In this document: piece after piece, positions 1 to 64,000 of the stretch | How the letters are laid out: each line of letters starts with the position of its first letter | How positions within the stretch are numbered: the first letter of the stretch is position 1 | Origin: Planctomycetota bacterium | GTDB taxonomy: Bacteria; Planctomycetota; GCA-002687715; CAIWVZ01 | Assembly (NCBI GenBank): GCA_044222185.1 | Contig: JBGANV010000001.1 | Coordinates: 1,664,001 to 1,728,000 of the forward strand | Length of the DNA: 64,000 nt | Reading direction: 5' to 3' | Notes under the pieces: generated by a model | Seen by the model: the letters and a program-made list of their open reading frames with translations, nothing else | Databases searched by the model: none | Told to the model about the DNA's origin: nothing | Translations under genes and position numbers: made by a program

Positions 1-777
1 CCAATCCGCGCTTGGCCGGTACATCCATCCGAGCGTGGTGCCCAATCCCAGTGCCGTTCCCGATTCGAAGTGCCCTTCGATCCGCACGTCGTCGATGCCG
101 AACTGCTGGTGGAGCAACACGCCCCAGGGGGTTCCGAGCGGACTCGCGCCCTGGAATGTCAGGACGGGAATCTCCAGTGGCTCGAGATCGTCGAGCGTGG
201 ACTCGGTCACCGAGATCGTCGCCCCGAACGACATCTCACGCGACACCTGCCACGCCGCGCCAAAATGGACGCCAGTGTAGAGGTAGTCGACCATGCGATG
301 CGTGGAGATGGGCTCCACGAAGTCCTGAGTGTGGAGTTCGAGGTCGCTGCGGAAGCCCGCGATGTGTTGCAGCCCCAGCCCGAAACGGATGTCGTCGGGT
401 TCGCCGGCGTCGCCGGGTGACGGGTCCCACGCGAGGCTCACGTAGGGCGCGGCGACGAAGCGCTCGTCCTCAACCCCCTGGGGATTGAAGTCGTCTTCGT
501 AGCCGGAGCGCAACCAGAAGCCGCGCCCAGTGATGTCGAAGCGCCACGCATTCGCGATGCGCGTGAGCCCGGCGGGGTTGCTCAACAGCGCCGAGAGGTC
601 CTCCGCGATCGCGACGTCGACGCCCCCGCGACCGGCCGCGCGCGCATCGGTTGCAACGAAGTCAGCGGCGCGCTGGCCGTGGCAGGCGACGGCGACGAAG
701 GCGAGCACGACCACGACATCGAGGGTTCGCCTCCCGCGCTCGGGCGCGCGTGCGCCGCCCACGGACGAGCGCGTCAC
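1..777 (-). CDS. OmpP1/FadL/TodX-family outer-membrane transporter (3'-truncated by window edge)
   Basis: Not in the ORF track because it runs off the window. Minus frame from GTG at 777 (GTGA overlap with the upstream stop) reads MTRSS...VVVVLAFVAVACHGQRAADFVATDARAAGRGGVDVAIAEDLSALLSNPAGL. This matches the FadL-family N-terminal 'GxGG...A.D.SA...NPAGL' signature and is followed by amphipathic beta-strands. Confidence 0.75.
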   Translation of the reverse strand, partial: MTRSSVGGARAPERGRRTLDVVVVLAFVAVACHGQRAADFVATDARAAGRGGVDVAIAEDLSALLSNPAGLTRIANAWRFDITGRGFWLRSGYEDDFNPQGVEDERFVAAPYVSLAWDPSPGDAGEPDDIRFGLGLQHIAGFRSDLELHTQDFVEPISTHRMVDYLYTGVHFGAAWQVSREMSFGATISVTESTLDDLEPLEIPVLTFQGASPLGTPWGVLLHQQFGIDDVRIEGHFESGTALGLGTTLGWMYRPSADW

Positions 778-2342
778 GGCGTCGGGGTCCAGATCTCCGC
801 ATTCGTGAGCGCGGCACCCTGGTTCGCGGTCCCGCCGCCACCGATCAGGATCACACCCTCCGGCGTGTAGTCGGCCGTGTGCGCCTGTCGCGCCAACGGC
901 ATGGGGTTCAGAAGCGTGAATCCGGTGGCAGCCGTGTACCGGTATGCGTTGGCGACGGCAGTGAAATTCCCCACGGCACCCACGGCACCGCCGCTGATGT
1001 AGATCGAGCCGTCCGGCATCGTGACGGATGCCTGCAGGGCGAGCGTCACGCCCCCCGGCAACGCGGGGCCGGCCGTCCAGGTGTTGGACACCTCGTTGTA
1101 GATCTCCGTCGAGCCGGTGGTCGCAACCAGCGTCCCGCCCGCGCCGCCGACCGCCAAAACCGTGCCATCTGGCCGGAGGTTAAGGGTGTGGGCAATGCGC
1201 GAGACGGCCATGTTCGGGATCGAGATGAACGCGTTCGTGGCCGGGTCGTAGAGGTCGCACGTCGTCGCGTACTGCGGGATTCCGACTCCAAAGAGGCTGG
1301 TGCCGCCGCGGACGCCGCCGCACAAGAGGACGCGACCGCTGTTGAGCTTGATCGCCGCATGGCCGAAGCGCTTCGACGACATGATGTTCGCGACGTTCGT
1401 GAACGTGTTCGTCGCGGGGTCGAAGACCTGCGCCGTGTCCTGCGCGGCCTGGAAGATCGGAAGGTAGTTCGTCGATCCCGGCGGGTTCACGGTGAACGAG
1501 CTGGCACCGCCAGCGATCAGGATGCGGCCGTTGTTGAGCATCGTCGCCGTGTGACCGATGCGGGTCGTGTTCATCGTCGGGCCGGGATTCCACGTGCTCG
1601 TCGCCGCATCGTAGAGCTCGGTCGTCGCGAGGCCCGGCCCACCGGTGAGTGATCCGCCGGTCGTCAGCACACGCCCGTCCTGGAGCGTGGTGACCGTGTG
1701 GAGCGTTCGCGGGGTCGACATGGCCGTGTCGGGCGTGAACGTGCGCAGATAGGGGTTGTACCGCTCGCAGTTTGCCGAGGAGATCGGCCCGAGCAGAGCG
1801 CCGGAGCCGCCGCCCACGATGAGGTAGCCACCGTTGGGGAGTATGGCGGTCTTTTGGAAGGCTCGTGCCTCGGTCATCGCTCCGAACGCCCCGTGGTAGG
1901 AGTCCAGGGTGCCCAGTTGGATCGAGCGGGCGTTGCTCAGTGCGAAGCCTGCGCCGGCGGTGGCGACGACCTGCGAGTAGACGGTCAGCCCGTCCAGCCC
2001 AGGCACGCCGGGAATCGCCAGCGGAAACGAAGCCTGGCCACTGCCCGGCATCGGCGGAATTCCGGCCGCGAAGCCGTCGAGGAGGAAGAAGAGCCCGGGC
2101 GTGAGCCCGAGCCAAACCGTGCCGACGCCTGGCACGGGGACCTGCCCCGGCAGACCGTCGACGGCGACGGCATAGAGTGCGCCAGGGGTCGCGCCGATGG
2201 TCAACGTGAGCGTTCCACCGAGCTTCGCGGGTGTCGTAAGGAGTGTGGCCGGGCCCTGCGAACCGAGGCCCGCTTGAGCGAGAGCCGCCCCGCAGAGGAC
2301 GACGAACGCGACCAGGTTGCGGATGCGTGAGTGGCAGATCAT
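774..2342 (-). CDS. Secreted Kelch-repeat (galactose-oxidase-like beta-propeller) protein with N-terminal beta-sandwich module
   Basis: Signal peptide ending ALA-Q; about 7 Kelch repeats (R..HT.T.L.DGRVL..GG....ELYD.....W). Confidence 0.85.
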   Translation of the reverse strand: MICHSRIRNLVAFVVLCGAALAQAGLGSQGPATLLTTPAKLGGTLTLTIGATPGALYAVAVDGLPGQVPVPGVGTVWLGLTPGLFFLLDGFAAGIPPMPGSGQASFPLAIPGVPGLDGLTVYSQVVATAGAGFALSNARSIQLGTLDSYHGAFGAMTEARAFQKTAILPNGGYLIVGGGSGALLGPISSANCERYNPYLRTFTPDTAMSTPRTLHTVTTLQDGRVLTTGGSLTGGPGLATTELYDAATSTWNPGPTMNTTRIGHTATMLNNGRILIAGGASSFTVNPPGSTNYLPIFQAAQDTAQVFDPATNTFTNVANIMSSKRFGHAAIKLNSGRVLLCGGVRGGTSLFGVGIPQYATTCDLYDPATNAFISIPNMAVSRIAHTLNLRPDGTVLAVGGAGGTLVATTGSTEIYNEVSNTWTAGPALPGGVTLALQASVTMPDGSIYISGGAVGAVGNFTAVANAYRYTAATGFTLLNPMPLARQAHTADYTPEGVILIGGGGTANQGAALTNAEIWTPTP

Positions 2343-2444
2343 GGAATCACCTCAGGAAGGGCGCCGGTGCGGCGCGAAGGCGGCAGTATACAAGCGCCAC
2401 CCCACGACGTCGCGTCGCGGACGATCGCAGCTACGATCCTCGCC

Positions 2445-4946
2445 ATGTCAGCCAACGCACTCGCCCCGGTTTTTGCCCGCACGGTCGCGGTCGCCATCGT
2501 CTCGTTGGCGGCGATCGGACTCACCAGTTGTGGTCGGAATGACGTCCGCCAGACGCACTCTCTGCCGACGATCGATCTGGGCGGGCCGCCCGCCGGTGCG
2601 CACTACGACCTCACGCTCCTCTTCACCAACGACATCCATGCGCAGGTGGTGCCATTCGGCAACCCGTCGAAGGGCGGCCTCGCGCGTCACGCCAGATTGA
2701 TGAGCTGGATCCGCGACGAGGCGGCCGCGCGGAACACGGGCATCCTCGCGCTGAACGCGGGGGACAATTTCGAAGGGTCATTGTTCTACGACGCGGACGG
2801 TGGTGCGTTCGTCTTCCGACTGCTGGATCGGCTGGGATACGACGTGTGCCAGGTGGGAAACCACGACCACCAGTTCGGCTCGCAGCGGTTGTACGACGTG
2901 CTCGCGACGGCGTTCCCCGGGTTCGATCAGCACATGCGAATCACCTTCGGCAACGTGAATCCGTCCACGCTCGACACGACCGGCACGCTGCCGCAGGTTC
3001 CGGTCGCACCGGAGGTGGTCGGGGCGTTCGAGAACGGATTCGCCGACGTCACGCCCGGCAACCTCGATCGCACCCGGATGGACGCACCATTCGCAAACGG
3101 CTTCGTCTTCAATCAGAGCCTGTTCTTCGAGCGCAACGGGATCCGCATCGGAGTCTTCGGCGTCGATACGGACGAGGTCCTCTACACCGGCGTCCCCGGG
3201 CCGGGGACGCTCTTCCCCGACCCGAGTCAGACCAGCGAGTTCCTCACGTTCTATGACGCACTCGCGGCTCCCTACGCGTCCCAGATGATCGCCTACCTCG
3301 ACGACCCGGACGGCGATCCCCAGACCGACGACGGCGCGGACGTCATCGTCTGCGTCTCGCACCTGGGGACCGACGTCGAACTGCAACTTGCCGCGCAGGC
3401 GGTCGCACCCAACGGGCGGACGATCGACGTCGTCGTGGGCGGACACTCGCACACACGCCTGAACACCGCGGTTCCGGTGACGCACTCGAACGGCAAGACG
3501 ACCTTCGTCGTCCAGTCCGGGTCGCGCGGCGAATACCTCGGTCGCATCGACCTCGCCGTGGATCCCCCGACGAACGGCGTCACGCTCGTGAATTGCAAGC
3601 TCATCGAAGTCGACGATCGGATCCCCGAGGATCAAGCCCTGAGCGACGCCATCGCCGCCGAGGCCGCACGTCCGGGCGGACTGAACGCGCAATTCGCGGA
3701 TCCGCTCCACGCGACGCTGTGTGACTGCGACGTGCACCTCCCAGGCGACATCAGCGCGCCGAACGCGCTCGGCAACCTGGCGGCAGACGCGGCCCTCGCC
3801 GCCGCTCAACCGCAGGGCGCCGACATGGCGCTGATCGGGAGTTTCGTGTTCCGCGCCGACGTCGCCGCCGGCCCGGTCACCCGTGCCGCTGCGGCGGAGG
3901 TGTTCCCGCTGCACACGCTGGACCGGAGCGGCCTCAACCGCGACAGCCTTCACCTCGTCGACTTCGCGGGAGGGTTCGTCGTCGCACCGAATCTCGCGGC
4001 GCTCTTCGATCCCAACCAGACGCCTGCGACCTTCACGAACATCACGCGAATCGAGTACTTCCTCGAGATCGTCTACTCGCTCCAGGGGTTCCTCAACGTG
4101 CTCGCACCGGTGTTCGGCCCGAACATCGGGACGATCGAGCCGTTCATCAGCGGGCTCCAATGGAGCGGAATCGAGTTCGTCGTCGATCAGGAAGCACCGC
4201 TCTTCCAGCGCATCGACACGGCGTCCATCCGCATCGCTGGCGTTCCCCTCGTCGGGCACGAGACGCTTCCCCACCGCATCGCGATGAACTCCGTCCTTGC
4301 AGAGATCGCCATGCCATTCATCGGGTTCGCCGCGACCGTGGAGAGTCCTCCGGGGTCGGGACTCTCCGAGCCCCTGCTCGACTACGACCCCAACTCGGCC
4401 GAGACGGGGATCAGCCTGGCGAACGCCCTATCCACGCGACTCTCGGCCCTCGGACGGATCACCGCAGCGAACTCGGCGATCGGCGGCGATCGCGTTCGCC
4501 CCCGCGGACCGGACCTCTTCTTCGATCCGGGCGCCGCCGTTCTGACGCCGCCGTCGGTGCCGGCCGGTTACGCCGTTTCGGTGACGCTGCCGGTCCGCAA
4601 CGCGGGAGACACCGGGGTCGCCGGGGCGACGCTGGAGCTTCTGCTCGACCTCACGCCCAACTCGGGTACCGACGATCCCGACGGTTACACCGATGGCATC
4701 ACCGGCGTCAGCGAAAACGTCGTCGCATCGGTTCCGGTCGGTAGCGTTGCACCGTTCGCCGGTGGAATGGCGGGCACGACTCTCGTCACTGCCCGCATCG
4801 TCATCCCGTCGCTGATCCCCCCGGGCAGCTACCGGATCCGCCCACGGATCCGGGATGTGGTGTCGAGCGACGCCGCCCACCCGGAACGTGTCACGGCGAA
4901 CAACTTTTCAAACAGCCTCTTCGTGACGCTCTGGGTCTCGCCGTAG
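2445..4946 (+). CDS. Lipoprotein, calcineurin-like metallophosphoesterase / 5'-nucleotidase with C-terminal CARDB-like domain
   Basis: Lipobox LTS-C; motifs TNDIH, AGDNF, GNHD, SHLG, GGHSH; LGNLAADA 5'-nucleotidase C-domain; VRNAGD CARDB-like tail. Start moved to ATG 2445, which has a TACGAT -10 box 7 nt upstream. Confidence 0.85.
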   Translation: MSANALAPVFARTVAVAIVSLAAIGLTSCGRNDVRQTHSLPTIDLGGPPAGAHYDLTLLFTNDIHAQVVPFGNPSKGGLARHARLMSWIRDEAAARNTGILALNAGDNFEGSLFYDADGGAFVFRLLDRLGYDVCQVGNHDHQFGSQRLYDVLATAFPGFDQHMRITFGNVNPSTLDTTGTLPQVPVAPEVVGAFENGFADVTPGNLDRTRMDAPFANGFVFNQSLFFERNGIRIGVFGVDTDEVLYTGVPGPGTLFPDPSQTSEFLTFYDALAAPYASQMIAYLDDPDGDPQTDDGADVIVCVSHLGTDVELQLAAQAVAPNGRTIDVVVGGHSHTRLNTAVPVTHSNGKTTFVVQSGSRGEYLGRIDLAVDPPTNGVTLVNCKLIEVDDRIPEDQALSDAIAAEAARPGGLNAQFADPLHATLCDCDVHLPGDISAPNALGNLAADAALAAAQPQGADMALIGSFVFRADVAAGPVTRAAAAEVFPLHTLDRSGLNRDSLHLVDFAGGFVVAPNLAALFDPNQTPATFTNITRIEYFLEIVYSLQGFLNVLAPVFGPNIGTIEPFISGLQWSGIEFVVDQEAPLFQRIDTASIRIAGVPLVGHETLPHRIAMNSVLAEIAMPFIGFAATVESPPGSGLSEPLLDYDPNSAETGISLANALSTRLSALGRITAANSAIGGDRVRPRGPDLFFDPGAAVLTPPSVPAGYAVSVTLPVRNAGDTGVAGATLELLLDLTPNSGTDDPDGYTDGITGVSENVVASVPVGSVAPFAGGMAGTTLVTARIVIPSLIPPGSYRIRPRIRDVVSSDAAHPERVTANNFSNSLFVTLWVSP

Positions 4947-5287
4947 CGCGCCACGGCGCAGGAGAACGACCAGCGCTGGAGACTCAGCCTCGTGCGCCGA
5001 CGAGCGACCCACCCTCGGCGGGCGCGGTGGGACCAGCCGCCAGCCACGGATACGCCGACCGCCCGGAGCGCCACGCGACCTGTCCGTGCCGCCTGAGCGA
5101 AGTCGTCCGCAAGTCACGACGTCGCATTGCGAAGCTGCAGGCCACCATGGAAAAGGCGCGCTCGCGGACGCGCACCTCTCGCATGCGGAATGGTAGATTC
5201 CCGCCGCTCTCCGGGATGAGGTCCTACGACCCCGGGTTTGCCATTCGTGACCCTCGCGCCCCGAGAGCACTCAACACGGAGTCCTGA

Positions 5288-6505
5288 ATGTCCATCCGAT
5301 CATTGTTGATTCTCGCCGTCGCGTCGGTCTCGCTGGTCGCCCAGCAGGCCGGCACCGTCAACCGCAACTACACGGTCAACGCCAACGGTGCTCTGGCGAT
5401 CGACACGACGACCTGCACGCAGACGGTCGCCTATGACTCGGTTGCTGCGCCCGGCACGATGGCGAACGTCTATTCGACCCAGGACGCGAACACGCCAGTC
5501 GCCTGGCTTGCGAGCCCGAACTTCAGCCTTCCGGGGCTGCCCTTCGGACCGAACGAGGTGAACCTCGGCACGCCGGGCCTCGGCTTCGCCGACGTCTCGA
5601 TCCTCGCGGACGGCAGCGCGCCCGGGTTCATCAACTCGCTCTTCCGCACGGACAACCTCAGCGGCACGACGCACTCGTTCTCGATCTCGGTCCCGACGAA
5701 CATCACGCTCGTCGGCCAGATCCAGAATTTCTGCATGCTGCACTTCGCGGCTTCGTCACCCGTGGGCGTCTGGGTCTCGCAAGTTCACAACGTGGGCTTC
5801 GGGATCCCGAACGCGGCGCCCCAGAACCCGAACCCGAATGCGATCGATCCATTCCTCCAGGCTGGAACCGCGACGCCGAACGGAGCCTCGACGGCGCTCG
5901 TCGGCCCGGGCGACGACACCTCGACGCTGCAGGCCCTCGGAATGAGCTTCACGTTCTACGGAACGACGTACACCCAGCTGTGGGCCGGGTCCAACGGCTA
6001 CCTGACGGCGACGTCCTTCACGACGCTCACCGAATCGGCGGCCACGCTGGTCACCGCACCCGCCAAGATCGTCGCCTGGTGGGATGACCTGAACTTCAAC
6101 GCGACCGGCGCGGCCGGCAACGCCTCCCTGCGCTTCTACACGGACGGCGTGTCGACGTGCGAGTTCTCCTGGGTGTCCGTGCCCGAGTTCGCCACGACCT
6201 GGTCCGCCACGAACCAGAACAACTTCAAGATCACGCTCACGCAGGGCGCCGGCGGCGGCACGATCACGATGGACTACGGCCTCATGGCTTCCGTCGACGG
6301 CCTGGCCGGTCTCAGCGCTGGTACGGCGGCGTACTCGGGTCTCGCGGTCAACCTCACGCGGGGTGTCCCAGCATCCGCGAACCCGGTGTGCGCCAACCGC
6401 GACCCGTACGAGCTGTTCACGTCCGGTGCGGCTGGCAACGACCTCGGCGGGAAGCAGATCACCTGGATCCTCGACGGAACGGGCACTCCGATCGCCTGGT
6501 TCTGA
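5288..6505 (+). CDS. Secreted protein with nidogen(NIDO)-like domain; paralog of 6907..8130
   Basis: Signal peptide (LVA-QQ), RBS GGAG, DDTS...LGMSFTFYGTTY...SNGYLT...WWDDL motif, strong codon bias. Confidence 0.8.
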   Translation: MSIRSLLILAVASVSLVAQQAGTVNRNYTVNANGALAIDTTTCTQTVAYDSVAAPGTMANVYSTQDANTPVAWLASPNFSLPGLPFGPNEVNLGTPGLGFADVSILADGSAPGFINSLFRTDNLSGTTHSFSISVPTNITLVGQIQNFCMLHFAASSPVGVWVSQVHNVGFGIPNAAPQNPNPNAIDPFLQAGTATPNGASTALVGPGDDTSTLQALGMSFTFYGTTYTQLWAGSNGYLTATSFTTLTESAATLVTAPAKIVAWWDDLNFNATGAAGNASLRFYTDGVSTCEFSWVSVPEFATTWSATNQNNFKITLTQGAGGGTITMDYGLMASVDGLAGLSAGTAAYSGLAVNLTRGVPASANPVCANRDPYELFTSGAAGNDLGGKQITWILDGTGTPIAWF

Positions 6506-6543
6506 TCCGTGATCGCGCGCTCTGCGCGCAACGGACGACCGCG

Positions 6544-6579
6544 CACGGGCACGGCAAGAGGCCGTGCCCGTGTTCGTTT
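6544..6579 (+). terminator. Rho-independent terminator
   Basis: CACGGGCACGGC-AAGAG-GCCGTGCCCGTG perfect 12-bp stem followed by TTCGTTT, 38 nt after the 5288..6505 stop. Confidence 0.8.
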
Positions 6580-6906
6580 GGGGCCGACGCCATCGATGAG
6601 AGCTGGCGAGCGCCACGATCGGCCGCGGGCTGCAGGCCGAATCAGCCGCAGCCAACGCCCCACGCAATCCCCTGCGTGACAGCGACTTGGGCCGACGAAC
6701 CCCGCCGGTCCATCGACGCCGCGGACACGAGATCGTCCAAAAACTCCCCCGCCAGATTCCGCAGTGGCATCCCGCGCCGCGCAACTCCTGAGCTGGTAAG
6801 CTCCGCGCCCAATCGCGGCGATCGCCTGCAATTCACGGCGCCCGCGTCTCCATTCAACCGACGCGTGAGCGCGCGTCGATGCCCCCATTACTGGAGTGCC
6901 TGAACC

Positions 6907-8130
6907 ATGTCCACGCGGCCCATCGTCCTCGCGGGCCTTCTTGCTGCGGTGCTCAACGCCCAGCAAGCCGGCGACGCCAACCGGAACTACACGATCAACG
7001 GCAATGGTGCGCTCGCGATCTCAGCGTGTCTTCCGACGATTGCCTACGACTCCGTCCCTATTCCCGGCTCGATGACGAACGTCTACACGACGTCAGATGC
7101 GGCCGCGCCGGTGATCTGGGCGACGAGTCCGACGTTCACCGTCCCAGGCCTCGGCTTCGGCCCGAACGAGGCGAACCTCGGTACGCCGCCGAGCTTCGCG
7201 AACGTGACCTTCATCGGCGACGGAACGCAACCCGGCTTCCTCAACTCCGTGTTTCGAACGGATTCGAACACCGGGCCGACGCACGCATTCACGCTCGCGG
7301 TGCCGACGAACCCGCTCATGCTGAACCTGGTGGAACGGTTCTGCATGATCCACTTCTCGCCGACCTCGTCGGTTGGAGCGTGGGTCTCGCAGACGCACAG
7401 CGTCGGATTCGGGTTCACTCACAACCCGCCACCCCCGCCAGGTTCGGTGGATCCGTTTCTCGCCATCGGCAACGCCGCTCCGGCGCCGAATGCCGCGCCG
7501 ATTGCCGGCGCGGGTGACGACTCTTCGACTCCCGTCGCGCTGGGCTTCAGCTTCACGTTCTTCGGCGTGAACTACAGCACGCTCTACGTCGGGTCGAACG
7601 GCTACCTGACGTCGACGCCATTCCAGGCATTCACCGAATCGGTCGCGGCATTCACCGGTGGACCCGCGCCCAACAACGCGGCGAAGATCTGTGCGTTCTG
7701 GGACGACTTCAACCTGCTTGCTGCCGGCGCCGCGGGGAACGCGAGCCTGAAGTTCGCGACGGATGGAGCGTCGCAATGCGAGTTCAGTTGGGTGGCGGTT
7801 CCCGAGTTCGGCAGCATCTGGTCCGCGACGAACCAGAACAACTTCAAGGTCACGCTGACGCAGGGTGCCGGCGCGGGCACCGTGACGATCGACTTCGGCC
7901 TCATGGCCGCGCTGGACGGACTCGTCGGTCTGAGTCCCGGCGGGAACCCCGGCCTCGCGACCGCGCAATCCGTGAACTTCAGCTTCGGTCCGGCCGGATC
8001 GAACAACCCCATCTGCACGGGCCGCGCCGTGTACGAGATGTTCGTCGGCGGGTCGGCCCCGAACGACCTGGCCGGTCGCTCGATCACGTTCCTCTTGGAC
8101 TCCACGGGAACGCCCATCTATTGGCAGTGA
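6907..8130 (+). CDS. Secreted NIDO-like domain protein; tandem paralog of 5288..6505
   Basis: Signal peptide (LNA-QQ); colinear with 5288..6505 (NRNYTxNxNGALAI, CEFSWVxVPEF..WSATNQNNFK.TLTQGAG). Confidence 0.8.
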   Translation: MSTRPIVLAGLLAAVLNAQQAGDANRNYTINGNGALAISACLPTIAYDSVPIPGSMTNVYTTSDAAAPVIWATSPTFTVPGLGFGPNEANLGTPPSFANVTFIGDGTQPGFLNSVFRTDSNTGPTHAFTLAVPTNPLMLNLVERFCMIHFSPTSSVGAWVSQTHSVGFGFTHNPPPPPGSVDPFLAIGNAAPAPNAAPIAGAGDDSSTPVALGFSFTFFGVNYSTLYVGSNGYLTSTPFQAFTESVAAFTGGPAPNNAAKICAFWDDFNLLAAGAAGNASLKFATDGASQCEFSWVAVPEFGSIWSATNQNNFKVTLTQGAGAGTVTIDFGLMAALDGLVGLSPGGNPGLATAQSVNFSFGPAGSNNPICTGRAVYEMFVGGSAPNDLAGRSITFLLDSTGTPIYWQ

Positions 8131-8154
8131 CCCCGTCGACCGGTCCCAACCCGC

Positions 8155-9102
8155 TCAATATCCGAGGGCTGGATCCACGTTCAGGCGCGGCGTCCGTCCG
8201 GCGCGGATGTCCGCGAGGGAATCGAGGAAGCTCCCCGCCGCCTCGCTCACCTCGGTGAGCGCGGAGCAGTGCGGTGACACGATGATGCGAGGGTCGCGCC
8301 ACAGTGGCGAGTCGGCGGGCAACGGCTCCGTCTCGAACACGTCCAGTGCTGCCCCGGTCAGGCAACCCGCGTCCAACGCCGCAACCATCGCGTCGTGGTC
8401 GACCACCGCGCCGCGAGCGACGTTGATCAGGAACGCGCCGCGACAGCCGCCGAGAACACGGGCATCGAACGACCGCCAGGTCTGCTCCGTCAGGGGCAGC
8501 GTGAGGATCACCCATCGCGCGGTCGAGAGCACGGCTGCCACATCGGTGAACGGGACGACCGTCTCGAATGCACCGGAAGCTCGGCCGGTGCGCGAAACCC
8601 CAACCGCGCGCGCCCCGGCGCCGCGGAACAGGCGCCCGACCGCGGCCCCGATGTCACCGGTCCCGACGACGACCGCCGTAGTTCCCTCGAAGTCGATGGG
8701 ATCGAGCTTCTGCCACCGTGCGCCAGCCTGCTGCATGAGCAGTTCAGGCATGCGCTGCGAGACGAACAGCGCGCGCGCGAGGCAGTACTCGGCGATGCGC
8801 ACGCCGAACCGGCCGCGTGTCCGGGTGAGGATGCGTCCCGTCGCCCATGGCTTGCGGAACAGGAATGCATCGACGCCCGCCCCGGTGGATTGAACCCAGC
8901 GAATCGATCCGAGCCCGCAGGACGGAGGCCGAAATCCGACGAACGTATCCGCCCAGCTCACGTCCTCGGGAGTGACGCTCTCGAGTGCACGCGCCCGGAA
9001 GGACAGCTCGGGGACGCGCGCCGCGACGAAGCGCGCCAGTTCCTCGCCGAGACGGTCCGCGACGAGGATCCGGTCCGGAGAGAACGCCGCAGGACCGGTC
9101 AC
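8155..9102 (-). CDS. D-2-hydroxyacid dehydrogenase family protein
   Basis: GAGVD, GTGDIG, INVARG, GAALDVFETEPLP, SPHCS motifs. Real start is probably GTG at 9102 (GTGA overlap with preA stop), not 10095. Confidence 0.85.
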   Translation of the reverse strand: MTGPAAFSPDRILVADRLGEELARFVAARVPELSFRARALESVTPEDVSWADTFVGFRPPSCGLGSIRWVQSTGAGVDAFLFRKPWATGRILTRTRGRFGVRIAEYCLARALFVSQRMPELLMQQAGARWQKLDPIDFEGTTAVVVGTGDIGAAVGRLFRGAGARAVGVSRTGRASGAFETVVPFTDVAAVLSTARWVILTLPLTEQTWRSFDARVLGGCRGAFLINVARGAVVDHDAMVAALDAGCLTGAALDVFETEPLPADSPLWRDPRIIVSPHCSALTEVSEAAGSFLDSLADIRAGRTPRLNVDPALGY

Positions 9103-10508
9103 GAGCCCCGGCCCTCCGCCGCCGGCGGCGAAGCGTCGTGCCTCCGGCGAGTCTCTTCGAGCCCGCCCGGCACGAAATCCCCGGAGCGTCGGACGCGATC
9201 GTCCCACGTCTCGGGGATCCTCGTCACCCGGTCCTCCACCATCGTGATGCATCCCGCCACCGGGCACACGAGCGCACACAGGTTGCAACCGATGCACTCG
9301 GATTCGTCGACGTGGGGAACGAAGCGTTCCGGAAACCCGGCAGGCGCGACGACAGGCCGCGCGGGCACGTCCTTTGGAACCCTCGTGTGACCGGCGGCAC
9401 GTGCCTCCGCCTCCGTGCGACCCGGAAGATGGATGCACTGGTGCGCTCCGTCGAGGCACGACACGTAGCAGAGCTGGCACCCGATGCAGGTCTGTGCATC
9501 GATGCGGGCCACGACGCGGTAGTTCAGGTCGAGTGCGCCCCAATCGACGAACGCGCCGACGGCGCGGCCGCGCAGGGAAGCGACGGACGGAATCCCGTGA
9601 TCGTCGAGGTAATCGCCGAGGCCGTCGATCATCTCGGAAACGATGCGGAAGCCATGGTGCATGACGGCCGTGCACACCTGCACGCAGCCAGCTCCCAGCG
9701 CGATGAATTCCGCAGCGTCGCGCCAGTTGGAGATTCCACCGATCCCCGACAACGGGACGCGCGTGTTCGGATTCCGCGCGAGCTGTCCCACCATGTGAAG
9801 GGCGATCGGCTTGATCGCAGGGCCGCAGTAGCCACCGTTCGTCGACGCCCGATCCACCCGCGGAAGCGGAACGAGTCGATCGAGATCGACTCCCATCAGG
9901 GATTTCACCGTGTTGACGAGGGCGATCGCGTGGGCACCGCCTTCGACTGCGGCCTCCCCCGGCTCGTTGATGTCCGCGACGTTCGGGCTCAGTTTCACGA
10001 TGACGGGAAGCGAAGAGTGCTCCACGACCCAGTGCGTGATCTCGGCGAGGAGACGCGGATCCTGCCCGACGACCGACCCCATTCCGCGCTCGCACATGCC
10101 GTGGGGACAGCCGAAATTCAACTCCAACCCGTCGGCTCCCGTGTCGACGGCGCGTGCCACGAGCTCACGCCACTCGGCCTTCGTCTCCGTCATGAGGGAC
10201 GCGACGACCGCGTGCTTCGGGAACCGCCGTTTGACCTCGGCGATCTCCCGCAGGTTGTCGGCCAGCGGGCGATCGGTGATGAGCTCGATGTTGTTGAGTC
10301 CCGCGACGCGCGCACCGCCGAAGTCGACGCTCGCCAGGCGACTCGACACGTTCACGATCGGGTTCCCGATGGTCTTCCAGACCGCGCCCCCCCAACCGGC
10401 GTCGAAGGCCCGCATCACCTGCCCAGCCGTGTTCGTCGGTGGCCCACTGGCGAGCCAGAACGGGTTCGGCGCCTTGATTCCGGCGAAGTCGACGCTGAGA
10501 TCAGCCAT
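9099..10508 (-). CDS. preA: NAD-dependent dihydropyrimidine dehydrogenase subunit PreA
   Basis: PNPFWLASGPPT, GWGGAVWKT, NNIELITDR, ELNFGCPHGMCERGMG, two CxxCxxCxxxC ferredoxin motifs. Confidence 0.95.
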   Translation of the reverse strand: MADLSVDFAGIKAPNPFWLASGPPTNTAGQVMRAFDAGWGGAVWKTIGNPIVNVSSRLASVDFGGARVAGLNNIELITDRPLADNLREIAEVKRRFPKHAVVASLMTETKAEWRELVARAVDTGADGLELNFGCPHGMCERGMGSVVGQDPRLLAEITHWVVEHSSLPVIVKLSPNVADINEPGEAAVEGGAHAIALVNTVKSLMGVDLDRLVPLPRVDRASTNGGYCGPAIKPIALHMVGQLARNPNTRVPLSGIGGISNWRDAAEFIALGAGCVQVCTAVMHHGFRIVSEMIDGLGDYLDDHGIPSVASLRGRAVGAFVDWGALDLNYRVVARIDAQTCIGCQLCYVSCLDGAHQCIHLPGRTEAEARAAGHTRVPKDVPARPVVAPAGFPERFVPHVDESECIGCNLCALVCPVAGCITMVEDRVTRIPETWDDRVRRSGDFVPGGLEETRRRHDASPPAAEGRGS

Positions 10509-11862
10509 GGGACACGCCTCCGAGAGTGCGCGAGATGTCTCGGGCAGCGACCTTCGCCTCCGCTACGGCGTTCACGACCTCACGCCCGCCGTTCACGCAA
10601 TCGCCGGCGGCCCAGACGCGTGGGTTGCCCGTGCGATGCGTCGCCGGGTCGACGACGATTCGGCCGCGCGGGTCCAGAGCCACGCCGGAGAACGCCAGCG
10701 CGAGCGCCGCCGCCGAGCGGTCCTGCCCGACGGCGACGACGGCGAGATCGCAGGGAATCCGCTGAGGGACGGGAGCGCCGGGGCCGAATCCATCGGAGGG
10801 AAGCACGTCCACGCTGGTGATGGGCGACGACTCGGACGCGCCGTGTCGATTGAACGCCGACACGCGCCGGCGATCGAGGATGACCACGCCCGCGTGGCGT
10901 GCCGCGTCCACTTCGTGGCGGAAGGCGGGAAGCTCGGACTCCGATCGCCTGCAGATGAGCGACACGTCGGGGACCCCTACGCCTCGAAGCTGGCGGACGA
11001 CGTCGACGGCCGTGTTGCCCCCTCCGATGACGACGGCTCTGCGCAGCCCGACGAATGCCGACCGCTCCGGTCCGCTCGTCTTCAACCGCTCGATGAACGC
11101 CGTCGCTCCGATCACGCCTGGCAGGTCCTCGCCCGGGACGCCGAGTCGGCCGTCGCCGCCGAGGCCGACTCCGAGGAACACGGCATCGAACTCTCGGACG
11201 AGGTCAGCCGCTCCAAGGCTCGGTTCCCCCGCCCGCATGGCCCCGACTTCCACGCCAAGCCGGAATTCCACACCCAGCGAGCGCACCCACTCGGCTTCGA
11301 TGCGCGCATCCTCGGCAGGAAGCTTGTAGACGGCGATCCCGTGGGTGTTGAGTCCGCCCGGTTGCGCGCGCTTCTCGAAGATCACCACCTCGTGGCCATC
11401 GAAGCGGAGTTGCGCTGCGATCGCGAGTGACGCAGGTCCCGCGCCCACGCAGGCCACGCGGCGGCCGGTCGCGGGGCCAGGCGCCTTCGCGTGCCATCCG
11501 GCGCGGACGAAGGGCTCGGTCGCCCAGCGCTGGAGCCGACCGATCTCGATCGGTGGCTTCTCCCATGCCTGGTAGACGCACGCGCCCGCGCACAGGACTT
11601 CGACGGGACACGTCCGCCCGCACGACCATCCCAGCGGGTTCGCATCCAGGATCAGGCGTGCCGCACCCTTCCGATTGCCCGTGGCGATGCGTCGAATGAA
11701 ACCGGGGACGTCGATCTCCGTCGGACAGGCCTTCACACATGGCGCATCGGCGCAGTAGAGACAGCGCAGGGCTTCGGCGACGGCGTGGCCATCGCCAAGC
11801 AGCGGTGCGTGGTCCGGAATCGGCGGCTCGGAGCGCGCGTCGGGCGTGCTGGCAGTCGTCAT
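10501..11862 (-). CDS. preT: Dihydropyrimidine dehydrogenase subunit PreT (GltD-like Fe-S/FAD oxidoreductase)
   Basis: RCLYCADAPCVKACP, CGRTCP..LC, GAGPAS, GGGNTAVD, AAGDC motifs; directly upstream of and overlapping preA. Confidence 0.9.
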   Translation of the reverse strand: MTTASTPDARSEPPIPDHAPLLGDGHAVAEALRCLYCADAPCVKACPTEIDVPGFIRRIATGNRKGAARLILDANPLGWSCGRTCPVEVLCAGACVYQAWEKPPIEIGRLQRWATEPFVRAGWHAKAPGPATGRRVACVGAGPASLAIAAQLRFDGHEVVIFEKRAQPGGLNTHGIAVYKLPAEDARIEAEWVRSLGVEFRLGVEVGAMRAGEPSLGAADLVREFDAVFLGVGLGGDGRLGVPGEDLPGVIGATAFIERLKTSGPERSAFVGLRRAVVIGGGNTAVDVVRQLRGVGVPDVSLICRRSESELPAFRHEVDAARHAGVVILDRRRVSAFNRHGASESSPITSVDVLPSDGFGPGAPVPQRIPCDLAVVAVGQDRSAAALALAFSGVALDPRGRIVVDPATHRTGNPRVWAAGDCVNGGREVVNAVAEAKVAARDISRTLGGVSHG

Positions 11863-11921
11863 CGGCGGCGGATTCTACGCGTCGGCCGACGGAGCCCCGA
11901 GACCCGGAATGACGGCCGGAA

Positions 11922-13298
11922 CTACCGCGTCGACCGTTTCACGAACGCTCCACGACCCGGCCGACCGATGAACCGGCCGCCCTCGACGATCACCTCGCCG
12001 CGCGAGAGCACCACGTCGGGCGACCCTTTGAGTTCGCGGCCTTCATAGGGGTTGTAGTCGACCCGCATGTGGTGCGTCCTCGCGCTGACGACCTGCTTGC
12101 GCTCCGGGTCGAACACGACGACGTCGGCATCGCTCCCCGGCGCCAGCGTGCCCTTTCTCGGGAACAGGCCGAAGATCTTCGCGGGCGACGTGGAAGTCAG
12201 CTCGACGAATCGGTTCAGCGAGATGTTCCCCCCGAGGACGCCGCCGTCGTGCATGAGCGCGAGGCGGGTCTCGATCCCGGGTGCACCGTTCGGGATCTTG
12301 CTGAAGTCGTCCTTCCCGAGGGTCTTCTGGTCCGCCATGCAGAAGGGGCAGTGGTCCGTCGCCACGACCTGCAGGTCGTTCAGCCGCAGGCCGCGCCACA
12401 GGTCCTTCTGCTTCGCGCGGTCGCGCAACGGCGGGCTCATGACGTACTTCGCTCCGTCGAAACCGGGCTCGTCGTAGTTCTCAGTCGACAGGAAGAGGTA
12501 CTGCGGACAGGTCTCTGCGAAGGCCTCGATCCCGCGATCGCGAGCTTCCGCGACCTTCTCCAGCGCCTCGGCCGCCGAGAGGTGGACGATGTAGACCGGC
12601 GTTCCGGCGACCTCGGCGAGGCACAGAGCGCGGTGTGTCGCTTCCGCCTCCAGTCGTGGGGGACGCGTCAGCGCGTGCCACTTCGGCGCCCGGTGGCCTC
12701 TCCGCAGCGCCTGCTCGACGAGCACGTCGATCACGGGACCATTCTCCGCGTGCATGCAGATCATCGCGCCGAGTTCGCCCGCCCGCTGGAGCGTGCGGAA
12801 GATGGACGCGTCGTCCATGAGGAACACGCCGGGATAGGCCATGAACAGTTTGAACGACGTGATCCCCTCGCGAACCATGGCGCCCATCTCGGCGCGGAGC
12901 GCGTCCGTGGATTCGCGCATGATCATGTGGAAGCCGTAATCGATCACGGCCTTCCCCTCGGCCTTGCGCATCCACGTTTCGAACGCCTGGCGCAGACTTT
13001 GCCCGAACTCGGGAATGGCGAAGTCGACGATCGTCGTCGTTCCACCGAATGCAGCCGCCACGGTCCCCGTGTGGAAGTCGTCCGCCGAGTTCGTGCCCCC
13101 GAACGGCATGTCGAGGTGCGTGTGGACGTCGATGCCGCCGGGAAGCACGTAGCGCCCCGTCGCGTCGATGGTGCGGTCCACGGTGACGGTGTCGAACGAA
13201 CGACCGATGGCCTCGATCGTCTCGCCGTCGATGAGCACGTCGGCCCGACACCGGTCGACGGCCGTGACGACCGTCCCGCCCTTGATCAGTGTGCGCAT
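11922..13298 (-). CDS. hydA: Dihydropyrimidinase (D-hydantoinase)
   Basis: PGGIDVHTH, GGTTTIVDF, SFKLFMAY, HAENG, ETCPQYL, ATDHCPF motifs. Confidence 0.95.
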   Translation of the reverse strand: MRTLIKGGTVVTAVDRCRADVLIDGETIEAIGRSFDTVTVDRTIDATGRYVLPGGIDVHTHLDMPFGGTNSADDFHTGTVAAAFGGTTTIVDFAIPEFGQSLRQAFETWMRKAEGKAVIDYGFHMIMRESTDALRAEMGAMVREGITSFKLFMAYPGVFLMDDASIFRTLQRAGELGAMICMHAENGPVIDVLVEQALRRGHRAPKWHALTRPPRLEAEATHRALCLAEVAGTPVYIVHLSAAEALEKVAEARDRGIEAFAETCPQYLFLSTENYDEPGFDGAKYVMSPPLRDRAKQKDLWRGLRLNDLQVVATDHCPFCMADQKTLGKDDFSKIPNGAPGIETRLALMHDGGVLGGNISLNRFVELTSTSPAKIFGLFPRKGTLAPGSDADVVVFDPERKQVVSARTHHMRVDYNPYEGRELKGSPDVVLSRGEVIVEGGRFIGRPGRGAFVKRSTR

Positions 13299-13311
13299 GT
13301 CGTCCCCTCGC

Positions 13312-14184
13312 TCATGGCAGTTGTTGGGTCAGCGGACCGTACGACTCCGGCCTCCGATCGCGGAAGAACTGCCACGTGCGGCGGACTTCCTCGATCATGC
13401 CCATGTCCATCTCGGCGACGACGAGTTCGTCGCGGTCCTCGGACCCCGTGGCGAGGAACTGGCCCCGTGGATCGCAGAAGTACGACGTGCCGTAGAACTT
13501 CCCGATGTTCCACGGTGGCTCCGTGCCGACGCGATTGAGTGCGCCGACGAAATATCCGTTGGCGACCGCGTGCGCCGGCTGCTCGAGTTTCCAGAGGTAC
13601 TGCGACAGGCCCGCCACCGTCGCCGACGGGTTGAAGACGATCTCGGCGCCGTTCAGCCCGAGGATGCGCGCCCCTTCCGGGAAGTGGCGGTCGTAGCAGA
13701 TGTAGACGCCGATCTTCGCGTACTTCGTCTGGAAGGTCGGGTAGCCCAGATTGCCCGGCTTGAAGAAGAACTTCTCCCAGAAGCCCGACGTGTGTGGAAT
13801 GTGGCTCTTGCGGTACTTGCCCAGGTACGTGCCGTCGGCGTCGATCACCGCGGCGCAGTTGTAGTAGAGGCCGGCCATCTCGCGCTCGTAGACGGGCACG
13901 ATCAGCACCATGCGGTGCTTGCGCGCCAGCTCGGCCATGCGCGCCGTCGTCGGGCCCGGGACCTCCTCCGCGAGGTCGCACCAGCGCGAGTCCTGGCTCG
14001 GGCAGAAGTACGGCGCATTGAAGACCTCCTGCAGGCAGAGGATCTGGACGCCTCGCTTCGCCGCCTCGTCGATGAAGGGCAACGTCTTCGCGACCATGGC
14101 GTCGCGAATCGCGTCGACGGCCCCCGTCGGATCGAACGACGGGACGCTGCACTGCACGAGACCACCAACGACCTTTCGCGGCAT
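13312..14184 (-). CDS. Beta-ureidopropionase (nitrilase / carbon-nitrogen hydrolase family)
   Basis: CLQE, GKYRKxHIP, GFWEKFFF, ICYDRHFPE, QFFRDRRPE (E-K-C triad). Start taken at MPRKV (14184). Confidence 0.92.
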   Translation of the reverse strand: MPRKVVGGLVQCSVPSFDPTGAVDAIRDAMVAKTLPFIDEAAKRGVQILCLQEVFNAPYFCPSQDSRWCDLAEEVPGPTTARMAELARKHRMVLIVPVYEREMAGLYYNCAAVIDADGTYLGKYRKSHIPHTSGFWEKFFFKPGNLGYPTFQTKYAKIGVYICYDRHFPEGARILGLNGAEIVFNPSATVAGLSQYLWKLEQPAHAVANGYFVGALNRVGTEPPWNIGKFYGTSYFCDPRGQFLATGSEDRDELVVAEMDMGMIEEVRRTWQFFRDRRPESYGPLTQQLP

Positions 14185-14286
14185 GAGAGACTCCGGATGA
14201 GCGGCGAGTCTAACGCCGCCCCGGTGAGCCTCCGACACGGGCGTGCCACGGGAGCCGCACGCCCGCGCAGGGCTCGCGGCCGCCGC

Positions 14287-17200
14287 TCACTTGGGCCGCG
14301 ACGTGGGACGTGTGTCCGTCGTGTTCGCGAGCTGCCAACGCTGCGTGGGCCAGCGATCGCACACGAAAACCAGTGCGACGCCCTGTTCCGCGGCGTCGGC
14401 CGGCACCTCGATGCTCACGACGGGAGAGGTCTCCCCGGGCGCGATCGAGGCCACCGTGTGCACGACCTCGTACGCGGGCTCCGATTCCCCGAGCGCAAGC
14501 CCCGCCAGGATCCGCCCAGGACCCGTCGGTTGATCGCCGTCGTTCTGCAACGCGAACTGGATACGCGCATGGTGCGTTGCATCGGGCGGCAGAGCGACGA
14601 ATCCGATCGGTGTGATCCGAGGCCGACGCGTCCGAACCCGGACCGACTTCAGCGTGACGCCCGCGTTCCTGGACTCGACGCGGATCTCCACCCTCTCGTC
14701 CGCAGGGCGCGACTCCGTCGACGGGGCGAGGATGCGCGTGATGCGGAGCCTCCGCTCGACGACTCCATCGATCACACCGATGGTGGGCACAGGCTCCACG
14801 AGTACACCAGGCGCCCCGTTCGTGACGGCGCTGACGTGGACCTCCAATGCAGGGTTGGCCGTCGTGTCGTGGATGAAGAGAGAAATCTCCGCACCATCCC
14901 GGTCGCAGTCGTCCAGTTCCACGTCCGTGGCGTCCACCGTGAGCGTCGTCGACCCGCCTGCCGGCGGCGCGGCGTACGTCACGGCACCCTCGGCGCCAGG
15001 CTGCGACGTCACGATGCGACTCCAGCCCGAGTGCGTCGCCTGGTCGCCACTCCGCAGCATCCAATGGCCGTCCCGCGTCACCGCGCCCGAGAGCGTCCTG
15101 GACGTGGCCTCGCGCGGCAGCACCCATTGCAACGTCCCGTCCTCGTGACCGCTGACGAACATGGCCAAGCCGCGCGAGCAGGCCGTCGTGGAGCCATGCC
15201 CGAGGAATGCCCGGCGTCGCGACGCGTCGTCCACCCACACGCTGCCATCGGCGGACACCGAGTCGAGGGCAGTCGCGCCAGCGAGGGCGACGTGGACGAC
15301 GGCCGACGTGTGTCGCCGCTCCTGGAACGTCGTTCGGCGCATGGCCAGATCGCAGACGGCGACCGTACCGTCGACGCATCCGACCGCGAGACGCGCGCCG
15401 TCAGCGGAGAACGAGAGCGAGGAGACGGCGTCGCGCAGCGTGTCCGTCTGGAAGAGCAGCGCGCCGGTCGCGACCTCGATCACGACGGCGCTCCCCTCGC
15501 CACCCACGGCGAGCCGCGTGCCGTCGTCCGAACACGCGAGGACGTGCACGGCGCCGACGGGAACGGGCAGGTCCAGGAGACGAACGGCTGCGGAATCCAC
15601 GTCGACGATTGCAACGCGGCCGCGCGAAAGGCCCACGGCCACGCCCGCCTTCGCGCCGACGCGTGCCAGCGCCGTGAGGCGATCCTGGATGACGAGCGAC
15701 TTCCGCGGCATACCCGTCCTGGCGGCGAACGTTGCGAGCGTCCCGTCCGCCGTCGCGGCGACGACACGATCGTCAGCTTCGAGGTGAGCCAATCCGACGA
15801 TCTCCGCGTCGTGGTCCATCGTGTGGATCCAGGCCAGCCGCTGGTGGGGCGGCCCGTCCCGCTGCTCGGTGAACCAGAAACACGAGAGCACTCCGTCCCC
15901 GCTCCCTGCGACGACGCTTCCCTGGTGACTGAGGACCTCGACGGCGGTGATCGGGCGGATGACCTCGGGCAGCGTGCGCAGGACTCGCCCCGTGAGGTTG
16001 TCCAACAGTTTGATGGTGCGATCCGACGAGCAGGTCGCGATGACGCGGCCGTCCGGGCGCGGAGACGCCGCGTAGGCGGTCAACAGATGCGGCCGCACGG
16101 TCCAAAGCGGCGTGCCGTCCTCGGAAGACCACGCGCGAATCGTGCGGTCGGCGGAGGCGGACGTGATGACGCGGCCGTCGGGGGAGATGCCAATTCCCTC
16201 CACGCTTCCCTCGTGCCCTTGCAGCGTGCGGACCAGTTCCCCGCCCGGCAGCGCCCAGACCTGGATGAGTCCGCTCAGCGACCCTCCGGCGATCCAGGAA
16301 GCATGGGGACCGAACGCGATCGTGTGCACGTGATCGAGGGCGGGCCCACGGTGGATCGTTCGCACGAGACGGCCGTCGTTGGGATCCCACAGGCGCACCG
16401 TGTTGTCGGCTGCGGCGCTGGCGAGCGTGGTGCCATCACGCGAGAAGACGAGTGCCTTCAGGTCGGAGCGATGGCCCTCGAGCGTGCGCAGGAGTTCGTG
16501 GCTTTCGACGTCCCAGATGCGAACGGTCCGGTCTGCCGACCCGGACACGATCCACCGACCGGTCGGATCGAACGCCACGGCGGAGACGGGAGCCTGGTGG
16601 CCAACGAGCGTCGCCACGCGGCGGCCGTCGTCGACGCGCCACAGGCCCACCGTGCCATCCGCCGAGCCCGTCGCGATGAACGTCGACCGGGGATGGAACG
16701 CCACCGACGTCACCGTCTGCGTGTGCCCGACACAGACGACCTTCACCAGGCCCGACTCGGCGTCCCAGATTCGCGCCGTCTGGTCGCCCGAAGCCGATGC
16801 GAGAAGGCGGCCGTCGGGACTCCAGCACACGGCGAATACGTCCGCCTGATGACCTCGATCGAGGTCGTAGGCTGGTGCGGGCTCCGACTCCCAGAGGCAC
16901 GCCGTTCCGTCGACGCCGCAACTCACGAAGTGCTTGCCGGTCGGCGAAGCCGCGAGCGCCGTGACGCCGCCGTTGTGCGCGCGCCAGGCTGCGGTTCGCG
17001 TCCACGCCTCCCCGCTCGCGCCGTCGGACCGCATCCACGTCGCAACGAGGCCGTCGGCCGTGCCCGTCGCGGCATGGCGGCCATCGTCCCAGCCTGCCGC
17101 AGCACTCACCCAGCTCGTATGCCCGCCGAGCGGAGCGCCGCCCACGCCGTTTCGCCACGGGATCGCGCGCTTGTCCGAACCGCCCGTGAGATAGCCGGCG

Positions 17201-17787
17201 CCGCTGAGCGGCGCGATCGCGTTCACGGGCCCCTCGTGCGCCTTGCGTCGCACGGGCGCGGAAGCTCCGTCGAGCGCATGCTCGATCACGCTTCCATCCT
17301 CGCATCCAGCGACGAGACCCGCAGACGCGGAGCCGCTGCCGACGAACGCCAACGCCGTGCCGACGACCGGTGCCTTCGCCACGACCGTCTTCGCGGCCCC
17401 GGACGCGGCGTCCCACAACGCGATGCCCGAGGTCTCCGACGCCGTCGCCAGCCACGCTCCCGTCGAATCCACGGCAAGCTTCACCGGACCGTCCGTCGCA
17501 ACCTGTATGACGACGGGATCGGCCTTCGCCGCCACGTCGATGATGCGCACGACGCCGTTCGAGAGCCCGACCGCAACGCGACCGGACGGCAACCGCGCGA
17601 GTGACGTCACGGCCCACTCGAATCGCACCTGCGGCTCCGCCTGCGATTCGGTCACCGTCCACACGACGATCCGCCGATCGACCGCGAGCGCGACGTGATC
17701 CGAATCCAGCCACACGGCGTCAACCACGGGCGCTTCGAAGGGCCCCACGGCCCTGATCCGCGCCATCTGCGGTGCCCGCTCCTCCAC
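14287..17787 (-). CDS. Large WD40-repeat protein with C-terminal Ig/CARDB-like domains
   Basis: Many GH...V..VAFSPDG..LASxSxDxT.RxW repeats; FALQNDGDQPTG..IAPGET CARDB-like tail; no signal peptide. Confidence 0.85.
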   Translation of the reverse strand: MEERAPQMARIRAVGPFEAPVVDAVWLDSDHVALAVDRRIVVWTVTESQAEPQVRFEWAVTSLARLPSGRVAVGLSNGVVRIIDVAAKADPVVIQVATDGPVKLAVDSTGAWLATASETSGIALWDAASGAAKTVVAKAPVVGTALAFVGSGSASAGLVAGCEDGSVIEHALDGASAPVRRKAHEGPVNAIAPLSGAGYLTGGSDKRAIPWRNGVGGAPLGGHTSWVSAAAGWDDGRHAATGTADGLVATWMRSDGASGEAWTRTAAWRAHNGGVTALAASPTGKHFVSCGVDGTACLWESEPAPAYDLDRGHQADVFAVCWSPDGRLLASASGDQTARIWDAESGLVKVVCVGHTQTVTSVAFHPRSTFIATGSADGTVGLWRVDDGRRVATLVGHQAPVSAVAFDPTGRWIVSGSADRTVRIWDVESHELLRTLEGHRSDLKALVFSRDGTTLASAAADNTVRLWDPNDGRLVRTIHRGPALDHVHTIAFGPHASWIAGGSLSGLIQVWALPGGELVRTLQGHEGSVEGIGISPDGRVITSASADRTIRAWSSEDGTPLWTVRPHLLTAYAASPRPDGRVIATCSSDRTIKLLDNLTGRVLRTLPEVIRPITAVEVLSHQGSVVAGSGDGVLSCFWFTEQRDGPPHQRLAWIHTMDHDAEIVGLAHLEADDRVVAATADGTLATFAARTGMPRKSLVIQDRLTALARVGAKAGVAVGLSRGRVAIVDVDSAAVRLLDLPVPVGAVHVLACSDDGTRLAVGGEGSAVVIEVATGALLFQTDTLRDAVSSLSFSADGARLAVGCVDGTVAVCDLAMRRTTFQERRHTSAVVHVALAGATALDSVSADGSVWVDDASRRRAFLGHGSTTACSRGLAMFVSGHEDGTLQWVLPREATSRTLSGAVTRDGHWMLRSGDQATHSGWSRIVTSQPGAEGAVTYAAPPAGGSTTLTVDATDVELDDCDRDGAEISLFIHDTTANPALEVHVSAVTNGAPGVLVEPVPTIGVIDGVVERRLRITRILAPSTESRPADERVEIRVESRNAGVTLKSVRVRTRRPRITPIGFVALPPDATHHARIQFALQNDGDQPTGPGRILAGLALGESEPAYEVVHTVASIAPGETSPVVSIEVPADAAEQGVALVFVCDRWPTQRWQLANTTDTRPTSRPK

Positions 17788-17855
17788 TGCGACCGCGACT
17801 GCGGGGAACTGCCCGACGACCGCGCACGTCAGCGAGAGGAATGCAGCGGCGACCT

Positions 17856-18908
17856 TCAGCGCAAGCCCTCCAGGCAGCGCTTGAGGAACCCGAGCCGCGC
17901 GTCCACCTCCCGGCTCACGATCGTGTCCGGGTGCGCCTTCTTCAGAGCTTCCAGGTCTTCGATCACGTGTTCCCCGTCGTGAAGCGTCTGGAATCCACGA
18001 GTGGCCACGGACCGGACGTCCTTCTGCGCCTGGATGAGCCGGCGCGTCGTTTCGCTCCCCGCCATGGCTTCCTGAACGTTCTTCACGCGCTCCGCGAGAG
18101 GACCGCCTGCGACGACACGGACGATGGACTCGCAGCGCTCCGTCGCACCGAGCCAGTCACCCGCACGATAGGTTGCCTCGGCCGCACGAACCCGATTCTC
18201 GATCAACTGCTCGACCCAGCGGGTCACGTCCTGCATCGAGACCGTGGACGACGTCGCGTCCGTCGTGCGCGACTCGGCTGGCCCGGACTCGGCCGTCGAC
18301 GAACCCGCAGCGCGCGACTCGGCGCCTCGGCCTGCCAGCGTGCGTGCCGCCAGGAGATCGTCGGCCAGGATCGCCGTGCGAATCTCCTGTGTCTCCGCGG
18401 GCCAGTCGAACATCGGGACGGGCACCGCCCCCGGCAACGCCGCGCGGATCATCTCCTCGTTCAACCCCGATGGATGGCCCGCGTAGGCCACGTTGCCCGT
18501 CGCGTCCACCAGGACGGCGAACGGCAGGTCGAACACGTTGAATGGTCCCGCCAGTTCGAAGTCCGCGTCATAGGCGTAGGCGTAGCGCACCTTGCGCAGT
18601 TTCACCCACTGCTCCGTGTTCTCCTTGTAGCCGCCGGTCACGCCGACGATCGAGAGGCCCCGCCTGCCGTACTTGTCCTGCAAGGCGTTCAGCTTGGGAA
18701 CCTCTTCACCGCAAGGCGGTCACCAATACATGAAGAACTCGAGGAGCAGGGTCCGGCCCCGGAACTCCGCGAGTGTCTTCGCGCGCGTGTTGGCCCAGTC
18801 GTGCAGCCGTGCCGGGGGCAATGGGCTGCCGACGAGTTGCGCGGGCATGGCACAGGTCACCGCGATCACCGCGGCGCAAACGGCCGCTCCCTTCCGAAAA
18901 CCGATCAT
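17856..18908 (-). CDS. TlpA/redoxin-family thiol-disulfide oxidoreductase, probable selenoprotein (UxxC, in-frame TGA at 18720..18722) with C-terminal helical domain
   Basis: ORFs 18720..19073 and 17856..18683 are in the same frame. Joined they read ...LAEFRGRTLLLEFFMYW-[TGA]-PPCGEEVPKLNALQDKYGRRGLSIVGV...LPFAVLVDATGNV, the TlpA pattern. ATG 18908 has an AAGGA RBS and a signal peptide. Confidence 0.85.
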
Positions 18909-19024
18909 GCCGACGTCCTTCCGTGGTTCGAGCGCGACCGTGGAGGCAGTCCGGGTGCCGAGTCGACCCACAGGCGGGGATTGTAGGGAGGCAGCCGCGC
19001 TCCGATCAACGTAAGCTTGCCGCC

Positions 19025-19963
19025 ATGCCGGAACTTCCGGACGTCGTCGTCTACGTCGAAGCGATCGAAGCACGGCTCGCCGGGCGCGTCATCGAACGCG
19101 TGCGCGTCCTGAGCCCGTTCGTCGTGCGGACGGTCGAACCGCCGATCCTCGCGCTGGAGTCGCGCCGGGTCCTCGGGGTGCGACGACTCGGGAAACGCAT
19201 CGTGATCGCAGTGGAAGGGGACCTGTTCCTCGTCGTTCACCTGATGATCTCCGGGCGCTTCCGGTGGGAGCGACCCGACGCCAAGGTCAACCGCCGGCTA
19301 TGGCTCGCGACGTTCACCTGCGAAACGGGGATGCTGGTGCTGACCGAGGCGAGCACGAAGCGACGCGCCTCGATCCACGTGGTCGACGGGGCGGCAGCAC
19401 TCGCGCTGCACGACCCGGGCGGCCAGGATGTCCTCATCGCGACGCAGGATTCGTTCCGCGCGGCCCTCCGGCGCGAGAACCGGACACTCAAGCGAGCGCT
19501 CACCGATCCGCGCCTCTTCGACGGCATCGGGAACGCGTACTCCGACGAGATCCTCCACGCGGCGCGCCTTTCGCCACTCGCGCTCACGCGTTCGCTCGAC
19601 GACGAAGAAGCCGAGCGGCTGCGCGTCGCGGCGACCGCGACGCTCACGCGCTGGACCCAGCGCCTGCGAACCGAAACCGGAGCCGACTTCCCGACGAAGG
19701 TCACGGCCTTCCGCCCGGACATGGCCGTCCACGGCCGGTACGGAAAGGCGTGCCCGGTCTGCGACACGCTCGTCCAGCGCATCGTCTACGCCGAGAACGA
19801 GGCGAACTACTGCCCCCGTTGTCAGACTCGAGGGAAGCTCCTCGCCGATCGTTCGCTCTCGCGGCTGCTCCACGAGGATTGGCCGAAGACGATCGACGAA
19901 CTCGAATCGCAGATGCCGGCCGCGACGCCCCAGATGCGAAATCGGCCTACGGGCGACCGCTGA
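19025..19963 (+). CDS. Fpg/Nei family DNA glycosylase
   Basis: N-terminal MPELPDV, RRLGKR, HLMISGR, GIGNAYSDEIL (H2TH), CPVC...CPRCQ zinc finger. Confidence 0.93.
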   Translation: MPELPDVVVYVEAIEARLAGRVIERVRVLSPFVVRTVEPPILALESRRVLGVRRLGKRIVIAVEGDLFLVVHLMISGRFRWERPDAKVNRRLWLATFTCETGMLVLTEASTKRRASIHVVDGAAALALHDPGGQDVLIATQDSFRAALRRENRTLKRALTDPRLFDGIGNAYSDEILHAARLSPLALTRSLDDEEAERLRVAATATLTRWTQRLRTETGADFPTKVTAFRPDMAVHGRYGKACPVCDTLVQRIVYAENEANYCPRCQTRGKLLADRSLSRLLHEDWPKTIDELESQMPAATPQMRNRPTGDR

Positions 19964-20033
19964 CCTCGGCCGGATGCGCGCGCTCTCGGGCACGGCTATA
20001 CTCGCGCCTTCACGTTTGCCGAGGCAGAACCCG

Positions 20034-21977
20034 ATGCTCACGTCCGCTGCACGCCGCCACGCCGTCAGATTCGTACTTTCCTCGATCCTCGCGGTCGCCG
20101 CGGCGGCTCAGGCCCCCGAACTCCTCCCCCGCGCAGCGCTCCTGGCGACGACGGGCGGCGCCACACCCCGCCTCTCTCCCGACGGCCGCATGCTCGCGTA
20201 CGTCACGCCGCAGGCCAACGCAGCGAGCCTGTTCATCCGCAAGATCAACGACCGCGAGCCGAAGATGATCGCCACCGATCGCCGGGGACACCTCGAGCTG
20301 ATCGGATGGCAACACGATTCGCAGGCGGTCCTGTTCCGGCAGGATCGCGAAGGCGACGACGTGTGGCACATCTATCAATACCAGCTCGGCGCCCAGGTCG
20401 TGCGCGACCTCACGCCACTCGTCGGCATCACGGCGTCGCTTGCCGTGGCTCACTCGGTCACGCCGCACCAGCTCTTGGTGCAAATGGTCGTACCCGCACA
20501 CGGGGTCCTCGACGTGTTCCGAGTGAGCCTCGTGACGGGAGAGCTGCTCCCCGACACGCTGAACCCTGGCGCTGCTACGGGCTTCGCCGTGGACAACGAG
20601 ATGCAGATCCGCGGAATGATCGCGGCGTCAGCCACCGGCGGGGGCGAGATTCACGGCCGCGTCAACGCCCAATCGCCGTGGAAGCCGATGCTCGCCTGGA
20701 CCGCGGCGGATGCAATCCCACGCATCGTCGGCTTCAACGCGATGAACACGTCCATGCGGATCCTGACGGACGTGAAAGCCCGCGCCGTGCGACTCCTCGA
20801 GGTCGACCTCGCGACGGGTGAGTCGCGAACGCTCGCCGAGGATCCGACCTACGACGTGAGCGATGTACTGATCCACCAGAAGACGCAAGCCGTTCAAGCC
20901 GTCCGCTTCCTGAAGGACCGGAGCGAGTGGAGCATCCTCGATCCCGAGGTGAAGGCCGACTTCGCCGCCCTGAAGCAGATACGTGATGGTGACTGGCGCA
21001 TCGTCGCACGCGATGCGGCAGATGCCACGTGGGTCGCGGGCTGCGACGTGGACGACGGGCCGACGCAGTTCAGCGTCCTCGAGCGCCCCTCGCGCAAATC
21101 GCACCGTCTGATGTCCGACCGGCCATCGATCGAGCGATACAGGTTCGCGAAGACCTCCTCAGTCTCCTTCAAGGCTCGCGACGGGCTTTCGATCCCGGGT
21201 TACCTCACCATTCCCGCCGGGGTCGAAGCCAAGGCTCTGCCGACGGTGGTGAAAGTCCACGAGGGGCCATGGATCAGGGACACCTGGGGGTTCGATCCGG
21301 AGGTGCAATGGCTCGCGAACCGCGGATATGCAGTGCTCCAGGTGAACTTCCGCGGGTCCGCAGGACTGGGCCGTGACTTCCTCGACGCGGGCAACCGTGA
21401 GTGGGGCGGCAAGATGAACACGGACCTGGTCGACGCGAAGAACTGGGTCGTCGCGCAGGGGGTCGCCGATCCCAAGCGGATCGGAATCATGGGCGAGAAC
21501 TACGGCGGTTACGCGTCGCTCGTGGCGATGACCGCCACCCCCGAAGAATTCACCTGCGCCGTCGCCGCGTTCGCGCCGACGAACCTCGTGGCTCTCGTTC
21601 GCAGCGTTCCGCCGACGATGACGGGTGTGCTCGATCTGTTCTCGCGACGCATCGGCAGCGCCGAGCGCGAGGAGCCGTTCCTCCGTTCGCGCTCCCCACT
21701 CTTCAGCGCACAGGCCACGAAACGACCGGTGCTCGTCGTCGCAGGTGCAAAAGACCCCCGCGCACTTGTCTCCGAGACAACTCAATTCGTCGACTCCGTA
21801 CGCAAGGCCGGCAAGAGCGCCGACTTCCTCGTGTTCGAAGACGAATCGAGCGGGCTCACTCGAACGAGCAACCGCCTGAAGTACTACGCCGCGGTAGAAG
21901 CCTTCCTCGCGAAACACCTGGGAGGCCGCGCCGAGCCGCCGACCCAGCGCGAAGGCCTCGACGACCTTCGGAAGTGA
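20034..21977 (+). CDS. S9 (prolyl oligopeptidase family) peptidase homologue, catalytic Ser and His substituted
   Basis: Signal peptide, beta-propeller, ARDGLSIPGYLT, QWLANRGYAVLQVNFRGS. Nucleophile motif reads GENYGG and the His loop reads DESSG. Confidence 0.88.
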   Translation: MLTSAARRHAVRFVLSSILAVAAAAQAPELLPRAALLATTGGATPRLSPDGRMLAYVTPQANAASLFIRKINDREPKMIATDRRGHLELIGWQHDSQAVLFRQDREGDDVWHIYQYQLGAQVVRDLTPLVGITASLAVAHSVTPHQLLVQMVVPAHGVLDVFRVSLVTGELLPDTLNPGAATGFAVDNEMQIRGMIAASATGGGEIHGRVNAQSPWKPMLAWTAADAIPRIVGFNAMNTSMRILTDVKARAVRLLEVDLATGESRTLAEDPTYDVSDVLIHQKTQAVQAVRFLKDRSEWSILDPEVKADFAALKQIRDGDWRIVARDAADATWVAGCDVDDGPTQFSVLERPSRKSHRLMSDRPSIERYRFAKTSSVSFKARDGLSIPGYLTIPAGVEAKALPTVVKVHEGPWIRDTWGFDPEVQWLANRGYAVLQVNFRGSAGLGRDFLDAGNREWGGKMNTDLVDAKNWVVAQGVADPKRIGIMGENYGGYASLVAMTATPEEFTCAVAAFAPTNLVALVRSVPPTMTGVLDLFSRRIGSAEREEPFLRSRSPLFSAQATKRPVLVVAGAKDPRALVSETTQFVDSVRKAGKSADFLVFEDESSGLTRTSNRLKYYAAVEAFLAKHLGGRAEPPTQREGLDDLRK

Positions 21978-22050
21978 GGCGACCACGGAGTCATCCTCAC
22001 GGCCGGCCGTAACTCCGATCGCCACCCGCGCCCGGCGCGACGAGGATTCC

Positions 22051-23163
22051 ATGACGCATTCACGACGCCGCTTCTTGAAGACATCGTTCGCCGCGCTCGC
22101 TGCCGCAAGCGCCGGCAGACTGGCATTCGGACAGGAGGCGCCGGCATCCAGGCCCTCGGCGCCGCGCGGACTGAAGATCCTCGTTCTCGGCGGCACTGGC
22201 TTTCTCGGGCCGCACGTGGTCGAGCGCGCCGTCGCGCGCGGACACACGATGACTCTCTTCAATCGCGGCAAGACCCACCCGGGACTCTTCCCCGATCTCG
22301 AGAAGCTCACGGGCGATCGCAACGGCAAACTCGATGCGTTGAAGGGCCGCGTGTTCGACGCGGTCGTCGACACGTCGGGCTACGTTCCGCGGCACGTGAA
22401 GCTCTCCGCGGAGCTGCTCCGCGAGTCCGGTCATTACGTCTTCGTGTCCACCTGCTCGGTCTATCCGAAGATGGACGAGGAAGACACGGACGAATCGACC
22501 CCCGTCGGGACCATCGAGGACGAGACGACGGAGAAAGTGACGAACGCGTCCTACGGACCGCTGAAGGCCCTCTGCGAAAAGGCCGCCGAAGCGGCGATGC
22601 CCGGAAAGGTCACCGCGCTTCGCCCAGGCCTGATCGTCGGCCCGGGCGACGAGACCGATCGCTTCACCTATTGGCCCGTTCGGGTCGCCGGTGGCGGCGA
22701 GGTTCTCGCGCCGGGTTCGCCGGACTTCACGACCCAGTTCGTCGACGTGCGCGATCTCGCCGAGCTCATTATCGGCGTGATCGAGCGGAAGACCTTCGGC
22801 ACGATGAACGTGGTCTGCCCGCCCGTGAAGATGGGCGACGTTCTCGCTGCGTGCAAGAAGGCCTCCAAGAGCGACGCCACGTTCACCTGGTGCGACACCG
22901 AGTTCCTGGCAGCCCAGCGCGTGGCGCCGTGGTCGGACATGCCCGCGTGGTTCCCGCCCCCGAAGGGCAAGGACCGCGTCCCCGCACTCAGCCAGGCCCG
23001 TGCCGCCAAGGCCGGCCTGACCATCCGCTCCCTGGAAGAGACCTGCGCGGCCACTCTGAGCTGGTTCAACAAGCTCGAACCGAAGCGCGGCCTGAAGTCG
23101 GGCATCAAAGCCTCACGCGAGAAGGAAGTCCTCTCAGCGTGGCACGCGGCCAAGGGCAAGTAG
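22051..23163 (+). CDS. Tat-exported NAD-dependent epimerase/dehydratase (atypical SDR)
   Basis: SRRRFLK Tat motif; LVLGGTGFLG, FNRG, YGPLKALCE, RPGLIVGP, DRFTYWP motifs. Confidence 0.88.
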   Translation: MTHSRRRFLKTSFAALAAASAGRLAFGQEAPASRPSAPRGLKILVLGGTGFLGPHVVERAVARGHTMTLFNRGKTHPGLFPDLEKLTGDRNGKLDALKGRVFDAVVDTSGYVPRHVKLSAELLRESGHYVFVSTCSVYPKMDEEDTDESTPVGTIEDETTEKVTNASYGPLKALCEKAAEAAMPGKVTALRPGLIVGPGDETDRFTYWPVRVAGGGEVLAPGSPDFTTQFVDVRDLAELIIGVIERKTFGTMNVVCPPVKMGDVLAACKKASKSDATFTWCDTEFLAAQRVAPWSDMPAWFPPPKGKDRVPALSQARAAKAGLTIRSLEETCAATLSWFNKLEPKRGLKSGIKASREKEVLSAWHAAKGK

Positions 23164-23172
23164 GCCGCTCCC

Positions 23173-24519
23173 GTGACGCCAGTGGTCCAGCCGGGAGGCG
23201 CGACGACGCCGTCGCCGTCCCGGATGCGGCGCATCTTCCGTTGGGTCGTCGACGTCCGCGACGGCGAAGAAGGCGCGGCTCTGTGGGCCTTTGCGTTCTT
23301 CTTCTGCCTCATGGCGGGGTACTACGTCCTCCGTCCTCTCCGTGAGGAGATGGGAACGCGGGGTGGCACGAAGAACCTGCCTTGGCTGTTCCTCGGGACG
23401 TTCCTGACGTCGTTGGCACTCGTCCCGATCTACAGCGCCATCGTGGCCCGGTTCCCGCGGCGGGTGATGATCCCCATCGTCTACCGGTTCCTCGCTGCGA
23501 ACCTGCTCCTGTTCTGGTGCCTGTTCCGGTTCGCGGGACCGGACCACCAGGTGGGAATCGCCAGAGCGTTCTTCATCTGGACGACGGTCTACGTCGTGTT
23601 CGTCGTCGCCGTGCTGTGGAGCTTCATGGCGGACATCTTCTCGCAGGAGCGGGGGAAGCGGCTGTTCGCCTTCATCGGCGCTGGCGGGACGGTGGGCGCG
23701 GTCGTCGGTTCGTCCGCGACGCGCATCCTCTCGGCGCACGTTCCGGTGGAAGCTCTCCTCTTCGTTCCGCTCGTGCTCCTGGAGGTCGGTGTGTTCTGCA
23801 CCCGCCGCCTCCAGGTCGCGGCGTTGACGTTGTCGTCCGACGCGAAGACGTCCGCTGCGCGTACCGGCGAGCCCGTGGGCGGCACGATGCTGGACGGCTT
23901 TCTGACGATGATCGGCTCGCCCTACCTCGTGGGCATAGGGGCCTACATCCTCCTCACGACGATGATGGGGACCTACGGATACACGTTCCAGAACGCCCTC
24001 GTCAAAGCGGCTCACGGGACGAGCGAAGCGCGGGTCGCCGCATTCGCGGACATCAATCTCTACTCCAACTCGCTCTCGCTCATCCTGCAACTCATGACGA
24101 CGTCGCGGCTCATCGCTCGCTTCGGCGTCGGCAGGATTCTGGCGATCCTCCCCGCGCTGAACGTCGTCGGGTTCACCGTGCTCGGCGTCCAGCCGACGCT
24201 CGACGTCCTGTTCTGGTTCGAGGTGCTGCGCCGCGCATTCGCGTTCGCGTTCACCTCTCCCTCGCGCGAAGTCCTGTTCACGATCACGTCGCGTGACGTG
24301 AAGTACAAATCGAAGAGCTTCATCGACGTCGTCATCTACCGAGGCGGCGATTACGTCAGCTCCCAGTGGACGGGCCTTCTGTTCGGCTTCGGCCTCGACA
24401 TCGCGGCCATCTCCTGGACGGGCGTTCCATTGTCGATCGCGTGGATGTGGCTCGCGGGCTGGCTCGGCCGAAAGAAGGACCAGCTCGCGCCCGCGGCCGC
24501 ACCGTCACGCGCCACATAG
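23173..24519 (+). CDS. MFS transporter of the NTP/NDP exchange (TLC/NTT-like) type
   Basis: About 12 hydrophobic helices; YYVLRPLRE, WSFMADIF, KRLFAFI, PSREVLFT, KYKSKSFID...YRGGD motifs. Start may be ATG 23224. Confidence 0.85.
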   Translation: MTPVVQPGGATTPSPSRMRRIFRWVVDVRDGEEGAALWAFAFFFCLMAGYYVLRPLREEMGTRGGTKNLPWLFLGTFLTSLALVPIYSAIVARFPRRVMIPIVYRFLAANLLLFWCLFRFAGPDHQVGIARAFFIWTTVYVVFVVAVLWSFMADIFSQERGKRLFAFIGAGGTVGAVVGSSATRILSAHVPVEALLFVPLVLLEVGVFCTRRLQVAALTLSSDAKTSAARTGEPVGGTMLDGFLTMIGSPYLVGIGAYILLTTMMGTYGYTFQNALVKAAHGTSEARVAAFADINLYSNSLSLILQLMTTSRLIARFGVGRILAILPALNVVGFTVLGVQPTLDVLFWFEVLRRAFAFAFTSPSREVLFTITSRDVKYKSKSFIDVVIYRGGDYVSSQWTGLLFGFGLDIAAISWTGVPLSIAWMWLAGWLGRKKDQLAPAAAPSRAT

Positions 24520-24537
24520 GCCCCGCAGATCGCCGAC

Positions 24538-25479
24538 TCAGCGCTTCCTTCGTCCGAAGTCGGGCTCGCGAACGCAGAACGTCGTCGTCCGCGCCGCCAG
24601 GTTCAGCTTGAAGTAGAGGCCCTGCGTCGCGCGGATGTCGATCGTCGGCATGGCGACCAACGGCGTCCGGTCCTTCTCCTTCAGGTCCGACCAGTTCGTG
24701 ACGGCGTATTGATCGACGCTCACGGGCGTCGCCGCCGAACCGTCGGGGCCGGGGCCGTCGGACGCCGTGCAGCAGCCGATCTGGTCGCCCTGCACGAGGA
24801 CGTTGAAGACGCGCATGCGCGTCGAGTCCACTCCGTCCGCGTGTCGCAACGTGAGAAGCGGGGCGGGCACGCCAGCCGCGCCGAGACTCGTGACGAGGTC
24901 CGCGGGCAGGGGCCAGGCCGTCGCGGTCCAGCCGGCGGACGACCGGTCGGTGCCGGTCCACGTGGTGCCGCGCAGAGTGAAGGCATCACCGCCCAGTCGC
25001 AATTCGAGCGACACGGGGATGCCGCCGTCCTTCTGCGCCTTGCCCTGACTCCAGCGCGCGTCGAGCCGTGCGGCCCGAGTCGCCAGCGGTGCGCGGACGA
25101 GAGGAACCTGCACCTCGCTGCCCGGGAGGCTGCCACCGTCCAGATGCCGAGGAACGTTCGCGAGCTTCAGCGTCCAGGTGTTCGCATCGGCATGATCGAG
25201 GCTCGCGCCGTAGCGTCCCGGGGCGAGCATCCCGTCTTCGGTGCGCAGCGGAGCCTCGACCACCAGGACCGTGCTCGGGGATCCGAAGTTCCACGCGGAG
25301 CCCGTCGCGACGACGACCCCATCCGCGGGTTCAGGCACGGCCACGTACTCGAACCGCGAGCGCGCGCCCTCGATCTTCAGTTCTGCCGACTGTCGCTGGG
25401 GAGCCTTCGCGGACTGGCCGGACCCGACGCAGCACACGAGTGAGACGACGACCGGAGACCACCGGAACCAGTGCTTCAT
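24538..25479 (-). CDS. Secreted hypothetical protein with degenerate DUF2911-like domain
   Basis: Signal peptide; FEY...WNFG...LAPGRY pattern resembling 28440..29477. Confidence 0.6.
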   Translation of the reverse strand: MKHWFRWSPVVVSLVCCVGSGQSAKAPQRQSAELKIEGARSRFEYVAVPEPADGVVVATGSAWNFGSPSTVLVVEAPLRTEDGMLAPGRYGASLDHADANTWTLKLANVPRHLDGGSLPGSEVQVPLVRAPLATRAARLDARWSQGKAQKDGGIPVSLELRLGGDAFTLRGTTWTGTDRSSAGWTATAWPLPADLVTSLGAAGVPAPLLTLRHADGVDSTRMRVFNVLVQGDQIGCCTASDGPGPDGSAATPVSVDQYAVTNWSDLKEKDRTPLVAMPTIDIRATQGLYFKLNLAARTTTFCVREPDFGRRKR

Positions 25480-25494
25480 GACGATTCCCTTTCA

Positions 25495-27903
25495 TCAGCG
25501 CGGGCCGTCGATGACGGCCTCACGCAAGCCCTTCGGTGACGCCGAAAGACCGACTGCCAGCCGGGTCTGAGCACCGGCCGTGGACTCGAACCGGAGCCAT
25601 CGCGCGGGATGTCCTGCGACGGTGACGATGAGCGTGTGCTCGCCTTCCGCGACGTTGCGGATTCGTGCCGCGCCGTTCGTGATCGCGAAAGGCTCGCCAT
25701 CGAGAATCGCGAGTCCCCGACCGCACGCCCGTCCCTCGCCGTCGGTGACATCCACACGGATCTCGCCATCGGGGAGGCACGCGTGATCGGGCGGCGTCGA
25801 CGAGGTCCACAGGACGAGAGGCAAGCCCTCGCCATCCCGGATCGCCATCGGAGTCCCGGGCGGAACCCGTGTCGGCGCGATGCTCGCCACGCCCTCGGCG
25901 TCGGTACGCCGACTGACGACACCGCGCTCGGTTCCGAACTCGACGGAGGCGTCCGCGACCGGTGCGCCCCTCGAGTCGACGACGACGATCGCCCGCATGG
26001 GCGCCTCGCGGTGCGCCGGAACGGCAGGCCAACGCGCTGCGACGTCCAGGCATTCGCCAGGCCGCCGGAGGCCGCGCACGGCGTGGGTCACACGCTCGCT
26101 TCCGCAGCCGAGCGCGATCAGCGGCTCGCCGTCGAGAGGCAACGGGATCGGACGTTCGTGCAGGACGTCCTCCGTCACGTCGCGCTCCCGCGCGCCGACG
26201 ACGAGACTGGCCCAGGCACCGTCCGGCGCGTCGTTCCCGCATCGCACCGTCACGCGAGGCCGCTCGAAGAGCTCCAGGGATACCATCCTCGGTCGAAGCC
26301 CTGGCTCCACGGAGAGTGCGTCAGGCGCGATCGCGAACGGCGTCTCCGCGACGTCGTCGTTTCGGATCTCGTAGGTTCCGACCGGCAGCCACGCGACCGC
26401 CGTGGCGTCGTCCTCCACCTGCGTTCGGACGACCGCGCCGTCCGGACACGCGATGAGAACGGTGAGCCCCCGGGTCAGCGGTGCGCCGGCGGACTTCGAG
26501 CGGAACTCGACCCGGGCCGAAGCGCCGTCGTTGGTCCCAGGTGAGCGCTCGCCCGCCTCCGCGGCCGGACGCCGCAGAACGACCTGGATGATCCCATCGT
26601 CGCCCATCGCGCCAGCGAAGCGCGTGACGCCGGGTGCGAACCCGGCGCCGCGGACGATCGCGGAGTCGGCCTCCGCATCCACGCCGGAGAGCCCGGCCAG
26701 CCCGTCGGAATTCGTCACGGCGGTCACGGATGTGAGGACCTCCATGGCGCCCGTGACGGCGTCGACTCGAACGTCCTGGACCGGACGTCCCAACGTGTCG
26801 GTGACGCGCAGGTGCACGAGTCCGGCCCGACGCATCCGGACCGGGAACGGAGCGATGGACCCCGAGCTGACCACGGTGGCGTACCCCGAAGCCTGGGCCA
26901 TGCATGCGAGGGGGCCGGCCGGGACATCCGCGATCGACATCCGCAGCCACCCGTCGGCGCCCGAAACGGCCGTGCGCAGGACGTGTGGCGCATGCGCCCG
27001 CTCCGCCGGCTCCTCGATCACACTCAGCGCGGCGCCCGGAATCGCCACGCCGGTGACCGCGTCGACGACACGCGTGACGAGCGAGCGATGGCGACCGAGC
27101 TCATCCATGGGCCCGCTGCACGGGAACACGTCGTCGACGTCGCGCGCCTCGAGCACGCGCACCTCCGCCGCCCCGATGGGCTGGACGGAGATTGGAGGCT
27201 CGTCCTGCGTCGGCGTGGATCTCACGGGCTCGCCGGGTGAAACGACGCCTCGGCCGCTGGGCGAAGGTGTCCGATCCGTGCGTGCCGCGAGAATGGCACC
27301 ACCAATCCCGAGGATGGCGAAGGTCATCAGCGCGACCCGAACGAGCCCCACTGCCGCCACACCGACGGGCAGCGGCCTCAGGAGCAGGAACGCCCCGCGA
27401 CGCCGTCCCGGACCGAGCGTCGCGTCGAGTCGCGACCGCATGAGCGCCAATCCCCGCTTCAGGCGTGTGCGAACGGTTTCCGTGGGGATCCCCAGCGCCG
27501 CGGCGATTCGCCGCGGCGGAAGGTCGCGCTCGAACCGCAACAGGAGGACGTCTCGGTAGTGCGGGTCGAGTTGGAGCAGGGCCTCCACGACCTGACGGCG
27601 CACGGACTCACGCTCGGCGAGGTCCAGTGCCGATGGCACGCACTCGGGCCGTGCCGCGCTGCGCTCGACCTCCGCGCCGCGGCGGTGCCGGGCCGCCGCT
27701 CGCAGTGCAAAACGACCGGCCACGCGGGCAAGCCAGGCCTTCGCCGTCGCCGCGCGCAACGAGCCCTGGCGGATCAGGGCCAGCCAGGTGTCCTGCACGG
27801 CGTCGTCGCCGTCGCGATCCACCGCCATCCGCGCGGCGATGCGGCGCAGGAGTGCGTCGTGCGCGAGAAGCCCGTGGAGGTCGAGAAGCGGTTCGGTGGA
27901 CAT
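25495..27903 (-). CDS. ECF sigma factor with membrane-anchored C-terminal extension (carboxypeptidase-regulatory-like beta domains)
   Basis: DDAVQDTWL, AWLARV (region 2); LDPHYRDVLLLRF..IAAALGIPTETVRTRLKRGL (region 4); TM segment; repeated 'V.D..G.PV.DA.V...T...G.A' modules. Confidence 0.85.
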   Translation of the reverse strand: MSTEPLLDLHGLLAHDALLRRIAARMAVDRDGDDAVQDTWLALIRQGSLRAATAKAWLARVAGRFALRAAARHRRGAEVERSAARPECVPSALDLAERESVRRQVVEALLQLDPHYRDVLLLRFERDLPPRRIAAALGIPTETVRTRLKRGLALMRSRLDATLGPGRRRGAFLLLRPLPVGVAAVGLVRVALMTFAILGIGGAILAARTDRTPSPSGRGVVSPGEPVRSTPTQDEPPISVQPIGAAEVRVLEARDVDDVFPCSGPMDELGRHRSLVTRVVDAVTGVAIPGAALSVIEEPAERAHAPHVLRTAVSGADGWLRMSIADVPAGPLACMAQASGYATVVSSGSIAPFPVRMRRAGLVHLRVTDTLGRPVQDVRVDAVTGAMEVLTSVTAVTNSDGLAGLSGVDAEADSAIVRGAGFAPGVTRFAGAMGDDGIIQVVLRRPAAEAGERSPGTNDGASARVEFRSKSAGAPLTRGLTVLIACPDGAVVRTQVEDDATAVAWLPVGTYEIRNDDVAETPFAIAPDALSVEPGLRPRMVSLELFERPRVTVRCGNDAPDGAWASLVVGARERDVTEDVLHERPIPLPLDGEPLIALGCGSERVTHAVRGLRRPGECLDVAARWPAVPAHREAPMRAIVVVDSRGAPVADASVEFGTERGVVSRRTDAEGVASIAPTRVPPGTPMAIRDGEGLPLVLWTSSTPPDHACLPDGEIRVDVTDGEGRACGRGLAILDGEPFAITNGAARIRNVAEGEHTLIVTVAGHPARWLRFESTAGAQTRLAVGLSASPKGLREAVIDGPR

Positions 27904-27992
27904 GAGGCGGAGAGCCCTGGCTCCCGCCTCGAATAGACTTGGCGTCGCGGATCCGGTTCAACGAAATCCGGACCCCTTCGCGTCTTTGGGAT

Positions 27993-28139
27993 TCAGGCCG
28001 ACGCGGCCGTGCTCCCGATCACGCAGATCGCCGCGACGACGAACAGGATGACGAACGCGGAGAGGATCGTCTCCGTCCGGTTCGGGCTGGTGGCAAAACG
28101 TGAGGCTGCGGCGCGAGGAAGGGATGACGGGCGGTTCAT
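27993..28139 (-). CDS. Possible small (48 aa) single-TM protein
   Basis: MNRPSS...TETILSAFVILFVVAAICVIGSTAASA; fills the gap upstream of the ECF gene; no clear RBS. Confidence 0.35.
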   Translation of the reverse strand: MNRPSSLPRAAASRFATSPNRTETILSAFVILFVVAAICVIGSTAASA

Positions 28140-28439
28140 GGATCGGCTCGGTGGGAGTTCGTGGGCTGCGCCCGCGCTCGGCCGGCTTCGGTCGAGCTGC
28201 AGAGCGTGGAAATGCGTTCCGATTGAGATCGGACGTATCGCCGCGAATCCGTAGGCGAGCCGGAAAGAGATGCGCGAAACCCTGCGTGGGCGCCGAGGAT
28301 TTGGTCCTGGCCCTTCCCTCTCCCGGAAATTGCGCAAACGTGTGGCCGTTTCGGATTCGGGCCGGCGGCTCCGACTTGGAGCGTCGCCCTCACGCGAGCA
28401 AGAGACGACCGACCCGATCCGCACGGAGGAAAAAGCAGC

Positions 28440-29477
28440 ATGAAGCGCGCACTCTCATTGATCGCACTCGTCCTATTCACGCCCGTTCTTGCGCAGGACA
28501 CGCGTCCCGCGGAGACCCGCAAGACGACGCAAGCGATGAGCGACGACGGCACGCTGATCATCCAGTACGGCAGCCCCGCGTGGAAGGACGCCTACACGGC
28601 CATGATCAAGCCGGGAGCCACGTGGCGTCTGGGGAACAACGACCCGACGTCGATCACGCTCGACTGCGGGATCATGACGGCGTCCGGGCCCGTCGTCCCC
28701 GGCTCGTACAAACTCGCCCTCGAATGCACCGACACGGACCAGATGAACCTGCTCGTCTACGAAGGCAATGGGCAGTTCCAGAAAGGTGTCCCCGCTCAGG
28801 CGATCAAGGCGACGGCGGTCAAACACGACCTGAACCCGGTCGCGCCCGCACTCGCGCTGAACGCCGACGGCAAGGCGAAGGCGCTCGTCGTCAACTTCGG
28901 GAACCACTCGGTGACGTTCCCCCTCCAGACGATCAAGCCGAACAAGGCGATCACGACCGAGTTCGCCATGATCGAGTGCACGATCGCGACGCTTGCGCTT
29001 CCGGTCACGGATGCGCCCATGAAGGACGTGCCGGTCGGCCGCGTGACGATCGTCCGCGACGGCCTCACGACGTCGTGGGTCATGAAGCTGACGACGGAAG
29101 GCGACAAGGGAACGCTGACCTTCGTCAACGGGCGCATGGAAGGGATCAAGAACGAGAAGGCCCAGGCCGAACAGCTCATCACGCGCATCAAGGGCATGCT
29201 CGAGAAGAGCCCGGACATGAAGGAACGGTTGACGTCCGTTCTCACCAAGACGGAGGAGAAGAAGAAGGAGCTGGATGAGGAGGCCGCGCAGGTCGGTCGC
29301 CTCCAGCCGTCGAAGAGCTTCGACGCAACCGCCACGGCCCGGAAGGCGCCGGCCGCGACCCTCGATTTCTCCATGGAACGCCCCGCCGGATCCGTCACGT
29401 TCAAGTTCGGCGTGGCTGGCAAGGACTACGCGTTCAGCGTCGTTCCGCGCCAGTTCATGAAGCCGCGGGAAGAGTGA
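28440..29477 (+). CDS. Secreted DUF2911-like domain protein
   Basis: GGAGG RBS, signal peptide (VLA-Q), IQYGSPAWK...WRLGNNDPT...VVPGSYKL; coiled-coil segment in the C-terminal half. Confidence 0.7.
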   Translation: MKRALSLIALVLFTPVLAQDTRPAETRKTTQAMSDDGTLIIQYGSPAWKDAYTAMIKPGATWRLGNNDPTSITLDCGIMTASGPVVPGSYKLALECTDTDQMNLLVYEGNGQFQKGVPAQAIKATAVKHDLNPVAPALALNADGKAKALVVNFGNHSVTFPLQTIKPNKAITTEFAMIECTIATLALPVTDAPMKDVPVGRVTIVRDGLTTSWVMKLTTEGDKGTLTFVNGRMEGIKNEKAQAEQLITRIKGMLEKSPDMKERLTSVLTKTEEKKKELDEEAAQVGRLQPSKSFDATATARKAPAATLDFSMERPAGSVTFKFGVAGKDYAFSVVPRQFMKPREE

Positions 29478-29504
29478 GGAGCGCGCTCGGAGGGCGTCCC
29501 CCCT

Positions 29505-29533
29505 TTGACTTCCCGGGCGGGACGCACTAGCAT
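29505..29533 (+). promoter_or_regulatory. Sigma-70-type promoter of the DUF3465/ATPase cluster
   Basis: TTGACT-17 nt-TAGCAT, 15 nt upstream of ATG 29549. Confidence 0.6.
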
Positions 29534-29548
29534 CTGGGCGCCGTTTCG

Positions 29549-30037
29549 ATGCAGCCCAGCCGCAAAGCTCCCGTCGCACTGATCATCGTCCTCGCTGTGT
29601 TCACCGTCTGGTGGTCGCAGCGAGACGCCGCGAACGCCACGCAGCCGTCCGCGGCCCCGCCGACGAGCCCGCACGTCGCACCGGCTCCCCCGACGACTCC
29701 GTCGACGACGGAGGACCAGGTCGGGATCGCGTTCCGCAAGAAGCAGTCCGACGTCCCCGTCGAGACCTCCGGCCTGGTCGAGCGCACGCTCGCCGACGAC
29801 AGCGAGGGCGACCGCCATCAGCGGTTCATCGTCCGCCTCGCCAGCGGGCAGACCGTCCTGGTCGCGCACAACATCGACCTCGCCAAGCGAGTCCCCGTCC
29901 GCAATGGTTCACCCGTCACGCTTCGCGGCGAGTACGTGTGGAACGAGAGCGGGGGCGTGATTCACTGGACGCACCGCGACCCGCAGGCGCGGCATGCGGA
30001 CGGCTGGATCGACTTCAACGGCATCCGCTACCAGTAG
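29549..30037 (+). CDS. DUF3465 domain protein
   Basis: LADDSEGDRHQRFI, LVAHNIDLA, GEYVWNESGGVIHWTHRDP, GWI...G.RYQ motifs; N-terminal TM. Confidence 0.9.
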   Translation: MQPSRKAPVALIIVLAVFTVWWSQRDAANATQPSAAPPTSPHVAPAPPTTPSTTEDQVGIAFRKKQSDVPVETSGLVERTLADDSEGDRHQRFIVRLASGQTVLVAHNIDLAKRVPVRNGSPVTLRGEYVWNESGGVIHWTHRDPQARHADGWIDFNGIRYQ

Positions 30038-30063
30038 TCGCCCGCCGTCCGGGAACTCGCACC

Positions 30064-32517
30064 ATGCAAGACTTCGAGAAGCTCGGCTCGTTCTATCTGG
30101 GCAAACGCCGTGACCTCGCGACGGATTCGACGACCGAAGACCTGATCCTCTACGACTCGCGTGACCTCGTGACCCACGCCGTGTGCGTCGGCATGACCGG
30201 CAGCGGCAAGACCGGCCTGTGCGTCACGCTGATCGAGGAGGCAGCGATCGACGGAATCCCGTCCATCGTCATCGATCCCAAGGGAGACCTGACGAACCTC
30301 GCACTCCAGTTTCCTGGGCTCGAGCCCAAGGACTTCCTCCCGTGGATCAACGAGGACGACGCACGCCGCAAGGGAATGACGCCGGATCAATTCGCCGAGG
30401 CGCAAGCGGATCTCTGGCAGAAGGGCCTCGCGCGGTGGGAACAGGACGGCGCCCGGATCGAGCGGCTCGTCGCATCCGCGGACGTGGCGATCTACACGCC
30501 CGGAAGCACCGCAGGCATCGGCGTCTCGATCCTGAAGTCGCTCTCCGCGCCCTCGGAGGCCGAGCAGGAGGACACGGAGCTCCTCCGTGAACGCATCGCG
30601 ACGACTGCGAGCAGCATCCTCGCACTCATCGGCGTGGACGCCGACCCCGTCCGCAGCCGAGAGCACATGCTCCTCTCCGCGTTGATCGGCAAGTGCTGGG
30701 CCGACGGCCGCGACCTGGACCTCGCCGCGCTCATCCAGCAGATCCAGGCACCGCCCATCACGCGCATCGGCGTCCTCGAACTCGAGAGCTTCTACCCCGC
30801 CAAGGAGCGCTTCGAACTCGCCATGCGCATGAACGGGCTGCTCGCCGCGCCGGGATTCGCCAGTTGGATGGAAGGTGAGGCTCTCGACATCCAGTCGGTC
30901 CTCTACACGAAGTCCGGCAAACCTCGCGTCGCGATCTTCTCGATCGCCCACCTCGGCGACGCCGAGCGCATGTTCTTCGTTTCGCTGCTGTTCAACCAGA
31001 TCCTCGGATGGGTCCGGCGACAGCCGGGCACTACGAGCCTCCGTGCCCTCGTCTACATGGACGAGATCGCCGGATACTTCCCGCCGGTTGCAAACCCGCC
31101 GTCGAAAGCCCCGATGCTCACGCTGATGAAACAGGCGCGGGCGTTCGGCGTCGGCATGGTCCTCGCGACGCAGAACCCGGTGGACTTGGATTACAAGGGC
31201 CTCGCCAACGCAGGGACGTGGTTCATCGGTCGACTCCAGACCGAGCGGGACAAGGCACGCGTGCTCGACGGCCTCGAAGGGGCTTCGGCGCAAGCCGGGG
31301 GTGGCTTCGATCGCGCGGGGTTTGACGCCACGCTCTCGAGACTCGGGAGTCGCGTGTTCCTCATGAACGACGTTCACGAGGACGCGCCGGTGGTGTTCGA
31401 AACGCGTTGGGCCCTCTCCTACCTGCGCGGTCCCCTCACGCGAAACCAGATCCGCAAGCTCGCGGAGGCGCGCGTGGCCAGCGCGCGGGATCCCATCGGC
31501 GTCGCAGCACCCGCGACGCCCGTCGCGCCGACGCCGGCAACAGGAAGCCGTTCCGCGTCCCCCGCCGCGCGGCCCGTCCTTCCCCCGGAAGTGCCGCAGT
31601 ACTTCGTGCCCTACCGCGGGACGCGTCAGCCCGGTGTCGAGCTCCTCTATCGACCCGCCCTCATCGGATTCGCAAAGGTCGTTTTCGCCGACGCGAAGCT
31701 CGGCGTCGACCAGGAGCAGGTCGTGGCCCGAATGGCCACGTTGGGTTCGGGCCCGGTGCCGGTCGATTGGGACGCGTCAACGACGATCGAGATTGCCGAA
31801 GGAGATCTGGAAGGCGAGCCCCCCGAGGGCTCGGGCTTCGCGGCCCTCCCGCCGGACGCGGGCAAGCCCAAGTCCTACGACGCCTGGAAGAAGGCGTTCG
31901 CGGATGCAGTGTTCCGCGCCAGCGAGCTGACGCTCTGGCGCCAGGCAGCGCTGAAGGTCAGCTCCACGCCCGGCGAGTCGGAACGCGACTTCAAGGCGCG
32001 CGTCCAGCAACTGGCACGGGAGCAGCGCGACCTCGCGGCGGAGAAGCTGCGTCAGAAATACGCTCCGAAGGTGGCGGGCCTGCAGGATCGCATCCGTCGC
32101 GCCGAGCAGGCCGTCGAGGTCCAGGAGTCGCAGGCCCGGACGTCGAAGTGGAGCACGGCGCTGTCATTCGGAACGGCGGTGCTCGGCTCCTTTCTCGGCC
32201 GCAAGTCGTTCGGTGCTGGCGCCGTCAGCAAGGCCGCGACGGCGTTCCGCGGCGTCGGGCGGAGCATGAAGGAGTCGGGTGACGTCGCGCGGGCGACCGA
32301 GAACGTCGAAGCCCTGAAGCAACAGCTCGACCAGCTCAACGCCGATTTCACGGCCGAGGTCGACGCCCTCGCAGGCGGGGCCTCGCAGAACGCCGACGCC
32401 GTCGAGAGCTTCACGCTGCGTCCGAAGAAGGCTGGGATCGTCGTGCGCGCCGTCGTGCTCGCATGGCTGCCCCACTGGCAGACGAACGGCGGTTCGCCCA
32501 CGCCCGCATGGAATTGA
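30064..32517 (+). CDS. HerA/FtsK-superfamily (DUF87/DUF853-like) ATP-binding protein
   Basis: Walker A GMTGSGKT, IDPKGD, Walker B YMDE, KQARAFG...LATQNPVDLDYK; C-terminal coiled coils. Start ATG 30064. Confidence 0.85.
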   Translation: MQDFEKLGSFYLGKRRDLATDSTTEDLILYDSRDLVTHAVCVGMTGSGKTGLCVTLIEEAAIDGIPSIVIDPKGDLTNLALQFPGLEPKDFLPWINEDDARRKGMTPDQFAEAQADLWQKGLARWEQDGARIERLVASADVAIYTPGSTAGIGVSILKSLSAPSEAEQEDTELLRERIATTASSILALIGVDADPVRSREHMLLSALIGKCWADGRDLDLAALIQQIQAPPITRIGVLELESFYPAKERFELAMRMNGLLAAPGFASWMEGEALDIQSVLYTKSGKPRVAIFSIAHLGDAERMFFVSLLFNQILGWVRRQPGTTSLRALVYMDEIAGYFPPVANPPSKAPMLTLMKQARAFGVGMVLATQNPVDLDYKGLANAGTWFIGRLQTERDKARVLDGLEGASAQAGGGFDRAGFDATLSRLGSRVFLMNDVHEDAPVVFETRWALSYLRGPLTRNQIRKLAEARVASARDPIGVAAPATPVAPTPATGSRSASPAARPVLPPEVPQYFVPYRGTRQPGVELLYRPALIGFAKVVFADAKLGVDQEQVVARMATLGSGPVPVDWDASTTIEIAEGDLEGEPPEGSGFAALPPDAGKPKSYDAWKKAFADAVFRASELTLWRQAALKVSSTPGESERDFKARVQQLAREQRDLAAEKLRQKYAPKVAGLQDRIRRAEQAVEVQESQARTSKWSTALSFGTAVLGSFLGRKSFGAGAVSKAATAFRGVGRSMKESGDVARATENVEALKQQLDQLNADFTAEVDALAGGASQNADAVESFTLRPKKAGIVVRAVVLAWLPHWQTNGGSPTPAWN

Positions 32518-32551
32518 AGTTTCCCCGTTCGTTCGAATCCGGAGAGTGATC

Positions 32552-32962
32552 ATGAACGAGTTCATCACGATCGCGGCCCAGCAACTGGGTCTGTCCGAAG
32601 CCGTGTCGACGCAAGCCGCAGGTGGGCTGATCAAGAACATCCAGCAGCACGTGCCCGCGGCGGATTTCACGCAACTCGCAGCCAAGGTCCCCGGCCTCAC
32701 CGACCTCGTGGCGAAGTCGGCGACGGCAACGGGAGGAGGCGGCGGCCTGGGCGGGATGCTCGGAAGTGCTGGGTCGCTCCTCGGCGGGAAACTGGGATCA
32801 CTTGCCGGGTTGGCCGGAACGCTCCAGAGCACGGGTCTTGGCGTCGACAAGATCGGCCCGTTCGCCGGCATGCTGGTCAACTACCTCAAGGGAAAGGCCG
32901 GCGGCGACCTCGTGTCCAAGATCCTCGCCCACGTTCCCGATCTGAAGAAACTCGTCGGTTGA
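32552..32962 (+). CDS. DUF2780/VcgC-like small glycine-rich protein
   Basis: GGAG RBS; QLGLSE..A..GGL...VPG...GGGLGGMLG...LG....I..F...LVNYLK pattern. Confidence 0.7.
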   Translation: MNEFITIAAQQLGLSEAVSTQAAGGLIKNIQQHVPAADFTQLAAKVPGLTDLVAKSATATGGGGGLGGMLGSAGSLLGGKLGSLAGLAGTLQSTGLGVDKIGPFAGMLVNYLKGKAGGDLVSKILAHVPDLKKLVG

Positions 32963-32998
32963 GCACGCCTGCACTGGGAAACACCACGGAGGCCGACC

Positions 32999-33880
32999 AT
33001 GCGCTGGGAAGGTGAACGTCAGAGCGACAACGTCGAAGATCTACGCGGCTCGCCCGCCATGGGCCGAGGCCCGGGGGGCATCCGAGTCGCGGGCATGGGA
33101 GGCCTGGGCGCGATCGTCATCGCCGTGATCGCGATGTTGATGGGCGTCGACCCGTCGAAGCTGCTCTCTGGTGGTGATCCGGGCGGGCCGTCGTCGATCA
33201 CGGATCCGCCGTCGCGAACGTCGAGTGCGGATCAGGATCCACGGGCGACGGCGTTCGTGCGGACCGTCCTCGCATCGACGGAGGACACCTGGACCATGCT
33301 CTTCAGGAACATGGGTGCCCGGTATCAACTCCCCAAGCTGGTGCTGTTCTCCAATGCGGTCGACTCGGCATGCGGGAACGCGAGCGCATCCATGGGTCCC
33401 TTCTATTGTCCCGCGGACCGAAAGGTCTACCTGGATCTCACCTTCTTCGAGGAGTTGAGCCGGAAGTATCAGGCGCCTGGTGATTTCGCCCAGGCGTACG
33501 TCATCGGTCACGAAGTCGGCCACCACGTTCAGAACCTGATGGGGACGTCCGACAAGGTTCACGCGCAGCGGCGGTCACTCTCGGAGGCGCAGTACAACCA
33601 GCTCTCCGTGCGCCTGGAGCTGCAGGCGGACTTCTACGCGGGGGTCTGGGCTCACCACGCGAACAAGACGCGGCAGATCCTGGAGGCGGGAGACGTCGAG
33701 GAAGCGATGACGGCCGCGACGGCGATCGGCGACGACCGTCTTCAGAAGCAGGCGCGCGGTTACGTCGTCCCGGACTCCTTCACGCACGGGACATCCGCCC
33801 AGCGCGTGAGATGGTTCAAGAAGGGGCTGCTCACGGGCGACGTCGCGCAGGGCGACACGTTCTCCGCACGCGACCTCTGA
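32999..33880 (+). CDS. Neutral zinc metallopeptidase (YpfJ family)
   Basis: MRW...RQSDNVED.R, GPFYCPAD.KVYLD, HEVGHHVQ, RLELQAD, IGDDRLQ, PDSFTHG motifs. Confidence 0.93.
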   Translation: MRWEGERQSDNVEDLRGSPAMGRGPGGIRVAGMGGLGAIVIAVIAMLMGVDPSKLLSGGDPGGPSSITDPPSRTSSADQDPRATAFVRTVLASTEDTWTMLFRNMGARYQLPKLVLFSNAVDSACGNASASMGPFYCPADRKVYLDLTFFEELSRKYQAPGDFAQAYVIGHEVGHHVQNLMGTSDKVHAQRRSLSEAQYNQLSVRLELQADFYAGVWAHHANKTRQILEAGDVEEAMTAATAIGDDRLQKQARGYVVPDSFTHGTSAQRVRWFKKGLLTGDVAQGDTFSARDL

Positions 33881-33885
33881 GCGAT

Positions 33886-35181
33886 TCAGGTCGAGCGCTG
33901 CGCGCGCTCAGCCAGATGTCCGAGCGCGAGTTCGAGGTGGCGCACGCGGCGGAGCAGCGTCGGCTCCAGCGACACGACGCGGCGTTCGGCCCGCAGCGCG
34001 GCTTCGTAGTTCGCCAGGTTTGCGGCGCAGTGGTCATCCCAACTGGTGAGGTCGGGGCCGCGTCCCTGCGCCAGGCTCGCGAGCCGACCGCGATCGCAGG
34101 CGAGAAGCCGCAGGGCCGCGCTCCATGCACCCAGGTCCCCGGCCGGCAGGACCCACCCGCGTTCGCCGAGGCGCTCGGGCATCGCGCCGCGGTCGGACAC
34201 GAGCACCGGCAGACCCGCCCGCAGCGCCTCGTCGACCACGAGCGAATACGACTCGGCCGCCAGGCTCGGGAACACGGCCAGGTCGCACTCGGCGGCGATC
34301 GCCTGCAGCCGCGTGGCGTCGTACGGCCCGTATTGCCACACATCACCGAGGTCGAGCCCGGCATCCACCAGCCCACCAGCCAGCCGGAGCTCGATGAGAT
34401 CAGACCCGGGGTCCGCCAGGCGAGCGGCGTCCATCAGGAAGGCGACTCCCTTCAGCCGGCAGAGGTTGCCGAAGTGCAGCACGCGGAGTCGCCCCTCGCG
34501 CGGAGTTCGCGGCCGCGGCCCAACGGCATCCGACCCAAGCGGGACGACCGTGATTTCCGGGCATCCTGGCATCAGCGACGTCAGCGCACGCGCGTGTGAA
34601 CGGCTCGGCGCCATGACGACGGACGCCGCCTCCAGCTCCGCGCAGAATGATCGCAACCGCGTACCGACCCGGAACGCGACCTCCGCCCCGTCGGTTCCGA
34701 AGCGCGTGCCGATGCATGGAGTGCAGTTCGCCTCCGACTGGCCGCGGCGGCACGGCGCCGACTCGGCGTCGACTCGAAAGCAGAGCGCGCAGGTCGTGTA
34801 GAAGTCGTAGAGCGTGACGATCCCACGCGCGCCGAGACGGACGGCCCGCCGGACGAGGTCGTCGCCCAGGTTCAGCCAGTGGTGGACGTGAACGACGTGG
34901 GGCGCGAACGACGCGATCGCGCTTTCGTAGAGCGGAACCAGGTCTGCACGAAACGGATCGACGTGGTCGCGCAATCCCGGCCCGCGGAGGAGTCGGATGA
35001 CGCGGATGCCTTCGTGCTCGGTGTACTCGGAATGCGCCTCGGTCGCAGTCCGCTCGGTGCCACAGAGGACGAGGACATCGTGGCCCGCGCGGCGCTGCCC
35101 CGCAGCACTCCGGCTCACCGTGAGCTCGATCCCCCCTCGAAACTCGGGGAGATAGTTGTGGACGACGTGAGCAATCCTCAT
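33886..35181 (-). CDS. Glycosyltransferase family 4
   Basis: MRIAHVVHNYLP...GGIE, HVHHW, KGV, FPSLAAESYSLVVDEA...GLPVLVSD.GAMPE. Confidence 0.9.
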   Translation of the reverse strand: MRIAHVVHNYLPEFRGGIELTVSRSAAGQRRAGHDVLVLCGTERTATEAHSEYTEHEGIRVIRLLRGPGLRDHVDPFRADLVPLYESAIASFAPHVVHVHHWLNLGDDLVRRAVRLGARGIVTLYDFYTTCALCFRVDAESAPCRRGQSEANCTPCIGTRFGTDGAEVAFRVGTRLRSFCAELEAASVVMAPSRSHARALTSLMPGCPEITVVPLGSDAVGPRPRTPREGRLRVLHFGNLCRLKGVAFLMDAARLADPGSDLIELRLAGGLVDAGLDLGDVWQYGPYDATRLQAIAAECDLAVFPSLAAESYSLVVDEALRAGLPVLVSDRGAMPERLGERGWVLPAGDLGAWSAALRLLACDRGRLASLAQGRGPDLTSWDDHCAANLANYEAALRAERRVVSLEPTLLRRVRHLELALGHLAERAQRST

Positions 35182-35323
35182 GGGCGGTCGCTGACACTAC
35201 GGAACACGCCCGGTGGCGGCTCCGCTGGCGGCGTAACGGATTCGTGGCGGGCCGACACGCGGATGAGCCCGGCCTCCCCGTCGCACGAACGATTCGCGGG
35301 ACTATGATAGTCGCCACCACGTC

Positions 35324-37684
35324 ATGCGCGCCACGCTGGTCTTCCCACCCTCGCTGTGCCTGCCCAATACGCTCTACTTCGCGCTTCCCGTGCTCGCCGG
35401 TGCGCTGAAAAGAGCCGGTCATCAGGCGCGACTGCTCGACCTCAACCTCGTCGCCGCCGACAGATTCCTCACTCCGGAACGCACGGAGTCGTTGATCTCG
35501 CGCGCCCGACGGTACGGGGCGTCGCTCTCGACGAGCGTCGGCCCTTTCGCTGCGCGGACGTTCGCCCGATCCCTGGCGGCCGCCGAAAAAACACTGGTGG
35601 CGGCCCCCACGTCCAAGGCGAATCTGCGCGACACCGCGACCTTCTTCGATGCCGCTGGATTCCACCGCGACTTTTGGACGATCGTCGACGCGCTCGGGTT
35701 CGTCTACCAGCTCGATCCGGTGCTGTCGCCGCACCGACCGGACTTTCTTTCCACACTGCTGAAAAACCAGCACGACGACCCGTGGACCCCGCTGACCGAG
35801 CTTCATGAAGAACTGGTCGACGACGTGATCCGGGGAGATCCTGGGCTCATCGGCATCTGCATCGCCTTCCCGGAACAGTCGGCCGAGGCGATCCGGCTCG
35901 CTCGACACGTCCGCCGACTCCGACCGGACGTGCACATCTGCGTCGGGGGTCCCTTGGTCTCGACGTACGCGAACGCGTGGCTCGGGTCGGGCGAGCTCTT
36001 CCGGTGGGTCGATTCGTTCTGCATGGGCGATGGTGAGGCGTGCATCGTCGAGCTGTGTGACGCCCTCGAAGGTCGCCGCCCGATGGAATCCGTCACGAAC
36101 CTCGTGCGCGCAAACCGCGACGGCGGCGTCGTCATGCCGAGGAACGGCCGCGTCGTCACCCCCATGTCCGAGGTGCCGCTGCCGGACTTCGATTCGTTCG
36201 ACTGGTCCCTGGAGTTCCTGCCCAAACCACTCTGGCCGCTGATGCTGGCGCGAGGCTGCTACTGGGGCCGTTGCACGTTCTGCTCCATCGGATGGCGAGA
36301 GAATTTCCAGAAGGCGCCGAACGACAACGTTCGCCGCGACGTCGTCGACCTGGTCCGCCGGCTGGGCGCTCGCTGGATCCAGGTTCAGGACTCGAGCATG
36401 CCGCCCGCAGCGGCCCTCTCGCTCGCGCGCATCATGAAGCAGGAGCGACTCGAAGCCTATTGGGTCGGAGGCATGAAACCGGACGTGTGCTTCCTGGACG
36501 AGTCCTATTGCCACGAGCTTGCGGCCGGAGGGTGTCGGTCACTGCTCATGGGGATCGAGTCGGTCAATCAGCGCGTGCTCGACCGGATGGACAAGGGTTA
36601 CCGGGTCGCCGACCTCCCCAGAATGCTCACGAACCTCCGGACGGCTGGGATCTCGGTCGAGCCGCTGTGGTTCGTCGGTTTCCCGGGCGAGACGCGCACC
36701 GAGGCCCTGACCACCGTGCGCTGGCTCTACGAGAATCGCTCCCGCTATGGCCTCACGGCGTTCGTCGGCGAATACCTCCTGCACCCCGACACCGCCGTCT
36801 ACGAAGACCCGAAGCGATTCGGACTGGAATTGCACGGCACGCACAACGACACGGTTCACTACACGGCTCGCGAAGGAATGCAGCCCGAGGAACTGCACCG
36901 TCTCGAAGTGATGCTGTCCGGGATGAACAACCGGACCCTGACGTGCAGCGGCTCGCACATGCCCCATCTCGCGGAGCGCGGTCTCGAGGTGCGAGGGATC
37001 GGTCGACCCGCGTCGCTGCCGGAGCCTGCCGTCGCGTTCTGCACCGAGCTCATGCCAGAGAGCGGCGCGCCGCCGGAGTGTTTCACACGCGCTGGCCGCC
37101 AGGCCCTCTTCGTTTCCGACTTCGGCTTCCGTCAGCGACTGGAAGCAGCGTTCCCGGCGATCCGCGACGAATGGGCGGCCGTGCCTCCCGCGCAGCGCGG
37201 CATCTGGACCGAAGAAGGCGCCGCGGACGGCTACTGGGGAACGATCCCCTTGTTCGCGGCTGGACATCGCGTCGCCGCCACCTGCGACCTCGCCCCGACG
37301 ACGGCGGCGATCCTCGCGACGGTGCCTGAGCTCTACACGGCGGGATTCTCGGTCGTGGGTGCGCGCAGTCGGCTCCCGCGGCACTGTGGCGAAGACCGGA
37401 CGCTCCTGCGCTGCCATCTCGCGATCAAGATCCCCGAAGGCTCGCGCTTCGACGTCGACGGCCTGGACGTCCGATGGGTCGAAGGCAAGACGGTGGTCTT
37501 CGACGACACTCTCCCCCACTGGGTGCGCAACGACTCCGATGAAGAGAAAGTCATCCTCCTCGTCGATTTCCGCACGCCGCCCGCCATCGCAGGCGACCGG
37601 ACGCCGTCGCCCGAACAGGTGGCGCGAGATCGCCAGTACTACTCGCGCCTCTTCCCCGAGTGGAACGCCCAGGCGGCCCAGTGA
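35324..37684 (+). CDS. B12-binding radical SAM protein fused to a C-terminal aspartyl/asparaginyl beta-hydroxylase-like (Fe/2OG) domain
   Basis: LVFPP...LAGALK, VGGP, GDGE (B12-binding domain); RGCYWGRCTFC; GIES.NQRVLDRMDKG; GFPGET; then FS...HCG...LRCHL...W.EGK..VFDDT.PH.V.N in the same frame with no stop. Confidence 0.85.
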   Translation: MRATLVFPPSLCLPNTLYFALPVLAGALKRAGHQARLLDLNLVAADRFLTPERTESLISRARRYGASLSTSVGPFAARTFARSLAAAEKTLVAAPTSKANLRDTATFFDAAGFHRDFWTIVDALGFVYQLDPVLSPHRPDFLSTLLKNQHDDPWTPLTELHEELVDDVIRGDPGLIGICIAFPEQSAEAIRLARHVRRLRPDVHICVGGPLVSTYANAWLGSGELFRWVDSFCMGDGEACIVELCDALEGRRPMESVTNLVRANRDGGVVMPRNGRVVTPMSEVPLPDFDSFDWSLEFLPKPLWPLMLARGCYWGRCTFCSIGWRENFQKAPNDNVRRDVVDLVRRLGARWIQVQDSSMPPAAALSLARIMKQERLEAYWVGGMKPDVCFLDESYCHELAAGGCRSLLMGIESVNQRVLDRMDKGYRVADLPRMLTNLRTAGISVEPLWFVGFPGETRTEALTTVRWLYENRSRYGLTAFVGEYLLHPDTAVYEDPKRFGLELHGTHNDTVHYTAREGMQPEELHRLEVMLSGMNNRTLTCSGSHMPHLAERGLEVRGIGRPASLPEPAVAFCTELMPESGAPPECFTRAGRQALFVSDFGFRQRLEAAFPAIRDEWAAVPPAQRGIWTEEGAADGYWGTIPLFAAGHRVAATCDLAPTTAAILATVPELYTAGFSVVGARSRLPRHCGEDRTLLRCHLAIKIPEGSRFDVDGLDVRWVEGKTVVFDDTLPHWVRNDSDEEKVILLVDFRTPPAIAGDRTPSPEQVARDRQYYSRLFPEWNAQAAQ

Positions 37685-37708
37685 CGCGGCCGACCGGGCG
37701 CAGTCAGC

Positions 37709-38755
37709 TCACTGGAAGTCGATCATCAGCGTGAACTGTTCGGAGACGGACACCGTGTTCTGCTGCGGATTCGACAGCGCGATCAACCCGTAGAACGTCT
37801 GGACCGCCAGCTCGGGGAGGTTCAGCGGGATCGTGATCGTCGTACTGAGGATTCCGTTCGCGGGCACGACACCCGATTGGAGCACCACGTACGGGAGTCC
37901 GATCGGGTAGGAAACGCCGTCGATGATCGTCGGGCCGGGATTGAGCGAGGTGATGAAGCACCCGGACCACCCTGGAAGACCAGCCTGAACGACGGTGATC
38001 GTGCCGCCCGGCACCGGGTTGCCGACGACCCAGCCTGCGGGCGATCCACCGGCCGCGTTGCCGATGTAGCCGCCGGTGAGCTCGGCGCCGCCGCCCTGGA
38101 ACCGGAAGGCCGCGTTCACGTACTGCGCGCCGGTCGGGTTGACGGACAAGGAGTGGGAGAACGCCTGGGCCCCGAGGTTCGTCGACGTCGTGACGACTGC
38201 GAAGGTGAAGGTCACGGGCCCGATCACCGCTGCCGCGGGATTCCCGGGGAATACGTTGGCGTTGGCGTTGGCGATGCCTCCTCCCAATCCGTTCGGCGTG
38301 CGGATGCGGAAGCCGAATGCACCGAAGCACGGTGTCGTGATCGGATTCGGCGGCGTCGTCAGCGACGTGTCGTGCTCGAAGATGAAGTTCGGATTGGCCC
38401 CACCCGAGCCCGTCTGCGTGAGGAGCGCCATCTCATTGATCGCGAGCTGCGGCATGTTGCCGACGATCGTCGTGATCAGCGGATTCGGCACTCCCGGCGT
38501 CACCGGCGACGTGTTGGTCACGGTGAGCGTGAGCACGCTCGTCGAATGGTCATAGGCGAAATCGAGCGTGCCCGTCGCGGGCACGCCGCCGGGCAACGTC
38601 GGCGGGTTGCCGCCTTGGCATCCCGGAGCACCTGGACCACCGATCTGCAACGACGCCGTCGTTTGTGCGTTGATCGACGTGGCGAGGAGCACGGCGAAAC
38701 CGAGAGCAACGATGGACCCAGAAAACCGCTTCGTGAACTTCAAGCGTGGAAACAC
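37709..38755 (-). CDS. Secreted hypothetical protein with C-terminal beta-sandwich module
   Basis: GGAG RBS, signal peptide (INA-Q), Thr/Gly/Pro-rich beta composition. Confidence 0.75.
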   Translation of the reverse strand: MFPRLKFTKRFSGSIVALGFAVLLATSINAQTTASLQIGGPGAPGCQGGNPPTLPGGVPATGTLDFAYDHSTSVLTLTVTNTSPVTPGVPNPLITTIVGNMPQLAINEMALLTQTGSGGANPNFIFEHDTSLTTPPNPITTPCFGAFGFRIRTPNGLGGGIANANANVFPGNPAAAVIGPVTFTFAVVTTSTNLGAQAFSHSLSVNPTGAQYVNAAFRFQGGGAELTGGYIGNAAGGSPAGWVVGNPVPGGTITVVQAGLPGWSGCFITSLNPGPTIIDGVSYPIGLPYVVLQSGVVPANGILSTTITIPLNLPELAVQTFYGLIALSNPQQNTVSVSEQFTLMIDFQ

Positions 38756-38866
38756 CGAGGTGACTCCGTACGTGGGGGCGCGGACGCAAGCGAGGCGGTC
38801 CGCTCGACTCGGGCCGCTGCCGCAAAGGACGCCATCATAGGCGGCCTTCGGCGAGACGGCACGAAA

Positions 38867-41527
38867 TCACTGGTCGGATGCTTCGAGAAGTCGGACCGGA
38901 CGGCAACCCACGTTTCCTGTCCGGGTGCCGGCGGCATTGTTGCTCCTGAACGAGCACCGAGCGTTGACCGCGCGAAAACTGAAACTTCCGCCTCGAATGA
39001 CGTAGCCCTTCGACGACGCTTCATTGCGCAGACCGTCGCCCGCGCGCGGCTCCGCGTCGTAACCGCCCCACGCATCGCGGCACCACTCCCAAACGTTTCC
39101 GTGGACGTCGTGAAGGCCGAACGGGTTTGCGGAAAAGGAACCAACGGGCGCGTGTACGGTGTAGCCGTCGTCCCAGGCCTCGTAGGTCCAGTTCGGCAGT
39201 CCGCCGTGGTTCTTGCAGTAGTCGTCGGCCAGATTGGCAACCTGTTCGAGCTCGTCGGGCGAGTTGCCGCACCACCAACGCGTCGACGTCCCGCCGCGCG
39301 CGGCGTATTCCCACTGAGCCTCCGTCGGCAGGACGCCGCCGATTCGGGCGAGGGTCGCCATGCACTCATCCCAGCCGACCTGCTCGACAGGGTGCGCGAG
39401 GTCATGCTCCAGGTCGCCGATCTTCGAGCCCGGCCCGTACTGGCTCGGGCTCGCGCCGGTCAGCCGACCCCACTGGCCCTGAGTCATCTCCCACTTCGAG
39501 ATCAGGAACGGAGACACCGTCACTGCGTGAACAGGTCCCTCGTCAGCGCGCGCATCGCCGTCGAAGTTCGGCTTCTCGTCGTCGGTCGACTGAGCGCCCA
39601 TGTTGAACGTCCCGCCCGGAACGAGGACGAAAACCACGCCCGTCTCCTCGCCGCAACGTACGGATTCTCCGGCCTTGCGCTCAGGCGCGTCACCCGATTG
39701 GATGTCGACGAACTCCTGGAAGCCCGACTTCGGGTCCTTTCCGATCGGAACGAGCCCCATGAGCGGCGTCAACGCGAATCCCTTGAAGCGCGGGTCCGCC
39801 GCGACCGCGGCTATCGCCTCGGTCCATTTGGCGGCCGGGTCGGTGATGGATCGTTTCTCGATCGTGCGCGCTTCGTCGAGCCGCATCTCGACGTCGTGCA
39901 TGGTGACGACGCCCGGCTTCGGTTCGCCCTGGAATACGGAGAGCTTGCCGACGAGGTCGGCGAGTTTGTCCAGCTTGAGGCGATCCTCCGCGTCGTCCGC
40001 TGCGACGTTCGCGTGCGCGCGCAGGGCTTCGAGCGCCCGCTTGTGGTCAGGGAGGCGACCGCGGAGGTCGCGTGCCCGCGCCATCCACGTCTCGATCGCG
40101 CGCGTGCGATCGGGCCAGGCGGGCCACAACGTCGTGTCGGCCTCCTTGATGAGGTCCTCGAGGCGCCTCCCGTCGGCGAGGCGCGTCCAGTCGAGCAGGC
40201 TGGCCTCCGCACGGGCCGCATTTTCGTCAGCGCGCGCCTTCTGCTGCAACGTCGTCACGAGGCCGATCGTGAGCGAGAGGAACACGGCGCAAAGCGCCGC
40301 TGCGATGGCCGGATTGCGACGGCCCCAACGGACCAGCCGACCGAACGCCGACACGGGTCTGGCGAGGATCGGTTCGTGCAGGCGCACGCGCCGGAGCTCG
40401 TCGGCGAAGGCCTCGCAGGTCTGGTATCGGCGGTCAGGGTCCTTGTCGAGCGCGGTGAGGATCACGACGGACAGATCGGGCGGAATCGCCGGGTTCAACG
40501 TCCGCGGGTCCGGCGGATCCTTCTCCATGATCGCGTTGTAGAGGCGTTCTCGGGTCGGAGCATCGAACGGTCGTTCGAGCGTCGCCGCTTCGAAGAGCGA
40601 GATCCCGAGCGACCAGATGTCGGTGCGTCGGTCCAGTCGTTCCCGCCCGGCGGCCACCTGCTCGGGTGACATGTACGCCGGCGTGCCGAAGAGGTCCCCC
40701 GTCATCGTGAGGTTGGCAGACACGTCCTCGTCGTCGCGTGCGAGGCCAAAGTCGAAGACGACAGGCTGACCGTCTCGCGTGATCATGATGTTGCCGGGTT
40801 TGATGTCGCGATGGACGACGCCGGCTTCGTGCGCGACGTGGAGGGCACGCGCGCATTGCTCGAAGGCAACCAGCATGTCGGCGAGCTGGCGGTTGTCCAT
40901 CTGCGTCGCCGACCGCAGCTGGCCCTGCTTCCTCTCCTGCGCAGTCTTTGGCGCCGCGCTGCTCGTCGGCGAGCCTGCGACCTCCGCCGAAAGGCTCAGG
41001 TCGATGAACGTGACCGATGTGTCGTTCACCATCGCACCCCGAGTCTTGGCGATCCGCGCGGCGAGCGTCTCGCCCTCGACGAATCGCATGGCAATGAACG
41101 GCCGGGTTCCCTCGGTGCCGACGTCGAGCACGGCACAGATTCCCGGATGGTCCAGGCGCGATGTCACGGCCGCTTCGCGGCGGAATCGCTGAAGGTGCAT
41201 CTCGGAGGCCTGGGACGACAGCACCTTCAGCGCGACCTTGCGCTTCAGCCGCTCGTCCTCAGCCAGGTACACGACGCCCTGCCCGCCCTGGCCCAGTTCT
41301 CGGATGACGCGGTAGTGCCCGATGTATGACCCGGCAGTACCCGAGCTCGGCGTGCCACCACGACCGTTGCGCGCGGCGACGAAGTGGCGCGCGACGAATT
41401 CCTCCTCCTTCGGAAACAGATCCAGATACTCGCGGAGCGTGCGCGCGCGGCCGGAGTCCCGGTCCCGCTGGAACATCTCGAGGAAATTCCCCTCCTGTTC
41501 GTGAATGGTGGCGTCGTCGTGGGTCAT
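38867..41527 (-). CDS. Ser/Thr protein kinase fused to FGE-sulfatase (SUMF1) domain
   Basis: LGQGGQG, VALK, HRDIKPGN, DFG, GTPAYMSPEQ; TM segment; LPTEAQWEYAAR, NPFGLHDVHGNVWEW, RGGS. Alternative start 41554. Confidence 0.93.
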   Translation of the reverse strand: MTHDDATIHEQEGNFLEMFQRDRDSGRARTLREYLDLFPKEEEFVARHFVAARNGRGGTPSSGTAGSYIGHYRVIRELGQGGQGVVYLAEDERLKRKVALKVLSSQASEMHLQRFRREAAVTSRLDHPGICAVLDVGTEGTRPFIAMRFVEGETLAARIAKTRGAMVNDTSVTFIDLSLSAEVAGSPTSSAAPKTAQERKQGQLRSATQMDNRQLADMLVAFEQCARALHVAHEAGVVHRDIKPGNIMITRDGQPVVFDFGLARDDEDVSANLTMTGDLFGTPAYMSPEQVAAGRERLDRRTDIWSLGISLFEAATLERPFDAPTRERLYNAIMEKDPPDPRTLNPAIPPDLSVVILTALDKDPDRRYQTCEAFADELRRVRLHEPILARPVSAFGRLVRWGRRNPAIAAALCAVFLSLTIGLVTTLQQKARADENAARAEASLLDWTRLADGRRLEDLIKEADTTLWPAWPDRTRAIETWMARARDLRGRLPDHKRALEALRAHANVAADDAEDRLKLDKLADLVGKLSVFQGEPKPGVVTMHDVEMRLDEARTIEKRSITDPAAKWTEAIAAVAADPRFKGFALTPLMGLVPIGKDPKSGFQEFVDIQSGDAPERKAGESVRCGEETGVVFVLVPGGTFNMGAQSTDDEKPNFDGDARADEGPVHAVTVSPFLISKWEMTQGQWGRLTGASPSQYGPGSKIGDLEHDLAHPVEQVGWDECMATLARIGGVLPTEAQWEYAARGGTSTRWWCGNSPDELEQVANLADDYCKNHGGLPNWTYEAWDDGYTVHAPVGSFSANPFGLHDVHGNVWEWCRDAWGGYDAEPRAGDGLRNEASSKGYVIRGGSFSFRAVNARCSFRSNNAAGTRTGNVGCRPVRLLEASDQ

Positions 41528-41754
41528 GCGGTGCGCGGTCCGCCCGCGTCCCATGGCGATGGGGGCGCGGAGAGGCGGCGCATTGTATGCGTTTCTGCGG
41601 ATTCGACCTGTCGGAGGCGTGAGTGCTCAACCATCCGCGGATCTGCAGGTTTTACCGAGGCTCTCGGACGCGGCGTCGTGCGGTTGCCACCGATCGCGCC
41701 CCCGAATACTCTCCACCTTTCACGCCGCCTGCCGCGGCGAACCGAGGTCCATCC

Positions 41755-42993
41755 ATGAGACACATGAAGTCGCTCGTCGCGGTCGCGCTCGCCACCGCGG
41801 CCATCCAGGCACAGATCGTTCTGCCCTCAGGGTTCTTCGTCGCGTCGGTAACCTCCAACACCTCGATTGGTGTCCCCGGGGCGCTGGGCGGAATCGAGTT
41901 CAGCGCCAACGGCTCCGTGCTCTACGTCGGCGGCGCCGCGAACACCGGCTCCGGCGCGGTGTACGCCGTTCCAGTCACGCGCGATCCCCTCACGCTGCAC
42001 ATCACCGGGCTCGGGACCGCAACGACGTTCGCTTCGGCGCCGGGTATCGACGGCGGCCTCGCCTTCGGCCCCACCGGCACGCTCTTCTTCACGGGCTATC
42101 CCGCAAACGTCCTCGGGGAGATCGTCGGAACGACGACGACCACGTTCCCGCTTCCGCCGGCGACCGGGTCCGTGGGCGGACTCGCGTTCGTCCCGCCGGG
42201 ATTCCCGAACGCCGGTTCGCTGCTCGTCAGCTCGTACAACAACGGCGACATCTTCCGGATCCCGCTGACGGCGGGCGCGAACGGCACGTTCACGCCGGGT
42301 ACCGAAACGCTCGTCGCCGCGCTCCCGTCGGGGAGCGAAGGCTTCCGCGTGATCCCGAGCGGCGGCAATGCCGGAGACATCATCATCACGAACTACGGCG
42401 TGGGGACGGTGGCGATCATCGACATGGATCCGTCGACCGGTCTACCGGTCGGTGGCGTTCAGACCCCCTCGATCTCGACGTTTGCGACGGGCATCGGCGG
42501 CGCTGAAGGCTTCGCGTTCGACCCGCTCACGAACGACCTCCTGATCTCGACGTTCAACGGTTCCCCGTCGAACTCGATCATCAGGATCGGTGGATTTCCT
42601 GCCCCACCGTTCCCCATGACGATCAGCAACGGCACGATCTCGGCCGCGACGGGCGGAGTCCGTACGCTGAACTTCAACGCCGGCACCTCCAACGCGAACC
42701 GCGGCTATGGAATCTTCGGCGGGACGTCCGGCTCGACGCCCGGCATCACGGTGAACTTCGTCAACTTCCCGCTGAACTACGACAGCTTCACGGACCTCAT
42801 CTTCCCGTTCTATGGGACTTCGCTGTTCTCCAACTTCACCGGCATCAGCTCGGCGACGGGGACCGGCGTGGCGACGATGAACATCCCGCCGATTCCGCCG
42901 GTCGCGATCGGCGTCAACATCACGTTCGCCTGCGCGCTGATCCCGCCGTTCACGGCCGCATCGAACGCCGTCACCCTGCACATCTCGCCCTGA
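41755..42993 (+). CDS. Secreted beta-propeller protein with C-terminal beta-sandwich module
   Basis: GAGG RBS, signal peptide (IQA-Q), repeated GGLAF.P.G.L blades. Confidence 0.75.
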   Translation: MRHMKSLVAVALATAAIQAQIVLPSGFFVASVTSNTSIGVPGALGGIEFSANGSVLYVGGAANTGSGAVYAVPVTRDPLTLHITGLGTATTFASAPGIDGGLAFGPTGTLFFTGYPANVLGEIVGTTTTTFPLPPATGSVGGLAFVPPGFPNAGSLLVSSYNNGDIFRIPLTAGANGTFTPGTETLVAALPSGSEGFRVIPSGGNAGDIIITNYGVGTVAIIDMDPSTGLPVGGVQTPSISTFATGIGGAEGFAFDPLTNDLLISTFNGSPSNSIIRIGGFPAPPFPMTISNGTISAATGGVRTLNFNAGTSNANRGYGIFGGTSGSTPGITVNFVNFPLNYDSFTDLIFPFYGTSLFSNFTGISSATGTGVATMNIPPIPPVAIGVNITFACALIPPFTAASNAVTLHISP

Positions 42994-42998
42994 CCCGG

Positions 42999-44768
42999 TC
43001 AGCGTTCGAAGGCCCCGATGTCCACGGGGCCTACGGGGCGGGGGGCGTTTCCGAAGTCCGTCGCGACCCCGTACTCGATCCCCGCGTCCCGGCCCGCCGA
43101 GCCGGGCGCGAGCGACCAATCTCCCGTCGACGCCGACGTGAACGACGGTTGCGCATGAAATGAATGCGCGTCGTACCCCAGTGCCTGCCACTGGGTGAGC
43201 GAATAGGCCGTGAACACCGCGTCGTCGCGGACGACGACCGGCCAGTTGTCCACGCTCCACACCACGTTCGCGTCGCTCACGAGTCCGGGTAGCGAGTCGG
43301 GAACCCATGCGAAGGCCCCGCGGCGCCCTCCGACCAGGACGTTGTTGCGCAGGACGTTCCCGGTGCTCCCGTTCAACATGGTCACGCAGTAACGCCCCTT
43401 CCCCGATGCGTAGACGATCGTGTTGTGTTCGATGAGGTTGTTCTTGCAGCCCCACACGGCGCCGGCCGCGTCGTCCCACATCGCAATGCCCGACGAGTTC
43501 AGGTAGAGGCCGTTGGTGATCACGTTGTTGCGGATCACCGACTCGCGGACCGAGGCCAGGTTGATCGCCGCCCCGCCCGCGTTCCCGTTGTTCGTGCACA
43601 GATTCCGCTCGACGAGGCAGTGCCGGCTGATTCCATCCGGAACGTACCCGCCGATCGGCGTGAGGAACGCGGGGTCCGCGTTGATCTGGATTCCGCTCGC
43701 GTTGTTGTCGTGACACCAATTGCCGGCGATCACGGCGCGGTCACCAGAGTTCGAGTGGTAGATGCCGTGCTCCGACACCGAACCAAAGCACTCGTTGCCA
43801 AGGAGAGCGAGGTCGTCGGCGTAGTCGGTGAAGATGCCCCACAACGGGTGGTTGCCGAGGACGCAGCCCTGGATGGTCACGTGGCTCGACAGCGAGACGC
43901 GAACCCCCGCTCGGTTCGACGCGAACGCCCTCAGTCCGTGGATCGTCACCCACGACGAGTTGCCGATGAACAGGGAATTCCGGTTGCTGTTGTTCGTCGT
44001 GCCGGCGCCGACGACGACCGCGTTTCCACCGCTCGCCCGGAAGATGACGGGGTTCGCCTGCGTTCCGATCACCGTGTCGATCATCACCGGCCCCGCGTAG
44101 GTGCCGTTCGCGATCTCGACGATCGCGCCGGCTCCCACGTGCGTCGCGGCCCAGGAGATCTGACGCCACGCCGTCTGAGGCGTCAGACCATCGTTGGCGT
44201 CACTGCCCTGCGGGGACACGTAGCGAGTCGCGCTGCCGACCGGGGGCGGCGGAACGAACGGCGCCGAGCTTCCCGCGGGAAGCGCCGCATCGGCTGAGAC
44301 GAGCGTGACGTGCGTGGAGTTGCCGATCAGACCGATCCCGAACGGGGATGCGGGGGCCAACGTGACGAAGCACCCGTCGATGGAGGCGGCGATCAACGAC
44401 GGGACGAGCGGGATGTGCAGACGTGCCGTTGCGTCACCCGCTGAGTCAGTCACACCGTCGAAGTTCTGACATACGCTCGCGTAGGCCGCGGACCCGCCCA
44501 GGATGCCGTGGAACACCAGCGGAACGTTGATGGGGACGACGGGTCCGAGCGGGCCCAGCGCGACACCGGGCGACGAGCCCGTCGTGGACACGTCGAAGAA
44601 GTATGGGACGCCGGCCTGCCCCGAACGGATGCGGAACGGCACGACCGAACCGATTGCCGCTGCGGGAGGAGCCCAGAGCGTGCCGGGTGTCCCCTGGCCG
44701 AACGCCACGGTGACCAACAGACCGAAAGCCGCCACCAGAAACCATCGCCGGACGTGAGGCATGAGCAT
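42999..44768 (-). CDS. Secreted right-handed parallel beta-helix protein (pectate-lyase-like fold) with N-terminal beta-sandwich module
   Basis: Signal peptide; YVSP.GSD.NDG..P..AW; GTY; EHGIY.SN; repeated N-ladder strands; D.GAFE terminus. Confidence 0.8.
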   Translation of the reverse strand: MLMPHVRRWFLVAAFGLLVTVAFGQGTPGTLWAPPAAAIGSVVPFRIRSGQAGVPYFFDVSTTGSSPGVALGPLGPVVPINVPLVFHGILGGSAAYASVCQNFDGVTDSAGDATARLHIPLVPSLIAASIDGCFVTLAPASPFGIGLIGNSTHVTLVSADAALPAGSSAPFVPPPPVGSATRYVSPQGSDANDGLTPQTAWRQISWAATHVGAGAIVEIANGTYAGPVMIDTVIGTQANPVIFRASGGNAVVVGAGTTNNSNRNSLFIGNSSWVTIHGLRAFASNRAGVRVSLSSHVTIQGCVLGNHPLWGIFTDYADDLALLGNECFGSVSEHGIYHSNSGDRAVIAGNWCHDNNASGIQINADPAFLTPIGGYVPDGISRHCLVERNLCTNNGNAGGAAINLASVRESVIRNNVITNGLYLNSSGIAMWDDAAGAVWGCKNNLIEHNTIVYASGKGRYCVTMLNGSTGNVLRNNVLVGGRRGAFAWVPDSLPGLVSDANVVWSVDNWPVVVRDDAVFTAYSLTQWQALGYDAHSFHAQPSFTSASTGDWSLAPGSAGRDAGIEYGVATDFGNAPRPVGPVDIGAFER

Positions 44769-44948
44769 CGCGCTCCGATGTCCCCGTCGACGCGGCAGCC
44801 GGGGGCGCGATATGCCGCGCGTCGGTGGGACGCGGACAGTGTAAGTCCCGAGGAGCGCCACCGCGACGTTCGAAGTCCGCCGTCGCTCGACCGGGACTCG
44901 CATCGCAGCACCGTCAGTGCGATGATGCTCGCTCCCCAGGACGTATCG

Positions 44949-45926
44949 ATGAAGATCGTCATCCCCGGCGGCTCAGGTCAACTCGGGACTCTGGTCGCGC
45001 GGACCTTTCGGGGCGACGGACACGATGTCGTCGTCATCGCGCGTACGCAGCAACAGCGGCCGTGGCGCACGATTGCGTGGGACGGGTGCAGCCTCGGTCC
45101 ATGGGCGGCGGAATTCGACGGCGCCGATGTCGTGATCAACCTCGCGGGCCGCTCGGTGAACTGCCGCTACACGGCGGAGAACCGCGCCGAGATCATGCGG
45201 TCGCGAATCCAGTCGACTGCAGTCGTGGGCGAGGCGATCGCGGCGGCGCGCCGCCCCCCGCCACTCTGGCTGCAGGCGAGCACGGCCACCATCTATGCCC
45301 ACACGTTCACGACGCCGAACGATGAAACCACGGGTACGATCGGCGGAACGGAGTTGAACACGCCTGCGTCGTGGCGGTTCAGCATCGACGTGGCGACCGC
45401 GTGGGAGCGAACTCTGGACGAGGCCCGGACTCCGGCGACGCGCAAGGTCGCGATGCGGTCAGCCATGGTGATGACACCCGATGCGGGCGGGATCTTCGAT
45501 ACGCTGAAGCGACTGGCGCGTTTCGGCCTGGGCGGCAGCGCCGCCGGTGGCCATCAGTACGTCTCCTGGATCCACGGCGAGGACTTCACCCGCAGCCTTT
45601 ACTGGATCATGCGCCACGAAGCGCTCGATGGTCCAATCAACCTCGCGGCACCGGAGCCGATCCCCTACTCGGCGTTCATGGCCGCGCTTCGGCATGCGGT
45701 CGGCGCACGCGTGGCCTTGCCGGCGACGCGGTGGATGGTCGAGATCGGCGCGTTCGCCCTGCGGACCGAGTCAGAGTTGGTCCTGAAGAGTCGGCGTGTC
45801 GTCCCAGGCAGGTTGTTGGAATCGGGGTTCGCGTTTCATTTCCCGTGCTGGCCGGATGCGGTGAGCGACCTCTGCGCGAATCGCGCGTCCGATCCACGCC
45901 CGACGACCGGGTCCACGCCAAAATGA
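44949..45926 (+). CDS. TIGR01777 family NAD(P)-binding oxidoreductase (DUF1731 C-terminus)
   Basis: MKIVIPGGSGQLG, VINLAGRSVNCRY, SWIH.ED, SRRVVP.RL...GF.F.FP. Confidence 0.9.
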   Translation: MKIVIPGGSGQLGTLVARTFRGDGHDVVVIARTQQQRPWRTIAWDGCSLGPWAAEFDGADVVINLAGRSVNCRYTAENRAEIMRSRIQSTAVVGEAIAAARRPPPLWLQASTATIYAHTFTTPNDETTGTIGGTELNTPASWRFSIDVATAWERTLDEARTPATRKVAMRSAMVMTPDAGGIFDTLKRLARFGLGGSAAGGHQYVSWIHGEDFTRSLYWIMRHEALDGPINLAAPEPIPYSAFMAALRHAVGARVALPATRWMVEIGAFALRTESELVLKSRRVVPGRLLESGFAFHFPCWPDAVSDLCANRASDPRPTTGSTPK

Positions 45927-45963
45927 AACGAGCCCGGCCCGCACGCATGCGGTACCGGGCTCG
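45920..45963 (-). terminator. Rho-independent terminator for 46018..47052
   Basis: CGAGCCCGG...CCGGGCTCG stem with inner CCGCA/TGCGG, followed on the minus strand by TTTCATTTT. Confidence 0.65.
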
Positions 45964-46017
45964 CTCTTCGCGCGGCCTCACGACGTGACGGTCACGCCGC
46001 GAGTCCGAGCGCCATCA

Positions 46018-47052
46018 TCACGGAATGGTGTAGCTCGTCGCCGGCGAGTGGTTCGCCGGGACGGGGGAGCCGGCCGGGATGTGGTACGCGAGAGCGTAGA
46101 ACGTGAGGCTCGACGGGAGCCCGGTGAACGGTCCGAGCGCGAACGAGCCCGAGCCATCGAGCGGTCCCTGGAACGGGAACGTGCCGATCTCGCTGAGGAG
46201 TTCCGGGAACGTGATGTCGATCCCGTTCAGCCAGCCGTTCGGGAACGCGCCCGCGTTGAACGTGAGCGGCATGAAGTACTGACCGAACGGCGAACCGCCA
46301 CAGATGTTCATCTGGAGCGAGCCCGCGCCGAGCGGCGAGCTGAAGACGAGCGTGAACGGAGCCGCCTTCGTGAACGTGAGGACGGTGCCGTCCGGGATCG
46401 AGGCGGCCGTGTTGAAGCTGTACTGGGCGTTGTTCGTCGTCGCCGCGCCATCGATGTAACCAACGGTCGCGCTGGCGCCGTTGTCGTTCGCAGCCTGGGC
46501 GCCACCGAACGTGGCGTCCGGGTAGAGGACCTGGATCAGCGACGGGCTGCAGCCACCGCCCTGGAAGATCTGGACCTGGAACGTGATGCCGGGGCCGCCA
46601 GCGGCCGACGACGTCGCGAAGTGTCCGATGTTCTGGTACTGGATGTACAGAACACCGCTGATCTCCTGCCAGTAGATCGTCGCGTTCGGCGCGCCGACGG
46701 CGTAGAGATCATCCCAGAACGGGCAGAGGGCCTTCTCGCCAGCGGCGTAGCCGACGAGCGTGCCGGTGGACGTCCCGGTGATCGCGGAGTTGCCGAAGGT
46801 CGACGTGGTCCCAGCGGCTGCGACGATGTAGCCGTTGCTCGTGATCGTCACGGGACCGGCCGGGAACATGTCGTTCCCGACGGTCGTCGTGATTCCGTGA
46901 GCCGTGTCGTCGCCAGCGCCAGCGATCGCGGTACCGGTCGTGGAAATGTCGACGAACGAGCCGGGCAGTGCGTTCGTGATTGCAACCTGAGCGCTCGCGA
47001 CCGTCGCGAAGACACAGGCCGCGACAACGCTGAGTGACCTCGATGAGAGCAT
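46018..47052 (-). CDS. Secreted NIDO-like domain protein with C-terminal beta-sandwich module
   Basis: GGAG RBS, signal peptide (ASA-Q), GDD...SNGY...PFWDDL...TFQVQ...GASATVG motif; strongly biased codons. Confidence 0.8.
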   Translation of the reverse strand: MLSSRSLSVVAACVFATVASAQVAITNALPGSFVDISTTGTAIAGAGDDTAHGITTTVGNDMFPAGPVTITSNGYIVAAAGTTSTFGNSAITGTSTGTLVGYAAGEKALCPFWDDLYAVGAPNATIYWQEISGVLYIQYQNIGHFATSSAAGGPGITFQVQIFQGGGCSPSLIQVLYPDATFGGAQAANDNGASATVGYIDGAATTNNAQYSFNTAASIPDGTVLTFTKAAPFTLVFSSPLGAGSLQMNICGGSPFGQYFMPLTFNAGAFPNGWLNGIDITFPELLSEIGTFPFQGPLDGSGSFALGPFTGLPSSLTFYALAYHIPAGSPVPANHSPATSYTIP

Positions 47053-47271
47053 TGACTAACTCCAGTGACGATGTGGATTGGGAAGGCGGGCTGTTCGAGC
47101 CCGTACCGCGAGCGAAGTAGGGTCTCTCGACCCTGTGCGACACTTCGAACCGGCGCCGCGAAGGATACACGACCGTACCCCACGAAGCGAAGCGCCTTTT
47201 TTTTCTGCCAGGGCCCGGGCCCCTCCGGGCGTGCCTGACGCCTCACGGCGGCGATTGACGCCGCGACAATC

Positions 47272-48372
47272 TCAGTGCACGTACGCGAGATACGCACGGC
47301 TCAGCAGGCGGACGGACGGGCCGCTCGATCCGACCGGCGCGTCCTCCGCATAACCCTGCAAGACGATCCCAAGCCCGCAAAGCGCCGCCGTCGGCACGAT
47401 TACGCTGAACGTGGGCCCGGCGGCAGGTGCCGGCGCGGACGATGGAGTCAATGCGCCGATGGAAAGGACGCCGAAGGCATCCGTGGGATCGATCAGAAGC
47501 GCGCCGCCGATCCCCGGCACGTTCAACAGCTGGTTGTGCCGCAGCGCCTGGGTGATGAACACGTGGAACCCGCCGGAGAACACGGCCGGGTTTGCACGGA
47601 TCCGCAGGTTCGTTGGCGTCGCGGCGCCGATCAGGAACGTGTCGGTGGCAGGGACCGTCAGGTTCTCGACCCAGGCGTCGACGGTTCCGGCGCCGGGGAC
47701 CTGGAACATCGCGCCCCAGGTGATGCAGTCGATACAGGCGTGGCTGTTCACGAGGTTGTTGCCGCCATTCCAGCAGGCAAGGCTCAGATACGCGCCGCCG
47801 GAAGAAACGATCGCGCTCAACTCGGTCGACGTGAACAGGTGTGTCACGGTGTCGACGCCCGGCGCCCCGGTCTCGCGGCCCCCGCTGACGACGTCGATGC
47901 ATGAGTTGTATGCGGAGAAGACGTCCCGATGGACGAGTGCCGCGATGGCCAGGTCGTTGGAGTTGCCGCAAATCGCCGCTGCGAATCCGTCGTTGAAGCC
48001 GCCGGCTGCTGGCCCCTGCGCGTTGAAGAACTCGAAGGCGAACGAAACGGACGGCGCGCCCGGAGGGACGGGCACGCGAATCTCTGCGACGTTCAGGGGG
48101 ATTGGCCTGGCGACGGGTCCCCCGGCGGCGACGCTCATGGGCCCGGATGCCTGGATGCGCGCGTACTGGGCACCGGCCACCGGGAATCCGCACGTGACCG
48201 TGGCGTCGACTCGCGTGCCGACGTTGCCCGAGAGGAGAGTGGCGTTGGACTGGGCGTTCTCGCAGTCGTTGCAGCACTGCGTCGGAAACGGTCCGATCGG
48301 CTGACACTCGAACCCCTGCGCCGCCGCCCACGTGGCGGTGACGACGAACAACGGCCATGTGAGACTTCGCAT
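47272..48372 (-). CDS. Secreted Cys-rich hypothetical protein
   Basis: GGAAGG RBS, signal peptide (AAA-Q). FAFEFFNAQ...FNDGF segment resembles the choice-of-anchor L core; C-terminal module present. Confidence 0.7.
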   Translation of the reverse strand: MRSLTWPLFVVTATWAAAQGFECQPIGPFPTQCCNDCENAQSNATLLSGNVGTRVDATVTCGFPVAGAQYARIQASGPMSVAAGGPVARPIPLNVAEIRVPVPPGAPSVSFAFEFFNAQGPAAGGFNDGFAAAICGNSNDLAIAALVHRDVFSAYNSCIDVVSGGRETGAPGVDTVTHLFTSTELSAIVSSGGAYLSLACWNGGNNLVNSHACIDCITWGAMFQVPGAGTVDAWVENLTVPATDTFLIGAATPTNLRIRANPAVFSGGFHVFITQALRHNQLLNVPGIGGALLIDPTDAFGVLSIGALTPSSAPAPAAGPTFSVIVPTAALCGLGIVLQGYAEDAPVGSSGPSVRLLSRAYLAYVH

Positions 48373-48786
48373 GGAAACACCTTCCGAACCGAGCGCAGCC
48401 GCATCGGGTGCCTGATCAACCGTGCGTCGCACCGTCGGTTCCTCGCGCTGACGAGGTTCCCCATCGGAGGCGGCCTCGCGTTCCTGACGGGCAAACAGCT
48501 TCTCGTTCCTCGATCCTGGCCCAACGGCGCCCCGCAGGCCATCTCGGGTTCTCACGTTTCACGCACGCGTGGACACTATACACGAGCGGCGAAGCGCCGA
48601 TCCCCGCGACTGTGCGGCTCAGGTGCGGGATTAAGGCCCGACGCGCGAGCCGATCGCGCCGTCGGCGAGCCCCGCGACGGAGAATGACTGCCGGCATCGT
48701 TGGCCCCCGATCCGTCACGCATTCAGACTCTTGTCGCCGCACCGGGACGTTCCCCGACCTCCGAGGGTGGCGCAGAGGAGCCCGCG

Positions 48787-50049
48787 ATGTTCATCACGCA
48801 GCGTGCGGCGTGCGCTCTCATTCTCGTCACCGCAGGCGCCCTCGGACAGATCGAGCCGCTGACGAACGATTCCTGCACAACTCCATTGCCACTCGCCATC
48901 GGGATCAACCCCGCGCCCAGTGCATCCGGCCACACGTACACGAACAGCGGGGCGACGGACTCGCCCGGCTTCACGTCGTCGTGCCAGTCGAACGTGCACG
49001 CAGACGTCTTCTTCGCGTTCACGGCGCAGACGAGCGGGCCGCACGAGGTTCGGACGGACGCGCCCCCCGGGTTCGTGCCGGGCACGCTCTCGGACACGGT
49101 CCTCCAGGTCTTCAGCGGCTGCGGCGGATCCACGGAGCTCGCGTGCGACGACGACTCCGGTGCGGGACTGCTCTCCCGGATCGCCGCCGTGCCCCTCGTC
49201 GCGGGCATCACGTACACCATCCGCGTTTCGAGTTTCGGCGTGGGTCCGACGGGGACGTTCTACCTGCGCGTCAATCCCCCACCGGGGATCCCGGCTAACG
49301 ACACGTGCGCCGGAGCGTTCGCGTTGACCGACGGGACGTCCGTCGGATCGAACGCCGCCGCCACGTCGGATGCTCCCTCTCTTCCGCCCTCGAGTTGCGC
49401 CGTCGGCGACCGTCACGTGTGGTACGCGTACACGAACCCCGGCTCATGCGGTCGGACCGTGACCGTCTCGACCTGCGGTCCACAGACGAACTTCGACACC
49501 GTCCTCGCGGTCTACGGCGGGACGTGCGGGGCGCTCGTCGGAGTCGCGTGCAACGACGACACGTGCGGCACCCGCTCGACGGTGACGTTCGTCATCCCGC
49601 CAGGCGCGACACGCAGGATCTCCGTGGCGTCGTATTTCGCCTCCGGCGGGACGTTCGCATTGAGCGTCGCCTCGACGATCGCGCAGGCCGAATCGATGGG
49701 CGCCGCCTGCGGTGTGATCGCCCCGACCCTCGCCGGGGACCTTCCCCAGTTCGGCACGCAAGGCTCGCTGTGGATCGGCGGCGCGGAGGCGAATGCGGCG
49801 GGGCTGCTGGGTCTCAGCGCCCTCGGTATCCCGTCACCGCTGCCCGGGGGATGCACGCTCCAACTCGACGTGGGATCGGCGATCGTCCTCGCACCGGTCA
49901 CCATCGACGCATCCGGGAACTGGTCGTTGACCGCGACGATCCCCAATGACCCGGCGTTCGTGTGTTTCGAGGTCATGCTCCAGGCCGCCGTCAGCGGTCC
50001 GGCCGGCCTCTCGCTCACGAACGGCCTCCGACTCGTCCTGGGCCCCTGA
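48787..50049 (+). CDS. Secreted protein with two NDxC/PPC-like domains and C-terminal beta-sandwich module
   Basis: GAGGAG RBS, signal peptide (ALG-Q), two NDxC...DV[FW]..[FY]T...DTVL.V[FY].G.C...ACxDD repeats. Confidence 0.8.
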   Translation: MFITQRAACALILVTAGALGQIEPLTNDSCTTPLPLAIGINPAPSASGHTYTNSGATDSPGFTSSCQSNVHADVFFAFTAQTSGPHEVRTDAPPGFVPGTLSDTVLQVFSGCGGSTELACDDDSGAGLLSRIAAVPLVAGITYTIRVSSFGVGPTGTFYLRVNPPPGIPANDTCAGAFALTDGTSVGSNAAATSDAPSLPPSSCAVGDRHVWYAYTNPGSCGRTVTVSTCGPQTNFDTVLAVYGGTCGALVGVACNDDTCGTRSTVTFVIPPGATRRISVASYFASGGTFALSVASTIAQAESMGAACGVIAPTLAGDLPQFGTQGSLWIGGAEANAAGLLGLSALGIPSPLPGGCTLQLDVGSAIVLAPVTIDASGNWSLTATIPNDPAFVCFEVMLQAAVSGPAGLSLTNGLRLVLGP

Positions 50050-50074
50050 ACGACGTCGCCGGTAGAGTGTGAGC

Positions 50075-51238
50075 GTGACGACGACCGCACGCTTCGTGAT
50101 CGCACTTTGTCTCGTGGAGGCTGGCGCCGCTGCGGCGCAGGATCGGGCCTTCTCCATCCCGCTCGTCGACCTCGACGGGGCGAAGGAACGACAGGTCGTC
50201 GTCGACCGGGAGCATGGCCAGTATCTCGGACACCCGACGACGGCGCTTCTCGAGGACGGTCGAACCATGTTCTGCGTGTACCCGAAGGGGCATGGCGCAG
50301 GCGCCATCGTCCTCAAGCGCAGCGGGGACGGCGGTCTGTCGTGGTCCTCGCGTCTGGAGACACCGGCGAGTTGGTCGACGTCGCGCGAGACTCCGACGAT
50401 CTACCGAGTCACCGATGCGGCAGGACGCAAGAGGCTCGTCCTCTTCAGCGGCCTCCATCCCGTCCGCGAGTCCGTCAGCGAAGACGACGGTTCGACGTGG
50501 TCCGAGCTGAAGCCCGTCGGCGACTGGGGCGGCATCGTCGCCATGGCAAGTCTCGTCGAGCTCAGATCCGGTGCGGGCCACTACCTGGCGATGTTCCACG
50601 ATGACGGCCGGTTCATCGCGAACGCAGGCAAGTCCACGGGCGAGTTCACGCTCTACGGCACGCGTTCCCTCGATGGCGGGCTCTCGTGGACCGCGCCCGT
50701 GGCGATCTTTCGCTCACGGGAGATCCACCTCTGCGAACCGGGAGCCGTCCGCTCGCCCGACGGCAAGCGCATCGCCGTCCTTCTGCGGGAGAACAGCCGA
50801 CGGAAGAACTCCCACGTGATCGTCTCGGACGACGAAGGAACGACGTGGACCGCGCCGCGTGAGGTCTCGGCGGCGCTCACCGGTGATCGCCACGTCGCAC
50901 GCTACGGGGGCGACGGCCGGATCTTCGTCGCGTTCCGCGACGTGCCCCGCAAAGGCGTGCTCAGTCCGACGGCCGGAGACTGGGTCGGCTGGGTAGGAAC
51001 GTGGGACGACGTCGTGGCGGGCCGCGACGGCGCGTTGCGCGTTCGATTGAAGGACAACCACGACGCCTGGGACTGCGCCTACTCGGGGCTCGAGGTCCTT
51101 GGTGACGGGACCTTCGTGGCGACGACCTACGGTCATTGGACCGTGGGCGAAAAACCGTGGATCCTGGGCGTCCGATTCAGGCTGGAGGAGCTCGACGCGC
51201 TCGCGCGAACCGCGGATTCCCGGCCCACGTCGCGATAG
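50075..51238 (+). CDS. BNR/Asp-box (sialidase-like) protein
   Basis: Four Asp-boxes: SGDGGLSW, SEDDGSTW, SLDGGLSW, SDDEGTTW; signal peptide. Alternative start 50069. Confidence 0.85.
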   Translation: MTTTARFVIALCLVEAGAAAAQDRAFSIPLVDLDGAKERQVVVDREHGQYLGHPTTALLEDGRTMFCVYPKGHGAGAIVLKRSGDGGLSWSSRLETPASWSTSRETPTIYRVTDAAGRKRLVLFSGLHPVRESVSEDDGSTWSELKPVGDWGGIVAMASLVELRSGAGHYLAMFHDDGRFIANAGKSTGEFTLYGTRSLDGGLSWTAPVAIFRSREIHLCEPGAVRSPDGKRIAVLLRENSRRKNSHVIVSDDEGTTWTAPREVSAALTGDRHVARYGGDGRIFVAFRDVPRKGVLSPTAGDWVGWVGTWDDVVAGRDGALRVRLKDNHDAWDCAYSGLEVLGDGTFVATTYGHWTVGEKPWILGVRFRLEELDALARTADSRPTSR

Positions 51239-51244
51239 TCAGGC

Positions 51245-52543
51245 TCACGTGCAAACGTTGCGCAGGGTCGGAACGAACCCCGGAAGCACCGTGGAGAGCG
51301 CCGGCGTTCCCAGCCGATCGAGCAGGACTTCGGCCAGGATGTCTCGGTAATCGATGGTGATCGCCAGGTCCTGCCCCTGGAAAAGCTGCGCGGGCGCCAG
51401 TCCGGGCCAGTTTGCCACGACCTGCCCGCCAGCGACGCTCGCGCCCAGCAGCATCATCACGCCTCCGTAACCGTGATCCGTTCCGTGGTTGCCATTCTCG
51501 GCGGCGACGCGCCCGAACTCGGACATCACCACGACCGTGACGCCTGGGTCGCCGGAGGCGAACAGGTCGGCATGGAACGCCCCCATCGACGTGGCGAAGT
51601 CCGTCACGAGCGACGCCATCGTCCCGCTGAAAACACCCTGCGTGCCGTGGGTGTCCCAGTCGCGGAAGTCGACGGTCGCCACCTCGATGCCGACCTGCGC
51701 CTTGAGCAGAGTCGCCAGATTCTTCAGGGAGACTCCGAGCGGAGTCGACGGGTAAATCGCACCACCAGCCGGCTGGTATCCGTTGAAGTCGATCTGCCCG
51801 ATCAGGTCGATGGCCGCCAGGGTGTTGGCGCCCGCAGCCTGGACGAGCGGCTCCTGCATCGCATACAGCGCGCCGAGGATCTGGCGGCGCTGCGCCGCGC
51901 TGGCCGCACTGCCAGCAAGCCCGAACGTGGCGAGGTCGGCGATCGGCAGAGACTTGGGCGCGGCACCCATGGACCACGGCGGGATCACGCCGAGTGAGAC
52001 TCCGCGAAGAGGTGCCGACGGATCGAGGGGGGCGATCGTCGAGAGGTGCCGCGCGAGCCACCCCGATCCGGCACTCGGGTTCGGGTCGGCCACCTCGACG
52101 AGGCGTTCCTTGTCGAAGTGCGAGCGCGACGGATTCGGCAGACCGGTGGCGTGAACGAATGCGAGGCGCCCGGCGTTCCACGCGGGCAAGAGCGGCGCGA
52201 GCAACGGGTGCATGCCGAAGAAGCCGGTGAGCGGGATCGCCGCATTGGGCGACCCTGGCGACGGCGGCGGCACGGCGAGCGTCGGACGCAGCGTGTAGTA
52301 GTGCGGATCCGCGAACGGGACACAGAGGTCCAGTCCGTCCGCCCCACCGCGAAGGAAGATCACGACGAGCCGATCCCGGTTTCCTCTTCGACGTCGCTCC
52401 GGACGCGACGGAGCTCCGGAGGCCGAAGGCGTGATCGCCGCGGCGGCCGCCAGGGCCGTCGCCGCAGTCGTACCGAGGAACTGGCGGCGGCTGAGTCGAT
52501 GCGTTTCCATCGAGGTTCGGCGATCGGGACGATTGGAGTTCAT
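51245..52543 (-). CDS. DUF1501 domain protein (Tat signal)
   Basis: SRRQFLG, FLRGGADGL, RSHF, WDTH, SEFGR...ENG..GTDHG motifs; GGAAGG RBS before ATG 52543. Confidence 0.92.
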   Translation of the reverse strand: MNSNRPDRRTSMETHRLSRRQFLGTTAATALAAAAAITPSASGAPSRPERRRRGNRDRLVVIFLRGGADGLDLCVPFADPHYYTLRPTLAVPPPSPGSPNAAIPLTGFFGMHPLLAPLLPAWNAGRLAFVHATGLPNPSRSHFDKERLVEVADPNPSAGSGWLARHLSTIAPLDPSAPLRGVSLGVIPPWSMGAAPKSLPIADLATFGLAGSAASAAQRRQILGALYAMQEPLVQAAGANTLAAIDLIGQIDFNGYQPAGGAIYPSTPLGVSLKNLATLLKAQVGIEVATVDFRDWDTHGTQGVFSGTMASLVTDFATSMGAFHADLFASGDPGVTVVVMSEFGRVAAENGNHGTDHGYGGVMMLLGASVAGGQVVANWPGLAPAQLFQGQDLAITIDYRDILAEVLLDRLGTPALSTVLPGFVPTLRNVCT

Positions 52544-52595
52544 GGGATGCACCTTCCGCGCGGCGATCGACTCGTCGCCGCGACCGTACCTGGAG

Positions 52596-53939
52596 TCAGA
52601 TGTACTGAACGGACGGAAAGGCCGCGGCCAGACCCGCCGCGTCGACCTTCTTCTGCTGCGTGAGCGCGCCGGTGGCGAGGAAAGTCGTGAGCTGCGTCCG
52701 CTCGGCCGCCGGCATCTCGCTCCCGAACCAGGTCGCATCGATGCGATCGACGACTTGCACCACGGTCGACGTTCCGGCGAAGAAGGTCGTCAGGTTCGCC
52801 GTGGTGTCCCAGATCACCCCGGAGAACAACGTGGGCGCCGCGTTCCACCGGGGAAGTACCTGTCCCGCCCACTGCGCGATCCCATCGGGGTATCCGGTGG
52901 GTGGATGGCATTGATAGGGAACCTGTCCCGCGGCGGCGATGTAGCTGCGGATCCAGTTCGTCCCGGTGAACGTGAGGGAGAGCGGCCGCAGGATCGACAT
53001 CCAATAGTGGAAAGGGCGTTTGTACTTGGGTCGCGCAGCCGCCAGATGCTCGGCCTTCAGGCAGGTGCGGATCATCGCGCGGATGTCGCCCCCCGTGTCC
53101 AGGTACGCGTCGCGGACCGCATCCACGACGCGCTGGGCGACCGTCTCCCCGTGGAAGAAGCGGGCGAGCTTCTTCGCGACGAACGCCGCGGTGTTCGGAT
53201 GATCGGCGAGGATGTCCAGGACCTTGAACCCGTCCTGCATGCCGCCACCGGCGGCAATCACGTTCCCCAGAACGACCTTCTGCCCGTTGTCGTGCGCTGC
53301 GGGGTCGAAGTGGAACAACGCCGACGTCGGCGAACTCCCGAAGCCGTTCAATCCCCACCCGGTGAAGCAGCGGGCCACCTCGATGACGTCCTGCTGCGTG
53401 TAGCCGTTGTCGACGCCGAGCGTGTGAAGCTCCAGCAGCTCTCGCGCGTAGTTCTGGTTCGGCTGGATCGCCGTGCTGAGTTGGTTGTCGAGATAGAACA
53501 TCATCGCCGGCGACGTCGCGACGGCACGAAGCAGGCTCGGAAACGTGCCCATCGCGTTCGGCCGGATCGTGAGTCGGTCGTAGACGGGCTGCGTGTTCCA
53601 CACGTAGGGCTTGGTGATGTCGACGTTGAAGTGGTCCGTCCAGAACTCGACGACGCGTTCGAAGAGCTGGCGCGCCGAGTACAGGCTCCGCATCACCTGG
53701 GCTTCGTACATGAGCCCGACGACGGTGACGTCGGACCACGCCCAAAGCTGTGCCGACGTCATCGGCAGGATCTGGTTCGGCGCGAGGATCGCGTCGCACG
53801 CCGAGTCGTCGATCGCCGTGGGGTCGAGCTGCTGATCGAGCCAACCCTGGTACCCGAGCGACGTCACGGCCGTGACGTCCGCCGGCGTGATCCCCATGGT
53901 CCCCCGCCGCAAGAGCTTCTTCCTGAGATCAGCTGGCAT
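52596..53939 (-). CDS. DUF1800 domain protein
   Basis: QL.ER..EFW..HF, PAM..YLD, N.NYARELLELHTLG, ARCFTGW, HP.TA.F...KL motifs; adjacent to DUF1501. Confidence 0.92.
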   Translation of the reverse strand: MPADLRKKLLRRGTMGITPADVTAVTSLGYQGWLDQQLDPTAIDDSACDAILAPNQILPMTSAQLWAWSDVTVVGLMYEAQVMRSLYSARQLFERVVEFWTDHFNVDITKPYVWNTQPVYDRLTIRPNAMGTFPSLLRAVATSPAMMFYLDNQLSTAIQPNQNYARELLELHTLGVDNGYTQQDVIEVARCFTGWGLNGFGSSPTSALFHFDPAAHDNGQKVVLGNVIAAGGGMQDGFKVLDILADHPNTAAFVAKKLARFFHGETVAQRVVDAVRDAYLDTGGDIRAMIRTCLKAEHLAAARPKYKRPFHYWMSILRPLSLTFTGTNWIRSYIAAAGQVPYQCHPPTGYPDGIAQWAGQVLPRWNAAPTLFSGVIWDTTANLTTFFAGTSTVVQVVDRIDATWFGSEMPAAERTQLTTFLATGALTQQKKVDAAGLAAAFPSVQYI

Positions 53940-54262
53940 GGTCTGCGAGCCTCGTTCGGGTGATCCGGGTCTCGGGACGGAGGGGATCCGCCGACGACAC
54001 CGCCATCGCGCCTTCACGCCGCGACGTGAAGGCGACGGCCCGTCTGATGGAACAATGCACGAGGTGTGGAGATCCAACGCGGTTTTCGGATGGGCTCGCC
54101 CGTGCACCGTTCGGTGCGACCGCCGCGGCCCCGGCGCGACGAACACGGCCCGCCGCGGCGCCCCGTCGATCGCCGGCGCTCCAGTTGACATCTTCATGAG
54201 CCGGTTCATGATCTGGACGATCGCGCCCGACCCACACGCGCCGCGACTCCACGCGCCCGACG

Positions 54263-54856
54263 ATGAGCTCAGCTCCAACGCAAATACACGACACGCTCGC
54301 GCGCTGGCAGGAGCACGGCGACGTCGACGCGCTCGACGTCATCCTGCGGACGGAGATCCGCGCCCTGCGCGACCTCGTCGCCACGCACGGGCAGACGATC
54401 CTCACGGGCTCGACGGGCCCTTCCGACATCGCGCAGCAAGCCGTCCTGAGACTGCTCCAGATGGAATCTCCGCCCGTGTTTCGCGACGTGTCGAGCATGC
54501 GGGCGTACTTGTGGCTCACCGCCTGGCGCCTCTTGCTTCAGCGGCTGCGCCGCCCGGTGCGGCGCCTGACGAGGATCGATGAGTCCGTCCTCGACAATCT
54601 GGAGGACCCGGCGCAGGCCGAAGACCTGGCTCTGCGCCTGAGTCAGAGCGAGCGTGATCTCGCGCTCCAAGTCGCCGTCAATCTCCTCCCCGATGCGGAC
54701 CGCGAGATCATCGAGTGGGTCTACTTCGAGAAGACGAGCGTGCAGGAGGTGGCGGCCCGGATCGGCATGACCGAGTCGGCGACGTCGATGCGCCTCACGC
54801 GAGCGCGCCGCAAGCTCGCCGCCCGTCTCGAGGCATGGAAAGAAACGCTCCCGTGA
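54263..54856 (+). CDS. ECF sigma factor (kinase-associated type)
   Basis: GD.DAL, SDIAQ, AYL (region 2); LP..DREII...E.A..IG.TESA..MRL.RAR (region 4); GTGA overlap with the kinase gene. Confidence 0.85.
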   Translation: MSSAPTQIHDTLARWQEHGDVDALDVILRTEIRALRDLVATHGQTILTGSTGPSDIAQQAVLRLLQMESPPVFRDVSSMRAYLWLTAWRLLLQRLRRPVRRLTRIDESVLDNLEDPAQAEDLALRLSQSERDLALQVAVNLLPDADREIIEWVYFEKTSVQEVAARIGMTESATSMRLTRARRKLAARLEAWKETLP

Positions 54857-57800
54857 GCGGGGGCGCCGGGGACTCATCCTCGGGTTCGACGGCAGACGAG
54901 CTACTCCATCGAATGCTCTCCGGTGATGCCGTGGACATCCCCGCGGAGCTCGCGCGTCGCCCGGAGGTCGCTGGCGACGACCGGCGGATGCTGGAGAACG
55001 TGGGCGCACTGCTCGGACACGCGCCGCGCGCCAACGCCGACGCGGCGGGCCTCCCGCTCGGGTTGACGATCGGCGGCTTCAAGCTCGTGAGGAAACTCGG
55101 CGCGGGCGGGATGGGGACCGTCTACCTCGCAGAAGACCCCGCCACCGCACGCCACGTCGCCGTGAAGGTCCTACGTCCGGCAGTCGTCTGGTCGGAGGAG
55201 GTCCTCGCACGTTTCGACCGCGAGGCCCGGGCGCTGAGCCGAATCAAACACCCCTCCATCGTGCGATCGATCGGCTTCGGCGACGAGCGCGGCATCCGGT
55301 TCCTCGCCATGGAGTACGTCGACGGGCACGACCTCTCCGAGCTCCTCGCCGACGCGGAGAAGGCGCGCGCGCCGATTCCGTTGTCGCGCGTCCTCCATTG
55401 GTTCGCCGAGCTCGCTCGCGCCCTCGACGCCGCGCACTCCGCGGGGGTCATCCACCGCGACATCAAGCCGTCGAACATCCGGATCGCCGAGGACGGGCAC
55501 GCCGTCCTCATCGACTTCGGGCTGGTGAAGGCCGACGCCGACGCGAGCCTCACGATGACCGACGAGTTCCTGGGTTCGCCGCGCTATGCGTCCCCGGAAC
55601 AGCTCGGGTTCGGCCGCGCTCCCGTCGACGCGCGCTCGGACGTGTATTCGCTCGGAGTCTCGCTCTACGAGGCCGTCACGGGTCTTCAGCCGTTCCGTGG
55701 CCGCACGCCCGATGCGGTCCTCCCGCAGATCCTCTCCGGCGACTTCGAAACGCCGCGGAGGATCCGGGGCGAGATCTCGCGGGACCTCGAAGCGGTGATC
55801 CTGAAGGCCATCGAGCTGGATCCGGCCAGCCGTTACCAGTCGGCGGCCGCGTTCGCGGCGGACCTGGAATCCGTCATCGAGCTACGCACGCCCATGGCGC
55901 AGGTCCTGGGGCCGTTGCGAAGGTTCAGGCGGTGGACACGCAGGCGTCCCACGCGCGCAGCTCTCCTCGGGGGTGTGGTCATCGCGATCGCGGCCGGGGC
56001 GGCGTGGTACGGCGCCGTGCGATGGCGCAGCAGCCGAATCGTCGCATCGCTCGTCTCGAGCTCGTTGGCTTCGATCGAATCGGGCGACGTCGATCGCGCG
56101 ACGACGCTCCTGGACGATGCCCTGCGGCTCGATCCGTACGACACCCGCGCTCTCGTCGCGCGTGATTCGGCACTGCAAGCCAAGCGGAAGGCCGCAGCCG
56201 CGACCTTGGTTTCGGCCGCGCGCGCGGCTCGATCGCGCTTTCTCGCACTTCGCGATGAGCTGGCGACGATCGAGGCGACGCTCGAGGCCCTCCGTATCGA
56301 CATGGAACTCCGAAGCCTCACGCGCGAGGAACTCGACGTCGTCGAGCGGAGCGGCGGCAGCACTCGGAGTCAGCGCATCGAGGCGGAGGCCTCGTTCAAC
56401 GAGGCGACGGCGCTGGCGACGCGCGCCCTGGGGCTCGATCCCGAGTGTGGAGATGCCCGCTCCCTGCTCGCCGACCTCTATTTCGAACGTTGGAGCGAGG
56501 CCACGCGGTCCGGTGACGCCTCCGCCGCGGCGCGATGGTCGGCCCAGGTTCGTGATTTCGATCGCGAGGGACGACACCGTGATCGAATGAACCGGCACGT
56601 CGACGTGCGGTTCACGTCTGACCCGCCGGGAGCCGTCGTCCACTTGTTCCGCTATCGGGAGCAACGCGAGATCCGGCCCGCCGGAACACGACGGCTCATC
56701 CCCGTGCCGTGGGTTCCAGGCGGCGCGGCCGTCCGGCCGCCGACCGTGGAGCCCGGCACGACCTGCCTGCGAGTCCTGAACACGACCCAGGGGCTTGCAC
56801 GGGAAGACATCATCGTCGAGGTCGCGGGCATCCCGGTCGAAGGTGCCGTGTTCGCCGTGATCCACGACCGCTCGAGCCACGAGATTTCGCGAGTGAGGAC
56901 GATCGACGGAGAGCCCGTGATCGACGCCTGGGATGCCCTGCTGCGGATCCAGAACCCGCGCCCCACGGGCGACGCCCACGTGATCGCGATCAGCGACGGC
57001 GCGGACGACCGGGAGATCAGCGCGACCGATGCCGATCACTGCCCCGTCGATTTCGGCAACGCGGAGGCGGCGGTTCTCGTGCCAGGCGTGTCCGCGAAGC
57101 TGTGGCGCGACGGCAGGCTCGAGGAGCGAACGCTGCCGGGGAACGTGCGCGCCGTTCGAACGGCAGCGCCGCTTCTCGTCTCGGATGATTGCCGCGTGGG
57201 AGCGACGCCGACGCCGATCGTCGCGCTCGACCCCGGAAGCTGGATCGCGGTGGTCAGCGCGCCGGGATTCGAGACGCAGCGCTACCCGTTCCTCGTGGAC
57301 GACGAGTCGACGGAGATCCACGTCACGTTGCTCCCGTCAGGGTCGACTCCCGCGTGGATGCAGTGGATTCCTCCGGGACGCTCGCGGCTCGGCGCCCGCT
57401 CGGGGCTCGGGCGCGGTCAGCTCCCGGATCGCGTCCGCGACGTGCCGGGATTCTGGATGATGGTTCGAGAGCTCGTCGTGAGCGACGTCATCCCATTCCT
57501 GAACGATCCCTCCGTCTCCGGTGAATTGAAGGCAAAGCCGAGGGTGGTGCTCTCCTTCGGATCCAATGCGCCGACGATGTGGGATCGGTGGCTGCAGCAG
57601 GTCGACGGCGAATGGCGCGCGCGGCCCGGATCGGAAGCCCAACCCGTGAATGCCTTCGACCTGCGCCAGGCGCGAGCGTACGCGAACTGGTGCACCGAGC
57701 GGTACGCAGCCCCGAACCGTCGGCGCGCGTTCGGGGTCCCGACCGACGTGGAGTGGGAGCGCGCGGCTCGCGGCGTCGACGCGCGGGACTTTCCCTACGG

Positions 57801-58107
57801 CAACACGTTCTCGCCCCGATGGCAGAAGGGCGGCAGCTCCCGTGCGAACCAGATGATCGAGTCCTACGCGCAGTTCCCCGTCGATGAATCGGTCTTCGGG
57901 ATCTACGACATGGCCGGGTCCATGCTCGAGCCCGTCATTCCGACGGAGAGCTGGGACCCGGCCGTCGCCGGCTTCGACGCGACGATCCTCCGCGGGACGC
58001 CGTGGTCCTACCGGATCCCCCGCAAGATCTGGCGCTCGACCTGGAGCGAGAAGGGTGTCCCGAGCGTCGACGCCGGCGTGCGCCTCGTCATTCGCCCGGG
58101 GTCGTGA
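54853..58107 (+). CDS. Membrane Ser/Thr protein kinase with TPR-like, PEGA-like and degenerate FGE-sulfatase domains
   Basis: LGAGGMG, VAVK, HRDIKPSN, DFG, GSPRYASPEQ; TM; SDPPGA.V; PT..EWE.AARG.D.R.FPYG; G.YDMAG. Start GTG 54853. Confidence 0.9.
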   Translation: MSGGAGDSSSGSTADELLHRMLSGDAVDIPAELARRPEVAGDDRRMLENVGALLGHAPRANADAAGLPLGLTIGGFKLVRKLGAGGMGTVYLAEDPATARHVAVKVLRPAVVWSEEVLARFDREARALSRIKHPSIVRSIGFGDERGIRFLAMEYVDGHDLSELLADAEKARAPIPLSRVLHWFAELARALDAAHSAGVIHRDIKPSNIRIAEDGHAVLIDFGLVKADADASLTMTDEFLGSPRYASPEQLGFGRAPVDARSDVYSLGVSLYEAVTGLQPFRGRTPDAVLPQILSGDFETPRRIRGEISRDLEAVILKAIELDPASRYQSAAAFAADLESVIELRTPMAQVLGPLRRFRRWTRRRPTRAALLGGVVIAIAAGAAWYGAVRWRSSRIVASLVSSSLASIESGDVDRATTLLDDALRLDPYDTRALVARDSALQAKRKAAAATLVSAARAARSRFLALRDELATIEATLEALRIDMELRSLTREELDVVERSGGSTRSQRIEAEASFNEATALATRALGLDPECGDARSLLADLYFERWSEATRSGDASAAARWSAQVRDFDREGRHRDRMNRHVDVRFTSDPPGAVVHLFRYREQREIRPAGTRRLIPVPWVPGGAAVRPPTVEPGTTCLRVLNTTQGLAREDIIVEVAGIPVEGAVFAVIHDRSSHEISRVRTIDGEPVIDAWDALLRIQNPRPTGDAHVIAISDGADDREISATDADHCPVDFGNAEAAVLVPGVSAKLWRDGRLEERTLPGNVRAVRTAAPLLVSDDCRVGATPTPIVALDPGSWIAVVSAPGFETQRYPFLVDDESTEIHVTLLPSGSTPAWMQWIPPGRSRLGARSGLGRGQLPDRVRDVPGFWMMVRELVVSDVIPFLNDPSVSGELKAKPRVVLSFGSNAPTMWDRWLQQVDGEWRARPGSEAQPVNAFDLRQARAYANWCTERYAAPNRRRAFGVPTDVEWERAARGVDARDFPYGNTFSPRWQKGGSSRANQMIESYAQFPVDESVFGIYDMAGSMLEPVIPTESWDPAVAGFDATILRGTPWSYRIPRKIWRSTWSEKGVPSVDAGVRLVIRPGS

Positions 58108-58161
58108 CGGAACCGCGCGACCAAACGGTACCCCGCAGCACGGGGCAGCGCGTTCGTCCGA

Positions 58162-60264
58162 TCAGATCCCCATCAACAGTCGGAGCGCGTTCGAGAACTG
58201 CATGCCCTGGGACCCGAAGATCACGGCCTGCACATCCACGCCAACCCCGGCGAAACCCGGGTCGGTGGGGAACGGCACGACGAAGTTCCAGGTGCCGGCA
58301 CCGTCCACCGACAGCGGGAAGAGGACGCCGGTTCCGAGGTTCGGAAGGTAGAGCGTGCACGAGCCGACCGACGAGTACACCGCGCCGAGGTTCGGAAGCG
58401 AGTAGAGCATGAGTCCCTGCCCGAGAGGCTGCGCCGTGAGCGTGATCGTCGCCACGCCCCCGAGGACCGGCGGTGCGCTCGCGGCGAGGACGGTCGTCGC
58501 GGGGCACCCGGCACCGATCTGCGCGAGTTGCGCAGGCGGCAGGATCGTCAGGTAGAACGATCCGGCGGGCGTCGCGGTCGTCGCAGACGCGACCCGGATC
58601 GTGTAGGTCGTCCCCGCCGTCGGCGTGAACGTCACCGCGGCGAGCTGTCCGCAGACGTCGTTGCTGCAACCCACGAGAACCGCCGAAGGCGCCCACACCT
58701 GGAGGGCCGAGTCCGAGAGCGTGCCTGGCGCGAAGCCCGCGGGCGTGCACGTCGACACGACGAGCGGCGAGTTCCCCGTCGCCGTGTAGCTGAAGAAGAC
58801 GTCGCGGCGCGGCGTGGGTGCACAGGCGAAGCCCGGGAAGAGCGCCGTGTTGTTCAGTGCCGGTCCCGCGCCCTCGTTGCTGAAGGGCAGGCCGCTCAAC
58901 CCCGACGGCGACGCCGGGTTGATTCCGTCGAACACCGAGACCGCTCCCGCGAAGACGTCATTCGCCGGATCGAACGCGAACGCGATCGAGTACGTGGCCG
59001 TTCCGCTCGGCGCGACGCGAAGGAAGTAGCGGGTACCTGCGGTGAGCGCGACTCCGGTGAAGGGTCCGGCGCCGCATACGGATCCGACGGCGGTGAGCGC
59101 CGAGCAATCAGCGCCCGAATACAACGCCATGGCAACCGCGCCAGTCTGCGTGAACGATGCGGTCCCGCTCACGACGGCCGTGTAGGTGAACCAGGTGTCG
59201 GGAGTCGACGCACCGAAACTCGAGCATCCCGTCGGATTCGGATTCGTTCCCGTTCCGATGCCGACCGGGGACAGGTTCGTCCCGATCGCAAGGGGGATCG
59301 CCTGCGAGCAGACGTCGTTCGGCGCGTCGTAGGTGAAACGGATCCGATGTGCGCGACCGTTCTCCCCCGCGACGCGCAGGAAGTACTGCGTCCCTGCCGC
59401 CAGTGCGACGTTCGTGAACGTCGCCGTCGTCCCGCACACCGTCCCGGTCTGCGTCAGCATCGAGCAGTCGCTGCCCGAGTAAAGTGCAAGCGCCGCTCCG
59501 CCGAAGCGCGAGAGGGTCCACAGGTGGGACTGCGTCGGCGTGAACGTGTACCAGACGTCCAGCGTCGTCGTCGTGAAATTGGCGCAGGTCACGGGCTGCG
59601 GGTCCGTCGGCGTCGCGCCCGAGTGAGATCCGTAGTTGTCCCCGAACTGCAGGGGCGAGGCCGACGCACACGTGTCGTTCGATGCCGGTCCGAAGATCGC
59701 GACGTTGTCGATGTTCCAGGAAGGGAAGTTCTGGAACGCCGAGCCGGTGCTCTGGTCGTACCCGAACCTCACCCGGAACGTGGGCCCGGAGTGCGCGGTC
59801 ACGTCGAAGACCTGGTTCGTCCAGTTCGAGTCCGAGGTCGTGCCGGTTGGGGCCCAGACGGCCACCCAGCTCGTCCCGTTGAACGCGTCGATGCGAGCGC
59901 CGAGGAGTCCATTGACCGTGTTGAGCCACCGCCGGTAGTGCAGGGTCACGGTCGCGAGTCCGCTCGTATCGATCACCGGACTCGTCAGCCAGTAGAACCC
60001 ATGTGAGCTGCCTCCGACGCTCCCCCCCACGTTGACGCCGGCCACGCCGCCGTGAAGAACGCCGTCCGCATCCGTGTCCGGGTCCGGGCCGAGGCCCGGG
60101 TACGGATTACCCGTGGACGCCTGTGCGGGGGCGATGTCCCAGTCCTGGCCCACGGTCCAGCCCGCGCCGTTGTCGTCGAAGCGCTCGTAGAAAACCACGT
60201 TCGACTGGGCCGACAGGATCGACGCACAAAAAACGACGACAGCAGTCAGTCTGATCGGATTCAC
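58162..60264 (-). CDS. Secreted multidomain protein (MAM/immune-inhibitor-A-like jelly roll, three NDxC/PPC-like repeats, C-terminal beta-sandwich module)
   Basis: GGAGG RBS before GTG 60264; signal peptide (LSA-Q); LTSP.ID...WNIDNV; NDTC, NDVC and NDVF repeats. Confidence 0.8.
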   Translation of the reverse strand: MNPIRLTAVVVFCASILSAQSNVVFYERFDDNGAGWTVGQDWDIAPAQASTGNPYPGLGPDPDTDADGVLHGGVAGVNVGGSVGGSSHGFYWLTSPVIDTSGLATVTLHYRRWLNTVNGLLGARIDAFNGTSWVAVWAPTGTTSDSNWTNQVFDVTAHSGPTFRVRFGYDQSTGSAFQNFPSWNIDNVAIFGPASNDTCASASPLQFGDNYGSHSGATPTDPQPVTCANFTTTTLDVWYTFTPTQSHLWTLSRFGGAALALYSGSDCSMLTQTGTVCGTTATFTNVALAAGTQYFLRVAGENGRAHRIRFTYDAPNDVCSQAIPLAIGTNLSPVGIGTGTNPNPTGCSSFGASTPDTWFTYTAVVSGTASFTQTGAVAMALYSGADCSALTAVGSVCGAGPFTGVALTAGTRYFLRVAPSGTATYSIAFAFDPANDVFAGAVSVFDGINPASPSGLSGLPFSNEGAGPALNNTALFPGFACAPTPRRDVFFSYTATGNSPLVVSTCTPAGFAPGTLSDSALQVWAPSAVLVGCSNDVCGQLAAVTFTPTAGTTYTIRVASATTATPAGSFYLTILPPAQLAQIGAGCPATTVLAASAPPVLGGVATITLTAQPLGQGLMLYSLPNLGAVYSSVGSCTLYLPNLGTGVLFPLSVDGAGTWNFVVPFPTDPGFAGVGVDVQAVIFGSQGMQFSNALRLLMGI

Positions 60265-60527
60265 CGCATGGCCTCCGTCCATTACCGACGCCCGGCTTCA
60301 CGTCGACACGGTGCCGACTGCGGAGAACCGGACGATCAACTCCCCTCCAGAGAGGCGGCGAACGGTCGAATGACAGCGGGTCGAAAAATCCGGGAGCCGG
60401 CCGCGAACACGGACGCCGCGAACGCCCGCGCCGTCGGGCAAGAACGAGCGCGATGACCTGGTCGGACCGCGGGTTCCGCGCCGCAATCGCCCCTCGCCCG
60501 CAAGGTCGGCTCCGCGCGATCGGACGG

Positions 60528-61031
60528 TCACTGCCCCTTGGCTCGCTGCCGCTCCCGCATCCTTCGGCCGCCATAGCGTCCGCGGGTGCAGAAGTCGCAC
60601 ACGCAAAATGGGGGCGTTCCATTGGAGCCGGGGCGGTAGCGCCACCCGAGGACCTGGGGCAGCCGGCGAACACGGTGGATCTCTCGGGCTTCGATCCGCC
60701 GCGGCACGATCACTTCCCATCCGCGCGGATCCTGCGTCGTGAGGAAGGCGCGAGTCGCGTCCGCCGCCGTCATCCAGCCGTGGGCCTTGCCGTAGTGTCC
60801 CACGTAGACGAGTTCGTCGTCGGGAATGCGGAAGTACACGCCGGCGAAAGGCGCCGCGTGGCTGCGCTTCAACTCCCGAAGCCATTGGTGCGACACGTAG
60901 AAGTTCCGTGTGACGGGCACTGAGTGGACGCCGGCGACCGGGCGTCCGACGGCAGCGCGGCCGCGTCGAATGCCGTTGCGTCGGATCCGCGCGACGCGCG
61001 CCTCGGGGGTCAGGTGAACGAACATGGCCAT
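60528..61031 (-). CDS. Conserved-looking hypothetical protein, possible ADP-ribosyltransferase-like fold
   Basis: FVHLT...I.RNGI, SHQWLRELKR, FRIPD.E.V.VGHY, GWEV.VPR.I, C-terminal CVCDFC. Confidence 0.7.
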   Translation of the reverse strand: MAMFVHLTPEARVARIRRNGIRRGRAAVGRPVAGVHSVPVTRNFYVSHQWLRELKRSHAAPFAGVYFRIPDDELVYVGHYGKAHGWMTAADATRAFLTTQDPRGWEVIVPRRIEAREIHRVRRLPQVLGWRYRPGSNGTPPFCVCDFCTRGRYGGRRMRERQRAKGQ

Positions 61032-61460
61032 GGTCGAGCTTTCAGCGGGGGCCGATCGTATCGCGAATACGCCGACGCGAACGCCGTGCTCCGTCTCGCG
61101 ACCGTGCAAGACCCCCGCAGGACCGTGTAGGTTTCACCCTGTCTCGAGCGTCGGAGCGCGGGTGTCCTCCGTGATTCTCCTCCCTACGAACTTCACGGGA
61201 TGAAGGACACAGAACCGCCGTCGCACGCACGGCCGTCATCCGATTTCTCGACGGAGTGGCGCCCGTAGACGATCTCGTCGCCACGGGAACCTTTGAGCGA
61301 ACGGCTCGATCGCCGCGGGATTCACGCGATCGGAAGGCTCGGCGCGCATGTCCCCGCGTCCCAGTCGCGACCTGCGTGAACTCACGGCGGCGCCGGTCCG
61401 CAAACCTGCGCATGGCGACGACGTCCGGCGCTCGCGAGTGTCAGTCTGCACGCGGCATGG

Positions 61461-61477
61461 TCGGCTCGCGGTTTGCA
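61461..61477 (+). promoter_or_regulatory. Possible sigma-54 (-24/-12) promoter
   Basis: TCGGCTC-GCGGT-TTGCA with GG-N10-GC spacing, about 90 nt upstream of ATG 61565. Confidence 0.35.
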
Positions 61478-61564
61478 ATCGCTGGCTGCCCCTCCTGCGG
61501 CGCGCCCGTCATTCAGGACCGCGCTGCAGGACCCGACCACGTGCCTCGTGCACAGGAGCCTTCA

Positions 61565-63154
61565 ATGAGAACCAAGACCATCACGTCGCTGCTCACCGTG
61601 GCGATTCTCATCGCGTCAGCGTCCGTGACGTCCGCCCAGGGCGCTCACGTTCGTCCGAGACTGGCGCCGGGTCAGACGACGAACTGGACCCCACACCCGA
61701 CGACCGACGCGCCCCTCGCGCTCACGACGCAGGACCTGACGACCGGCCTGACGGCGGCAGGGCTGGTACAGGGCATGCTCGGAAGCGGCGTCGTGGTCAC
61801 GAACGTCACCTACAACGGCGCGGCGCTCGCAGCCGGGCGGTTCCAGGGTGGCACGGGGATCATCGGCTTCGACTCCGGGATCGTGCTCAGCTCGGGAGAC
61901 ATGAACTCCGTCGTCGGGCCGAACCTCGGCGATGGGACGTCCACGATCAACAGCACGGGTAGCGACCCCGATCTCGCCTCGTTGATCCCGGGCTACACCG
62001 TCTACGACAGCGCGGCGTTGGAGTTCGACTTCTCCTGCCCCACGACGCAGGTGATCTCATTCCAGTTCGTGTTCTCCTCCGAGGAGTACAACGAGTGGGT
62101 CAACAGCCCATACAACGACGTGTTCGGGTTCTTCGTGAACGGCCAGAACATCGCCATCGTGCCAGGAACGTCGAATACGCCGGTGTCGATCAACAACGTC
62201 AACTGCAACAACCCGTACGCGCCGCCATCGGGCGCACACTGCGGCCAGTTCATCAACAACGACCTGAATGACGGCGGCGGGACGATCAACACGGAGATGG
62301 ACGGGCTGACACTGGTCTTCACGGCCACGGCGTCGATCAATCCCGGGATGAACCACATCAAGTTCGCCATCGGCGATGCGGGCGACGAGGTTCTGGACTC
62401 GAACGTCTTCATCCGCGCGGGCAGCGTCACCTGCGGCCAGCCCGGGCCGGTCTGCGAACTCCCGATGCCTGCGCTCGAACTCGGCGCCGGCCAGCAGACG
62501 GTTTCCGTCGGCACGCCGTTCAGCCACGCCATCCGCGCCATCGCGACGAACGGTCTCGCGAATCAGCAGGTCACGATCACGAGCGTTTCCGTCTTGCGAG
62601 ATGGCGTCCCCGCCGCCATGCCGGCCGGCGCCGTGATCACGCCTTCGCTTCCTCTCACGGGGCAGCCGGCGACGGGCACGTTCAGCTGGACCCCGACGTC
62701 GGCGCAGGTCGGCACGTGGGACTTCGTCTACCACCTGCTGGATCAGCTCGGCGGAACCGGAATCGGGACCGTGCGGTGCGTCTTCTCGCAGTTCGAAGAC
62801 ACCGACTGCTTCCTGTTCGGATCGCTCGCACCGGCTTCGATCGACCTCGGCACCGGTGACACGCTCCTGATCGACCTCAACCAGGCGATCTACGTCATCG
62901 CGCAGCCGAACGACGTTCCGGATTGGGGGATCCCGGACAATCCTCAGTTCCTCGGCGTGAACTTCTACTTCCAAGTCGGTCTCTACGACCCGGCGGTGTT
63001 CCCGGCCGATCCGGTGAAGTGCTCGAATGGCCTCCACATCGTGATCGGAGTGTCGAACATGGAGACCTACGGCCCATCGACCGGAATCACGCTCTGGTCG
63101 ACGACTCCGCCGCTGCTCGATGCGGACTTCACGGTGAACTTCGCCATCAACTGA
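61565..63154 (+). CDS. Secreted choice-of-anchor L-like domain protein with Ig-like domain and C-terminal module
   Basis: AGGAG RBS; signal peptide (TSA-Q); GIVLSSG, D.AALEFDF, F.F.SEEY.E...S.YNDVFGF, NIA..PG...VSIN, DG.T, H.K.AI.D.GD..LDS.VFI. Confidence 0.85.
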   Translation: MRTKTITSLLTVAILIASASVTSAQGAHVRPRLAPGQTTNWTPHPTTDAPLALTTQDLTTGLTAAGLVQGMLGSGVVVTNVTYNGAALAAGRFQGGTGIIGFDSGIVLSSGDMNSVVGPNLGDGTSTINSTGSDPDLASLIPGYTVYDSAALEFDFSCPTTQVISFQFVFSSEEYNEWVNSPYNDVFGFFVNGQNIAIVPGTSNTPVSINNVNCNNPYAPPSGAHCGQFINNDLNDGGGTINTEMDGLTLVFTATASINPGMNHIKFAIGDAGDEVLDSNVFIRAGSVTCGQPGPVCELPMPALELGAGQQTVSVGTPFSHAIRAIATNGLANQQVTITSVSVLRDGVPAAMPAGAVITPSLPLTGQPATGTFSWTPTSAQVGTWDFVYHLLDQLGGTGIGTVRCVFSQFEDTDCFLFGSLAPASIDLGTGDTLLIDLNQAIYVIAQPNDVPDWGIPDNPQFLGVNFYFQVGLYDPAVFPADPVKCSNGLHIVIGVSNMETYGPSTGITLWSTTPPLLDADFTVNFAIN

Positions 63155-63198
63155 TCACCCTGCCCGGGCACCGTGCATCCGGATGCGCGTGCGCCCAT

Positions 63199-63227
63199 CG
63201 AGCCGTCGCGCCCTCGGCGACGGCTCG
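63199..63227. terminator. Hairpin between convergent genes (possible bidirectional terminator)
   Basis: CGAGCCGTCGC-7 nt-GCGACGGCTCG perfect 11-bp stem; no clear U tract. Confidence 0.45.
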
Positions 63228-63270
63228 GTCGTTCGTGGTGGACGAAGCCGTCGCCCCGCCGTTGCGCCCA

Positions 63271-63528
63271 TCAGTGATGGTGCGTCGAACACACGGGGCC
63301 GCCCGTTCGCTCGACGTAACAACCGCGACAGGTGACGCGCTCACCGCGCACGAAGCCCTGTCCGCAGTCGGTGCACCAGAACGTGCTCTGGTTCGTCACG
63401 TGGTCGCAGAGTGAGCATGCGCGGCCACCGTGGTGGTAATCGCGGTCGCCGTAGTGATCGTCGCCGTGACATCCTGAGGCACCACCAAGCGCCACGATCA
63501 CGAACAGCAGCATTGCAACTGACTTCAT
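63271..63528 (-). CDS. Small (85 aa) Cys/His-rich lipoprotein
   Basis: GGAGG RBS; MKSVAMLLFVIVALGGASG-C lipoprotein signal; CSLC, CTDC, CRGC, CSTHHH. Confidence 0.75.
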   Translation of the reverse strand: MKSVAMLLFVIVALGGASGCHGDDHYGDRDYHHGGRACSLCDHVTNQSTFWCTDCGQGFVRGERVTCRGCYVERTGGPVCSTHHH

Positions 63529-63551
63529 GACTGATCCTCCGGCGAGCGGAA

Positions 63552-63568
63552 TGCAACCGATGTGCCGG
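63552..63568 (-). promoter_or_regulatory. Sigma-54 (-24/-12) promoter of the small lipoprotein gene
   Basis: Minus strand CCGGCAC-ATCGG-TTGCA, near-consensus with exact GG-N10-GC spacing, just upstream of the RBS. Confidence 0.6.
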
Positions 63569-64000
63569 TGAGTCAGGTGCGCCGACCACGTCGCGTCGCG
63601 GAAGGCCTCGGCGCAGGCGGAGCCAACACGTCCGTCAGGCAGGGTCTCGCCGCTTTCCCGCTGAAAACTCTCGCGCGACGGCCGATCTGCCAGGCTCGTT
63701 TCGAGCCGGGGGAAAACCCAGAGGGGCACATTCCGATGGTGTGGCCCGAACCCTGAGGCACGAATTGCGAACCCCCGAGTCCCCGCCGATGGGCCGCGGC
63801 GACCGGTCAGGCTTGCCGCTTCCGGTCAGGCAAACCTGCGAAACCGCCGCGATGGCGCCCAGGGCTTGTTCGCAGCGTCGAATACCCAGAGGCCCGGCGC
63901 GGCCGCTGGTCACGAGGGCAAAGTGCACCCGAGCGCGCGCCGGCGTCCAGGCCGCGTGCCCCACATGGACGGATCGGAGCACTCGGCCCGCCGATTCCCC

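Follow-up and report, generated by a model that had tools for sequence, protein, structure and literature searches.

A probable exported TlpA/ResA-like selenoprotein family of Planctomycetota, split by gene callers at an in-frame UGA

Background

Selenoproteins of the TlpA/redoxin type carrying a UxxC motif are already known, being catalogued in the accessible sections of a 2026 review (PMC13188914) and of Zhang et al. 2006 (PMC1794560). Catalogued UxxC families have in common a thioredoxin fold, selenocysteine (Sec) in place of the first Cys of a CxxC motif, the existence of Cys homologues, and identification by comparative genomics. Bacterial SECIS elements conform, in the same sections of the review, to a consensus made up by a loop of 3–9 nt, a G in the first two loop positions, a UGA-to-loop distance of 16–37 nt and a minimum free energy of -7.5 kcal/mol or lower; SECIS outside the consensus spacing are described there as existing but uncharacterised.

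Planctomycetes with full selA/selB/selD sets are reported in the accessible parts of PMC4807772, Table S9 of which features split "thiol-disulfide isomerase-like thioredoxin" candidates of the planctomycete P1 lacking a bSECISearch match. By table description, and within those parts of the paper, the P1 candidates resemble the locus analyzed here in phylum, annotation as two genes, Cys in the closest match, and absence of a SECIS by default bSECISearch. The accessible part of the BSepDB paper mentions neither Planctomycetes nor TlpA, and no description of the two-domain planctomycete family presented below was found in the literature searched.

ResA (Bacillus subtilis), CcmG/DsbE and TlpA are like the protein described below in fold, WCxxC-type motif at the N-terminus of a helix, proline at the cis-Pro position and, putatively, N-terminal export signal. 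They are unlike it in two respects, as the planctomycete protein has a probable Sec for Cys and an added helical domain. Compared by description, its subfamily differs from the catalogued UxxC families because of the extra domain, about 185 residues long, and the lack of a canonical bSECIS.

Gene organization

The window (the whole 64-kb stretch of planctomycete DNA analyzed) includes the following elements of the gene:

17856..18908, minus strand: full coding sequence (350 residues) of the putative selenoprotein, with Sec at codon 63 and ending in a TGA of its own at 17856-17858 (from sequence and translation)
18720..18722, minus strand: in-frame TGA, proposed Sec codon (U63); TGA in 11/11 planctomycete orthologues, TGT in the homologue L012
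18916..18922, minus strand: Shine-Dalgarno-like GGAAGGA, preceding the ATG at a distance of 7 nt, read from the sequence
18980..19009, minus strand: sigma-70-like promoter match TTGATC-18-TACAAT, in a divergent intergenic region common to the fpg/nei gene

Two separate minus-strand ORFs are listed in the region, 18720..19073 (117 aa, GTG start) and 17856..18683 (275 aa, TTG start). According to the original prediction, the two are a single frame interrupted only by the TGA at codon 63. Direct translation agrees, as the frame running from the ATG at 18908 down to 17856 has one internal TGA only (18722..18720), in the context LLEFFMYW-U-PPCGEEVPKLNAL. The ribosome-binding site expected upstream corresponds to the GGAAGGA sequence. 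The promoter is a consensus match only, one site being found against 0.1 expected. TGA terminates 30 of the 37 ORFs of the window, and 7 of 10 complete orthologues; it is thus the usual terminator, and has not been reassigned genome-wide. In the public protein library the gene is divided between P0026 (62 aa), covering residues 1-62, and P0002 (275 aa), covering residues 76-350.

Protein domains

The following regions were distinguished in the read-through product:

18837..18908, minus strand: putative Sec-type signal peptide (MIGFRKGAAVCAAVIAVTCAMPAQ), residues 1 to about 24, from sequence features
18471..18833, minus strand: TlpA/ResA-like thioredoxin-fold domain, residues 26-146, including P129 (Pfam AhpC-TSA 1.8e-15, Redoxin 3.9e-13)
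18711..18725, minus strand: redox motif W62-U63-P64-P65-C66, located where helix 64-83 begins; full-length homologues have WCxxC or WSxxC in the aligned position
17859..18416, minus strand: all-helical C-terminal domain of residues 165-350, specific to the family and TPR-like in the loosest sense only
18237..18302, minus strand: Ala/Ser/Thr-rich low-confidence linker, residues 203-224 (pLDDT 58-68), an insertion relative to homologues and peculiar to this protein

The signal peptide that had been predicted is plausible, R5 and K6 preceding a hydrophobic run within residues 1-24; residues 1-20 have low pLDDT (50-53). The N-termini of all 11 orthologues are analogous, and end in AxAQ-like sites. 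Judging from these signal-peptide-like sequences, the protein and its 11 orthologues are probably exported.

The Pfam families AhpC-TSA, Redoxin and Thioredoxin_8 cover residues 26-146, and the TGA falls inside the span. Both PF00578 and PF08534 exceed the gathering cut-offs (57.4 vs. 26 and 49.9 vs. 26.6, respectively). A thioredoxin fold with a central insertion and a redox motif placed where helix 1 begins, both features of TlpA/ResA/CcmG-like proteins (PF00578/PF08534, cd02966), are present. The AlphaFold model of the read-through protein has pLDDT 91.4 and pTM 0.87, and in it U63 directly precedes helix 64-83. P129 (codon 18522-18524) occupies the cis-proline loop position of the thioredoxin fold and is invariant in 63 aligned sequences, the assignment being made by position in the alignment. 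The active site of the fold is intact: the motif stands at the head of its helix, and the proline of the cis-Pro position is conserved. Best PDB matches in Foldseek are ResA, CcmG, DipZ and Etrx2, with a TM-score to target of 0.7-0.8.

The region downstream of the TGA had been described as the rest of the thioredoxin fold followed by a helical domain of about 190 residues. The model matches the description, the helical domain being about 185 residues long, with eight helices at residues 171-349. Eight helices were also obtained by modelling the domain alone (pLDDT 93.1). A PDB fold search with the C-terminal domain found nothing with E < 0.3 (TM at most 0.29), the best weak matches being BamD/TPR, and a Pfam analysis of 48 members found no consistent family for it. 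The domain is conserved, and specific to the family.

Orthologues

Twenty loci were located by a peptide pattern that was built from a six-sequence alignment and lies well away from the TGA, in the IPHAVLVD strand; they are a sample, not a full census. The set analyzed at the DNA level includes 11 Planctomycetota orthologues (L001-L011) and a homologue from Anaerolineales (L012). Orthologues are 27-43% identical to the query and 316-353 aa long, and feature TGA at codon 62-68. This is the homologous codon in 11/11 (YW*GPC), hence in 12/12 genes when the window is included. Carriers of the TGA include the cultured Engelhardtia mirabilis Pla133, the genome of which is complete (NZ_CP036287.1). 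The codon is TGT in the Anaerolineales homologue, and the motif reads CxxC or SxxC in full-length protein homologues. The proposal that the TGA sits where the first Cys of WCxxC belongs is borne out by both the protein alignment and the TGT of L012. Alternation between TGA and TGY, suggested as a check, takes the form of TGA throughout the planctomycete subfamily (12/12 genes compared as DNA), against TGT in the Anaerolineales gene. The opposite pattern, Cys in all relatives and TGA in this gene alone, is excluded by the 11/11 orthologues, and the same finding rules out a sequencing error confined to the window.

Ratios of dN/dS, calculated for seven pairs, range from 0.25 to 0.55 upstream and from 0.25 to 0.78 downstream of the TGA, and are below 1 on both sides in 7/7. 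Comparison of the coding sequences thus indicates that purifying selection acts on both parts of the gene.

A word-indexed protein search gave three matches, and an exhaustive library of 1.84 billion proteins was used instead. Among the matches listed, the C-terminal domain is present in 55 of 149 library representatives. Database entries in 43 of the 55 family clusters start at a position corresponding to query residues 67-98, directly past the motif, and are mostly 228-270 residues long. Twelve clusters are full length, seven with CxxC, one each with CxxS, AxxC and GxxS, and two without the Trp; the SxxC forms P0009 and P0044 are not among the 55. Splitting by gene callers had been anticipated, and is seen both in the two library entries of the window gene and in the 43/55 clusters beginning right past the motif. 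The codon comparison also supports the core of the prediction, an exported UxxC thioredoxin-fold protein that would be a selenoprotein cut in two by annotation.

Neither selA, selB and selD nor a tRNA-Sec were seen in the window or in about 20 kb around each of the 20 loci, tRNA scans covering the window and 12/20 loci, Pfam scans 36 window ORFs and 35/73 flank ORFs. No second selenoprotein candidate was found in the window or in the flanks of the loci. No neighbour is conserved across the nine loci examined for synteny, with 35/73 flank ORFs scanned. None of the neighbours of the gene in the window is a sel, CcdA/DsbD, cytochrome-c biogenesis or Sco/Cox biogenesis gene.

RNA hairpins downstream of the UGA

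Three stem-loops of the mRNA were evaluated:

18693..18715, minus strand: small hairpin of the original prediction, unsupported as an element
18653..18705, minus strand: HP1, long irregular stem-loop; consensus at alignment columns 24-65 (18658-18699), core stem in the window at 18661-18687
18631..18649, minus strand: HP2, a 7-bp stem capped by the invariant loop CGUGA, inside the GGC-GUG-ACC codons of G89-V90-T91

The small hairpin, which had been sketched by eye immediately past the UGA, did not hold up. It has a folding energy of -3.1 kcal/mol and a z of 0.05, 98 of 200 shuffles folding equally well, and folding of the 66 nt downstream of the UGA gives z -0.39. In 11/12 members, the stability of the 45 nt past the TGA exceeds that of synonymous recodings by no more than 0.5 SD (z from -0.87 to +2.14). 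Whole-window Rfam searches at gathering thresholds returned no matches, and searches of 18560-18780 at E up to 10 chance-level matches only. A long proximal stem, at alignment columns 8-46, in which PCG codons pair with ELQ codons, is good in the window, L001, L002, L004 and L011. It was rejected, being absent from L005-L010 and not stabler than synonymous recodings (same z range).

HP1 ranks at the top of 52 positions in a synonymous-recoding scan (mean z -1.92, below -1.5 in 9/12 sequences). Its core in the window has an energy of -11.0 kcal/mol and z -2.43. Paired cells in the alignment are 76.5%, a value matched by 1/500 shuffles. The element was also found by RNAalifold, and the fold of the 98-nt region stretches it to 18653-18705. 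HP1 loops begin 37-42 nt past the UGA, and lack a conserved G.

HP2 is the second outlier of the scan (mean z -1.74, 8/12). The fraction of paired cells is 91.7%, with six double-sided, compensatory changes, against 21-56% in slid controls; none of 500 shuffles equals HP2 in paired fraction, double-change cells or covariation score. The 12 sequences are akin, L001-L004 closely, and shuffle controls consequently overstate their independence. GGC, GUG and ACC are the sole four-fold-degenerate invariant columns using one codon in all 11 genes. In the window HP2 has an energy of -9.1 kcal/mol, and z -0.96 when taken alone; the sequence form of the hairpin type is GGCGUGACC. The whole 98-nt region of the window is overall not stabler than dinucleotide shuffles (z -0.29). 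Control genes of the Cys-type TlpA have a mean z of about -0.15 at the HP1 position, with 1/9 below -1.5, and no hairpin was found at the HP1/HP2 site of L012, the one Cys-form orthologue gene examined. Structure of the mRNA downstream of the UGA is conserved in the family.

HP2 resembles the canonical SECIS of the E. coli fdhF type in having a loop of 5 nt whose second position is G and third U, a stem of 7-9 bp, an energy of -9 to -15 kcal/mol, and, in L001-L004 and L006, a bulged U. Loop, stem and energy are within the bSECIS range. The distance is not, since the loop begins 77 nt past the UGA, not 16-37, and HP1, which itself starts its loop at 37-42 nt without the conserved G, fills the interval. 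Folding of HP1 would shorten the unpaired stretch between the UGA and the HP2 loop to about 24-35 nt.

Discussion

The locus is very likely one gene, encoding a secreted (periplasmic) TlpA/ResA-type thiol-disulfide oxidoreductase in which the nucleophilic N-terminal Cys of WCxxC is replaced by Sec (W-U-P-P-C), encoded by the UGA at 18720-18722. SelB and Sec-tRNA(Sec) would recode the UGA, guided by RNA structure downstream. HP1, a long hairpin of variable sequence starting 0-20 nt past the UGA, may serve as a spacer, and would put HP2 in reach, the CGUGA loop of which has G at position 2 and then U, like known bacterial SECIS loops. The enzyme would be exported via the Sec translocon, and kept reduced by a membrane reductase of the CcdA/DsbD type, as are the known TlpA, ResA and CcmG; it might reduce disulfides or sulfenic acids of a periplasmic client chosen by the helical domain. 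Only tentatively can the planctomycete family be credited with a two-hairpin distal SECIS, in which SelB recognises HP2 and HP1 bridges the interval. Were it so, bacterial SECIS would include an architecturally distinct class, which would account both for the "no SECIS" outcome of bSECISearch on planctomycete thiol-disulfide-isomerase-like candidates and for the splitting of this widespread family in databases.

It is improbable that the UGA is read as a standard amino acid, either as Cys, by a tRNA-Cys that resembles tRNA(Sec) and has the anticodon UCA, or as Trp or Cys by near-cognate read-through, either of which would yield a selenium-free CxxC or WxxC enzyme. UGA-reading tRNA-Cys variants exist, any sense reading of codon 63 predicts the same conserved TGA, frame and two-sided selection, the window and the flanks examined yielded no Sec machinery, and HP1 and HP2 lie outside the canonical SECIS spacing. 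Yet the codon falls exactly at the catalytic Cys of the redox motif, in the classic pattern of Sec/Cys alternation, and TGA has been kept in 12/12 subfamily members although TGY is one mutation off. TGA is, moreover, the main terminator in these genomes, and RNA structure with an invariant loop suits a dedicated recoding factor, not leaky read-through. A true stop, reflecting a pseudogene, a sequencing error, or a 62-residue exported peptide plus a 275-residue cytoplasmic protein started at the TTG at 18683, is very improbable, as the identical break is found at the same codon in 11 further genomes with products 27-43% identical, and dN/dS is below 1 upstream and downstream. The downstream piece alone would be deprived of signal peptide, strand 1 and the entire active site of a fold modelled as one unit (pLDDT 91). 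ORF calling and the public protein library do treat the TGA as a stop, and most homologous entries, 228-270 residues long, begin past the motif; the called starts, however, are scattered over residues 67-98, as fits arbitrary first ATGs and no conserved start.

The protein may also be a selenoprotein in which HP1 and HP2 are unrelated to Sec insertion, and have a role in mRNA stability or in pausing for co-translational export, the true SECIS being weak and nearer to the UGA. This is unlikely, albeit in keeping with the canonical spacing of 16-37 nt, with the weak proximal pairings that can be drawn in several members, and with the small hairpins found around IGxS/T codons in some Cys-type TlpA paralogues (best of 10 offsets). 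Against this, the 45 nt nearest to the UGA tend, if at all, to be poorer in structure than their synonymous recodings (z > 0 in 11/12) and contain no conserved pairing. The two outliers among 52 scanned positions are HP1 and HP2, and the HP2 loop is frozen across three consecutive synonymous sites.

If the Sec reading holds, the planctomycete selenoproteome gains an exported two-domain UxxC enzyme. The two-domain family is very probably cut in two by gene callers; in 43/55 clusters this planctomycete periplasmic redox family would be stored as N-terminally truncated entries devoid of the active site, and "hypothetical protein" is the one name found for family entries. E. mirabilis Pla133 is a cultured and fully sequenced host suitable for testing, and the paired downstream hairpins, one with an invariant loop, represent a testable SECIS candidate beyond the 16-37-nt consensus.

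NCBIfam equivalogs score below cut-off with the window protein (ResA NF002854 54.3/170 bits, TlpA NF047696 45.2/230, DsbE TIGR00385 32.2/123), and results are similar for four orthologues and two Cys forms. As all models remain below cut-off, automatic annotation keeps splitting such genes. Two further NCBIfam families, NF041054 (ResA-like WAxxUGC, 354 aa) and NF041382 (VPGUxxT type 1, 349 aa), are likewise (seleno)proteins of about 350 residues with two domains, but differ from the window family in position and context of the Sec, which would here be W-U-x-P-C. NF041054 matches the window protein at 41.4 bits against a cut-off of 300, the motif being YWUPPC (YWUGPC in the orthologues), not WAxxUGC; NF041382 (cut-off 350 bits, VPGUxxT) gives no match, and the C-terminal domain of the window protein is matched by neither model. 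Weak matches were found among 48 relatives, 28/48 with NF041054 and 11/48 with NF041382 (best E-value 3.9e-8). Scores are 35-60 bits against cut-offs of 300-350, and the matches reach past the thioredoxin domain, into the C-terminal portions of the two models; in P0007, the NF041382 match spans the C-terminal domain, at residues 172-326.

Reading frame and annotation

A single minus-strand frame runs from ATG 18908 to TGA 17856-17858, its sole internal stop being TGA 18722..18720 at codon 63, in the context LLEFFMYW-U-PPCGEEVPKL. The translation agrees with the original prediction that two listed ORFs are one frame broken by a TGA. Mechanical ORF listing cuts the gene into 18720..19073 and 17856..18683 (both minus strand), and the public protein library stores the two pieces as separate entries (P0026, 62 aa; P0002, 275 aa), the kind of splitting that had been anticipated. 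Features of the gene are as follows:

19009..18980, minus strand: sigma-70-like match, in the intergenic region shared with the divergent fpg/nei gene
7 nt 5' of ATG 18908, minus strand: GGAAGGA stretch, by direct reading
Residues 1-24, minus strand: putative signal peptide, by sequence appearance
Residues 26-146, minus strand: Pfam matches AhpC-TSA (1.8e-15), Redoxin (3.9e-13) and Thioredoxin_8, extending across the TGA

Conservation of the TGA codon

DNA loci were drawn by a peptide pattern derived from the IPHAVLVD strand, and a genome-contig scan of 185,579 species representatives yielded 20 loci; the source organism of the window is absent among the representatives matched. Orthologues make up 11 of the 20, all from Planctomycetota, 27-43% identical and 316-353 aa long where complete (L010 is cut by a contig end). 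All 11 carry TGA in the motif YW*GPC, at codon 62-68; one is from the cultured strain Engelhardtia mirabilis Pla133, whose genome is complete. The Anaerolineales homologue L012 has TGT at this position (WCPPC), and the alternation between TGA and TGY expected for the site is thus found. At the other eight loci the genes are generic TlpA paralogues, with Gly in L020 and Cys in the rest. Of the members seen, the window's gene diverges most (27-43% identity to its orthologues), and it reads U-P-P-C (18711-18719, minus strand) where all 11 planctomycete orthologues read U-G-P-C.

In seven pairs dN/dS ranged from 0.25 to 0.55 upstream and from 0.25 to 0.78 downstream of the TGA. Three other explanations (nonsense mutation, sequencing error, a pair of independent genes) were considered and rejected, since they leave unexplained both the TGA of the orthologues and the dN/dS values on its two sides. 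TGA is the terminator of 30 of the 37 window ORFs and of 7 of the 10 complete orthologues, and is therefore not reassigned. Judging from the sequences, the conserved TGA can be explained by selenocysteine, another dedicated sense reading being less likely.

The TGA in protein databases

Searched exhaustively, a library of 1.84 billion representatives yielded 31 matches at E <= 1e-30 for the candidate selenoprotein. Among 149 listed matches, the window's own pieces excluded, 55 share the C-terminal domain according to BLAST. Twelve of these family clusters are full-length, and were scored by script as CxxC (7), CxxS (1), AxxC (1), GxxS (1) or lacking the Trp (2); the SxxC forms, P0009 and P0044, both lie outside the 55. 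The remaining 43 are proteins of 228-270 residues starting at query residues 67-98, directly past the motif, the mark of a gene caller that picks a new start past a stop.

Conserved mRNA hairpins

The small weak hairpin originally proposed as a SECIS just 3' of the UGA (18693-18715) does not hold up: its folding energy is -3.1 kcal/mol (z 0.05), and the 45 nt 3' of the TGA have no extra stability relative to synonymous recodings, z being positive in 11 of 12 genes. Recodings preserving each protein and its codon usage were scanned in 11-codon windows at 52 offsets. Outliers were found at +9 codons (mean z -1.92; 9 of 12 below -1.5) and at +21 codons (mean z -1.74; 8 of 12 below -1.5); Cys-type TlpA genes average about -0.15 at the +9 position, one of nine falling below -1.5. 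Two hairpins, both recovered unprompted by RNAalifold over 110 nt, are conserved:

HP1, alignment columns 24-65, minus strand: long irregular hairpin; window core 18661-18687, extending over 18653-18705 in the 98-nt fold
HP2, alignment columns 74-92, minus strand: 7-9-bp stem with loop CGUGA; window 18631-18649

In HP1 76.5% of cells are paired, the sequence and register of the apical stem varying among species; the window core has -11.0 kcal/mol, z -2.43. For HP2 the paired share of cells is 91.7%, slid controls giving 21-56%, and two pairs with three Watson-Crick types each account for six double-sided changes. The HP1 paired fraction was reached by 1 of 500 shuffles, and the HP2 paired fraction, double-change cells and covariation score each by none of 500, controls which overstate independence because the 12 sequences are related. 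Against dinucleotide shuffles the 98-nt region is not unusual in the window (z -0.29), and scores -3.08 in L008 and -2.11 in L002. L012, the sole Cys-form orthologue seen as DNA, is without hairpin.

The covariation in HP2 runs between a third codon position, where changes are synonymous, and the first codon position for a variable residue, the rare codons AUU and GUU occurring exactly where the partner is A. Across the 11 complete genes 37 amino-acid columns are invariant; of these, the four-fold-degenerate ones keep a single codon throughout only at G89, V90 and T91 (GGC-GUG-ACC), corresponding to the HP2 loop and closing pairs. By its pairing, its covariation and this frozen triplet of codons, HP2 looks like a sequence-specific RNA element. 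In L001-L004 and L006 the stem is lengthened to 9 bp (GGUUCUCGG/CCGA-U-GAACC), 70-95 nt past the TGA, and its 3' arm bears one bulged U, reminiscent of the SECIS of E. coli fdhF, which also carries a bulged U.

The bacterial SECIS consensus, as set out in PMC13188914, has a loop of 3-9 nt, a stem of 4-16 bp, an MFE <= -7.5 kcal/mol, G in the first two loop positions, with G or U as the usual next base, and a UGA-to-loop distance of 16-37 nt. HP2 agrees with it in all respects but one, its loop lying 77 nt from the UGA; the loops of HP1 begin 37-42 nt away, and lack a conserved G. Folding of HP1 would shorten the unpaired stretch between the UGA and the HP2 loop, to about 35 nt in the consensus structure and to about 24 nt in the fold of the window sequence itself. 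The likeliest arrangement, we infer, is one in which folded HP1 brings the UGA near the HP2 loop.

Selenocysteine machinery

No tRNA gene, Rfam match or sel gene was found in the 64-kb window. Scans of 12 of the 20 loci showed no tRNA-Sec, scans of 35 of the 73 flank ORFs no sel gene, and no second selenoprotein candidate turned up in window or loci. That Planctomycetes can decode Sec is based on PMC4807772, where complete selA/selB/selD sets are reported for strains P1 and P2, Gemmata obscuriglobus and Isosphaera pallida.

Protein fold and putative function

The AlphaFold2 model (63-sequence alignment; pLDDT 91.4, pTM 0.87) predicts a thioredoxin fold, with U63 immediately ahead of helix 64-83, followed by eight helices (residues 171-349). 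P129, at the cis-proline position, is invariant in the alignment. Foldseek matches the N-domain to ResA, CcmG/DsbE, DipZ and Etrx2 in the PDB (TM-score to target 0.7-0.8). The C-domain, modelled alone at pLDDT 93.1, has no PDB match better than E 0.3, the weak ones being BamD and other TPR-like proteins, and no Pfam family covers it in 48 members. An Ala/Ser/Thr-rich insert of 22 residues (203-224; window 18237-18302, minus strand), between helices 2 and 3 of this domain, has low pLDDT and is found in the window's protein only, its homologues lacking it.

The protein's own NCBIfam matches all lie far under cut-offs, and by the models' criteria it belongs to neither WAxxUGC_long nor VPGUxxT type 1, both describing (seleno)proteins of about 350 residues made of a Trx and a helical part. 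These are matched below cut-off by 28 and 11 of 48 relatives, respectively, the latter covering the C-terminal domain in P0007, which suggests a wider superfamily.

By homology with ResA, TlpA, CcmG and Etrx, the protein should be a periplasmic reductase. Sec would be the attacking and C66 the resolving residue, a CcdA/DsbD-type membrane protein would keep the protein reduced, and the helical domain would choose the client. No conserved neighbour gene points to a client in the loci examined: the gene is flanked by fpg/nei and a 1166-aa WD40 protein in the window, by M1 and S9 peptidases, a GDSL hydrolase, a sulfatase or an Lhr helicase elsewhere.

Catalogues of UxxC selenoproteins have included the Prx-like, TlpA-like (cd02966) and Redoxin families since 2005-2006, as does the 2026 review PMC13188914; two split 'thiol-disulfide isomerase-like thioredoxin' candidates, each 'SECIS present: no', are listed for a planctomycete (PMC4807772, Table S9). 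The kind is thus already known. New are the delineation of a two-domain, planctomycete-wide subfamily caught by no curated model, the extent of its mis-annotation, and the pair of conserved hairpins downstream of the UGA. No published description of the subfamily was found, in a literature thin on subscription journals.

Other genes in the window

The 1166-aa protein, with many WD40 repeats (14287-17787, minus strand), begins 68 nt downstream of the candidate selenoprotein gene; both lie on one strand, no terminator-like site separates them, and they may be co-transcribed. The WD40 neighbour is not conserved at other loci. Four consecutive genes at 9099-14238 (minus strand) resemble a reductive pyrimidine-catabolism cluster, made up by two dihydropyrimidine-dehydrogenase-like subunits (DHO_dh + Fer4; Fer4_20 + Pyr_redox_2), an amidohydrolase (dihydropyrimidinase-like) and a CN_hydrolase (beta-ureidopropionase-like). 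Fusions of a Ser/Thr protein kinase to a C-terminal FGE-sulfatase domain (formylglycine-generating-enzyme-like) occur at 38867-41554 (minus strand) and 54715-58107 (plus strand), and in L004 at 4251-6467. A 786-aa protein (35324-37684, plus strand) joins a B12-binding radical-SAM enzyme to an aspartyl/asparaginyl beta-hydroxylase domain, and one of 802 aa (25495-27903, minus strand) combines sigma-70 region 4, CarboxypepD_reg and Big_1 in an unusual sigma-factor-like fusion.
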